A DNA stretch of 64,000 nt from Phoronis australis (lineage: Eukaryota; Animalia; Phoronida). Both the position numbers and the translations under genes were made by a program. A model generated the notes under the pieces. It was not told the origin of the DNA, made no database searches, and saw only the letters and a program-made list of their open reading frames with translations. Where the stretch lies: assembly GCA_002633005.1 (NCBI GenBank), contig NMRA01000343.1, positions 393,671 through 457,670 on the forward strand, written 5' to 3'. Positions 1 through 64,000 of this stretch are shown here, in pieces (the first letter of the stretch is position 1; the number at the start of each line of letters is the position of its first letter).

Positions 1-1818
1 CCCCGCAAATTTTGGGCCGCCTGTGCAAATAAAATCGCGCTTCGCCCAATTCCCCGAGGCAACATGTTGGGCTCCCCTTATGGTATCCTAGTTCCGGCAC
101 TGTACCGCTGTCTAGTGGGTAAGCGTAACGTAAAATCATTTAGTTGTATTGCAATAATTTCGAAAGTTTAGCACTTTCCTTAGAATAGCCCACTTGACCA
201 AGCACCACTTGTGTTCCATACGTTACCAAAACCTTGTACCTAGGTCAGTCTATGTAACTAAGAAAGTGGACTCTGCAAAATAACGACATTATTCTTAAGT
301 AAGAGACAAAGTTATTCTGAAACGTAGTTACTAGTTGTCAACATTCGCTAGTTAAACGGGACAATTAGGTTAAAACGCTGGACATCAGGATAAAAAGCGG
401 GACATCAGGGTCTATGCGAAAACGCAAAGGTGAAATGTAACACCCAAAAGCGCCCGTTGACGTTTTTTGTTTTTTAGGGGAATAGGGAATTGCGTTTGCG
501 GCCTAATCTATGAATCTCTCGTTTTTTTCCTTTAGTCGAACCGGAAAATAAGTCTATGCAGCGTGAAAATTACAATAGTATAAGATACATGTAATATTTC
601 AATTTCGTCGTGCGTAAAAAATCGGGACATTTTGGTTGTGTTGCCGGATGGCGAGGAACAACAAAAAGTGGGACAAATGCCCCAATATTGCGTATTCTAA
701 TCTTTTCAAACGAATGTTCTTGGTAACTTCATTACATTTAAAAGGGTTTCAAGAAGAAGTAATTACTGAGAATCCACATTTTAGAGATCATTGTGCTGGC
801 TGACATATCCATACACCATTTCACCCATTGAGTGTTCGTAATTGTCCGTGAGACAGAGGTTACACGGGCACAGGTAATGACATGGGTAATTCATGTGGTT
901 TTTAATGAAATATTCCAATTTGTGCACTATTTCAAGGCAGTTTAGCTTTTATTTATAAATAATTTTAGAATTTAAGATTCGAGACTATATGAAGCGGTCG
1001 AACCGAAAATTATTTTCTCGCTTTGAAGACAAAAGTCTACATCACAGGAGAGGCATCGAGTAAAATGCAAAAATGCAAAAAAAAAATCAAAATCGCGCGA
1101 TGGGCTATTTATGTGTCAAGTTTTGACTCACTTTTTGATCGGTTCGGCCGTCTTGAATGTCAGTGGTATAAGTTACGAGTTCAAAAGTGCTTAAACAATG
1201 TTTTCATTAATATTCTAGCAGTAAAATGTTGAGTTACACACCCTTGTCTACCATTGTGTTCAATCCAAGAGCTTACACCTGTGTAAACTTTAATCACGCA
1301 GGTGTAACTTATTGAGTGGTTAAAGTACTCACAATTCACGTTGGACAACATGGCGACTTTTGATGAACTGAAAAGCATGTTCAACCGGCTACGTTGTCAT
1401 CGTTGAAGATTTGGCTATAGTACATTTTTGTAGACACGCTGCTACAAATAAGCAGTTTGGTGCAATTTTACGGTGTTTGTGCCGTAACTATTTTGAATGT
1501 GAAGTACCCATTCAATTGACCTTGCTAAAATATTACATGTAGTTGAAATTGTTTTGAAATCGTTTTGTTTGTTTGAAAGTCAACTTTCGTTGAAGGTATG
1601 ATTATTTGTCACAACAGGACACTTTTTTTCTAAGTTTTATGCTTAAGTTGTGCATTTGATTCATGGTTTGTAACTAGTTACTTTCTGCTTCATGATATAT
1701 CAAAGCAACAAAATGTGACAAATGTTACTTGATTTACCTAAATGGGTTACAATTGGATCATGAAGTGTGAAGCTTACTCGGATCCTTCAACCTCATAGCT
1801 TCATATTTTTATGATCAT

Positions 1819-2074
1819 CATGCGCGCGCATCGAGCCTTTAATATGTGGGAGCTCGAATCCCTGGCAAAGTGGACCTTTTGCTAACAAAAAGCGGCAGGA
1901 CTAAAAAAACGGGGTACCAACTTCAGGCCTGTGAACTGTGCGTCTGCGCCATTTTGGTGGACTTTTGTCTCGTTTTTCTAGGACTTTTTGTTTCTCTGAG
2001 GCGGACTTTTATACCCACTTCGCCAAATTGGGGAGGGGGGGGGGCTCTTTCGAGCCCTCCTGGGTGCGCGCATG
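1819..2074. mobile_element. MITE-like dispersed repeat (CATGCGCGC...GCGCGCATG ends); related copy at about 3540-3763
   Basis: Short inverted termini; internal GACTTTTGTCTCGTTTT...TTTGTTTCTCTGAG...ACCCACTTCGCCAAAT shared by both copies. Confidence 0.6.
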
Positions 2075-2262
2075 ATTCATGCTGGTCAAATTTTAGTTTC
2101 AGGAGAAACCCTTTCATGGTACTCGGTCACCATGGAACAATTATGCTAGTCCAGTTTCGTATTTGACGTGATTTTGGTTCAGCCTCTATCGCTGAACTTT
2201 TCCAAAGTGCATTCTAAGTTACTTATGGTGGCAAAAGGTCGTTAGGATCAATTTAGTTTACA

Positions 2263-2535
2263 TGATAATTTGTACTGAGACCACTTTGCTGGATGTAAGC
2301 CTTAGCTATGATAATTTGTACTGAGACCACTTTGATGGATGTAAGCCTTAGCTATGATAATTTGTACTGAGACCACTTTGATGGATGTAAGCCTTAGCTA
2401 TGATAATTTGTACTGAGACCACTTTGATGGATGTAAGCCTTAGCTTTGATAATTTGTACTGAGGCCACTTTGCTAGATATAAGCCTTAGCTTTGATAATT
2501 TGTACTGAGGCCACTTTGCTAGATATAAGCCTTAG
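2263..2535. repeat. Minisatellite, about 6 copies of a 46-bp unit
   Basis: Unit TGATAATTTGTACTGAGACCACTTTGATGGATGTAAGCCTTAGCTA starting at 2263, 2309, 2355, 2401, 2447, 2493; head-to-tail with no spacers. Confidence 0.95.
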
Positions 2536-3281
2536 TTACAACTATGAAAATGTGTAATCCGTGCGTCTAATTTTTAAGACGTCATTTTTATCTCAAATGG
2601 GATTGTGAAAACAGGTGACAAAATCAGATTTGAGTGGAATCAGTTAAGCGATTAGCGTCCTGTAAAAATGACAAAATTCAGCTTAAAATGACTTTATGTA
2701 TTTTATGTAGTGATCATCACGTAATAAGGTAGACGTTATCGGGGCACACCATTAGTTAGCACCTGACGGGGGTAGGGTGAGGGGTAGGGGCACAGGTTAG
2801 ACTTGTGAACGGTTTCCAATGTGCTAAACGGTGTGGCAGCACAGGTTAAAATCATTCGGAAACATGCTTGGAAATGATATTAGTTTTTGGCCAAATTAGA
2901 AGAAAGAAGTGGAAAACAAAAAGGACGCTAGAGTGCAATATGTGGGAAGTTAACATTCTGTTACGATATTTTTTTTCTGTCTACTATTGTACCAGAGGAT
3001 GTCGACTTTTGATTAATATCGAAACGTCGTTCTCAAACATGCATGGCCAAATTTCAGGAAATTTCACCAAAGAAATCTAGATATAGAAACTGTCACAAGG
3101 GGGCCAGCAGTAGTCGAAGTATCGTAGGCCAAGTGCGACATTACAGTAATTATTCCTGGCTTCTGATTGGCTAAAAATTATTACTGGAATACTGAAATCG
3201 GACTTACGTTACACTTCGCCTATCGTATTTATTCCACAACGGCCTCATACGATCATTATGAACATAGTTTATACTTCTTAG

Positions 3282-3489
3282 GTATTCGAAGCTGATGTCT
3301 TCGATCCTGCTTCATTTCAAGAACGCCTGGTCGGCCATGATGCTGTCCTTTCGTGTTTGGGATATACGCAGACGATGTTTCCTAAGCGCCCTCTAACTTT
3401 CTATACAAGCACAATGAGAAGCATTGTAGAAGCTATGGATAAAGCAAACGTGAACAGAATAGTATGCATGACCACGTGGTGTACAAAGG
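3282..3489 (+). CDS. BLVRB: Flavin reductase (NADPH)/biliverdin reductase B-like protein, internal exon (N-terminal GxxGxxG exon not found in the window)
   Basis: ttag|GTA...AAG G|gtgagt; translates VFEADVFDPASFQERLVGHDAVLSCLG...YTSTMRSIVEAMDKANVNRIVCMTTWCTK, typical of NAD(P)-binding BLVRB-like atypical SDRs. Confidence 0.85.
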
Positions 3490-4063
3490 GTGAGTATAAG
3501 TACATGTGATATTGATTTGGTCACAGGACTTAAATTATACATGCACGCACCCAGCCTAAAAATGGGGGCTCGAATTTTTGAGATTGAGATTCACTGGGTA
3601 TCGTTCAGAGCTACATGTACATTCGTGAGTTGTGCATTCGCGGAATGTTGGTAGTTCCTGCCTTTTCAGTCGACTTTTGTCTCGTTTTCTATTTTCTCGG
3701 AGTTTTTGTTTCTCTGAGACGGACCTTTTTACCCACTTCGCCAAATGAGCTGGGCGCGCGCATGTTATACGGGGTCCAAAGCGGCACTCGTTTGAATGCA
3801 GACGGATTATATTTGACCACACGATTATTCAGTGCAATGACTTAAACGACATTAAGAGTTCTTATTGTGTCATTTCTCATGAAAATTGAAGACAGTTATT
3901 GAAAATTTTACTTGTCATAAATTTTAGAACATGGCCACCTATAATTGGTTTTGCGCATTTCTTCTCATCTTGAAATCATGAAAAGAATGTCAGAGATATC
4001 ACTTTTAAAATTGGAATTAAAATTTGATTCTGGAAAAAAATGAACAAAATTATGAATGGAGGC

Positions 4064-4486
4064 TGTTGTGTATCTTACTTTGTCAAATAAAGTAGACACT
4101 CCATGAACTACGCAGTGAAACGAACAGAATTAAACTGAACACTGAACTGATTTATTCTACATATCATCACAATATATATACACACAACTACATAACAACA
4201 TATGATGCGTTACCTATGACACACTTCCTGTACTAGGAATCGCATGACATAATACCAATTAAACTACTAAACTCATAAACAATAACAACCTACAAACATC
4301 CTGTTATTGTGTGACTAAGTACACAATACTCTCCCTCACTAAATATAAAGTAGGCTCGTGTTAAGAAAATAAACTACTCAAGTTCACTATATCAATTACA
4401 TGCACACTAACATATTAGTCATTATATCCAAATCTAACAGGTTGTTTTCTATTCCTTGTTTATTTGACAAAGTAAGATACACAACA
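4064..4486. mobile_element. 423-bp non-autonomous element with TGT...ACA ends, perfect 28-bp inverted termini and a 5-bp target site duplication
   Basis: TGTTGTGTATCTTACTTTGTCAAATAAA (4064-4091) is the exact reverse complement of 4459-4486; GAGGC flanks at 4059-4063 and 4487-4491. Confidence 0.85.
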
Positions 4487-4877
4487 GAGGCGAATACCGT
4501 TTCAATATGACTGATTTAAAACAATTTAAACATACTGTGTATCTCAGTTTTCACGAAATGCTCACCCTCACAGTCACGTTTACATCTGCTGGACGAGTCT
4601 GACACACATGGTCTTTGGGTAACCACTCAGAAAGAAGTAGAGAGGCGACAGGTTTAGTGATCGAGGAGGCCGTCCACACTGCTATTGAACTGCTGTTGCT
4701 CAGCGAGAGTACGTTGTTCTGGTGCACCATCCTAGATACACTAAACACGGAACGACGCCGATGCGTTGATCAGAATTGGAGAATTGTTGGGTTTATACAT
4801 TACTGGATGTAATTTACTTTCGCTCTTTAGATTTAGTGCACAGAAAAGTCCGCACAGAAGTTGATTTGTTATTTCAG

Positions 4878-5039
4878 ACAATCCCGGCCAGCCGTTTGTC
4901 ATTGAATGGATCATGAAGCCGTTGTTTTTGGGAAGGTTTACCAAAGACATGGGGGAAATGGAAGACTTTCTACAGGAGCGTGAGGGTGTAAATGTCACGG
5001 TAGTGAAACCAGCGCAGCTCACAAACGACGTCGATCCAG
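4878..5039 (+). CDS. BLVRB: BLVRB-like internal exon
   Basis: tttcag|AC...CCA G|gtttg, phase 1-1, in frame with neighbours; DNPGQPFVIEWIMKPLFLGRFTKDMGEMEDFLQEREGVNVTVVKPAQLTND (DM..ME and T.V.P..L motifs). Confidence 0.85.
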
Positions 5040-6971
5040 GTTTGTCCTGTTATTTTCTAGGGATGAGTCCGTACACGAAACTTAATAAACTGAACCGGTG
5101 TGGCAGTATTTTACTTACGATAAAGCGGACGAAAAACGAGTACAATACGATATGTTTCACCAAACTGTCATGTGCAATCACAGTGACTCCCTTGATTCGA
5201 TGCCATGGTCTATTTCAGCAGGTGTTCGTTGCTATGAATTTTTGATTTAAAATGACATGTCGAAACAGCATAAAATTAGATAACAGAGACTGGTAAAACA
5301 CTTGAAAATCCAGTAAAATAAGGCATGCATATATTAAAGAAACTAGCTTTCGAGCCTTAATGGGTGCGGGTCTTAATCAGCCAATTAGTTTTATAGGCCT
5401 TTTAATTCAAACATAAATTTTCAACTATACAATACGATTTCTATTTGCGTACAAGTTTTAATCCCAAAGTTTGAGATCATTTAGTGCATTGATCTGGTCA
5501 TTTAGTGCATTTTCATCTGAGATTTAAACTCGCTTCATCATTCATCCTAAATTCCATTGCGTCGACAATTAAACGTCTGTGGTTCTCAGCACTACAATTC
5601 TTCTGCTGCAAGATGGACATGAAACGCTTATCGTTACGCACGTGGCTCCGTGTTTATCGGTCTCGTCCGGTTCTTCACGGAATCTCCATAAGCTGTATTT
5701 ATTAGCGTCTCTCATCAATAAAGTGTAGTGTATTATTTCAGTGGTCGACCCCAACTTGTCTATTGATGCTACTTAGTGAAAATCTCAAGTTGCCAATGGA
5801 AAATTGAGAAGGGTCAGAGGTCGCCGACTAGAAAAAGGAAAATAAAAACGTCGTGCTGCTGTCACCATTATTAAAAATTACGCATATCTGTTCCATTTTT
5901 CCGTAAATATTCACCACTCGCTGGGTACTGCAGCAAACATTACCCTTCACGCGACAAATTGCCGCGTCAGACGATCCAAAGCTGTCGTATATTCCATCAG
6001 CCAACAGCGTTGACTCTCCGATCACTTACACATATTTAAAAGACTTCATAATTTATTCATATGTATTTCCGAGTTGTATTTGAGTTTCCTAATCCTAACT
6101 CTATCTTACTGAATCCTTCTTACCTACGGAGAACGCAGAAAATTTGAAACACTGGAGAGCGTTTCATGGTCTGACCTTGCCCGATTTTTGCCGAACACTA
6201 CCGACTTCCGTTTGTTTACGCACTTCGCGTTGTATTCTGAGCGCGTGCTGATTTCACGACTCAAACAGAACAGTTGTGAACTTAAAAGGATACCAAACCC
6301 GTTTTTGACCCATTAACAGTTACTAAAACGGCTTTCCCCGGAAACGAAAAGATACTCTCTAACCCTCGACAACCCTAAAAATTTGAAAACTCTTTTCAAA
6401 GTCTGCTGAACGGGCAAGCGTGACCTACGCTTTTGCGAATTACACGGCAACTGTGGGAAAAGACCACTCACCAAGGACCGTAATGTCCAATTTGTGAAAT
6501 AGTGAGTATGAGTCTTTAGTTGATTCCTGCTTTTATTTTTCAAGATTGACACCAATGATGCATTAACAGGTAACAGAAGGAGGCTTGATTGACATCAAAA
6601 CAGAGTTTAGTAACCTTTTAAGTTACTGAATTTAGGAAAAACATTAATTTAAAGTTTCAAAGTCACCATTAATTTACAAACAAGTTTTGGGTGAATTTGT
6701 CTGACATTGTTACTCGCTGTAGGGACTACTTCGTGGCGACTTGAGATTTTCTTAGGTTGTCAAACACATTGGCGAGCTCATTGCAGGTCGTCATATCGAG
6801 TGATGACTACCATTGCCGTAATGACACCAAATACCATCCTTATGTCTGTTATACTTGTTATATTCATACGCATCCATGTACGTGACGCATCACACTACCA
6901 CTGCCACTACCTTTACAACTATACACTCGTTATCACTGCATAATATGCTATCACTGTCATCATCACGATCA

Positions 6972-7063
6972 CAGGGGCGGATCCTGGATTGTGAGTTNAA
7001 TGGGATCTGGTACAATTTTAGGGGGGGCCGTGGCCCCATTGGCCCCCCCTAAATCCGCCACTG
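6972..7063. mobile_element. Short MITE remnant (CAGGGGCGGAT...ATCCGCCACTG)
   Basis: Inverted termini with internal G and C runs. Confidence 0.6.
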
Positions 7064-7626
7064 GATCATGCGCAGACTTGGTAATGCCTTCATAGGTAGT
7101 TACCTTTTAGTTAACGATTGTACCCGTCGTGTCGCCTTACAAACGCTAAATTCTCATTAACTTTGTTGCCACAGTGCTAATTTACGCACACTAAAAAAAT
7201 AAAAAGCTAAGCTTCATTTAAAATAAATGCAGCTCCTGAGAATGACGTCATTCGGTACAGTCATTGTCATATTGCTAGCGTTATCCCACTTCAAAACTTG
7301 GAAATTAATTGCAACTTTTATTGGCGTACCCGTAAATCGTACAATGTCGCCACTTTCAAAACTCCTGCCTGTCTCATCATGATCCCACCGTTTCCTATCT
7401 GTCATCTGTCGTCCATATTTTCCATTTGAAGATCCGTACTTCACATTTAGGACTCATTCTTCCCATTTGAAGGACCGTCTTTCCCATTTTGGTCTGTCCT
7501 TCCCATCTCTGCTTCCACTTTTATACTGGGTGATATTTGTACAAAACAAAACGTTGCACTGTAAGAGGCGTAAATGTTGTCGTCGTGTGAGAACTAAAAA
7601 ACATCGCCTTGCCACTGAATCAGTCT

Positions 7627-8233
7627 GTCACGGTTTTCTCGTGGATGGGTGGGCGCAGGTTGTTACTGACAGTCGCTAACAGCTTTTGATGCGACGATAG
7701 GCTAAAGTTAGTTTCGATTTAAGCACTTTATTAATCTCAACCGTATGTTCACACGCCCACTCAAACAAAACGACCGATGTAATGTCTGTTATATGCTCCA
7801 GACAGTGCTGTATTGAACTTTTGAAACATTTCCAGCAACTGTTACTCCCGTTAACTCAATGACTTGCTGTCCCTATAGCTGGCTCCCTATTGGCTAACGT
7901 AACTGATGCTGATTCTGCAAATGCCACTCAGTTGTAACTTAAACTCGACTCAACTGACTCAGCTTCAACTTCAACTTGAATTAAACTGATTTTCAACTTA
8001 ATTTCCACTTTTACTGACTAACTGTCACTAACCGGTGCCTGGGTATATAAGTCTCCTACAATGTTCTGGAACTTTTCACCAATTAAAGCACAATCTAAAA
8101 CTTTCCAGAATCTACCCAATCATTCTAAATCACTTAGAGGTTCTAGAATGTTCCAGACTATATCAATCACTTACATACTGGAATCTTCTAAAATGTTCCC
8201 TGCTATTTTATTGCAAACAAATTACATCGTCAC
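7627..8233 (-). mobile_element. Probable solo LTR
   Basis: TGTCACG and CGTCAC termini, TATA-like box near 8044-8050, minus-strand AATAAA near 7727-7732, strong strand skew; no clean target site duplication. Confidence 0.45.
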
Positions 8234-8487
8234 TGTCCTGACCTCATTGATAATGTTCATCAAGTGTAGAGCATTAAAATAGAACAAATTAATCACAAAA
8301 CAGTGTCAGTCTACTCCTGGCATAGTCTATGCGCCGACAAGGTTCATGTCTTGAACAAATAGCTTTTGCAACCAATTATTCCCGTTGAATAGAACGTGGC
8401 TTTATAGTGCAGTCAAGTATTTTTGATGAGTTTTTACTTTTCAAAAATTTATGCATGACATATATTTAAGACTTCTCTTCTTTATAG

Positions 8488-8648
8488 GTGACGAAATTAA
8501 AGTGGAGGTTGGACAGTTTGTTCCCTACACATTTTGGAGAGGTGTCACAGGAAAGGCGTTCCTAATCCCTCGTGCAAAAGTGGGACGTTTCATGCTAGAT
8601 TGTTTGGAAACCACTGAATACGACAACAAATTGGTATCTATTGCCTGA
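8488..8648 (+). CDS. BLVRB: BLVRB-like terminal coding exon
   Basis: tttatag|GT phase 1; GDEIKVEVGQF...IPRAKVGRFMLDCLETTEYDNKLVSIA* resembles the I.R.DVA.FML..L....Y motif. Confidence 0.85.
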
Positions 8649-10390
8649 CTTTGAATGTGGGCTCGCGATTCACCAAAAGGCATCACCAACATGAGGATGT
8701 GTAGCATAGTTAATGTACTTTAGACCAATTATTAATACCCACGCGTCTTAAGTTAATCTACGATATCCTGAACTACAGACATCGTTTGCTTCGGAGGAAA
8801 TAAAATTTGTAGCCTGCTGTTGATTTGTGAAAGTTAGAAATCATATCTACATGCAAAAATATGTACAGTTAACTTTCCATTGAAGCTTTGTGAATCAGGA
8901 AGCAGTTTACCAGTGCCCTAACACCTTCTATTCATGACCTTCCAATTAGGTGCACACTGACTTAGCCAGAAGTATTGAACAGAGGTCCATACTCAAAAGT
9001 TATTGACGAATAGACAAGTACTACCACATTAGCACAAATTTGGTAAGATACATGTTTTTAATATTGATAATTCAATGGATTATCTTAAGGTGGTCAAAAT
9101 ATGAACAGGCAACTATTAAAAGCATATTTTCGAAAAAAAATCGTCAAATAAAAATTTCAGACAAGAGCTCTGGTGTGACCATACCCCGTTCTTTGCAAAA
9201 AACAACATCCAGTCGACGGTCGCTCCGCATTTTCAATCAGTTGCATCGTTTGGCTGTCAAGGTGGACCCCTCATGAATACGTTTGGTAAAATACCAAAGG
9301 ACAAATGTTTCCACTATGCGGTGTTTGCATCGGACTTGCTTCGTCGGCACCAAGACACTTATCCCAAAAAGTAAATTGTCTTAGAAAGTCATGTTACCCA
9401 GTCTTGAAGGGTCCAACTCTACCATCGCACAGTAATGACGTTGTATACCTTGTGAACGCTTGAAATCCAACTTTGTAAATCGAACTTTTCTTGTACACCG
9501 AAATTTTATTTATTTCATGAGTACACGTAAATACAATAAATAGGTAATGTTGCTGCTGAAAAATCGAATTCACATTTTATCTGGGTAAGAAGTATGAATT
9601 ATGAACAAGTGAATTATTTTAAAAACAATATAAAACTGCAATGATGTATAGTATGTTTACACAAAGCTTTGCACAACTTTGATAATTGTTTTAACCAGTT
9701 AAAGCTGATTTTCAACAGCTAAAGCTGGTTAAAGATGAAAGTCAACTTCGGTATTTTACTCTTATAAAATTGGTATCGTAATATTCCTTACCGCGGAAGG
9801 ATTCTATTTTTGTTACCAAGCAAAATCTCCTAAAATTAAGAATTCGAAAACGATGCATGTACGCACTGCCTCTGACTTGAATTGCCTGGCGCATTCGACA
9901 GTAGTTCAAGATCGGATAAGTGTTTAAATGTTTTAAACACCCGTTTGAAGCGTTTTGTTTAAGAAATTAAACGTTGACAGCTAAACAGGAGCAAACTGTA
10001 GCTTTAAAAGACTTTGGAGACTGTCTGCTAAAATTCGAATACACTAATTTTTAAACTACATACAATAACATAACGTAAACAAAAATAACAATTCTGTCTC
10101 ATAAAGCGACACTAACGAATGTGCTGCTCAAAATAATAACAGTATTTTCGCAATATTAAGTAAAATATGAGCCCTCAATGACCCGGTCCTTTTTCTGCAA
10201 TGTTTGCATAACTAATAACAGTCTGGTCACGCAGGCCTTGCAGTCGCTCTCAAACAGCGTTCTTGTCAGAGTGACCTCTAAATGTATTGACATCTCACTC
10301 TCTGTAATGGAAACGTTGATCAAATGTGTTAGAAATATCTTCCGTCTTTGGCGCTTCTTGCTTGAACTTAATTGTGACCTCACGTGACAG

Positions 10391-10456
10391 TCAAACGTTC
10401 GTCTGCGTACCTTCAGTCCCCGATGACATCACCTGGATGGCTGGTGAGTATTGGAG
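10391..10456 (-). CDS. iGluR putative terminal coding exon with PDZ-binding motif
   Basis: tattttcag| phase 0; [21 protein letters not shown] ends in T-x-V. Confidence 0.65.
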   Translation of the reverse strand, partial: LQYSPAIQVMSSGTEGTQTNV

Positions 10457-13400
10457 CTGAAAATAGATTTGGGCTTATGAAATTGACGACCCGGCAATGT
10501 AGGGCACCCCATTGGGTGCCCTGAAATTGTCTTCTTTGAAACGTTTCAATCTACTGAACAAGCTCGAACTTTAAATGATCTACTTGGAAATTGAAAATGT
10601 TTAAAAACCATGCACGCTTTATTGAAATCCCAATAAAATATTAATTGATGAAATCTCTAGAGGCCACTTTGCCTAAGTAACTTCTAAAATAAACTGTAGA
10701 TATTAGCCTTATTAAAGAAAGTTGAATGTTGTAGAAATCTGAACTCAAACTATTATTGACGTTTCAATTCTCATCAAATCTGTAAAGTCAATACTTCAAC
10801 AGAGGGTGACTTGAAAACTGAAGGCACAAAATAAGCCACTGTTATTGCTTTGCACTACTTTGGCGGAAGCGTTCACTTCTACGAGGCCTGTTCACAAAAT
10901 TCTAAAAAATCACAAAATTGTAGAAAGTCTGTCTTTGTTTGACTGCGTGTTTATGAGGGCACATTTCTCCTACCGGAAACCCTCTTCATCGGGATTTATT
11001 TTCTATATCGGATTTTATAACCGAGCATGTGTACATGTTGAAAAGCTATCTCGTGCATATTATTTTGCCTACAGTCCGAACTCTGGATACTTGCGAATGT
11101 TCGGAACAAACGTGCAAACTAGGTTTGGTTCTACAAGAAACTGGTTTATGATGAGGTATAGAGAACTGGGTGACATCGACGAAAGTAAGGTGCGGGGGTA
11201 CTGCGTGCAGAGTACGTTGGATCCCGAGTATTAGAGTAGGGTAGATACTGGTTTGACAGATGGTGGTGATGTCAAAATTGATTGAGATCAAAGGACGACC
11301 AGCGAGATTGAACAGCACGTGCACTAGTTAAAGATTGAACAAAACGCTTATTTGGTTCTTATTTGCGCCAGACTCATTTTTGAAGCCGCTCACATCTTTT
11401 TTTATCAACAATAATATATTTTTTTTCACACTCTCACAAATACATTCAACATTCAAGTCATGTTACCTCAGCTAAGTCGCTACCTGAAATGACCATAAAT
11501 CAAGGGTGTGTAGGAAGATTTTCTGCCGGAACATTCGGGTTTATGAAAAGCTTATACAAACACGAATGGATAATTTCGAAAACTGTAACAGTGTTCTCGC
11601 AATTTCACTTTGAATATTTGTCAGTGACACATTTTGTTTTTCGATGAAAAAACACTGTACCTCGGATCAGTTTTGCTGGAAATTCTCTGCTCAAGTGACC
11701 CAATCATTGGCAGACTGGTATTAAGTCGTCAGTTAAATCTAACACATTTATTAATTAATTTAACTAGTATATGTTTGTAGATTGTTGGTGAAAAGTTCTA
11801 GAACACTGCATTAGTCGATAAATACACATTCAAGCACGGGTTTGGATTAGTAAGAAAAAGCATTAAAGCAGTTAAGCAGTTAAAGAGTTGCAGTGAAGAG
11901 AATCAGCAGTTACAACGAGAGCCAATGAAGAGCCAGCTATAAAGACAGCAGGTTATTTGAATCAGCGAGTGTATCAGTTGCTGGATGTCTCAGAAGTTCA
12001 TCACAAGTCAAGGCTTCGCAGCACTGGCTGGAGGTAATCGGCTCGGTTTTTGAAAAATAGGAAATGACAACTTCGTCAATTATTTTCGTGCGAAATAAGC
12101 GAGAAATTACCGTACACTGAGCAGTAGGAAATCGAGTTTTCTGAGGGAACTGGTTAGTACATGCTGTTTGTCGTTTGTAAGGCGTTACAGATTAAAGAGG
12201 CATGGAACGCGAAAGCTCGCCAAAATGTCTTTTAAACAATTCCTTACCAAAGTACCATTTTGCAACGTGTAGTACAGAATAATTCACTTTCCCCAGGGAG
12301 GAAATTTCCAGGAAAAATCGCAAAATTTACGATTTTGGAAATATGCGCGAAGGAAAAACTCTGTGGTTACCTCAGTGTTTCTAATTTCCCTCCCACTTAT
12401 GATAAATGCGCGCATGTACTCACAGTCAGTTGCTTGAAGTCGCCTTCCAGGCCTCTTTAAGGTCAGATATCGACCAATGACATAGGTCAACAACACAAGT
12501 TCAGGGGGGGGGGGGCATTCACGACTTCCAATGGGCACAACATTCTCACGAAAACATAAAATCACCTAACTATCGCAAGTCGGCCATTTTGGTAGTTGCA
12601 TAAAAGGAAAACACATGAATAAACTGCAGAGTTTCAACTTTGTTTCCGCTTGTATAATTAAGTGCACTTGATTCACTCTGGCTGTTCATTCGTGTCAACT
12701 AGCTAAGACACCTGATTGGATCTCGAAGACGACTTCCGGTTTTTAAACCAATCAGATGTCTTGACCGGTTGATAACGAAGTAAATTAAGTGCAGCCACTG
12801 CCTACATATGAAACGCAGGGCAAGTAAATTAAAGCTGTTGACTTGCTCCTTACACTAGTAAGAAACGATTGCTAGTGGACTTCAGAAAACTGATCAGCCG
12901 GGTAAAAAGGCAACTGGTTCAGCATCAGTCTCCAGCAGTTAGGACCTTTCTGTTCTTTTCAGAGACCACTTACAATCTAAGCAAGGAACAAGTAGTGACA
13001 GCTTTAATAATTCACGGAAAGATGCAGCAATCAAAACTTACTCTTTTAGAAGAAAGTGGGTTTGCGGCTCAAGTCTAAATGCACCCTCTTGTATCGTGTA
13101 ATGTTTTTGCATCACCAACGACTTTCCATGGAATTGTGAATTTAGTCAAAATACTTCCTTCTATAGAATCAGAAAGTGGTGGCGTCATGCCGTAAAGCAC
13201 AGCAAGTGTCGAAAACGTAGAAAATCAGCACGTTCACACAAATATCATTGAGTCAATAGTTATTGTAGTTCAGTCGTTAGTCCACATGATTTTTTCGTAA
13301 TGTGGTGTCGAGGAGACAGAAACATTAATTTTTTGATTGACGAAATGATAGCGAGTGGTTCAGTGACCACCGTTTCTAGCTGGCCTTTTGTTCAATTAGA

Positions 13401-16400
13401 GACGGTGGTCACTGTCTAGTACAAGGCCAAACACCTATCAGATGACAATCTACTTAACGTTTGAGAGAAGTTCTTATTCGGACTATACAACTGTCGAAGA
13501 ATTTAAGTTACAAAACGTTACATTTCAGTCTCGTCACCTCCAAATGAGGCATGCAACACAGAGCAAGTATCATACCGATTCAACACTTTATCCTGACAAG
13601 TACGACTGAAAATTCCGTTCAGGGCCCGGTCTCCAATTTTTTTACTCGAAATGGAACTCGAAATTAGCTTTGGCATTTTCTACTTTACTTTTGGGCGAAC
13701 TCAAGATAAGTGTCTATTATTCTATGCTCGAGTACATAATAACTTACGTAGTTAATTTATTGCCCTTAGTTCACAGCTTGTAAACCCAATATTAAAGCAA
13801 TAAGTTCGAGTTTGAACTCGAAATTTCGAGTTTTTACTCGAGTTTGTAGCACGAATATAAGGGTCTTCAAGGGCAAACTTGAGCTAGAAACTCCTATGCA
13901 TAAACTATAATGTATTCGAGCACAGTCTGATAACCAATTATCTTAAGTTCGCACAAAAGGAGCAGAGAAATTGCCAAAACTAGTTTCGAGTTCGTTTCGA
14001 GTACAAAGATTAGAGACCGGGCCCTGTACACTTATCCAGTCAACAGTTGCACCCGAGTTAAACCAACACTCACAATAAGCTCATTGCCTACTTTACTTTG
14101 CATCAAGCAGACCTCTTCTACTAAGTGCGCAGTACACCACTATACATGTACATGTACACTGTACATCCTCAGGCATGCAACGACATGCAGCGGTAAATTC
14201 GATGGAAACGAAAAGCAAAACCGGACGTGAACAGTGAAGACAAGTAAATATAGGAATTCAAGATAAGTTTTGATTCCTTGCTAATCCATTACGAATGACG
14301 TCAGTTGTGCTTCCGAAATGGCACGACCGTTATATTAAAAGGAATAGTTTTGTGAACGGCATTGAAAAATGAACGATTCGAAGTTACTTGATGTACCATA
14401 CTGAGCTACTCGGTGCTTAGCTTATCCGTTGAAGTAAATGGACACGGTACTCCACGGTGTGAGTTTGAGTGATCTTCCCAAAATCACCATTCAAGGCTAG
14501 CTTGATTAACGGCTTCTGGAATGTAATTTATCTAAAATTTACGGAACAGATTTGGAGTAAATTAATCACAGACATGCCAAATCTACATCTGAGACAAAGC
14601 AGAAGAAAATATCCAAATAATAGATGAAGCATACATCAGCCATTAGTAAGCCTATAATACAAATAACATAGGCGTATACACATACATCAACGAAATGCTC
14701 TAACCACATTAGGTACCACCAAACGCCTCACATGCTTTGACAGGGGCAAAAAAAAACTGTGGGTATCCAAAAGTTAGTGTCCGGCCTCGAGCATCCGGGC
14801 GTTCACTGAATTACTGACCCGTACAGTACGTTGGTCTTCGAATACCTGTACGTTGAACACTGGACCTCGGCGATTTTCTCTAGTTGTTCCACAATACTAA
14901 CCTCTTCTCAAGACGCAAAATATTGAAGCCTGTAGAAGCTCTACTGTACCTGTGTACGGTACGACATTCAAACGATCATTATAACGGAAAGACGTGAAAA
15001 AACAGAGGAAAAGAAAAAAAGGAGAATGAATTAAAAGAAAAATATCCAGACGTACAATTCATATGAGTTTAGCTTTGCATGCTTTGTGGTGCATTAGCAA
15101 CAACTATTCGTACTAAACTACTGTTTGGTGTTCTATTCTTGGGCATATCCGGGACTTGTGGTGTCAACAACGGCGATTCGGCATAAGTTCCTACCCCTGG
15201 GTTCCCTTCTTCAGCCCCGCCGCGGACTGACAATCTCGAGTTCGCTTTTAACGCTGACTTGAAACTCGTCTGAAAATGAAAAATATTGGTTAAAGGTCGT
15301 CATTTGATTTACCAAATCGTTTTTTGTTTTGTTGCACACTTCTACTGAAGTGGAGGGAGTTTAAGTGGGGTCGCGTTACGATTCGCGTAAATGATGAAAT
15401 CATGGATTTCTAGATGCTACTTACTACAGTTTTTTGAATGACACAGATCACGACAAAGTGTTGTTCCTCTCCCGAGTAGTTATGTAGCTGTTTTAAATTA
15501 GAGACGTTGCTTATAGGACGACGGCGGCATAGCGCCAGAATTGACCTAACAGGGAACCAGTGGCGTGTGCAAAGGTGGAGTATTGTTGACTGGAACGTTT
15601 ATGGCATGAAGTGGAAGCGAATGATTAGCGGGATACCGGAGGTTACAGGTTGGCGACCACGGTGAGAGATAGCCGGTGAGAAAGCGATGGTTCACGGTTT
15701 ACGGTGACACACATGGTATCCATAGCGGAAGGATCCATCGCTACGGAACAGGTTTGCCGTTCAAGAAAACATCGATCAACTTCAAGTTGTCTCATAAGAA
15801 GTAATGGTATACCTTCTTCTTTCTCGAAGCCAGTTTGGATTTGTACACAATTTCGACGACAGACATCACCATCGACAAACCAAGACCTCCGACCAGAATA
15901 TAAAAGACACCCGAAACATTACTGAGTGTGAGAGGACTCATGGAGGACTCCTGGAATACACGATATGGACAGCCAGGTAAAGACACCATCTAGTGGTTAG
16001 ACATTTTAAATGATAGTTAAGACCAGAAACCCGCATGCAACAGACATCCCCAGTCATGGTTAATCAGTACAAAGTTCTAGGATCGGAATAAAAAGGCGTA
16101 TTATGATTTCCTCGAGTAGTAATATCTTGACATTTTACAAACTTGAAAACCGCCTACTTTAGGTCAAAAGTCTCATTAATATTACAAAGAAGAATCTGGC
16201 AAACCTTTTTATCGCCATCTGGTGGTCCACACTCGCCCTTATCGTACCACCATCTCGTTTTAAACTTTCTCAACGTTCCATCTTCTTTCATCCGAAGAAT
16301 TGCCAGTGTTATGGCATTTCTGTTCAATAAATTGAAGCGTTTCGTTATCAGTAAAGACATACTGAGAAGACATGACCACCAAGACATGGTTGGTGTATCA

Positions 16401-19400
16401 TTTCCTCTTCAAAAACCCTTTTACCATGGCCAAATCTATGATGTTAGTTTGAAGGTCATTTGGGCTCATTTTCATGTAGTCCGTAAATTAATAGAGGTCG
16501 GACAATGAGATCTGTGGAGTATTCGTCTTGATTCGAAAACAGCGTTTCGTTTATATACGTTTACTTAAATATTGGACTTTCAAAGCATAAAACTTTCGGA
16601 CTACGCTAGAATGTTAATGGCTTAGATAGAATTGTGGATGCCTATGGCGGAAGATAACGGTGCTACTAAACCCCCCCTGATACCACTGATATCATGCTGT
16701 TTTCCAATAATTTCCACTTTTGTGTAATCCCCGCTCACCACACCGATGCCTCTCTGTGCTTTCCGTGCCACCACCAGTCGTGTCAGTTGTGGGTCACCCC
16801 GCGTCCCCGTAGGTGCCGCTCACCTGTTGGAGTGCCGCCAAGGAACTACATGTATATCACTGTGTATTGTCCAACAATCGGTGTACAGCACTGCATGACT
16901 ATTAGACGTTTTGTTTGTCAGAAAAATCATTATAGCGCGTCCCTTCTCTTATCTAGTCATGTAGTACACCATTAATTTGAACACTAAGCAAGTCTTACGC
17001 TAACGAGATTTGCACGAAAGTAGGCGAAAAAGCGTGCACCGTTTACCCCAGAGTATCCAGCGAAGTCCTCGGCCCACTCATGGGCTTGGCTGAACGTGCT
17101 GGTAGAGATAATTGCAGTCGTAAACCAAAACGCCTGTTTAGCGTACGAGTTTCAGTCAAGAAGCGAACAATGAGTAAGGCAAAAGACTGCTTTTGAAATT
17201 GAAAAGTAAATATGAGCCGTCTTTGAATTTTTAAAATTGAGGCATTTTAAGATAAATTAGCGATTAAGTACTAGATTTTCTTCAGTTTTGCGGCTAAGCA
17301 ACGATCAATAATTAGTATATCGATTATGACAGCCTGGCTCAGGCTCGGGGTAAAAAAAACCCCAAATGTCTCATGAATAGTTGCGTTTTCAACAAATTTA
17401 CCCACCTGTATGCATTATGAGCACTACACGCGACTCCGAATCCTTTGGAGTCGAGGTTGTTGCCTACTTTCATCGTATTGCAAGGCAGTTTTTGGTTATG
17501 ATAGTCGTTCGTAGGCTCGTCAAGTAGAAAGGCATACTTCCCCTTCGATTCTCTAACTCGCTGTACACCTTCCTCTATACTGTCCACGAAAACGTCATTA
17601 GAGGCCTTCATTTGCTCGCTCATTTTCTTGAACACAGTTACCTTAGATGTCTAGAACGATGCATATTAAGTCAAATCAAATGAACAAACGCCAAGGGTAA
17701 TGTAATCAATATGCGTTTACGTTAACGCATCGCAAATAGTATTATACAAGATTACATAACGTTTCCATGCAATACTCGCCAAATTTTTGGGCTTTGTGAA
17801 TTGTCAGAAATTTGGTCATCGTTAATCACGAAATTTGGTTGAGTGCTTTCGAGCATCCCAAATGAAATTGCTAAGAATGGAAATGTTACTAAAAGAGATG
17901 ACGCTGATCGTGAAACAATATCGAGTAGGCTTGACATTTCATGAAGATCAATGTTTTGGCGGATTAAAATATGGACTCCAAATAGCTAGATACTAGGTTT
18001 TGTTTTGGTAGAAAGTGAGACGGTTGTGAAAATTACAGCGAAAGAACTGCCAGTCAGTTATTGTTGAGACGAGGCTCTACAAGGAATATCGAACTGTCAT
18101 CTCTTTGCAAGCACAGGAATGACTTCTCAACCGTGAATACGTTGCGACCAATTTCGCAGTGTTAAGGGGTGTAAACCAAATGTTCGCTTCCTAGATGGAA
18201 TACGCTTTAGGTGAGCAATAGAAAGCGCAAGGGCTTCACATTCGTTCGAAAACTAGCAAGGTACCATCAAAATCTTGTGGTGTAAAATAATAAAAGAGCC
18301 ACTAGGTGGCACTGAGTTAGTCTAAGTCGTCTGCAAAATAATTAGGATTTTTTTCAAATTTCTGAAAAAGAATTAAGTTCTAAACATAAACATTTAATTC
18401 ACATATCAACAGTCGGTCTATAGTGCTTAGTGATATAAATACTTCGTCTCTGAAGAAAATACAAAGAGAATGTCACGTTTTAACAGCAATTGAAATACTC
18501 GAGACAGCGGAAACTATGATTTCACATCATCCGGTAGCAATGGTTGTAGTCACGTGACCTCAAACAAGCGTGTGCTGTACAAAATTACAGTAATCGATTA
18601 AACGAAAATTATGAAACGTACAATCATGCAAAAATTTACATTCACGAATAAAACAAAGACTCTGCCATCGTTTTAAGTATCTACGTGGGCATTAAATACT
18701 ATTCTTACCTTTAAAGAACCACGGTGTGTTTAGATGAAAGATTTGTAAAATAATTTGAACGCAAGCCAGTTTAGCCAAAACTAGACTTAGCAGCTCTTTT
18801 AACAAACTCATCATCAATTTCTTCAATCTAAAAATTGAGATAAAATTTCCAGTCGTGATTGTTGAATATGTAACAATGTACAGCAAAATTACCTTCAAAA
18901 CACACCTTTTCGACCAAAAGAAAAGCAAATGCTTACAAGACTGTAATGTAGAAAATAGTCCCGTTCACTGATACCATTCCACTGATTTAGTAGCGAAAAC
19001 AGTAAAGTGTATTTTGACTTTTTAAGCCTTGCACATTGTAGTGCAGTTATAACAGAACCACTGGTTTTTCGATGACTTAAACTACTGAAACAAGAAGATA
19101 AAACATTGATATAATGACACCCTGAACAGTTCAGAATCTACGGTATACTCTCTTGTAAATAAAACTTACATCAAAGAATTTTCTCGTAGCACCGGTACGA
19201 AGAATACCGTATGATATTTCGCTATGGCGTGACAGCTCATCAGCTGACTCAACGGGTAAGATTAATTTTTCTATCGTAAGAAACGCCGCTAGGTTTGCGG
19301 TGTACGAGGCGATTATGATAAGGGAACAAATCCACCAGACTCCTGCCGCGCTTCGCCCAGAGATGGAGCTGTGGAAATATATCATAAACTGCACTTGATT

Positions 19401-22400
19401 CACTCGCTCGACTTACGCCAGCTCATCCGGGTTAACCGGCTGAGACACCTAATTGGTTTGTGCGCCGGAAATCAATCGTCGCCGAGAACCAATCAAATGC
19501 TCCGGATGGCTAACCCGCCTCCCGTTCAGTAACGCTAGGACCTCGCTTAAAAGCAAGACTTCGCGAGACTACGTGAGATATTGCCGTGTATTTTAAATGA
19601 AAACACGTGACTATGACTAGGTTTTTGCTAGGTTCTAGCGTAGGTCGTAGCGTCTACTGAACGCACGCCCGGCATGCGTCAGTTGACTGAATAAAGTGCA
19701 GCCAAGAATGAACAGTGATAATATAATTAAGACACAAAAGCCTGCCTGTGAAAGCGACATCCACCAAGTATGTTTAATTGAAAGGCTTTTCGTATGATAT
19801 CCGTGTGACATTTATCATTGAGTGTTCCGTGAGAAAGTTTGAATCGTTTTAAACAAAATAATATGTTTCATTTTTCCAGCTTACATAGTGTAGCCTGCAT
19901 TCACACTGATGTTATCAGAAGACCTTTCTCAACCCTCTGTACACAGACTTCCTAAAGTGCATTTTCACACACAATGACATGCAGCTAATTCATGACAGTG
20001 TACGCTGAAATGCCATGCATTCGTGCAGCAAACCATTCCAGATGCGTTTACCATTCGCAGTTACCAAAAATATGAAAGGTGTCGAGATTGCATGAACATT
20101 AATCGCAAGCGTAATCGATAAGATTGTCATCGAAAGCGAAATTTTCAAGTCCACACCATTTTGAAAATCGAGACCTGCACCTTCAGGCAACAACACCTCC
20201 GCCTAGTGCCGGATTAAGTTTTCTCTGTCTTCAAAGCCTTGGAGTGGAGGGGGCGGGGGGGGGAGCACACACATTGTGCCCTCGTCCTGGCAGTCACCGT
20301 ATGTCGATTTTGATCCTTCTCGTCTCTTAAGGTTATGAGCCGGGGTCCTGTTTTAGTGTTGGACCCTAACCTGTCTTTCTCCCTGTTTAGCTGACTAAAA
20401 AACGAAATCGACTTAGGTTCAGGTTTTACTCTTATAAAATCAATCTCAAAAATTCCTTCGGACTTGTTTTCTCAGTTACCAAAAAGAACGTACGGTGTTC
20501 GACAGGTCTAGAACGCAAGGTGTCGATCTTACTGGTTGGCCAACCACAAAATTCGAAAATACGCGGGCCGTAGGGAATTGCATTCAGAAATAAAATTACC
20601 GTTGTTTTCACCTTTGTTACCCCTTCTTAGGTAACAAGTCGTTACATTTAATACTGTTCTCTATGACTAGAGTAAATTTGTAACATATCGCGCAAGTACA
20701 TAAACAATAGGTTGGGATCCGCCACATGAACAGTCTGGGCGAAGTTTTTTAAAATCTGCCGAAAAAAAGCGGCATGTAGTCCTATTCGAAGGGAATGGAA
20801 TAAATTCGATCTCGGTCGATAAGAGGAATGTCCTGTGGGATCTTATTTCATCTACGCCACTCTCAGTACGTTTTCTGCATTTACTTACAAGTTCCTCATC
20901 ATCAATGGAGACCAATTGGCGGTGACGTAAATACGTGTACGTAATGATGTTTGTAAATACGAATGCACTTCGGTTGACAACTCCAAATATCTTTAAAGTG
21001 GCAGCTGAACAGGGTGAAATGCAATCCGGCACTGGCTTTGGCACACCACGAACCAAATCGCTTCTTGCCTCGAGGCTTGGTGAATTCAATGAGAATTGTG
21101 TGAACATCGACAAAGAATAAAACTGAACATTTCTAAGAAATGGTGCGGACATGCGTATTCAAGCCCTCCTGCACTTACATCGAAGAATTCTCTTGTGGTA
21201 CCACTTTTAACGGTCCCATACTTAATGGTGGAGTGGGTTTTCACCAAGTCATCAGGTGATTGGATTGGGACTATCATTTTCTCAATGGTCAAAAAAGCAG
21301 CCAGGTTGGCCGTGTAGGATGATATAATGATTAGGGTGAACAGCCACCAAGCGCTTGCGACTATACGACCAGATGACGCACTACGGAAATGAAAATTAAG
21401 ACGAGTTCAGTAAAGCGAGGGTGAAACAGTGAAAAAGCTTTTACGTGGTTTTCCACACAATGTGCCTATTTGTGCAATTAACAAACCCAAATTCAAACTA
21501 CTGCCTTTGGAGTTTCATACCTGGGCTGAGTTTCGTAGACGCAAAATTGCCACCAGGATGATCACTTGCTTCGCTTGAAAATGGCGCCATGTCGCGCACT
21601 GTTGCGTGATTTTGAGTTTTCGTGAGGTTCTCGCGTCTACGGAACGCACGCTTGCTCGATTGCATAAAAATACGGAGTTTTTATGTGACTCATTGTCATG
21701 TGATTACATTGGTTGCAATACTATTAACGAAACTAATACTTGCAGGAAGTGAAAACCACGTGAAAGGTTTTGTGCTTAGACATAGGCGTAGGAAACGGGG
21801 ACAGGGAGAGTGAAAACACCACTTTTAGGCTACACTAGCAAAAACGTTTGACTTGGAACTCATCAGACACTCATAAATACAACTTGGCACTTCGCAACGT
21901 GTTGCTGACGGACATTAAAATTCATTCCGGTATAAGTACATAAACGTAATGCGCAAAATTACGAATAAATAAAAGAAACTTATAATATTTCCCGGCGCTA
22001 GCTGAGAACTCGCCTAGCACATAACTCCAGTCACCAAATGGCAAGACCATCTCGTCCACCGAGTCAACTTGGACTTCCAAACATGTGGAAATCGACGATA
22101 TTTCGTGAGTCCGCTCAAAAATAGTTCGACAAAGCGAAAATTTACGAGAAAAGGAAGCAGAAGAATTATAGTCCGGTTATCAAAAAGTGGACTGATGACT
22201 TGGCATGACAAGACCGTGCCATGCATTTTTCGTCTAAAAATATCGCATACGGAATTAATCTGATCGTTGCTAAGTAATATTATACACGCTACTGATGACT
22301 TCCAAGTAAACGGAGAAAGGACTCCCGTACGAGGAGCCTAGTGGAAATGCAACGTTGACAGAATATTTCATGGGGTTTACCAGAAAATTTGATTCGTAAT

Positions 22401-25400
22401 GTTGCGCATGGAATCCCTTATCTGGCATTAGTCGGATTTCTGATTGGAATACCATAATAGCTAAATGTCAAAAATACCCTTTAAGGGTTTTGATAAAGCG
22501 GTGCAGCTTAAAGATACCACTGTAGTGACTAAATTCGTCAGATAGTCGACAAGGAGTCATCCCAGAAACAAGTGTGATTCAAAAGTTTTGGTTGATAAAG
22601 GAGACACCAATATTGGGTAGCAGGTATCGGACAAGGGAAAGAAGATATGATTAAATCTCCCCCTATTCGAGCATGTAATATTAAGTACAATAGTTTTGGA
22701 CGCTAATAAAATTGATTAGTTACGCAGCAGTGGCCACCTATGTTTGAAAATCTACCAATACATTAGCTTCCATAATAGAAACGGACATGCACGCTGTTCA
22801 AATTCCCCAAAGTTCCTCCAAAGACTTGGTTTGGTAACCAGAAAAGAATATTTTAAAGAAGTCAAATCTGCCGTTACTTAAAGTACCCCAGTACCGAGAG
22901 CCAATAATGTACTTGGGAGAGAGGCGCACGCCATGTCCGGTTAGTGGCATGGCACTTGAAATTTAAATAAACATTATGAAACCACTGTTTTCTTTCTTGT
23001 TTTTCATTTTTGATATGTCTGCCAGTTTTCAAGCAATTACTGCTACAAGTATAATCTGATTAAGAGGCGGACGTCGAATAACTAGTCAACTAAAAATACC
23101 AGGATAAATGAAATTTTGTTTTTTAGACATGTGATTATGTCCCCAATCCATACAGGCGCCAATGAATGACTTCTTGTCAAATACGTGACGTCACTTCACT
23201 CTCCCCGCAATCAGCAAATGCTTCCTAATCCTATGTTAGAGGTTTCCAGAAACACTACAAAGCGAGGACATTTTGCATACGACAAGAACACGTCAAAATA
23301 TTTAGCCTAAAACTAGTCCAAGTAGCGTTATGTGGACCACGTTTCTTGGGAGAAAACCAAGAACTCTTAAAACCTTGCAAAATCAGTGTAAAGCAGGTGT
23401 TTTGTAAGTATGGTCAAGACTTTACTAGCCACCACATAAGTGATTGGGCGGTAAGGTTAGAATGTTGAATTTTGAGATTTAATTCACTGTCTCTGTTCCA
23501 TAATTGTACAAGATTTTTCGTCGCAAATGTAAACTAATGTCTAATAATTTGGGTCCACGTAACGCAGTTATGGGCTGCGTTTCCAAGACACTTGCTTACG
23601 AAACGGAAACAGTGAATAATTCTATCCCATAATTCAACATTTTAACATCACCGACCAATCACACTAGTGGGAGCCATTTTTTCAGGGTACCCTAGTAAGG
23701 TCTTGAGCATACTCGTGATACAACCAGGTGACTTTGCGTGGTCTTGCGGATACGGAACGCATCCCTCATAAGTACATCGTAGTTTCTAAAAAATAGAGAT
23801 CCTCGACTTTTCTCCTTTTTGATCTCAATGAATTTGAACTTATTAAAGCAACAAGGATGTAAAGGAACTTGTACGGTAATTCTTCTATTAATTCACACAC
23901 ACGCTAACCATACGCTGTTCTCGAAAGAGATAGGGATAACATTCCTGTAGGTTGGCCTTGTCGGAAACGTTCATGTCCAAAAGGTCTTACAAATGCAGGG
24001 TATTCCATCGAAATTGGGATCCCGGTGTCGAATAACAGACTCCCGCACCTTTAAAACAGCTGTATCCCGAAAAACACGAACCCCCTACCTTTTAAAACAC
24101 AAACCCCGACCTTTAAAACAGTTACACGGGGTATCGGACAGGAAAGCTGGACATTTTTCAACTTTTCTGAGACGATGTCGGTAGCCTTAAACTTTGAGTT
24201 AAAGGATCTTCAAATACTTTCCAGTTCTTTTCTGCATTTGTTTGTTAAAATTGACAATAATAAAACGTAACTTATATTATATTGACCTTCATCTGATTTT
24301 TATGGTAAAAGTCGTACAACTTCTTTCTGGACGAACTCCAACATAATCCATATTCTCAACACGTTCTTATCTCGGTGAACATTTAGTTCATTTCAGATCA
24401 TTGAATAGTTTCTCCAAAATATTTTCAAAAATGAATAACAAATATATTATTTCGAATTTCGAGTGCCATCTTTAATTAATTCCTTTAAATATCTTTACAA
24501 CTAGCTGCACTTTAGGTTAGTCGATTCACTTGTCAAGAGTACATCAAGTTCCGGCACAATTTCCTGATTTTGAAATGCCCTACGAGAATTATTAGCTCAA
24601 AAGACCTGAACCGTCACAATTTCACCTTTCTTGCTCTCTAAAAGTGCACTTCAACTTGTCATCGATCATGAAAACGGAATTTGGAATCAGAATTTTTGAA
24701 CTCAGCGCATTCCCTTTGACTGCATTTCTATGGAACACCTTGAAATGGTGTTCTAAAATTTTACACAGCACGTGTCTAAAAAACAATAAATTGACTACAC
24801 TTGTTTTTTTACATAGGGAATGCCAGTTGAGACAGATCAACCAACAAAGACACCAGTTTATTAATTTCCGATGTGAGCATGAGATCAACATCGAGGGAAA
24901 GGCAAATAGTTACGGGTTGGCCGGGGGACACGGCATACGCCGGGAGAATGAATCAAGTGCAGTGCTTTCGTACACATAATAGGAAAATCACTGCGTTCAT
25001 CAAAGAACATTTGTGACTGCACTTAAAAAATCAAAAGGTCGTACCTGGGAGCGATGTCTGCGCCTTGTTGCATGAAGCATCCTAGACTAAACCATAGACT
25101 GTTGTACAAAGTGAAGTCGTCGCTCTCTTCATATGGACTGAACTTACAGGTAACGAACAATACGAGGCTTACACAAATGTAGGCACCCACGATACAAAGC
25201 CAGACGGTATGGTGCAGAGGATCCATGAAAGAGAATACGCCTGGTTTTTGTTTTTGCGGTTTCATTATCATGATGCTGATACCCAATGTCATGAATGGTT
25301 TCGAGAAGTCGACCACTCTTTCCCTTGGCGAGATTATAGTTAAGTCGCCAACGGCCAAGTGCGCCCTCTGAAACAGCGACAGTGACGAAAGAGTATTATT

Positions 25401-28400
25401 CCATCAGTCAATTAATCAGCATATATGTTGCTTCAGGGAGTTTTCAAGCTGTTATCATACTGGCGATAATATACTAACTGGATGTGCAGGCTTATAGGCT
25501 AAGAAGAAATGGGCCCACCTGCGCTCCTTGTTTTCTATCACTATGATATCGCACGTTAGAATTGACTTGTCAGTAAATTCGAAGACGGCCTCCAATTTGA
25601 AGATAAACTAAAAGATTCCATGTACCTCTTAATAGAACAACATTTATATGAATTATGTTTAGAAACAACGTGTCGTTTGCACCTAAACTATTCCTATGAT
25701 AAAGAATCACTTTACGCATCGACATAGATAAAAATAAATGAAATGGCTATGCCCATGTATGGCAATTCGATTACACCGGTATTGCACGTGCGTTAAATCC
25801 GCTATCGATCAAACCATCACATATTGCATGGAAATAAAATTCTCTGTGATATTCGGACCCACCATACGAAACGTGAACTGCACCAATTCAAAACCCTAGG
25901 CCCGAGATACCTTTCTAGTAGTGGTAGCATAATTATGAAGAATTTAATCTCTTGATGAAACAGGGTTTCTATCATTAGTATTTGTAATGACTACTTACAG
26001 TCATCACAATGAATTGACGTTTAAAAGCCATTTATATGCATATTTAAGTTACGACCTCGTAATTTTTCAAAGAAATAGTTTCCTTTGTTCGTTATACATA
26101 TAAAGTAGGGTTATTCATCAAGACATTCTGAATGCTGTAGTGTGATTCTAAATGACTCTTAACTTCTTTTGATTCAACGCGATATGTTCTCTATTATAAT
26201 TACCCCGTTTGCAACTTCCCCAATCATTCCGTCCCAACTTCGGTTGGTGGGGTCAAAGTCCCCATGTCGCTTGTCAGGTGCCGGCTTCAAGGTGTACTGA
26301 AAGTTGGCGGACGAAGCAATCTCTTCCAACAGGTCTTTACAGTATCCTTCATATAGGTCATTTCCAGTGGGCGGTTTGCCACTGTCCAGAGGCCTTGTTC
26401 TTACTAGCCAATATGGCGGATTCTACAACCGTAAGCGCCACTTTCCGTAAATACATACACGATACTCGCGATGCGCTTTGCTTACAGAATGGAAGCATTC
26501 CAGCCTCATCGATCAAGAGACAATGGCCGCCATGTTTTGTAGTGTAGACTGAGGCTGAGCTTACTCACGAAACATTCGTCTTTCACTCGTGTGATTTTGC
26601 GTGGTCTTAGTGTTTGACCTCTCCAAACTCGCGTGCGTCTTCCATTAACAGAGTGCATCGAACAATAATGCAGTGTCATGTTTTCTCCAGAAAAATGACA
26701 TTCTTAAAAAAGATAAAGCGAACTTAGTGTGATAACATCGACTCACACAACAATTACTCCTGTTGGCCTAGGTCTGTGGAGAATTTGATGAATAAAAGGA
26801 TTTCCGTGAGCGTTTACTTGGAGGTAGTCAACCGTTCAAAGCAAGCGGCTATAGACACTGTTCTGGTGTTGAAAACGTCAACATTTTCTCAGGCATATAT
26901 ACTCTTCTCAAGTTATTTTGACTGAAGTGTCAGGATTGTTACTAGATAGTTTACTTCCTAATCTAATCCTACCAAATATGTTTCAGGAAGATCTTGAAAA
27001 GAGCCCAACATTAAACGTTAAAAGCCATTTGAACTTACCACCAACATGCTAACGATCTGTATTTTCGACTTCACAGACTTCTGATCGCCAGTATCAGTTT
27101 CGCGTTTGCTCAAACCATCGGTGTCCGACCAACTGTTAGTCTTCGCAAATAAACAAAATTTTAATTGACAGAAACGAACAAGTCAGGCAAACAAGTCACA
27201 GTTTGACGGACAACACTTATGAAGAGCTGGTGATTATTTCTGTAAGTCGATGAGAAACATCAAAAACATTTGAAACACAACCGATGGAATAAGTCATTAT
27301 CCACCGCATAACAATCACTACTGTTTCATGAAACTTTTTCTGTCTTAACTTGGACCAAAATCGGGCTAATTTAAGACCAGAATCTCTTAGCCCTGTTTCA
27401 TTTCTTAAAACAAAAATTAATACCGAAATCGGTCTAAGCTAAGACCGAAAGTTATCCTGCAACGGCCGGAGTAGCCTTAAGATTGGACTTTAGTCCACAT
27501 GATCAACATTCACAATTGCCATGACTAAAAACTGTTGAGAAACAAATTTCGATATGTTTTTCACAATCTGATTTCCCCAAACAATGTCAAATTGAAGATT
27601 GTCCGCTTTCGAATCGAAAATTGGCACATGCCTTTGAGACAATGAAATGCTGGGACATGAAAAATCATGTTTTCGTGCCATACCGAGGTCTTCTCAAGCG
27701 AGATTCCTATTGTATCCAAGATGTACGTAAACCTCCATTTAGAGTTTCAATATCAGAATTATTCTTGAAACCATGTGTCGCACATCGCCTCTCTGAGAAT
27801 TGCGAATTTGCAACAAGTGGCAGAAACGAAGTTTGCTCACCTAGGTAAAAAAACCGACTTAACCTCTGTCTACGGATCGAGGACAAAAATCCGATTTGTG
27901 TTCACCACGAAACGGATATCTTTTTTACTTTTCGTCTTCAGTCTTAACTTAGCCCGAATTTCGGTCTTAACCAAGTTATTTTTGGTCTTAAGTCTTACGC
28001 TGTAAGTCTCAACAGTTTTCATAAAACGGGCTGGTGACATTTCTGTGGCGCTTGCATGAATCACATGCCCATCAAAAGTGGATTTTTGTACTTTTCCGAT
28101 TAGAATTGATGCTGCTAACATCGGATTATTTAGTTAATGGCAGAAACCCACACACTGAATAAGCATTGACAAATGCACACGTTGGTTAGTGTGTGCAATT
28201 GTAACGAGTAAAATATTTGGATGGCATATCCTTATATAGTGCCAGACATCACACCCTTGTCAGTCAACCTGCTTGGATTACAGTTTTTTTAAAGAACAAC
28301 ATTATTTTTTCGTCAATATCAGATCAGTACCTCATCACTTGCACAAGCCCTACAAGAGTTTAGGTCAGAAGATTCGAAGAACAAGACATGGGTGGAACGT

Positions 28401-31400
28401 AATAAGTCGAACGTGGTCCCTATAGACCGAACGTGTGACTGGTTAAGGTGTGAAATCAGAATTAACACAGCAATGTATCGATGACGCAGCCATAATCGCT
28501 GAGGTATTTGCCTCAACTCATAATTGCGTTCATTTCCTTCCATAAACAAATTAAGCGAAAACCCTTGCATATTTTCAGAGGGGAGAAATGGAAAAACCAT
28601 GGGTGATCATATTCTGAAATTCATGATAATTACGTTTTTCGAGATATTTTTAATGCTCTCGTGCCACAAAAGAATTTAAATGTCACTTTTCATATGTATA
28701 TTCGTGAGTCCAGTTAAGTGTACCATACCTGTGCATTGAAACTAGAGTGTTATCACTTCAGTAACGACCTATGTAAACAACATTGTCTTCCGATTTTGTA
28801 GCAGGTCTGGAAATTTTGAAATGTTACCGCTACTTCCGATTTCGTAAAAATCGGCTGACTGCACTTGAGTCAGGACGCAGATTGGTAGAACTAACCGCGC
28901 GTTATCACCCGATGTGAGACCAAAGCATCTTGTTGAATGAAAAAAGTCAATTCTTTGATAACTGCGAAAGCGCACCTGTCAATTATGAAATCTTATTGTT
29001 ATATAACTTATGCTTACTATTTCCGCTTCCCTGTCCATGGAAACCTCTACTACTTGAAGCGAGTAATTAACGCGACGTCCATCCGGGCCTATTTTCACAT
29101 TTCCGGTCATGCCTGGGAATGGTTTCACCTGAAAACGAGGCAAACAAATCAATCACGTAGAAGGGGTGTGCAAGTAAAAGAGTGACAAATGTGCTACTCC
29201 GTTGTCAAATAAATCGATGCTGAATAAATTTGGACATAAAATGCCTGGTTGTTCTAGTAATACGACCCAGGGCGCATGTTCGACCGATTCCGACGTAACC
29301 GGCGCACTTTACACTCCAGGAAATCCAAAAGTAAAGACTGGGATACTTTCGAAAACGTTTTTACAGTTGGTAAAGAAATCGTAAAATATTTCGGTATGCG
29401 TGACTGATTCATTGGTAGCAAACGCAACGGGCGCCAAAACAACTGACCTGAGAAGTGACTGTCAAGAGTGACTGAATGAGGCCTTGTTCTTTAGTCACGC
29501 GTATTGAAACCAATACGCAAATGGGCTATGGTAGGAATTTTGGACTGTAAGAATATCGGCATACATTTGCGGGTGGGCTGCGGCCTACTGTGAGGGTTGA
29601 GGGATTGCGCACTCTTTGTTTTAGCCTCCAACCTGATCAAAGAATTTCGAAGCAATGTCAACTGCTCCAGTTTCTTTGAATCCCAAAACTCAATCTCTAG
29701 GAACTTTTCAAAGATTAATTGTCCACCTCCACACAGAATCTGTTTTTAAACACATTGCAGGAAAAAAGCTTACATTTTTGATTGCATCCATGATGTCGTC
29801 GCCATGTTGGAAGGGTTGCTCATGGCCACGTTGGCAACTGAGTCCCTTGTAGTGATTCTTTTTGTTGTTATATCCCAGTTCTTTAAACACATCAGGCTTA
29901 TGCTCTTTCAGATATGTCATTGCTTTCACCAAAAGGTCTACTGCGTCTACCACCATGGCAGATTCATGCTGGAAACAATAAACAACGAAACCGGTGACAA
30001 AACAGCGTCACTTCCTAGCGTTTGAGTGACGTCGGCCATTCTTGATATTGCACAGGATAGCACCGTTTTTTTAATTATCGTTCAAGACATTTCCAAGTTC
30101 GCTACCTACTTTCAAACCGTAAATGCCATGTAAAATAGTAAAACACACGTACGTTCGTCAGTTTTTAGAATAGACCAAATAAGGAAATATGACATCAAAC
30201 TGTAGGGAACCTATCGTCTATTTAGAAGAGATCTACGGGCTGGGGGAAGGAATAAATGGCAACTCTTAGGTCCCTACGTTTATGCACTGCCAAGGAGTCT
30301 GCAAGCGTGTGAAATGATTCCGTGTATGGACACTAGAGGGAGATACCGCTTCACTAGTCTGTGTGTTCTGCCGGGTTTAAGAAGAAGAACCATTCCAGGG
30401 GTCATTTTAGAAAAACGTGGGTATGGGTGAATATGACCCCACGTCCTAGAGTTTAAGGGCTAATTTGCAGGACCTAAGGCCACGTTATTTTTTTCGATTT
30501 TTGCTTCCGATTTTAATGGGCCCATTGCTCGAATTAAAGGCGAAGGCAACCCTTGTTCATGTCACTTTTAGCGAAAATAAGGTTCGTTGATTACCCCAGC
30601 TGTCGAGTCAGTCATTGTTCTACCTCTGTTGTGATAAGTTCGGTCGTCGTTTGCTTTTGTTTACAAGTCAGTCAACATGCCACGCTGTTGCTGTGTGCCG
30701 GGATGTACTCATTATCGTCTCACACACGCTTTGGGTACCTTGCGTCGCTTTCCGAAGGATGACACACTTCGCCGTACTTGGCTAGCTCGTTCATTTGAAG
30801 AACGCAGCGCTACCCGTCCACGCAACGTACAAAGCAGTGGAGGGTTACCGAGTGTGTGGCAAGCATTTACTGCAGTCAGATTATGACAGAGATATGTACG
30901 CTGAATTGATGAAGGTCCCCGCGAAACAACGCCTGAAGAAGGGTACCATACCGTCGCTGATTCCCGGCAGTGCCCCGTCGCTAACCCCGAGCAGTGCGTT
31001 TTTGAAGCGAGAAGCCTCGCGAGCTGTGGCCATTATATACAGTGACTGAAGGCACTTCTTGTACTGTCACCCATGCCTCCGAACGTACCCCATTGAGTGC
31101 AATTCCGGAAACTAGCAGTGATTCGCCCTGTGTTGTTGTCTCTAGTTCCGGCAGAGCCTGTAAGCAGCCCTGCAGCGATGTTGAGTAGTGGGAGTGACTA
31201 CATGCCCAGTTCGACACCCAGTGAAGAGGACAGTTCGTCATCCAATGAACATATCGGTGAGCCTAAGTTTGATAAGTTTATTGTGGACTTGTATTGGAGC
31301 AATTTGGAAGGTGTCAGGTGTGTGACGAGGGAGTCACACGGCGGGACTTAAGCAGTTTGGGTGCTCAGATCACCCTCCAGTAGGAGTGTCGCGGGACACT

Positions 31401-34400
31401 CGGGCAAGTGGGACAGTTATTTCTCTGTACGTGAGATAATAATGAGTACACCCCAGTACGCAGCAACAGCGTGGCATGTTGACTGACTCGTAAGCAAAAA
31501 CAAACAACGACCGAACTTATCACAACCGAGGCAAAACAATGACTGACTCGACTGCTCTCACAGTCAGACTATATGAAAAGAAATTGGCGCGAAATTCTAG
31601 CCTCCCAAAACGTCACATCCGAGTACACGACGAGTAATTAATTAAATTACTAAAAGCAGTAAATAAGTGAAAAATATGTCTGGGATAGTCAGCGAACCTT
31701 ATTTTTGCTAAAAAATGACATGAAAAAAGGTTGCCTTCGCCTTTAAGCAGTCAGATTGCGTCAATGAAATTCTTTTTGCGCCAGTAACACGGGATGGACT
31801 CTTAAAATGATAACATTTTAGTTCTTTTTGAAATCAATCATTAATACTGCAGACTTATTTAGGAATTCTTGAGTACAGACGTCTCGTACTATTTACAGTG
31901 TATACAAACACGACTGAAGAGGGCACTAGTCTATAATTCTAAAAAACTAACAAATAAAGACAAAAATAGACTTCACCCATTAGACAACTGCGTTCTACGA
32001 TCATGCAAAGTTAACTACGTTGCTTATAATTATGCGGGTATGTATCCGATATAATGCGATTTTCCAAAAACGAATTTTGTTCACGTGCTGTAAGCGCCTG
32101 TTTCACTTAAAGGCACAGGTGATTATCCACTGCATTGCTTAAACTGAACGTTTTCACTGTGTGTCATTTGTCCGTTCCTAAATAGATGATTTTGAATCCA
32201 ATGCATACAAACATGCCGAGATTCGTCGACAAGCTCTTTCCAAATTTGCTAACACTTGGTTTTTACGCAAGTGTTTCGCGACATCTGGATATAGGCGCAA
32301 TTTAACAAGTAGTCGCATTAACCTGCATACTCGCATATGCGGCACATGTAAAACTATTTCGAAGTAACAACTTTGAGCAAACACGTGCTATGCTATTGTG
32401 TTCAAATTTTGTCGTTTTTTCAGAAGGAGGAATACCGATGTGATCGTCTCGAGATCTACGGCTACAGCAGAATAAGTTAGTTTTGTGCGGTAACTCAAAA
32501 TTCAAGACACTGCAAACACTCATGCGAACGGAGTATTGGTCCACGAGACGGCAGAATTAGTAAGCATAGACCAATCATCATCGACATCACGTTTAAAGCG
32601 GCGATGAACTCGCGTTTCACAAAAGAAACTAACTATAAAACGTTTTAATTTTTTTCTTAACTCGGACGTGAAGTGTTTTTGGGGTCTTGGGAGAAACAGT
32701 TCGTTATTAGATGAGACTTTGCTACTGACCCGCCGTGACGTGTCAACTGGTTAAAAAGCAATGACGAACTGCTATTTCACTCCTAGCTGAGAATCATCAC
32801 CCGACTAATTTGGCTTGAGACCAATTCCATTACAATAAATTGTCTCACTCAAAAATTAGTTCTTGTGCATGAAGGCTGCGAGTTCGTTGCGGCTTTAACA
32901 AGCAAGGACATCAGACTAAAAAACAATATTTTCCATGAACATGCAGAGTCAAAACCAATGTAGAGCTACGTTAAAATGTCGGTTCCAGGCAAATTTCATT
33001 AAACCCATTATGGGAAATTGAGATTTACTATTTTGATTCCGTGTGATTCGTACGCTCAAGCACGCGCCTCACAAAGTACATAGACATATGCCTACAACAT
33101 GAGCGATTTTTCGTAACCGTGTTCCGGCAATGGTGACAGATACAAGATACATGTACGTCAGTGTGCCCATTCAGAAGATACAAAATATCTGGAATCAAAA
33201 TGGCGAATCTCAATCACTATCGTATGTAATGAATTTTGTCTGAATGACACAGTGCTTCCCATTTACACATAGAAATTCCGGCAAAATACTATTAAGCAAA
33301 ATTTTGTTTTTGTACAAGTTGCTTCTACAGAGCCGTTAACGAAAGAAATTGCACATAATATACATGGAATACTCCCGTGTTAGGTTAGACCGTCTAGATG
33401 AGCTCAATAAAAAGATGTGACAAGCAGGAGGTCAAATGCTGCAACTACAAAAGTTAGATTTGACACAAGTTATATTATATGTTCACCGGTTTGTCTGACG
33501 CACGTCAATGTTGACTGATCGAGACTGCAAGAAATGATTCCCAAGAAGCAATTTTCATGTTGGCTTACTACGATTTGCCATTTAACCTTCGATCTGGTTT
33601 TGTTGAAGTGGACAAAAACATGTATTTTATGCAGTCATCGGAGTGCTTTCTTGCGATCATCAGTCAACATGGAGTGGGCACTTTGGCTGGGGAAAATGTC
33701 GGAAATTCGGTGCACCAGGGGCTTACCGGAACACTGACCTGAAGAGGGGTTAACCCCTTTCCTTTGAAACGCCGGTCGACGCTATCCCATTTACGTACAA
33801 AGTTTTGGAAAACAAAGCTTTGAAGCTTCAAGGCACTGAAACCTGTGATCCGTGCTCCACCAAACCGGAAACTATCCACGGACACTTCCCAAATATCCTG
33901 AAAATAACAAATCAAACCTAAATAGCAAAACGGCATCATCCATTCCCCTTACGGTGGAACAATCGTACAACGTAGAATCAAGCGACGAAAATTGTACGCG
34001 GTTCACGATACCGTTCAGTGGTGCTGATTGGATCAAGGACGTGACCGTTATCGTCAGTTTTTGGAGAGGTTAGTCTTAAAACCTATTTCGGAAAACTTCT
34101 TCACATGTACGTCACCAAATTCAACGTATTGAAAATCTCAAAATATCTATTTCAACATTCTAAATAGTTTACATATTTTATAAATCAACATACAAGGGTG
34201 AAGGTCATCTTCAAGAAGTATCGATAATTAGGCGCTAGTCTCAGTTTAAATGGCAAATGCGCACGGGCAGGTTGCATCATTTAGTCTACGGTTTCATAGA
34301 CATTATTGTCATGCTGTTGTCCGGTTGGGCCTATAGCGAAACACTGATAAATGTCCAAATTTGGTGAACTTCGGGATAATGTTTGTCAAAAATGACACTG

Positions 34401-37400
34401 ATCAGCCACTATACTTTCAGCACTGTTCCCCAAAATTCTGTTAGGAATCGTTTTTAAAATGTTTTAATTTGGAATGAAGGGTTATCAAAAACTGGAACTA
34501 TAGGGAATTTTCCAAAAAAATTAAAAATTGCGTAAATTGATGACGAAGGGATAATGTAAAAACTTTTTTTTTTTTGGAGATTTCATCTCGAACGTTTATA
34601 TCAAACCAACTTTGGTCATATAAATGATATCATTGTTTTGTTGTGAATATACCTTTCTTTTATTGAATCTTGCTGTAAATCGGACATGTCAAGTGCTTCA
34701 ACAATTGAAGACATATTGATATGAAGTCAATTATCAGACTTCCTTCTGCCAGAAAAAAAAACTTTTACTATTTTTAATTCTATGTTGTTGTAGATGTTCA
34801 GCTAAGTCTGCCGTATTTAAATTATACTTTGATAAATAATACATTTTTACTTACCACCCCACTCAGTATGTGGTGATAGCCCTGTCGATTCATTCCAACG
34901 TCCACGACCTTAAAGAAAAAAAACACGCCTTTAGCGAATGGGTTCGGTTTCGAACACTAATGATGATGATTATGGACAAATTTGTGACATTTCAAAACTT
35001 TCGATACTTTGAAACTAATATTACAATGCGATAACAAAAAATACAGCAAGTTTACGAGTACAGGTAAGTGTTGTTTCTGTGGACGGCTAAGGAGAAAACT
35101 AACTCAAAACGCCAAACATCGTTGGTGTTCCTATGTCAATTGTACAAACCGATCCGATGAATTTCCCCGCCAAAATGACTTCATCGAAATAACACTCAGT
35201 TGGGTGTCGGAGTTAAATGTGATTTGGAGAATCTGACACCGAGTTAAAAAAATGCAGATTATCATGACTTGCAAGATTTTGGCAAATCGTTGAGATATGT
35301 TTGGTATCGGCCGATTTCTAATAGTCAGCAAACGTTGAACGACTATAGTTAATAATCGCCTACAGGCCGGGTCCCGCATTTTGAGTATGTTTTCTCCACA
35401 GGATAACGGACATCAAACTGGTTCTCAAATTCCGGAACTCTTGTAAGTGACTATTGTCTGACCATCGGCCGGCGCCCGGATGATTTTGAGCAGACAGATG
35501 CCCGAATGATGCCAAACTATTTACGTGTAATTGTCGCGGCACGTCGGGCCAACATCGGGTAGTTTGCGTCTTTGAATGTGAACACATGTACTCCATCGCG
35601 ATTTAGTGGTAGTTGACCGATCGCGCTTGTCCTCTGCAGTTGCGGGCACAGGAATTTTAATCACTGGGTTTGGCCAGGGACAAACGTAGTAGAAATGTAC
35701 TGTCAGAAGGAGAGGGCAAGTTGTCCAGACTCCGTTTATGTCCGAGAAGTCAGTGGGCTGGATCAGCCGAGCATCGCCCGACTGGTGTGCATCAAACACG
35801 AAATGTTGTGAAACAGAATTGACGTATCGGTCGAGCTCTCACCTGTTTCAGTAGCTGTTGCATTTCGTCAGAGTTGTCTGTATCCAATATGAGACACTTT
35901 CTAGTTGCAGCGTCCCATTTGTCAATCCTTCTCAGTGTTTGGTACGCGTAACTCCACGAGTACAATCTATGAGCGTCTATTGTGACGTTGAGTCCTCTTG
36001 TCGTAAACTGCTGCTGCATGGACTCTAACTCAATCAAACCTGGGTTCAAATAGCACGTATTATGAGAATGTCAGACTATCGTACCATGCACAACGTGTTC
36101 TGTAGGAATTGGAGTTATTACAAATTCCATTATGCTGTGAAATAGGGATTGAAGAGTTAGAAATTTCTACTTAAAAATCCAGTCGCCTTGAAACTGAATG
36201 TTTGTGCTGTGCCAGCTGCTTGATGATACACCCAAGATAATGCACTGAACGGGCAACGACACGGCGCAAATCGACACGACGCATAATGCTTCGTCACAAC
36301 CAGAGCCAGAAATGATCCATCAATAAATAGGCCTACTATGCACGGTAACGCTGCATACATGCAATCTTTCCGTTGATGCAAAAATCTCGCGAGCAGGCTG
36401 GTCACGTGTTTTACTTGTACAATGTAATGCATGGCGATATCTCGTGAAGTCTTGTGTAGTCCTGCGGTTTCGTAAGATTCTCACGACTACGGGAAGCACG
36501 ACTCGACTGCGCTTTGTAGACCAAGACATTCGCGAAAAAGCAAGATCACACAAATGTCCTCGAGATATAGCTTTATATTTCAAGCAAAGCAGGTGATCGG
36601 CACTAGGTTTTCTGGAGAATGTTTTGGATCTACAGAACGCAGACACCTTTGGATACTCGCTTGGCACGTGCGAGAATCTTAGGTAATGGAACGGAAACAG
36701 CGTTTTTAAAAAGTGAAAAGTGTAATCCTGTAAGTCAATATCCAGCTATGTCAAACAATTAGTTCAGTATCAAACAGACAATTAAATAGTATAAGCGAAT
36801 AAGGTCCTGAGCATACTCGCTTTAAAAAGGCCTGGAACGCGAAATCTCACAAACAATACATTCTAAACACATCGTGGCGAATATATTTCTTGGGGATGCT
36901 AACGTGAGAGTTAGTCACTTTGAATGTTGCAAGAAATTCGAGAAAAATCGTCAGATTCACTGTTTTTGAAACACAGACGAAATATAACTCTTTCATCGCA
37001 ATATACATTTCAAAACTTTTCGCCCGTAATAATATATATATATATGCGCGCATGCGCTCAAAGAATTACCCGGTAAACTTTTCCCAAGACAGTACATAAT
37101 TGCTATTGTTTGCTTAACATCAAAGGTTAAAGGTCACATTTTCCCTGTAAGATAAATGTGCTTCGTCTATGTCTTGCCATACCAAATAAGGAGACGTGAG
37201 TGCTTTGCCTTGTGGGAGAAAAATCGACGAAGTGCCGAGCAGTTGACAGACCTTGTTTTTTGAAATTAAAGAAAAATGCTTTGACATTAACAGAAATTCA
37301 AAATCTTTACTAACAAACATTAAAAATACCTGGTAAACAGGTTGAATTCTGTTTCAGTGGGAGAGAACTACTTTGAATAATGCAGTTTAGTCTGTTTTTC

Positions 37401-40400
37401 GTGTTTTGTGCCACTTTAAGACTCGCCTTTTACGCGCGTGATTGTGTGCTCTTGGGTGACCTCGATCGTCGAACTCGCGATAAATTTGATCTACAGAACG
37501 CAACATAACACAGTTTGAGTTCAAACGAGCAGTGGTGATCGGGTACTTTCCGTTATCTCAACAACAGGTGACAAATTTGTGCCGTGTCAAGTCATCATGA
37601 ACGGTTAACTTGTGTGGGATCTTACATATGAGCTCTCGTATTTCAGAAAGAAATCAATTAACTCAACAATGGGTTGCATTTCATATAAACTTCATAAAAA
37701 CAAATGGTCTAATACTCTGTTTACATTTTTCAAAGACAGTCGTATAATGTACTCGAAAATACCTTTGTCGTTAACATAAACATAGTGAGCCTTCCTCCAC
37801 TTGTATTCAATTATAATATCAACGATAGCGTTTATATAGGACGGCGCCATCATGACTTGGTATTTTGTTTGATTGTTCCCAGGGAACTCTGGAGACGAGG
37901 AGGTCATTATATGTGGAATATGGAGCTCCTCTGTGATTGACCTCGTTGTAACCTGCGATGTCTGGTTCCCTTGTGTGAACAGTGTACAAATGCCTCTTGA
38001 CACCAGGCCGCAAACTGCAAAAGATAGACCAAACTTCATCCAGAAGTCTTTTACATTTTTTGCGCTTCTGTATTCCATTTTGTCGAAAATCTTATTTTTT
38101 ACCATTAAAGGGATTTGAAATCACTGAACGATGGTACTACAAATGAATTATGTCCATGATTACACGTATGGACTCGCCTGTGGTTTAGACACGTTTCACA
38201 TCATGGTGAAAAAGACCGGAGCATATAGTCACCAAAAAACAATGCATTTTCAGATATTCAGCTTAGCTCTGTCCTAAATTAGCTCACCGTATACAACTGT
38301 ACGCAAATGTCACATTATCACATTATTTGTGCACACCCTTCGGCGCAAGTGGAACAAACGCAGCCACCGCCCATGATCTATCGAGCACGCTATTTCACAA
38401 GCAGCAGAAAACCTGCGTCGTTCGCTCCAAGCAGCGAATTTTTGTTCGACAGACCATTTTCGCTACAAAATTGGTCGAAACGAACTAGTCCCCAATTCAG
38501 ATTAGTTTCTGGGTTTGCAAAGAGCTGATAGTTCCATTCGTATATCATGTTCGGCGCATTAAGTAACGCGACCAGCCAACTTTTAGAGCCTATAATTTTA
38601 AGTTATAACGAGCTGCCACTTCTCACAAAGCCCTGACAGCATCTCCAAATGGACTCAGGAACACAATTCCATAACATAACGGTGAGTTGCTTAAATCAAA
38701 CGTTGGTTTCTGTGGTGGAAGGTGCGCTTCCAACCGCTTTAACACAGGGAATTGGTCTCGGGTTAATGATGAATGAAGCCAAGACCATAAGGCGGGAAAA
38801 TGTAAATTTCACCGTTTTGCGTGATGTCAAGAATTTTAGAAATTTTAAGTGGAATTCAGGTGTTCGTTCCAAGAAAAATGACTTAGCTAAGACAAAACCT
38901 AAGCTCTGAAGTCAATTTAAAACAAAACTTAATTATGTCTTAAGTTCGTAAGTCGTTTCGAGAAATTGATGTTAAGTTAAACTTAAATTTTTGACTCAAG
39001 TTTTGTCACCGGATGTAGAAGTTTCACAGTTTGAAGGTTGAAACAAATCTAATACTTCAGCCCAAAAGGAGTTTAAGTTGGTTTCTTGGAACAGGCCCCA
39101 GAGATACAAACCAATAACTCAGGCAAATGGTCACGTGACCCGAATGTTGACATTTTGAGTAGCGTGGAAGCCAGAGAGCGTGCAGACCTTAAATGTTGTT
39201 ATGGATAATCTTGCGGCATGGTCCAAGGAAAGGATTCGCGTTTGAAATCCTTAATATCTGCAATGGTGTTGTCGAAGCCATTCGGACATGTAATTGGGTA
39301 AATTGGCACAGAGGAGAGAAAAGTGACATTCGAGGTGCAACACCCCAAGTCGTCCCTTTCATCAGACTTTGTAATTGTTCAACCCTGTTCAGTGGTATAA
39401 TAACGAAAACTGAAGAGCGTTACTCTCGCAAAATCAGGGTCATAATATTCCTTGTTGCGATGGGATTCTAGTTCTGGCAGTTACCAACAAGAACATCGAA
39501 AAACCATCATCCACTCCACAAAACGCTCCAGAGTTTATTGAGACTGACCAGGTAAACAGGGTGCAATGCAGCTTTGAATACATGGTGTACAACGTCACGA
39601 CAATGACTCACAATTGACTTATCGCCAGGATTTTGAGTGACGGCTGAACTGACCAATCGGAACGTAGCATTCTTGACACACCTTCGTTTCCAAGCCGCCA
39701 TTTTACCCGACAAGCAACACGTTGCCGGTAAAACTTTTTGTTTGTTTGTCGACATTTCGCAAGAGGGTGGAGCTTGCGATAGGTCAGTTAGTACTAAAGT
39801 GAAGTCAATCAAGCCCAAGGTTCAACATGCAGGTGACCAATGATCTGCAGGTTGTACCTGCCGAAGCAATCTCACCAGTTGTGCACCCAGTCTCTGTATG
39901 AGCCTTGCAGTTCAGTATGTGACAAGGTGAAAATGTCAAACAACGACACAAAAAACATCATCAAAGGTGCCCCCGGACCCCTGAAACAGAATACATAGAC
40001 CTTAAAATCCAACACAGCAAACGAAAATACAATCACATATTGTACTTACCCGAAGCGTTTAAAGCATAACTGTCAGAAATATCTGTAGTCTGGTTGACGA
40101 AATCTATTCTGAATTGATAGTTTTTGAAGTTCACGCTATTATGCAGATGCTTCTTTCGGTTGATGGCCATTTGAGTGTACTTCCCTTTGACGTCAAAGAC
40201 TCCACCTATGACAGCACAGAATTAATTGGAGTTGCACTAGTTAAAAGCCCCAACGAATGTGCTACAACCAATTTTGGATATTGAATGCATTTGGACTAGA
40301 CTATTTACCTTTGGAAAATTGGTCACAACTCCACCTTTAACTCTGATGGTGGCGGTTTCTTGACTAAAGGATTACCGAAAATCCTCATTCCGAGTATAAA

Positions 40401-43400
40401 TAATTACGAAGATTGCTTTCTGACAACGACAAAAATAAATTTTAGAATATGGGTCCCTCACAGCTGCTGTGACGAATTCAGCTCATTGCTCCAACATTGT
40501 ACACCTCTATATATTAATCGGTCGGTGCCGTTTGGTGTAAGAACAATTCTTGAGTATAAAACCATGATGTAAGGACATCTACTATAAATGCGTAAGCGTA
40601 ATTTGCGGGTAAAGAGTTTCCTAATTATGTATGAATAGGCAAAAACTTACTGTGTTACTTTGAAATATACTGTGGATGGCTCATGGACTTTACAGTACAT
40701 AGCAATTTAGCGACAACCTTATTTCTTCACAAAGTAGAAATTAATGAAAAATATTACATATTGCAGACAAATCGCAAAGTGTGAACTGGTATTTAGATGC
40801 TGTGTATTCCAAACAAAAACAGGGGCCTTTAAAATGCCCTGCTCTGTGTATGACAGAATGACGCCGACTTTGTGGTGACGGTGTATGTTGATCTCAACCT
40901 CTGTTTTGGATAACAAAATTTTGTGTTAAGGTAATAATTATGCTCCCTTCATTACTAAGGAACAATTTCCATAAATAACGTTCAAGCACTAACTGTAGAC
41001 CCATAAACGTGTTCATTTTTAGAACCCTTGGTTACCACAGAATTTCATTATATGCACACAAACATTGCCCAAGTGTTCGTAGTTGAACTGCGTTTTTTCT
41101 AAAAAGTCTCGATTTTCATGGATTTCGACTTGATTTCCACAAGCATAAATTTTCTCGTGAACACGAAAATTTTGTTTTTTATTGTATCAGCTACAAAATC
41201 GTCTCTGTGGTTTTCTGTTAAAGCTTTTATCCCCAAAAACTTCCTTGTCAAAAATGAGGACGCCAAGATTCTATGAAAAAACGGAAGTCTATATTTTCTC
41301 GAGTTAAAGAACATTAAAAGTAATTCTCTGGTACCATCATTGAACTGCCACGTTTTCCCCGTCACTGACGGGGCTAATGACTTTCGATGGTTGGATTCTC
41401 GGGTCAGTGACCCTCTTTGTTCTACGATTATTGGTTTAATTGTACCACGTGATCTCTTTGTCTTGTCGCAACACGGGGCCATCGTCCATAATTCCCTTCA
41501 AGTTTCGAGTTTTCAGTCAATTTCTATTTGAATTTTCAACACTCTCCTTCTCTTCAGCTCAGTAAGGTATGGTAACTTGTTTTCTGATTCGTTGCACACT
41601 AAACATGCCATCTAGTTGTTTGATTTTGGGCAGTTCTTACGCTGGACCCCTATATCTTAATTCGCCTGCGGCGACCGACCAGGGCCTGACCAATCTGGTC
41701 CTCCACGAGTCCTCTGTATCCGTCATGGTTTCATGAGTTGACGAGTTTAATGAAGTTTGACCATCGGTACCGAAGTTGTCCAATTACCTAAAAACTCTTT
41801 AAGGTTATTAAGATATTCGATCCTTCCTAACAAAGATACCCCATTACATAAAAAACGTCAGTTCAAAAGTTGTTTTCGGTAAATCCATCCAACATTTTAA
41901 TTGATTATTCTTCCACGCAGCCCCCGCGTCGAACTTTGGACTGATTTACATGTATTTCAGATGAGCATTACCGATTTTGCCTGGTGCGAATCTATTTGCG
42001 TTCAAATAAAATCCCACGAGATGCATTATCGTTGACCTAGACCTACAACTGTACAGTATAAACTATACCAGTTGCTACTCAGGGACTAGACGACTCCGAT
42101 TTATTTTTTGGCACGTACCCCGACCATGTGTATTTCGCCAATAGGTTTGAACACAGATCGCAGTAGACAGAATCTTTCGACGTCAGGAACACTGTGGAAC
42201 ATGGCAATTGCCGCGTTAGCTATGCCTTCAGGACAATGAAAATCTGGCTGAAATTAATCAAACTTTCGTGTACTAAGATTGATAACCTATCAATCTGTTT
42301 GACTTCTGAAATTGAATTCCCCGCGAAAAGTTAATCTGGGATCTTTTTTCAGAAGAAATACGAAGAATACTAGCCAAATAAACCTGTCATAGTTACTGTT
42401 TTGTTAACCGACGTGATAATAATCGGTTTATGACTTATAAGCTGTAATCAAAGTACGCGATAACACTTCACAATAAACTAACTACATGCAGATTGCTAAT
42501 TGATCTTGGAAACCGCTTTCGTTCGGAGCTAAAACTGTACGGGGGATATTTGTAATGCTGACAATAACAAACAAGAAGTCAGCTTGCCGTTCAATAACGC
42601 TAGGACCTCGCTAAAAAGCAAGACTTTGCGAGATTTCGGGAGATATTACCGTGTAGTTCAAATGAGAACACGTGACTTTGTCTAGATTTTAGCTGCGGTC
42701 CTACCGTGGGTCCTAGCGTTTCTGAACGCACGCCTGGTACTTCTAAGAAAATGGGGAAATAAGTCCCATTTGTTTTCAGCGTGACATTGGCGTTACAGCA
42801 CTTAGTAAGCAAAATGCTTTGTAACATAAACGATGTGCCTAAGGTTTATTTTGATATTCTTCCACTAATAAGTGTCATCTAATTGTTTACATTAAATGGA
42901 CTCGCAAACAGTGGATAGTTCCAAGTTAAATTTGAACATGTTGCATAAATTACCACAGTATATTCACGCATAGAAGACAACTTTTTTAATCTTGGATCCA
43001 AAACATTCACATACATGGAGCTGCTCTTCACAACTCAAGCTTTCAGAGATTATCACGAATATATCGATCTGTGAGATTAGCATATTAATCCAACTGACTG
43101 GTTAGATGGTGCTGTGTAACTTGTCAATATCTTGCTCTAAATGAACAGTAACGCTGTAGCCCCGCAGGAATAAAGGCCGGTCACATCGATCGTTAACCAT
43201 AATAATAGATTAGCCGAATGAAGTTCAAATTTCGTAATTTATATATATTGTTAATAACAGCTATTTCAGCAGCGAACAATTTTTATGTCTATTTTCCATT
43301 TACTAGACACGGGGGGAGGAACGAGCCCTCCGAGCCCCAAACCCCATTTTGATGCGCGCATGAACGTTGTGAGATAATGGCTAAATACGATGCTCACATT

Positions 43401-46400
43401 TTGTGCTAGGGTTGTTGTCATGCTAAGGGTGAGAATTAGAATTGTACAGGTAAAAATTGAATTTGACGGGTGTTGCCAACATGTGTTTGAAGACGTTTCT
43501 GTTAGATTTATTGATTCTTATACAATGAAGACGTTTCTGTTAAATGAGACGACAGAAACAGCGCGTCAGCTTCATTTAAACGTTTGTAAGTTGCTCGCTC
43601 AATTCAATCAGCACCCTAATGTCTAGGCACAATCCAATTATAATTATACAGTATTGTAAATAGCCCCATCCCATCAGAGGTGAACATGTGAAAATACGGG
43701 AAATACACCGCTAATCATACGTTCGTACACGTACGTGTTCTGTACGGAGCTTGAGCTAAAGAAGGTTTCACAGGCTTTGGCCCCCTACGCAAGTTCATAT
43801 TTCAAATTGTGGACACCACGAAATGGTTCCATGATATATTTTAAGCGAAATATGTCCTGAAGAATATGAAAAATAACAAAACGCCGATTAATGATAGATT
43901 ATCTGTGTATTTTTTTAATTTTGTCTGTTATAATCTACCAGTCTATCTAATAAGGTCATTTGATTGTAGCTTCCGACTTGGGTCCCTACGGGCCAATCAA
44001 ACCAGGGTGCCATTGCCGCCGTTCCTAAAGGGAATACACCCGTACAAAATATTATCGAGATGTGTTGCTCGCCGTATTAAAATGCTATAGATTCATTGGT
44101 TAACAAGGCTCAAACACGTTCTACAAGAGAAAGGTTCATAAATGAAAACGCCAGAACTATTCATGATCTTACACATTACACTGGGAGCCACAAAATTACA
44201 ACTTTATGGTCTTAATAGACTGGAAAAGCTTTTGTTTGTGTATCCCAGACTTCCATCTACAATCTTTTAGTAGTTTTCTTATCAATGTTGTATACTGCTA
44301 ATTCAAATGGTCATTCTGTTGACCTTAAAACGTCGTTCGTATTCAAGTTAGTGCCATCCAACATGGAGTCACATCTGAATAAGCCGAGGTTGTCGTCAAA
44401 GTGATCCAGTTTGACCATATTTATTCATTTTTGTGCGGAGATCATGTTTATGATGTTTATTGATGACGGTATTATTAAGGGTGCGTAACGGCATTGGTCT
44501 TTAATAAACGGTGTTATAATAAGGTATTGCATAAATTAACAATTTGTTTGACTTAGACGGACATTTTGTGTCTTACGTATCTTTTTGTCACAGGTATGGC
44601 TTCTCTTCGTCCTTTACTAGTTCATGAAGTCATGTGCGCATTTTTTCATTTTAATAAAGATTCCAGAAAACAACAAAAAAATTACTGCCATCATCCCAAA
44701 CTTTCCAAAAGTGTCGTATGAACAAGTACTGCGAACAAACCTGTAGGTTTCCACTTAATTGATTTCATTTACAAAAATAACACATGAGCTGTGAGGTTGG
44801 AATCACAGATTAACGTTACTGGTACATGTACGTTCACATGGTGGAAAAGTCTATGCATCCTTCCATAATGTTATTAATCATACCAGTTTAAAATGGTTCC
44901 CAATAAGTTTTCTTCATAGCATTGTCGACACAAGTGAGTTTCTAGTCAAAATCTGTATCCTACAATGCGATTTTATGTTTTGTATAATCTATCTTTCACG
45001 AGATTGCATTGTGACGAAATTGGTAAATTTACAGGAATCAGATATTTTACAAGAGATATTTTCGCCATACTGTAGAAGATGGTTCTATTTGACTCGTCTT
45101 AAATTTCACGCGAGGACCCAGGGTCCAATGTCCGAAATCATATTCGAGCTCATATTCATTGTTCAGGTTTTCCTCTTTAGTCTTGTGCGAACTCAAGATA
45201 AGCGTCAATCAGACATCCAGTACATTTTAGTTTACGTAGGTGACCCATAGGTTCGAGGTACACACTTAAAATTTCGCGTAAAACTTGGAATTCGGAGTTC
45301 AGACTCAAAATTATAGTTTAGATGCTCGGGACATCTAAACTCAGGCTCAGCCATTCATTCTCGCAAACCATAATGGAATCGAGCACAAAATAATAGACAC
45401 TTATCTTAAGTTCATAAAAAGATAAGACCCTGCCCCAGGTTTCGAATTGCGTGAGCGCGCGAGCACGTATTTATGCCGTAGATTCCTTATATTATGTTTA
45501 AATGCAAGTGTTGGTGAACACAACACTGGAATATGCTGATTCTACGTCGCTCGGAGTCCTCCCTTGAATTTGGAACGGCACCCCCTTCTTGAATAGACAC
45601 GCTATGCTGCAGTTGTTTGTGAGCGTTATTGCTGTCAATACAAGAACACAATAGTGAATAGTGATACTAATGATAAAAAATGGAGTGGTTTAGACAATAA
45701 GAAATTAAAAACTCCATAGGTGAGCTGCGCAGACGCTAGTATTCGTTTGCAGCTTAATTCTACAACTCGAGGTTTGAAATAAACACCCAGGATTCTATAG
45801 ACAATGTTTCTTGAACTTTCGAAGTTACATTTATTCAGGATCCGCTGAGCAATTGCATCTGAGATAACCGGATACAAGAGCCCGTGATTAGAATGATACG
45901 CATAGGGACGTCTTAAATAAACGAACTGCGATCACCCGGCTTCCCTTGTGAATGACAACGTTATTTGGAGTTGAGTAATTCAATAAATTATCCGATTAAA
46001 GACGTTTTCCTTAGAGAGATAAACATTCAATTTCCTCGATCTGGTAAGACGATGGAAAGGGATTCCTCGGCTCACATTCTATGCACTGCCATTTTGATCG
46101 AGTTCAAGTGTGGCAAATGTTGACACGTAGATGTCTGGACTAGGCGAGAAAGCTTACTAGATGATTTTGAGATCTACCCTTCACATTTTGAGACCTGAGC
46201 TCACCGAGATGATTTTCAGCCAAGGCCTGTTTTTTATTTTACTTGAAAAGCAGTACAAAGGAAAATACTGTAAACACGGTAAAGCAAGGTTTGAAATGTC
46301 GTGATTTGCCAAATGATGAGTAAAATGACACCGCATCATTCTTTTCTTGTAAATGGACTTGTTTTCTTGAAAAAGTGAACTATAAAAATAAGGTACCACC

Positions 46401-48505
46401 GCCTCGATTTTCACAAAAAATAAATCCAACTTTACTATCTTGGCCTTATGCATGACATGAAAGAATCGATTTCGTGGCAGACGTTTCAAAAGACGACAAA
46501 TTCACTGAAAAATAAACACGTTTCGTAGAACGTAGCCTTTCATTAGTGATCGATGAACACGATAGCGTGGCCTGCATCTGCATTCGACTGTGTACTGTGA
46601 CCGAGGGAATATTGCAATTATCTCTTATTTGCGAGCAAAAGTGTGGGAATTCCAAAACATTTGAGAAGTTGACAGTTATTTGTTGTTTGTTGTTTGCTTC
46701 AAATTTCTTTTTATACTTTTTAGTTGTAAGCGTAGACCGGCGCACATTCCAACGCCTGAATGTATGAAAAGCCTGTGAGTCCGAAATAATCTCCGAAGTT
46801 ACAGGAGTCTAGTGCCCAGTTGGATGAAACCGTACCAGTAGGGCTCAACTATGTTCCCTAAACACCCCGCGTGTTTGTGGACTATGTCCTATCATGTTAT
46901 TGTAACTTCATTTCACAGCCAAGCTTCAGCATTGACACACAGAAAGACTTCCTAATTTTACTGGAAAATATAAAGAAACTTTAAAACATCCTCCTTAATT
47001 TACGGATTTGGATTCTATTTATTTTCACCGAAATGAGGGGCTCAGTTTTCAGATATAATAATAGAATATGTCACAAGCAAAAGAGGAAGCCACAATAAAA
47101 TGACGGAAACCTACAGCATTAGTGAGTGAACGACATCTAGGCCTACAGATGCGCTGTAACTTGAGGGAACATAGTTGAATCCCTATTGGGACTGTTTCGT
47201 GCAATCTGGCACAAGAGTGACCTAAAAACCTATACGATCGAAAATCCCGCCCTCTCAATCGAAGTTACAAAACCGTCGTGGGAGGTAAGTTTTTTACCGG
47301 AAAACAGTCAGTCTGGATGAAAAATCATTATTGTTTCACGGATTTACTATTGTCACAGTAACTTTCGCTTCTTCGGTTTTATCTCAGTGTTTACAAAATT
47401 TTACACAGAATCTCAATATAATGTTGGCGACTAAATCGGAATCTGAAAGGTCTATTCCCTGCTTCAGTGGAAAAGGCCTCATTGTTTATAACTGACTTTT
47501 TTCACAGGCATCCGTGACCAAATTTGCCAAATCATGAGTTGTAAGAGGTATAATGAGCAGCCACATATTGAGACGCTGGGACGTTAACCACTTCGATTAG
47601 GTTCAAAGAATGCCTTAAAAAATTTCCAGTCAGCAAGTACTATGGACATCACGAGCAAAACCTCCAAGGGCAGTTGATTTGCAGGAAAAATGTTTACTCT
47701 GTAGCTCAAATACGTGTTTTTAGGAAAAAAGCTCCATAGCTTTATCAGAGTATTTTGATGACGACACGGCAGACTTGACAAAAATCAGAAATAGCGACGG
47801 AAGAGCGAAAGAAAACGTATAATGGCAGTGCCTGTAGAACAGAGATGCTCTCTAACGAGCCCGTTAAATTCTTATGTGAAACCACCTGCTTGAGAGATGT
47901 GAACAGGCAACTAATCTAATCCTGCCATCGTTACCTCTTCCTTGAATGTGACCGATATAAACAGTTAGCAGTAGCTTTATCATACAAGTGCTACAAAATT
48001 TGAGTTGTCGATGCAATGTATTTTAATTATTTCTTTCATTGGTCTGATGACTTAATAAGCGTTTCCAAACTACTACAAAGGATTTTCATGGTCCACATGA
48101 TTTTGCGCAAAATAGTTCTAGTTTTGGCATAAGGACAAGTTTGGCACTATTATAAACACCACAATTTGAACTCTAATATGCTGTTAAATAAAAAAAATCA
48201 AAGCATGTCTACGTCTAGTCATAGGCAAAAAATGTTGAAAGAACAAGCAACATGTCCGCGTCATTTTTGTGTCGAAATGAAGGTGATCAATATTCCCAAA
48301 GACCAAAAGACGCCGTCATGTTTCGACATACCTATGCCGCTTATACTGTATTATATAAAGTGAAAAATAACAAAATTTAGTTTTTGCATAATCATTAACA
48401 CATACACATATGAAACTTACCGATGGGTATCTTTGTATCCCAGAGTCCGCATAGAGCACAAGTTATTAGATTAATAAACCCAAAAATCAACTGCGCTTTT
48501 CTCAT
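10391..48505 (-). CDS. AMPA-type (GluA-like) ionotropic glutamate receptor subunit, whole gene, about 923-924 aa
   Basis: Exons joined by hand with consistent phases: 48421-48505, 40050-40205, 37763-38014, 35843-36039, 34855-34908, 33739-33897, 29774-29968, 29018-29128, 27039-27140, 26204-26422, 25045-25367, [21179-21380 OR 19170-19368], 17406-17650, 16205-16319, 15813-15950, 15114-15269, 10391-10456. Motifs: [84 protein letters not shown]. Confidence 0.93.
12662..12794. mobile_element. Palindromic MITE-like element (TGCACTTGATTCA-type ends); relatives at 19388-19703 and ending at 24963
   Basis: GTGCACTTGATTCAC...GTAAATTAAGTGCAGC with an internal AAGACACCTGATTGG/CCAATCAGATGTCTT inverted repeat. 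Confidence 0.65.
13620..14026. mobile_element. Foldback MITE with long imperfect inverted repeats; partial relative at about 45120-45430
   Basis: CAGGGCCCGGTCTC...GAGACCGGGCCCTG; inverted similarity extends more than 100 bp (ACTCGAAA/TTTCGAGT repeats). Confidence 0.8.
15114..15269 (-). CDS. iGluR exon 16 (cytoplasmic tail; donor position uncertain)
   Basis: ttttcag|ACG; [18 protein letters not shown]...; in-phase donors at GGG|gtagga or TTA|gtacga. Confidence 0.7.
15813..15950 (-). CDS. iGluR exon 15 (M4)
   Basis: ttccag|...AAG|gtatac; [39 protein letters not shown]. Confidence 0.93.
16205..16319 (-). CDS. iGluR exon 14 (115-nt exon equivalent to vertebrate flip/flop, single copy)
   Basis: aacag|A...AAG|gtttg; [39 protein letters not shown]. 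Confidence 0.93.
17406..17650 (-). CDS. iGluR exon 13 (S2)
   Basis: ttctag|ACA...TAC AG|gtgggt; [10 protein letters not shown]...[25 protein letters not shown]...[19 protein letters not shown]. Confidence 0.95.
19170..19368 (-). CDS. iGluR exon 12b (M3 plus start of S2), alternative copy 2
   Basis: tttccacag|C...GAT|gtaagt, 199 nt, phase 2-0; [66 protein letters not shown]. Confidence 0.9.
19523..19663. mobile_element. MITE nested inside the 19388-19703 element; second copy at about 42588-42728
   Basis: CGTTCAGTAACGCTAGGACC...GGTCGTAGCGTCTACTGAACG; internal sequence clearly homologous to the 42.6-kb copy. Confidence 0.75.
21179..21380 (-). CDS. iGluR exon 12a (M3 plus start of S2), alternative copy 1
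   Basis: tttccgtag|T...GAT|gtaagt, 202 nt, phase 2-0; [67 protein letters not shown]. Confidence 0.93.
23405..23712. repeat. Foldback (long imperfect inverted repeat) in iGluR intron 11
   Basis: GTGATTGGGCGGTAAGGTTAGAATGTTGAATT...ATTCACTGT is mirrored by ACAGTGAATAA...AATTCAACATTTTAACATCACCGACCAATCAC; outer TCAAGAC/GTCTTGA. Confidence 0.7.
25045..25367 (-). CDS. iGluR exon 11 (end of S1, M1, M2 pore loop with genomic Q at the Q/R site)
   Basis: tttcag|AGG...CCC AG|gtac; [26 protein letters not shown]...[10 protein letters not shown]. Confidence 0.95.
26204..26422 (-). CDS. iGluR exon 10 (S1 ligand-binding segment)
   Basis: ttgtag|...GGG|gtaatt; NPPYW...[17 protein letters not shown]...DKRHG...[11 protein letters not shown] (absent from the supplied ORF track). 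Confidence 0.92.
27039..27140 (-). CDS. iGluR exon 9 (ATD-LBD linker)
   Basis: AAG acceptor, GTG|gtaagt donor, phase 0-0; [10 protein letters not shown]...KIQIVSMLV. Confidence 0.75.
29018..29128 (-). CDS. iGluR exon 8 (amino-terminal domain)
   Basis: ttttcag|...ATA|gtaagc; [29 protein letters not shown], resembling the GLTG.I.F...G.R.NY motif. Confidence 0.88.
29774..29968 (-). CDS. iGluR exon 7 (amino-terminal domain)
   Basis: ttccag|...AAT|gtaagc; [17 protein letters not shown]...C...[14 protein letters not shown]. Confidence 0.88.
30538..31742 (+). mobile_element. Kolobok-like non-autonomous DNA transposon carrying a frameshifted THAP domain
   Basis: ttaa|AGGCGAAGGCAACC...GGTTGCCTTCGCCT|ttaa, about 60-bp imperfect inverted termini, TTAA target site duplication; [10 protein letters not shown]...RFPKD...RRTWL then (frameshift) RVCGKHL...[10 protein letters not shown] matches the C2CH THAP pattern. 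Confidence 0.85.
32597..32894. mobile_element. TTAA-flanked MITE with Kolobok-type termini
   Basis: ttaa|AGCGGCGATGAACTCGC...GCGAGTTCGTTGCGGCT|ttaa. Confidence 0.7.
33739..33897 (-). CDS. iGluR exon 6 (amino-terminal domain)
   Basis: tttcag|...CAG|gtcagt; [21 protein letters not shown]...FVRKW. Confidence 0.88.
34855..34908 (-). CDS. iGluR exon 5 (54 nt, amino-terminal domain)
   Basis: ttttctttaag|...GTG|gtaagt; [18 protein letters not shown], resembling the G....GYHYI motif. Confidence 0.8.
35843..36039 (-). CDS. iGluR exon 4 (amino-terminal domain)
   Basis: cccag|GT...CAG|gtgaga; GLIELESM...[18 protein letters not shown]. Confidence 0.8.
37763..38014 (-). CDS. iGluR exon 3 (amino-terminal domain)
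   Basis: ttgcag|...AAA G|gtattt; VCGLVSRGI...LHIPHI...[22 protein letters not shown]. Confidence 0.9.
40050..40205 (-). CDS. iGluR exon 2 (amino-terminal domain)
   Basis: tcatag|GT GGA GTC TTT...TCG G|gtaagt; [15 protein letters not shown]...DSYALNAS. Confidence 0.8.
48421..48505 (-). CDS. iGluR exon 1 (signal peptide)
   Basis: acaaaATG; [29 protein letters not shown]|gtaagt; joins the next exon to give IPIGGVF. Confidence 0.8.
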
Positions 48506-51500
48506 TTTGTAAAGACTGTGTTTAATTTTTTCCTCTACGCACTCTTCTTGTTGGTTAAATCCTGTTTAAACTCGCCAAATAACCGAGGTTCGGTCGCTCA
48601 TTGAAGCTACTTTGAGGTTCTGATGCCTCAACTGCCGTGACATGCATGCATCTCGAAAATCAAGTTGCCTTCCCGACTTCTTATGACTCACACGTGACCT
48701 ATCACAATTGCTGCATGCATAAAAACAAAAATCAATTATTGTCGTTGTACGATGCGGACGATGACTCCCAGTGGAATTCAACTGGCGAACACAGAGTGGA
48801 GACACTGTGTCCGCTGTCGTGCCCGCTGTTTGGTATGGTGCGTGAAAATGGGTTTGAAGTAATAGCCCGGCCTGCTCTTAATCTCACAGCCGACACCACC
48901 TATGCTAGCGCCGGGTATGCATACATATGCCAAGGAGTCTGGTTACCCATATTGGGTAAATTGTGTATCACCGACGAGGTCTTGAAATAAGCTGGGTCAC
49001 TAGATGGCGGACGAGTTTTGGGTGGACACTTGAGATGCACAATGCCAGTGTCACAAACAGCTCAGACATGTTGTGGATGGAGATTTTTGACTGTAGAATG
49101 TTACACTATATACTGATCGTCGTAGACTCATACGCAAAGCAAATGTAGCGACATGTACCTTGTGTCAAAGAAAACTATTAATTTTCGTCAATAGCTTGGC
49201 TCAGTAGAGAAAAAAACACTCAGGTTCCGGTTGTATAGTGTCGCACCAAAGTTTGAAATTTCAAGTATTGATACTTAGCCTCGGTAGGTGGGTACGACAC
49301 TGCCACCCCTGGAGGACCCCTCGTAACAACGGGAAAGGGTGTAAGTTTGAGATGCACCGGTCCATGGTTTCAACTCGGTAGAGAACTATTGTAAAGTATA
49401 AACAAACCGATCTTCACCTACGGGGACCCTACCCTAATGGAGAGAGCCAGGTTTCGTTGCAAAGTTACACTGAAATCACGAGTCAGGAGAATTGGAATCG
49501 GTCGGTCCCTACCAGGAACTATATTTACGAGTTGTGTATGCTTAGCACACGATGACGTAGTTCAGAAAGTTGTAATGGTTCTGACGCTGCACGTGATATG
49601 AGTCTCCATTAACTTGTCTGCTGGCAGCTTAGTTTCAACTACATTTGCTGCTGTTGAGTCATTCAACCGGCGAGCGCTTTCGCTCCACGAAATAGCGACC
49701 CACGATATTCAATTCTTTGAGTTCAGCAAGAACGAATTGTCATGTCTTTAATCTTAGTGTGGTGCAAGTTGCGTACAGTAGTTGCCGAGCCAACCACGTA
49801 TAGGTCAAGCAATGCTTGCATTGAGAACGCGAGTTCATCGCATGTGCAAAGACATTCTCAAGAGGATTGCAAAAAATGACACTGTGCTTATCAAGTCTAA
49901 TAGCATTAAGGAATGCAACATCTCAGTAGTATTTTGTACATACACGGAATGAGAATTGTAATATTCTTGGTAAATTAATTGTTTTTGCGGTCGAGAAGTT
50001 GTCCATGTTTACACCAAACATGACCTCCCGGCGTGGGCGGATTTTGGGGGCAACATCTGCCCGGTAGCTAGATCTAAGAGATTCTTGTCTTCGGCAAATT
50101 CATCCTAGAACCGATCGTTTCCATATGAAAGAATCTGAGCGCCTAATGCCCAAATTAATATGAAAAAATGGCGTCCAAAACTTAACATTGAGGAGGGGAA
50201 CTCGTTTTCAGCGACAAGAAAAATGCATCATGGACATTCTTTTGTGATTCTTAAACTTGCCAGCTTAAAATAAAGTCCTAACACAACAAACCCGCTTTCT
50301 GTTTTTTCCTTGATGATTCGATTCCTCGGCGTTAATTTCAGAGCTCGTTTTCGCGCAATATTTAGCCTAGATCTCAGTACTGCAATCGAGATCAACGAAA
50401 TTAAACGATTCAGTGCTACTGTACATGGAAGGTCACCTGATTCAACAAAATCCTGTCCGCCAATCAGAGTGTTTGGCACGGCTTAAAGAACAAGTCCCGG
50501 GATAACTTGCTAATAAAATTAGCAGTTCATAATTTAACATACTCTTATTCCTGAAACCAAGAAGACCGTTCGCCACTCAAAAGCCTAGCCTTTTACAAAT
50601 TAATTGCATTTCGGGTGCAAATCCTCCCGGTAAGTTGTCGCCAGGAAAGGTCAAATCGGCGCATTTAATTTCATAAGCAGTACGTTAGCAATGAATGTTC
50701 GTTTACATCGCTTTGGCATCGGTATTGTGGTTGGTAAATGGTAATTATTGCAGAATTTCCAACTGTTTTTCACATCGTACGGTAACTAAAAAGGTATGCA
50801 ACCAGTCACAGGTTCTTACTAAAATCGGACGTACATGTATCTCCCATTGTTAACTATAAAAGATAAACTGATACTACTAATGCACATACTGTTCGTGACG
50901 TCACGCGCACGATTGAGAAAATTGGGGGTCCGGACACGAGACACGTGATTTATCCATGGGACAACGTGGGAGTTTAAGAATACGTCAATCCATACTTAGC
51001 AAGCAAATGCATTTGCTTCTCAAAACACCAGAACCTCAGGGATTTGTACTACTTGGAGCTCCACTACATTAGACAGGTAATATGTCCGTGAATAATTATT
51101 TACGGACACGAAGGGACAGAAACACACTCGCGGGAGAGAATTTGCATTTTGTAAAAACCCCTACTTAGTGTTGATTTTTGTAAAGAGTGCTTTTTCATCA
51201 TGGCTGATAGAGACATTAACGTGGTACCCGTGGCGCCAATTTCAATTTATGAGCTCACTGCTAATTACGTCGGCATGTAGGCACGGCCTTTAAAGTTCAC
51301 TTGTACATTTACAAAATGGATGGAACGGAGGGTGATTAGGTCGTTGTAATCCAGGTATATTCAGTACCAACACTTAAAGTAGAAAGTTGCACATTTTTTT
51401 GAAACGATTAATTCTCCTCCGTGTAAACTGATACTCAGACGTGTAAACTGATACTCAGTTCCCAACACGTGTGCAAAAAACTGATTTCTGATAAATAACT

Positions 51501-51699
51501 AAATACAGTCTATGGCTTGATAGTCAGTTTGAAGACTGCACTCAGAGTTCGCAATTAGATGTGTCAACATACGAGAAAAAATGACTGCATCTTCAAACCC
51601 TGCCCTTGAAACCTCCGGCCAAGTTTCGGTTTGAGCGTCTAGCCCCACCGAGCTGTAGTTGAACAGTAATAGAAAGCATTCGATCGAATCCCTCATAAT

Positions 51700-52940
51700 T
51701 TACGCTTCCATAGATTGAAAAACATTGATGTGCATGGTGAGATTTTCAACATAATCCGCTCTATGTTTAGTAAATTGCGCACTTATGTGAAAACTCAAGA
51801 TCGTCTTACAGAGTTCTTCATTGGCACTTGCCAAGGTTGCATGATCAGCCCATTATTATTTGTGTTGTATCTGAATTTCTGGATCAACTGAGTGCGAAAA
51901 GTAATAGCAATAGCACATATCCCAGCGAACAAGTGCCAAAAGTTAACTCCCTGGTGTACGCAGACGACATGGTGTTATGTTCCTTTACCGCCATCAACTT
52001 ACAATGTATGCTAAATTGTTTGGCGAATTTTGCGAATCATGGGGCATGCAAGTAAACTTGAAGAAAACCAAGGTGGTAGTTTTCAGAAAAAGTGGTCCTC
52101 TTAGACGATATGGGAAATGGTTTTACACTGGAACTTCGGTCGATGTAGTGTCTCATTATAAACACCTTGGGCTACTTATTACCCCCAAAGTTTCGTGGAC
52201 CAAAGCCATTACAGACTTATCTAGTCAGTAAAGCTGCCTCTGCAATTTGTAAATTAAAGCGGAAATGTTGTAATCTACCTATGTCAATAGCCTTTCACCT
52301 GTTCGATAAATTGGTTTACCCCTCTCTGTGTTACAGCGCTGAAATATGGGGCTTTGTAAGGAAAATTCTGTCTGTGTATAGTTTTTCAGATGTATGGATT
52401 AATCAAGGTGTGGTAATTCAAGCGTATATCTTAACAGTTTTTTTTCTCAATGCGTCAGTGACTGTTATTTGCAAGGCTGGCAGTCTGATATCGAATGTAA
52501 CGCAAAACTGCCTTACCATGTGAGGTAAAAAACAATGTATTGTCTAGAGAATTATCTAGAAATAGTTGGTGTCCCACGTTTTTTATCCAGTCTCTGACTC
52601 CATTGCGATGTTTAAGTGATTCGTTACTAGTGGAAAGAGGTCGCCTCACAAATATTCCCTATGAAAATAGTTTGGATGTGTAGAGGACAAATACCACATT
52701 GTGCTAGTTTGTAGACCCGGGTTAAGCACTTAAGTGATCGTTTTGTCATTCTCCCCCGATATCTGAATTTGATTCTCTCATGAGAACTCCGGGTACCATT
52801 CTTCTAAATTCCACAATGCTCTCAAGCGTCACAATTTATTATCCGGTGTGTAACGCACCTGACAATGCTCTGTCGTATACATGTACATGTTATACTTTGG
52901 GCCTGTGGCTATATGTATACATTTCAATTAATCACAAATT
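51700..52940 (+). mobile_element. Degenerate non-LTR retrotransposon reverse transcriptase fragment (RTE-X/CR1-group-like)
   Basis: Frameshifted CQGCMISPLLF, LVYADDMVL, WGMQVNLKKTKVVVFRK, YKHLG, Y.AEIWG; absent from the paralogous segment near 56.7 kb. Confidence 0.85.
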
Positions 52941-53708
52941 AAACAATATAAACGCACTGACTATTATATCTATAACAAGGTAAAATTGAAGAGAGGTCGT
53001 GATCTAGGGTCTAATTCTCGAAGAGTTTATAGCTAAAATCTGTGTTCTTTTTGTCTTGTGGCGTTTGGCAGGTACATGTATGCTGCTGAGAAGGCTGCGG
53101 ATTTCTGACTTTTGGATTCGAAACTGTAGACTGATTTCCAGATTTCTCGAAACAAGTTATCTGTAGCCTGATTTTTAGCCAAAAGACAGTAGACTAGTCA
53201 ACAAAAAGCGCTCTGACGTCAATTATGAAGTGAACATCTCCCCTTAAATATCTTAGGGAACAAAAGAACTTATGAGCCGATTTTGCCACAGGTGAGCATG
53301 GCTTCATACTGATATAAACTCTTCTTCATACTCGAAAACTTTAGTGGAGATCTGAGATTTATATTTTTGATATTCTTTTAAAAGCAGACTGGTAATTACA
53401 ACAGAACTATGCATAAATAGATAAAAGCGCAGCAGCAGATGTGAGAAGACGGTCGGTCTTTATTGCTTTTGGTATTCCACAACCCTGCAATAACTTTATC
53501 ATGGCAGCGAGCAACGGAACTAGTGGCACGGCAACCGTTAGAATGAAGATTACATTAATTTGAAAACGAGTTTTGTTGGTTAGTTCACGAGCAATTTATA
53601 CTTTCTTACTGTGACGGTTATTTTCAATATCGAGGAAAAAATAAGATCCAGTAGTCCCGAAGACAGCAAATAAACCTCTTAAATGCTTATAAGGTTACCT
53701 AACGCCAT

Positions 53709-53878
53709 TTATAAGCATTTGGTCAAGTCATAATCGAACAATGTGGAATTTACCGGACTTTTGGCAAAACATTTTAGTAACTCCGCGTCGCATTCGCACA
53801 ATGCGATTCGGCATTCAATGGGATAAGTCTTGTCCCACGGTAGCACTCTCATCGGGATCAGGTAGTTATGGTTTTCGG
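53709..53878 (-). CDS. Secreted phospholipase A2 terminal coding exon (intact, diverged paralogue)
   Basis: ttttttcag|CC phase 1; ENHNYLIPMRVLPWDKTYPIECRIALCECDAELLKCFAKSPVNSTLFDYDLTKCL*, with the CxCD (Asp99) motif; not in the supplied ORF track. Confidence 0.75.
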
Positions 53879-56862
53879 CTGAAAAAAGAAAACGTACAAT
53901 ATCACTCTATGCCGAGGATGATGAGGAATTGAGTCTCTGTTTTTGTATTCACGGGTATTTGATCCTTCGGTCAAAAATAATGATGATAGTACTGATGAAT
54001 ATGAAGATAACGATGATATTCATGGCCATAATGCCGACTGTGAATGAAGAGGTAAATATTTTACGAAACATCATTGTCCGGACTTTAAAGGAGAATGCCA
54101 CCCGATTTAATTTGTCCTTTTTACCGTCTTAATCGGTCTATATCCACATCGCCTCTTATACGGTCAAGCTCACCTTGCCGAGAGTTGTCGCGTTAACCAG
54201 TGAGGAAGGTGAGAAACGACGCAGCGACGTCAGTGGTTCGTCTGCAGAGTGAATGCTGCTATATTGCGGTGCATCGTTCCCGCTTGTCCGAACTATGACT
54301 CGCATAACAAACGCAGAAACGAATGACTAAAACGGGAAAAACAAAACTTTTGAAAAGTTGACTTGTAGGAGACAAAGCCAGGAAAATTCCAGTGCATGGA
54401 CCTCGGTTCGCTTTTTTGAAAAAAATGCACAAAAGTGGACCTACATGTGACAATGCGCTAAAGACTGTAATAATGGTTGAGATCTTGGCCACATACCTCT
54501 AATATTAAAGTGCTTTTACATGTAACTGGAAGAATAAGCGAGGAACTAGCACAGCCCAATCGCCGTGCTTTCACAGAATGTGGATGGAACGCAGCACACG
54601 GCTCGTTCGCGGCCGAATCCGCACATTCGCTTCACTCGAATTTCGAAAAATAACTCAACGTTTACATCGTTTCTTCAATTTCTCGTGCCCCCGCATATTG
54701 ATCGAGTATGCAACAGAGTACGCGGTAAATACAGGCGGCGGACGAATACCCCCAAATAGTAGCCTACTTTGCTTCGAGAAAGAAGCGAGTTCGCCGGATC
54801 GAGGCCGACTGGAGCTACGATTCGGTATGACAAAGAAAAAAAACACACTGGGCACTGGCGGCCGCAAAACCCGACGTTTTTCCGTCGCGGGAACGTAAGG
54901 GAAGGAGGCGTCAGGTGGCTTTCTAATTATTTTGTCTGACCGACTCAACTGGGCCTTGTGTTAGCGTTTTCATTAATGTATAGATGACAGTCTAATACAC
55001 TCCTTAAGTTGTTCTCTGGTGTAAGTAGGTAAAAATTTTGAACAACATACCAGTCACCACAGAAGACAGCAAAATCAATTTTCTCCTAAATAGTTTTGTA
55101 AAAATTCCAGGTCACCCTCATTCGGCCCATTTTAATTCACGAGAAAAAATATTCATTTGAACGCGCAATTCCATGCCCAACAAGTACCAACCAAGACCTC
55201 ACCAATATATTTTTAAATTTCATATTCGAAATCGTTATTAAATATAACACACTCACCTCTGGCGTTTCCTGTTCCATGACCAAACAAGAGCAAAGTAGAT
55301 CTTTGAAATGCACCCTCGACTGCATCGCAAACGGTGTCCTTCTAGGGGCGTTTACTTGCAGTTAAGAGGCAGTCCATATAAAAACCAGATTTTAAAAAAA
55401 TCAGTTTATACGTCAAAATTCAAAACATCTTCATTTTTGTACATGGTACCGACATTGAAAATAAAAGGGTCAGTGGGTCGTCCCGTTACGGGTAAATCAC
55501 TATCAAGGTCCAAATTTGGTGGCCAATTTTGGTGAAAAATGAAAGCTATTATATAACTATGAAAGCTGGGTTAATTTAAAGTACCACCACTCCAGGTTTG
55601 TAATCTAAAATACTTTTGCACAAGAACACCGAATAAAATGTTGTTTCCAGAAGCATTGCAGTTGTATAAAAGAATACGTAGGCCTACACAATAACTTATG
55701 GCCCCAACCTACTTCTATCATTGCAAAAATCACAAGGAAGATATTAATATTAATTTCTTGAGTAAATTGAAGAAGTAAAAACTATGACATAGTAAAGTAA
55801 GAAAAATTATTACCGTGCTGGTCAAAGTGTTCTAGAAGGTGATGTTTTACATATCTTAACACACTTTAATGAGAACTTTTCTCTAACAATATGATTCTTA
55901 CAAAAGGAAAACGATAAGTAACTCATACTTCAAAGACTTCATTGATGGTATTTGCCTCAGTCCAGTGTTCAACAATAAACAATGTACGTACACTACATAA
56001 TTTCGTACACTCAATCAACATCAAAATTTGACTAAGTTAGAAATGTTTCGGATGGCCTCGAGTTTTGTGTGCCGGTATTACTTGTCGGTTTGCTGCAAGT
56101 CATCTTGAGAGATAGAGCACCTGCCTTTGCAACATCAGCTGTTAAACGACGTGTCTTCTAGGATATTACTGGCTAAGTCCTGTGTGGCATTCTAATGCCC
56201 ACAAATTTGGTAATCTCTTTTGTCTTTGCCAGACTGGATGGATTTAGGATATAACAGTATTGTTCATGAGAACATCAGTATAAATAAGTGCTTGGAGGCA
56301 TTATTTTATTGCATAGGAGTTGAAGGTACGTACATGTACACCACGCAGAGGTACGTACACTATATTTCAATGACAGGTCAGCATGGAGGTACGGCCTTTA
56401 AAATTCACTTGTACATGTACAAAATGTATGGAACGGAAGGTGATTAGTTTATAATCCAGGTAGATTCAGTAGCAACACTTAAAGTAGAAAAAATCAAATT
56501 TCTTTTCAATGATTTATTTCCTATTACGTGTAAACGGATACTCAGATACTAAATATTGTCAGTTCGAAGACTGCACTCAGAAAGATACATGTATGTTAAC
56601 ATACCAGAAAAATGGCCGCACTTCTTCGAACTATGCCCTTGAAATCTCCAGCCACGATTTGAGCGTCTAATCACAGCCCCACCGAGATCTTGTTGAATAG
56701 TAATATAATATAACCGCACTGGTGATTACACCTATAACATATACAGCCGAAAGTTGTTTTCTTTTTTGTCTTTAGACTTTAGACCAGTAAGTTCCTGAGC
56801 AGGCTGCGAATTTTTGACATCGAGCTGTAGGCAGATTTCTTGATTTCGTGAAACAAGCCTTC

Positions 56863-57540
56863 CAGTCTCTGTTAAGGAAAGCAACTCTTTTACGGGGATA
56901 AAAAATAATTTTAAAACTGTTTTTCATAATTTTGATAACTCAACACCCTTGACTCAATTCTCCCTTCCCCGCGATAACGAAATAGCATTGTACAGATCAA
57001 GACGTGGCCTTTTCCTCAACTCTGACAAGTTCAGGCACAACTTTAGTAATGTCTCTCCAAACTGTAAATGTGGTGAACATCAACCTTATTCTCATATTTT
57101 CTTCAAATGTCCCCTCATCGAATCCCTGAGAGACTCACTCTTTCGTGCACTCAATGATAACCAATCAATTGTTAACGCTCTCAATTCTTGTAATAATATC
57201 CCTACTAGAGTTACATTATTATAGAATGGTAGTCCTAACCTTGACTTCGTTCTCAACGAATTCCTCCTAAGCAATGTTAGTAAATTTTTATGTACCGTTT
57301 ATCAATATTGTTGCATCTGATTTCCCTACATGAATCTGTACATATTTTTGTTTTTATACATTTGTAATAGCATATCTAAGTATTGGAATACTTATATTAG
57401 ATACTACTTAATTGTATATACCTCTATGTATATTAGTTTCATTTATGAAATGTTTACCATCCAGATATATTGCTTCGCGGTTTCTGGGTGTTGGTGACAT
57501 TTTTTGATGCTGTAGATAATTAGTCTAATTAAAAGCAATA
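56863..57540 (+). mobile_element. 3' fragment of a CR1-like LINE
   Basis: LNSDKFRHN...SPNCKCGE...HIFFKCP C-terminal CCHC-like motif followed by an AT-rich 3' UTR. Confidence 0.65.
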
Positions 57541-59545
57541 TTATGCAATTTTAGTGACTAGTGTATAATTAATTAAACATATTGCTTGTTTACCAAAATT
57601 TGTAACCTCCTAGGAGTACATGGGAAGTGATTCGCCACATGTCTGTTACCAGTTGTGGGATGTTTATAGTAACAATTGTGCCTTGTTTTGCAAGTGGTGT
57701 TACTTAAAGTCTTTGAAAACCTGTCAGCTTTGGGATGAGGCGTTTCCGACAATAACAATAATCTGTTATTTGTCCATCGGAATTACTCAACTCTTGATTG
57801 TCCTGCACCATAATTGGTAATGACTTGGGTTCATTGCTGGAGTCCAGCAGATTGATTCACAGAATTGTTTTGGAACCAGCGGCTGTTCAGAGAATTGTTT
57901 TGGAAATAGATGTAGCATTTTGGAGGAAGTTTGTGGGTTTTCATGTTTTGAACTATTTCGCCCACCTTTCTTGTGTTCAGTATAAATATTCTGTTAGCTA
58001 CTCTAGAATTCATATTGCTTAGAGAGAGGCTGCTGCTTGCTTCAAAAATATCTCACATACCCAGCTTTGGTAAGAGACAATTTTATTTCTTGATGTTTTA
58101 CTATAAACTTTGACTTAAGAAACAACTATTCTCAGTTCTTTGATTATTTGATTAACTCATAGAAAGCGTTGTAATAGAAATTGTTGTAACTACAAGTTTC
58201 TGCTGACTATTGTTTGCCAAATTGTGAGTTGATATGGTATTATTAGATATGTAATTTTCTGTATTTTAGTATGATGTATTTGGTACTTCAATTTGTATTA
58301 GATATTGTATTATCTTTATTAATTGATTCAGGTTTAACCGTATCATATCGTATCGTATCGTATTGTGAATCGTAAATCGTACACCGTATTGAAAATCGTA
58401 TTATTACTCGTATCATATCATAAATAAAGTTTTATGAGCCACTGTTACGGTATTATTATTATTATTATACGCGTGTAAACCACTGGGTCAACAACAACAA
58501 CAACAAGAGAGACACATCTAATGTGCGTGTGACTGTACGCTACACTGGGTTTGTTATTATTTCTTTGTATGCTCTGTGTATTCTTCAATAAATATATATA
58601 TCACTTAAAAAGCCTTCTGTAAACTGATTTTTAGCCAAACGACAATAGACTAGCTCTGACGTCAATTATGAAGTAACCATCTCCCTTTAAATATCTTACA
58701 AAACAACAGATCTTATGTGCCCATTTTGCCAGAAATGAACATGGCTTCATATTGGAATAAACTCTTCTTCATATTCGAACACTTTAGTGGAGACCTGAGA
58801 CATATAATATATGTCTAAAAATATTATTTTTTTCATTCTGTTGAAAGCAGATTGGCAATTACCACGGAATTGTGCCGAGAGATAAAAATGCGCAAGACCA
58901 GTTGATGTGAGAAGAGGGTCGGTATTTGTTAGTATTTGGCACGCCGAAATACACTAATTTTACCATGGCGGTGAGAATAGCAAAAGAATATTGTACGGTT
59001 AGAAACGGAGCTAGTAACAGGAAAGTCGTTAGGAAGCAAATTACATTTACTTAGAAACGAGTTTCGTACTTAGTTCACATGTTAAACAGGCATCGAACGC
59101 GAAAGCTAGTCAAAAATAACTATTAAGCGATGCCTGACTAACATACCATCACGCAACGTCTGGTACAGAGTTATTCACTTTCCCCTGTGAGGAAACTTCC
59201 AGAATATTCACAAAATTAACGATTTTAAAATTACGAATGAAGGAAAATCGATAATGTGGCGAGCTGTTAACATATCCGATTCGTTTTTCCGAAATTTGAA
59301 ACTTTGGCTGTTATCAACAGAAATTAAAAATCTTTTCGAACAAACCCTCGAAATACCTGGTGTGCAGGTTGCATTCTGTTTCAGAGGCAGAGTAGTCCGT
59401 TTATCGTGCTCCAGGTCTCTTTAATACAATTCTTATTTATACTTTCTTGACAGTTAATTTCAATATCAAGCATTTGGTGGTCAGAAAAAGTTAAAATCCA
59501 GGAGCCCTGAAGACCGCAAATAAACGTCTTGCAATAATTATGAGG

Positions 59546-59737
59546 TTACCCAACGTCATTTATACATGTACACATTTGGTCAAGTTCTAATTGACAAATA
59601 TTGGATTTATCGGAATTTTTGGCGAAACATTTTATAGACTCCAAATCGCATTTGCATAATGCGACGCGACATTCAATGGGATAATAGGACAAGTACCACG
59701 GTAGCCACCAGTTCATCGGATAGTTCTTCTTTTCCTC
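59546..59737 (-). pseudogene. PLA2 terminal exon copy 1, splice acceptor deleted and frameshifted
   Basis: Homologous to 53709-53878 but the pyrimidine tract and AG are missing; one extra base near 59614 relative to copy 2 shifts the C-terminal frame. Confidence 0.65.
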
Positions 59738-60216
59738 GCCACCGAGGACGTTTGGATCTCTGTTTTTTGTAGTTAATAGTGTCTGATCCTTCGGTGAAAC
59801 ATGAACCAGACCACTGCACAAGAAACGATTTTTATCAAGCTAACGACATTGCCGTCGATCGTATCGCGTGTGCTAGCTAGCCAGCAAACTGTATGAAGAC
59901 TATTGTCAAAATATCCAGCTTTGCACCAAGGCTACGTGTGTGCTAGCCTTCATGTATCCAGTAAAAAAGCTTTTAAAGAAATATATCGTGTTTTTTCTAA
60001 TCTAAAATGTGTCCCATAATTCTGTGGTTGCCTCCATGCTGCCAGAAAGAGTCGTGTTTTAAATAGATATACTGTGTTTATCGAGTTATTCCTATCTAAA
60101 GCGTGCTCATAATTTCGACTGAAACACTCTGTATTATTCAACTATTCAGAAACCACATTGCTACAAACCCTTTCAACAGAAGATCCCCGAATTAGGAAGT
60201 CAAGAGGTCAACTTAC

Positions 60217-60350
60217 TGCACGCTGTCAACTTATTCTTGGACTCAGTGTAGAGGTATTTTGTGAAATATAATGGAGTCGCATCGTCCTTGGCCCCACATT
60301 TCTCCATCGCTTGTATTTTATCGTAACATTTGTCGTGGTTGTAGCAACAC
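60217..60350 (-). CDS. Secreted phospholipase A2 catalytic exon (copy 1)
   Basis: tttcag|G TGT...TGC A|gtaagt; RCCYNHDKCY matches CCxxHDxCY (His48/Asp49). Confidence 0.8.
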
Positions 60351-60414
60351 CTGAAACGTGCGTGAAAGTAGAGTAAATCTAGAACCAACATGTATAGTAA
60401 GGCTAGGAACCAAT

Positions 60415-62200
60415 ATTTTTTTTTTTTTTATTCTCCCAGTTCAACATAAGTAAGGACAAAGGTCTGGGATTCCCTTGCCTTACTTTACAATTCAATGAAA
60501 ATAAAGTTTACTAAGTTAAAAATATACGTGAACCGGATTTTGAAATAGATTTAACCAAAGAAAACAAAAACATACAAGACAATATAGTAGTATATGGCTC
60601 TGAAAAAAAAAGAGGGGGGAGAGTATTTTGGAATGATAAAATATCCTTACATTGCTATCAAATTATGCATTTGTGACCACCTGTTTGTAAATTTTTCCAT
60701 TTGTAAATTTTTTGAATAAATATGTTTTTCACTAGAGTAATAACTGTTAATTTCTTTCGTTAATACAATTAAATTTGGAGGTTTACCCTTGAGACGTTGC
60801 TTATATAAATGGAACTTGCTGAGACACAAGATTAAATTTTGAATTGGCTGGCTTCTACATCTGTTTCCAAAGAAAACTGTAAGCACATTTGTACCAAGGG
60901 AAATATTAGTTTTGTTTCTAACCCAACCTTCAACATTGTTCCAAAAATTTTGAACAACATCACATTGCCAGTATAAGTGAAGCAAAGTCTCAGGTTCANN
61001 NNNNNNNNNNNNNNNNNNNNNNNNNNNNNNNNNNNNNNNNNNNNNNNNNNNNNNNNNNNNNNNNNNNNNNNNNNNNNNNNNNNNNNNNNNNNNNNNNNNN
61101 NNNNNNNNNNNNNNNNNNNNNNNNNNNNNNNNNNNNNNNNNNNNNNNNNNNNNNNNNNNNNNNNNNNNNNNNNNNNNNNNNNNNNNNNNNNNNNNNNNNN
61201 NNNNNNNNNNNNNNNNNNNNNNNNNNNNNNNNNNNNNNNNNNNNNNNNNNNNNNNNNNNNNNNNNNNNNNNNNNNNNNNNNNNNNNNNNNNNNNNNNNNN
61301 NNNNNNNNNNNNNNNNNNNNNNNNNNNNNNNNNNNNNNNNNNNNNNNNNNNNNNNNNNNNNNNNNNNNNNNNNNNNNNNNNNNNNNNNNNNNNNNNNNNN
61401 NNNNNNNNNNNNNNNNNNNNNNNNNNNNNNNNNNNNNNNNNNNNNNNNNNNNNNNNNNNNNNNNNNNNNNNNNNNNNNNNNNNNNNNNNNNNNNNNNNNN
61501 NNNNNNNNNNNNNNNNNNNNNNNNNNNNNNNNNNNNNNNNNNNNNNNNNNNNNNNNNNNNNNNNNNNNNNNNNNNNNNNNNNNNNNNNNNNNNNNNNNNN
61601 NNNNNNNNNNNNNNNNNNNNNNNNNNNNNNNNNNNNNNNNNNNNNNNNNNNNNNNNNNNNNNNNNNNNNNNNNNNNNNNNNNNNNNNNNNNNNNNNNNNN
61701 NNNNNNNNNNNNNNNNNNNNNNNNNNNNNNNNNNNNNNNNNNNNNNNNNNNNNNNNNNNNNNNNNNNNNNNNNNNNNNNNNNNNNNNNNNNNNNNNNNNN
61801 NNNNNNNNNNNNNNNNNNNNNNNNNNNNNNNNNNNNNTTAAGTTTCTTTTTGACCATCTCATAATTTCTTTTTTAATATCAACCAACTTGCGATCAAAAT
61901 TTAAAATACTCATTTCCTGGATGTCAGTAGAAAAAACAATCCCGAGCATACTAAACTGTGAGGTAGACCATTTTAAGTCCTTTTCAGAACATACCCCTGA
62001 ATTACTTTGCCTCATAGAACCTATCCAAACACAAGTTGTTTTTTCTAAGTTAGGAGTTAGACCTGAATACTTTGAGAACTGGTCAAGCAGATCAAGAGAG
62101 TTTTTTAATGATCTTTCGGAACCATCAAGTATGATAGCAGTGTCATCTGCATATTGAACTAGTTTAAATTCTTGAGCTCCAATTTGTATACCTTTTATAT
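60415..62200 (-). mobile_element. 5'-truncated L1/Tx1-like LINE spanning an assembly gap
   Basis: IKGIQIG...LVQYADDT...SGLTPNLEKT...WIG, then after the N gap LHLYWQC..VQNFW zinc-knuckle region; poly(A) tail seen as a T run near 60416-60429. Confidence 0.9.
60999..61837. other. Assembly gap (N run)
   Basis: Run of N. Confidence 1.
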
Positions 62201-62899
62201 ATATTTTTTTTGTGCCGAGAGATAAAAATGCGCAAGACCAGTTGATGTGAGAAGAGGGTCAGTATTTGTTAGTATTTGGCACGCCGAAATACACTAATTT
62301 TACCATGGCGGTGAGAATAGCAAAAGAATATTGTACGGTTAGAAACGGAGCTAGTAACAGGAAAGTCGTTAGGAAGCAAATTACATTTACTTAGAAACGA
62401 GTTTCGTACTTAGTTCACATGTTAAAGAGGCATCGAACGCGAAAGCTAGTCAAAAATAACTATTAAGCGATGCCTGACTAACATACCATCACGCAACGTC
62501 TGGTACAGAGTTATTCACTTTCCCCTGTGAGGAAACTTCCAGAATATTCACAAAATTAACGATTTTAAAATTACGAATGAAGGAAAATCGATAATGTGGC
62601 GAGCTGTTAACATATCCGATTCGTTTTTCTGAAATTTGAAACTTTGGCTGTTATCAACGGAAATTAAAAATCTTTTCGAACAAACCCTCGAAATACCTGG
62701 TGTGCAGGTTGCATTCTGTTTCAGAGGCAGAGTAGTCTATTTATCGCGCTCCAGGCCTCTTTGATACAATTCTTATTTATACTTTCTTGACAGTTAATTT
62801 CAATATCAAGCATTTGGTGGTCAGGAAAAGTTAAAATCCAGGAGCCCTGAAGACCGCAAATAAACGTCTTGCAATAATTATGAGGTTACCCAACGTCAT

Positions 62900-63075
62900 T
62901 TATACATGTACACATTTGGTCAAGTTATAATTGACAAATATTGGATTTATCGGATTTTTGGCTAAACATTTTATAGACTCCAAATCGCATTTGCATAATG
63001 CGACGCGACATTCAATGGGATTATAGGACAAGTACCACGGTAGCCACCAGTTCATCGGATAGTTCTTCTTTTCCT
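62900..63075 (-). pseudogene. PLA2 terminal exon copy 2 (reading frame intact, canonical acceptor deleted)
   Basis: EKKNYPMNWWLPWYLSYNPIECRVALCKCDLESIKCLAKNPINPIFVNYNLTKCVHV*; same acceptor deletion as copy 1. Confidence 0.55.
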
Positions 63076-63555
63076 CGCCACCGAGGACGTTTGGATCTCT
63101 GTTTTTTGTAGTTAAGAGTGTCTGATCCTTCGGTGAAACATGAACCAGACCACTGCACAAGAAACGATTTTTATCAAGCTAGTGACATTGCCGGCGATCG
63201 TATCGCGTGTGCTAGCTAGCCAGCAAACTGTATGAAGACTATTGTCAAAATATCCAGCTTTGCACCAAGGCTACGTGTGTGCTAGCCTTCATGTATCCAG
63301 TAAAAAAGCTTTTAAAGAAATATATCGTGTTTTTTCTAATCTAAAATTTGTCCCATAATTCTGTGGTTGCCTCCATGCTGCCAGAAAGAGTCGTGTTTTA
63401 AATAGATATACCGTGTTTATAGAGTTATTCCTGTCTAAAGCGTGTCCATAATTTCGACTGAAACACTCTGTATTATTCAACTATTCAGAAACCACATTGC
63501 TACCAACCCTTTCAACAGAAGATCCCCGAATTAGGAAGTCAAGAGGTCAACTTAC

Positions 63556-63689
63556 TGCACGCTGTCAACTTATTCTTGTACTCAGTGTAGAGGTATTTTG
63601 TGAAATATAATGGAGTCGCATCGTCCTTGGCCCCACATTTCTCCATCGCTTGTATTTTATCGTAACATTTGTCATGGTTGTAGCAACAC
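63556..63689 (-). CDS. Secreted phospholipase A2 catalytic exon (copy 2); upstream exons presumably lie beyond the window
   Basis: tttcag|G...TGC A|gtaagt, phase 2-1; RCCYNHDKCYDKIQAMEKCG...YLYTEYKNKLTAC. Confidence 0.85.
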
Positions 63690-64000
63690 CTGAAACGTGC
63701 GTGAAAGTAGAGTAAATCTAGAACCATCTCCATGATAGCAAGTAACAGCATATGTTCACGAAAACAACAACGGATTTAAAACTTGACATGTTTCGATGTC
63801 ATTTATTAAACACCATCCTCAGAAGTCATAATACAGTGGCCAACTAGCTAGGCCCAGCAACAAGTAATGAAGCACAGATACAGTCAGTTACAGGGAGTGA
63901 CAATGAACTATACCAACAATGACAACCTGTGGTGTGTCAGTTGCCTATTGAGATTGGGCTTGCACCAACTGATATGTAAAGCCTCACGAATTTCTATGGG

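Follow-up and report, generated by a model that had tools for sequence, protein, structure and literature searches.

A tandem pair of M3/S2-start exons, likely giving two channels from one gene, in an AMPA-type receptor of Phoronis australis

The Receptor Gene and Its Exons

The window, which is the whole 64,000-nucleotide stretch of Phoronis australis DNA analysed here, carries on its minus strand a gene that reads as an AMPA-type ionotropic glutamate receptor (iGluR), with the predicted domains in the order ATD-S1-M1-M2-M3-S2-M4. The assembly contains no N gaps within the gene, and its exons are as follows.

29018..40209, minus strand: amino-terminal-domain (ATD) exons, overall span (bounds approximate; the gene 5' end is not fixed)
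40051-40209, 37763-38090, 35843-36040, 33739-33897, 29774-29968 and 29018-29128, minus strand: individual ATD exons (approximate)
26204..26422, minus strand: exon 10, S1
25045..25367, minus strand: exon 11, end of S1, M1 and M2, with Q at the Q/R site (single copy; donor phase 2)
21179..21380, minus strand: exon 12a, M3, M3-S2 linker and start of S2, from helix E to helix F (202 nt)
19170..19368, minus strand: exon 12b, second copy of the M3/S2-start exon (199 nt)
17406..17650, minus strand: exon 13, main S2 exon (single copy)
16205..16319, minus strand: exon 14, 115 nt, at the position of the vertebrate flip/flop cassette (single copy)
15813..15950, minus strand: exon 15, M4
15072..15270, minus strand: probable last coding exon, C-terminus (bounds approximate; stranded RNA depth in bin 14800-15310)

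The solved structures nearest to 12a, 12b and exon 13 are all GluA chains (60 matches listed for each), rather than GluK or GluN. In a quick tree of 42 rows with no deliberate kainate outgroup, the gene forms a long (0.89), unplaced branch. Positions 478-485 and 705 are numbered by alignment, in what we take to be the GluA2 scheme. Of the canonical glutamate-binding set P478, T480, R485, S654, T655 and E705, T480, R485 and T655 are kept, whereas positions 478 and 705 are both D and position 654 is T or A (residue roles from the available part of PMC5766834).

Among the matches listed by protein searches there was no close relative of this gene. The best match reached 65% at full length (71% over 74%) for exon 11, among the best 120 of 3606 matches, and 67% for 12b (64 matches); a profile of 12a and 12b gave at best 62% to 12b among the best 120 of 855, and an ATD exon gave 22-40% identity in 85 matches.

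Structure and Age of the Duplicated Exon Pair

Exons 12a and 12b are two full-length copies of the exon for M3 and the start of S2, present at the coordinates given above, where the original prediction had placed them. The acceptors (TAG and CAG) and the common donor (GAT|GTAAGT) are likewise as described there; frame 1 is open in both copies, their phases agree, and the two proteins are identical at 40 residues of 67 columns. When 12 exons of the gene were searched back against the window by tblastn, this exon alone had a second copy. Exon 14 stands single, as had been claimed, and the pair is not the flip/flop cassette, which in vertebrates is this 115-nt exon at the end of S2.

The reading frame permits either copy but not both. 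The joins 11-12a-13 and 11-12b-13 each read open through exon 15, whereas 11-12a-12b stops at a TGA inside 12b and 11-13 stops four codons into exon 13, as predicted. A transcript with one copy would thus keep its frame, and one with both or neither would meet an early stop and presumably undergo nonsense-mediated decay. Exons 12a and 12b are very probably functional either/or exons, a pair distinct from flip/flop.

The claim of an old duplication with both copies under purifying selection is borne out by the divergence between them. In the block [14 protein letters not shown], 10 of 14 codons differ without a single amino-acid change; over the whole exon pS is 0.82 and pN 0.26, with synonymous sites saturated, giving a pN/pS by NG86 of 0.32 (bootstrap 0.22-0.44), and 13 of the 17 four-fold sites differ. 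When 12a was mutated in simulation at 35% or 60% per base, the M3 motif was kept in 0 of 5000 trials at each rate, so that the resemblance of the copies is not due to chance. Exon 12a is nearer to the family consensus, scoring higher than 12b with 231 of 261 homologues, and 12b is the more derived copy. The two have in common 8 residues that are rare among 110 homologous blocks, which is evidence for sister copies. A tree constrained to keep them together has a lnL higher by 18.5 (p-AU 0.83); the free exon-only tree does not group them.

Predicted Differences Between the Two Isoforms

The original prediction held that the switch swaps the pore-lining helix, the M3-S2 linker and part of the ligand pocket. 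This holds for the linker, the first half of M3 and helices E and F, but not for the gate: T617, A621, T625 and the entire S615-K628 block (GluA2 numbering) are the same in 12a and 12b, and the 27 differing columns of 67 are spread over the first half of M3, residue M629, the linker and helices E and F. The gate is encoded twice rather than really swapped. Since the gate residues are identical, both isoforms would be expected to form a normal gate. Tuning of opening, agonist efficacy and kinetics is predicted from positions 600-614 (M3 packing), M629 (M or L), I633 and A636, and further from L650 (V or L), S654 (T or A) and E657 (E or K), so that subunits with 12a and those with 12b would be expected to gate and handle agonists differently.

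RNA Reads on Exon 12b

RNA was taken from three raw-read runs (X1-X3) and one contig run (X4) under the same species label, with roughly 19% of every run sampled and junctions listed at a threshold of at least 3 reads. A first mapping of all four runs (14800-30100, 92%) was dominated by repeat reads and listed no exon-exon joint. In X4, coverage is confined to repeats, and X1 has no reads on exons 11-13. Reads on the exons match the strand of the gene.

In X3, four reads join exon 11 to 12b and four join 12b to exon 13 (agreement 1.0), and the junction consensus equals the window at 30 of 30 letters. Exon 12b is therefore spliced alone between exons 11 and 13, with 12a skipped; the reads behind these junctions are all from a single run and may represent 2-4 molecules. 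Depth on 12b is 4.19/3.80, against 0 and 0.08 in the adjoining bins, and its 807 bases are about covered by the eight listed junction reads, which leaves little room for reads joining 12a to 12b. No such joint is listed at the threshold of 3 reads. The claim of either/or use is thus directly upheld in one direction, and the use of 12a without 12b is suggested by depth in X2 and X3 (see below).

A Candidate RNA Helix in the Choice of Exon

Sequences near the splice sites of the 11>12b junction could pair with each other in the pre-mRNA. The features concerned are as follows.

24921..24963, minus strand: RNA arm S1, candidate docking site complementary to D, starting 82 nt below the exon 11 donor
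19670..19704, minus strand: RNA arm S2, local competitor for D and other end of D's element
19511..19672, strand not assigned: MITE-like repeat of high copy number, sitting between S2 and D, with hundreds of diverged reads from other loci
19388..19430, minus strand: RNA arm D, candidate selector with its end 20 nt upstream of the 12b acceptor; it is also one end of a small inverted-repeat element

The predicted S1:D helix is intronic, 43 nt long and of about -55 kcal/mol, and connects the region of the exon 11 donor with that of the 12b acceptor. Pairing energies for D are -55 kcal/mol with S1, -43 with S2 and -35.8 with its next partner on the whole minus strand. The helix scores 57, compared with at most 42 over 40 shuffles, and is the top of the gene's 65 donor/acceptor pairs (runner-up 27.5); it was identified after the fact. 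Pairing of S1 with D is predicted to loop out 5.5 kb including 12a and to bring the exon 11 donor to the 12b acceptor; where D is taken by S2, the nearer 12a, which has the stronger pyrimidine tract (15/20, compared with 12/20 for 12b), would be used. Exclusion of 12b when 12a is chosen would by default be left to decay of the double-inclusion product, which is a guess. Control of exon choice by the S1:D helix is somewhat favored.

The main alternative, which we regard as possible but would not put first, is that the exons are mutually exclusive but are chosen by splicing factors and splice-site strength and filtered by decay, with S1:D being an inert relic of a repeat family. D and S2 resemble opposite ends of one small inverted-repeat element, with a relative of about 70% at 12653-12797 and a 15-nt core occurring four times in the window at no more than one mismatch; S2 is also 78% alike to S1 over 32 nt, and the nested MITE-like repeat has an 85% copy at 42587-42737. 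Repeats make other long helices in the window, where 10 helices score at least 45, four of them with loops of more than 3 kb. No helix looping out 12b rises above background (38, against a shuffle top of 38), so a partner for the opposite choice is missing, and for vertebrate flip/flop no mechanism beyond decay is described in the available part of PMC8257547. The S1:D complementarity may thus be a by-product of repeats. Against this, S1 and D sit exactly at the splice sites that the junction reads connect, and their helix surpasses the other donor/acceptor pairs of the gene by a factor of two. In addition, of the six DNA mismatches in the 32-nt core, three become G-U pairs in sense RNA, whose duplex is more stable than that of the antisense strand (-55.3 compared with -46.7).

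Two further candidates were set aside. A partner for D above exon 13 (17675-17719, -31 kcal/mol) lies within background. Steric hindrance as a cause of exclusivity was rejected: the intron that separates 12a from 12b is 1810 nt long, and it has an AG some 20 nt upstream of the 12b acceptor.

Probable Use of Exon 12a

No 12a junction reached the 3-read listing in the portions of X1-X3 that were read. In X3, the 182 bases in bin 21170-21269 equal 2 x 91, as for two reads ending at the 12a donor, and in X2 the 26 bases in bin 21370-21469 equal 2 x 13, as for two reads ending at the acceptor plus the shared AG. In X2, 12b has a depth of 0 while exons 11 and 13 have reads, and 25 of 25 reads are clipped by at least 20 letters. 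From depth ending exactly at the edges of 12a in both runs, we infer that 11>12a>13 exists.

It could be that only 12b makes protein now, 12a being a recently silenced or poison exon whose joint inclusion leads to decay and tunes the receptor level. The 12b junctions alone are directly listed, and in X3 12a is less deeply covered than 12b, with unspliced reads also present upstream of it. This is nevertheless quite improbable, as 12a is the copy nearer to the family with splice sites and frame intact, and X2 covers it, along with exons 11 and 13, with no read on 12b. An assembly artefact, by which an allele or the exon of a paralogous gene was put into the intron, has very little to recommend it, even though 12a is joined to the gene's exons by inference only: saturation of synonymous sites excludes alleles, the gene has no N gap and no other doubled exon, both copies carry the same rare residues, and junction reads connect 12b with exons 11 and 13, between which 12a lies.

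The explanation as a whole that we consider probable is that two intact, ancient copies exist, of which 12b is spliced alone and 12a likely is too, with the choice likely made by competing RNA helices.

Comparison With Known Exon Pairs

Like the pair described here, vertebrate flip/flop in GRIA1-4 consists of tandem, exclusive AMPA exons that shift the frame if joined and double the repertoire (available parts of PMC8257547 and PMC13520880). The vertebrate exon, however, encodes the end of S2 in 115 nt and carries 8-10 changes in 38 residues, as far as these parts describe it, and its Phoronis counterpart is single, whereas the doubled Phoronis exon has 199/202 nt, differs in 27 of 67 columns, and reaches the pore helix and helix F. 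The search for a closer precedent was negative: none of the 80 metagenome loci listed with animal M3 exons (of 167 confirmed; many near-copies) has two, both flanking exons being present in 13 of the 80; none of 277 proteins examined with the gate motif (of 403) has it twice; and none of 19 isoform or near-copy pairs differs in the M3/S2-start exon. Six short motifs of the protein gave no match in 12 of the 13 supplementary files of PMC13520880, where alignment gaps could hide one, and no published report of duplicated M3/S2-start AMPA exons was found in the literature.

In its geometry, the candidate helix resembles the docking/selector systems of Drosophila srp exon 4.1/4.2 and Dscam, in which an element below the upstream constitutive exon pairs with one above the second alternative exon and loops out the first (PMC4691838 and PMC6071210, in the parts available); srp exon 4.2 is directed by the same upstream-pairing geometry (PMC4691838, same part). 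In Phoronis, by contrast, the helix is predicted, no downstream helix serves the other choice, and a local hairpin, probably derived from a transposon, acts as the presumed competitor. The either/or exons of insect nAChR alpha6 and Drosophila Cav2 are also swaps of homologous exons in channel genes, but in other families and segments (available parts of PMC1919356 and PMC11828482).

Significance for AMPA Receptor Diversity

Two channels, expected to gate differently, are likely made from this single gene. Outside vertebrates, the diversity of AMPA receptors is ascribed to gene duplication. According to the available part of a 2026 survey, alternative splicing in studied invertebrates is still to be examined (PMC13520880). 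With the Phoronis pair, AMPA genes would have a second and independent case of exon swapping, here at the part of the protein that transmits ligand binding to the gate. Should the helix prove functional, docking/selector splicing would extend to an iGluR, and repeat ends would be indicated as a source of such helices. The two isoforms also offer a natural channel pair, the same except at residues 595-660 and with a constant gate motif, for testing the effects of M3 packing, M629, the linker and helix F on gating.

A more far-reaching idea, which we think unlikely, is that this gene builds a heterotetramer by splicing, 12a and 12b being specialised for the unequal positions A/C and B/D, and the switch being transposon ends recruited as a docking/selector helix. 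If so, exon duplication here would fill a role that in other bilaterians fell repeatedly to gene duplication. The A/C and B/D positions of such a tetramer have M3 ends and M3-S2 linkers of unlike shape.

Gene structure and the doubled exon

A single minus-strand iGluR gene occupies the window between ~40.2 and 15.1 kb and keeps the order of its ATD, S1, M1-M4 and S2 exons, which are numbered by the vertebrate convention. Among the 12 exons of the gene tested within the window, only that for M3 and the start of S2 is doubled.

Copies of the M3/S2-start exon
21179-21380, minus strand: exon 12a, M3/S2-start, AG/GT flanks, open frame
19170-19368, minus strand: exon 12b, M3/S2-start, AG/GT flanks, open frame

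Used singly, either copy leaves the frame open through M4. The original prediction that the frame is lost with both copies or neither is borne out by the translations: 12a joined to 12b runs into a TGA inside 12b, and when both are skipped translation ends after four codons of exon 13, the main S2 exon. Recounts likewise return the 40 identities in 67 columns and the synonymous differences in 10/14 gate-block codons that had been claimed. The M3 exon starts in phase 2 and ends in phase 0 in this gene and in 13/13 inspected metagenome loci with animal M3 exons, indicating that these exon bounds are common to other animals.

The cassette works like flip/flop, a 115-nt exon pair at the end of S2 (PMC8257547, accessible text) which arose in early vertebrates (PMC13520880, accessible text, citing Chen 2006), yet involves a distinct exon, that for M3 and the start of S2. 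It is not flip/flop itself, as the exon at that position (exon 14, 115 nt) has no second copy within the window, in agreement with the single-copy state first noted.

RNA evidence for alternative use

Three raw RNA runs of the same species label (X1-X3) were used. The gene is weakly expressed, and the reads on its exons come from its own strand. Reads were placed on 18570-21559 at 98% likeness for X2 and X3, two of four runs. In X3, depth is 4.19 and 3.80 in the two bins making up 12b and 0 and 0.08 in the adjoining bins. In X3, four reads continue from 19170 into the opening 30 letters of exon 13, while another four continue from 19371 into the end of exon 11 (the S1 end, M1 and M2); both junction consensus strings match the window letter for letter, the 3-letter offset of 19371 being the CAG common to acceptor and exon end. 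These reads show that 11>12b>13, skipping 12a, occurs in this run. Thus, of the predicted junctions, 25045>19368 and 19170>17650 are found, and no 12a junction, 12a>12b included, has at least three reads in X2 or X3 over this region.

Use of 11>12a>13 as well is suggested by depth totals matching the 12a edges, namely 182 bases (2 x 91) in the X3 bin holding the 12a donor and 26 bases (2 x 13) in the X2 bin holding its acceptor. X2 has zero depth on 12b, covers exons 11 and 13 as well, and has 25/25 placed reads clipped by at least 20 letters. M3, the linker and the S2 start of this invertebrate AMPA-type gene are encoded by a real, RNA-supported and probably either/or cassette, documented by few reads in one species. 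Upstream of the 12a acceptor (21380-21559), X3 also holds unspliced reads of the gene's strand, which are either pre-mRNA or a sign of slow splicing of the intron there.

Differences between the copies

Residues 1-65 of 12b align to 595-659 of GluA2 chain 4uqk_A, whose numbering fits the mature protein. The AMPA gate consists of T617, A621 and T625 with M629 of the A/C subunits (PMC13672095, PMC9068512; accessible text). These three residues and the whole 615-628 block are the same in both copies; at position 629, 12a has M where 12b has L. Among distinct homologous blocks, 12b S600, I607 and C608 occur in 0/80 and A614 in 3/80, and 12a Q634 and P636 in 1/80 and 2/80; the one-residue insertion of 12a occurs in 0/110 homologous blocks. 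As the gate block is shared and surrounding residues differ, both isoforms are predicted to have a normal gate and would differ in the parts packing against it and pulling on it. In the ligand pocket the copies differ at 650 (V or L), 654 (T or A) and 657 (E or K); the S654 backbone binds the gamma-carboxylate, and E657 is part of a helix F path speeding binding (PMC5766834, accessible text).

The constitutive pocket encoded by exons 13 and 11 (17406-17650 and 25045-25367, minus strand) is also unusual: LLDEPT replaces GluA LLESTM, which makes E705 a D, position 478 is D, helix F has D and T at 660-661, and helix G has S for its conserved W. Judged from these residues, the agonist range may depart from the glutamate-typical one, or a partner may be required by the subunit. 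The M1-M2 loop in exon 11 is 11-17 residues shorter than in 5/6 aligned homologues.

Age and origin of the duplication

Synonymous sites are saturated between the copies (pS 0.82; 13/17 four-fold sites differ) and pN is 0.26 (NG86 proportions), ruling out both alleles and a recent duplicate and showing that selection has kept both copies, as proposed earlier. Eight residues common to 12a and 12b are rare among 110 homologous blocks, and a tree constraining the copies together gains 18.5 log-likelihood units (p-AU 0.83). A single origin inside this gene, not proven, is favoured by these comparisons even though the free exon tree does not group them. 12a is closer to the family consensus, 231/261 homologues scoring higher with it.

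In a quick tree lacking a kainate outgroup, the gene is unplaced among bilaterian AMPA-type sequences, on a long branch, and the PDB matches listed for 12a, 12b and exon 13 are all GluA. The duplication looks lineage-restricted: the protein-search matches listed include no close relative of the gene, two M3 exons occur in 0/80 metagenome animal loci (80 of 167 confirmed; 13/80 informative, many non-independent), and none of 19 pairs of isoforms or near-copies differs in the M3 exon. A literature search, mostly at abstract level with few subscription papers, returned no report of M3 exon duplication among iGluRs, and the accessible text of a C. elegans survey of either/or exons (PMC4165533) has no match for glr, nmr or glutamate. 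PMC13520880 (accessible text) describes heteromers and repeated gene duplication, and states that splicing in its species is still to be studied.

A candidate RNA helix for splice choice

Steric exclusion is dismissed, as the 1810-nt intron between 12a and 12b is too long. The cassette comes with a candidate competing RNA helix formed by intronic arms (not the domains S1 and S2).

Intronic arms, minus strand
24921-24963: S1 element, which begins 82 nt downstream of the exon 11 donor
19388-19430: D, ending 20 nt above the 12b acceptor
19670-19704: S2 element, local to D

Predicted pairing of D, taken as a 45-nt stretch, is -55 kcal/mol with the S1 element, -43 kcal/mol with the S2 element and at most -35.8 with any other part of the minus strand. 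The S1:D helix scores 57, above all 40 shuffles (maximum 42), and ranks first among the 65 donor/acceptor pairs of the gene (next 27.5). It bridges exon 11>12b, the junction seen in reads, leaving the last 19 intron nt free. In the local fold the S2 element occupies D, so the two pairings would compete for it. The same upstream-pairing geometry directs Drosophila srp exon 4.2 (PMC4691838, accessible text); in one-sided pairing models, splice-site strength is taken to govern the alternative choice (PMC6071210, accessible text). We consider it slightly better than an even bet that this candidate helix, found after the fact, controls the 12a/12b choice. Against it, D and the S2 element look like the two termini of a small inverted-repeat element, which has a relative at 12653-12797 and encloses a high-copy repeat, and 10 window helices score at least 45, four with loops >3 kb. 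It also counts against it that no helix above background that would loop out 12b was found among the donor/acceptor pairs of the gene.

A short sequence at 24999-25024 (minus strand), 21 nt downstream of the exon 11 donor, could pair with the nearby S1 element and, over a long distance, with the flank of the S2 element; its fold is not significant (z -1.1), but it could add to the competition. Above the 12a acceptor, a 21-nt inverted repeat (90%; 21433-21453 and 21751-21771) is spaced much like the S2:D hairpin above 12b.

Other features of the window

30569-31711: intronic element of the iGluR gene, carrying long inverted repeats and what remains of a THAP domain
51673-52520 and 56844-57221, plus strand: frames resembling, by eye, decayed non-LTR retroelement pieces
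59549-63775, minus strand: two near-identical phospholipase-A2-like exon sets, separated by an 839-N gap and the remnant of a reverse transcriptase
3282-5242, plus strand: exons of a gene for an NAD(P)H-binding protein (PF13460)

Two frames tested among the retroelement-like pieces gave no Pfam family. The phospholipase-A2-like sets are either a tandem copy or an assembly duplicate. In the region of the PF13460 gene, a similar stretch is repeated at ~1.9-2.1 kb and 3.6-3.8 kb.
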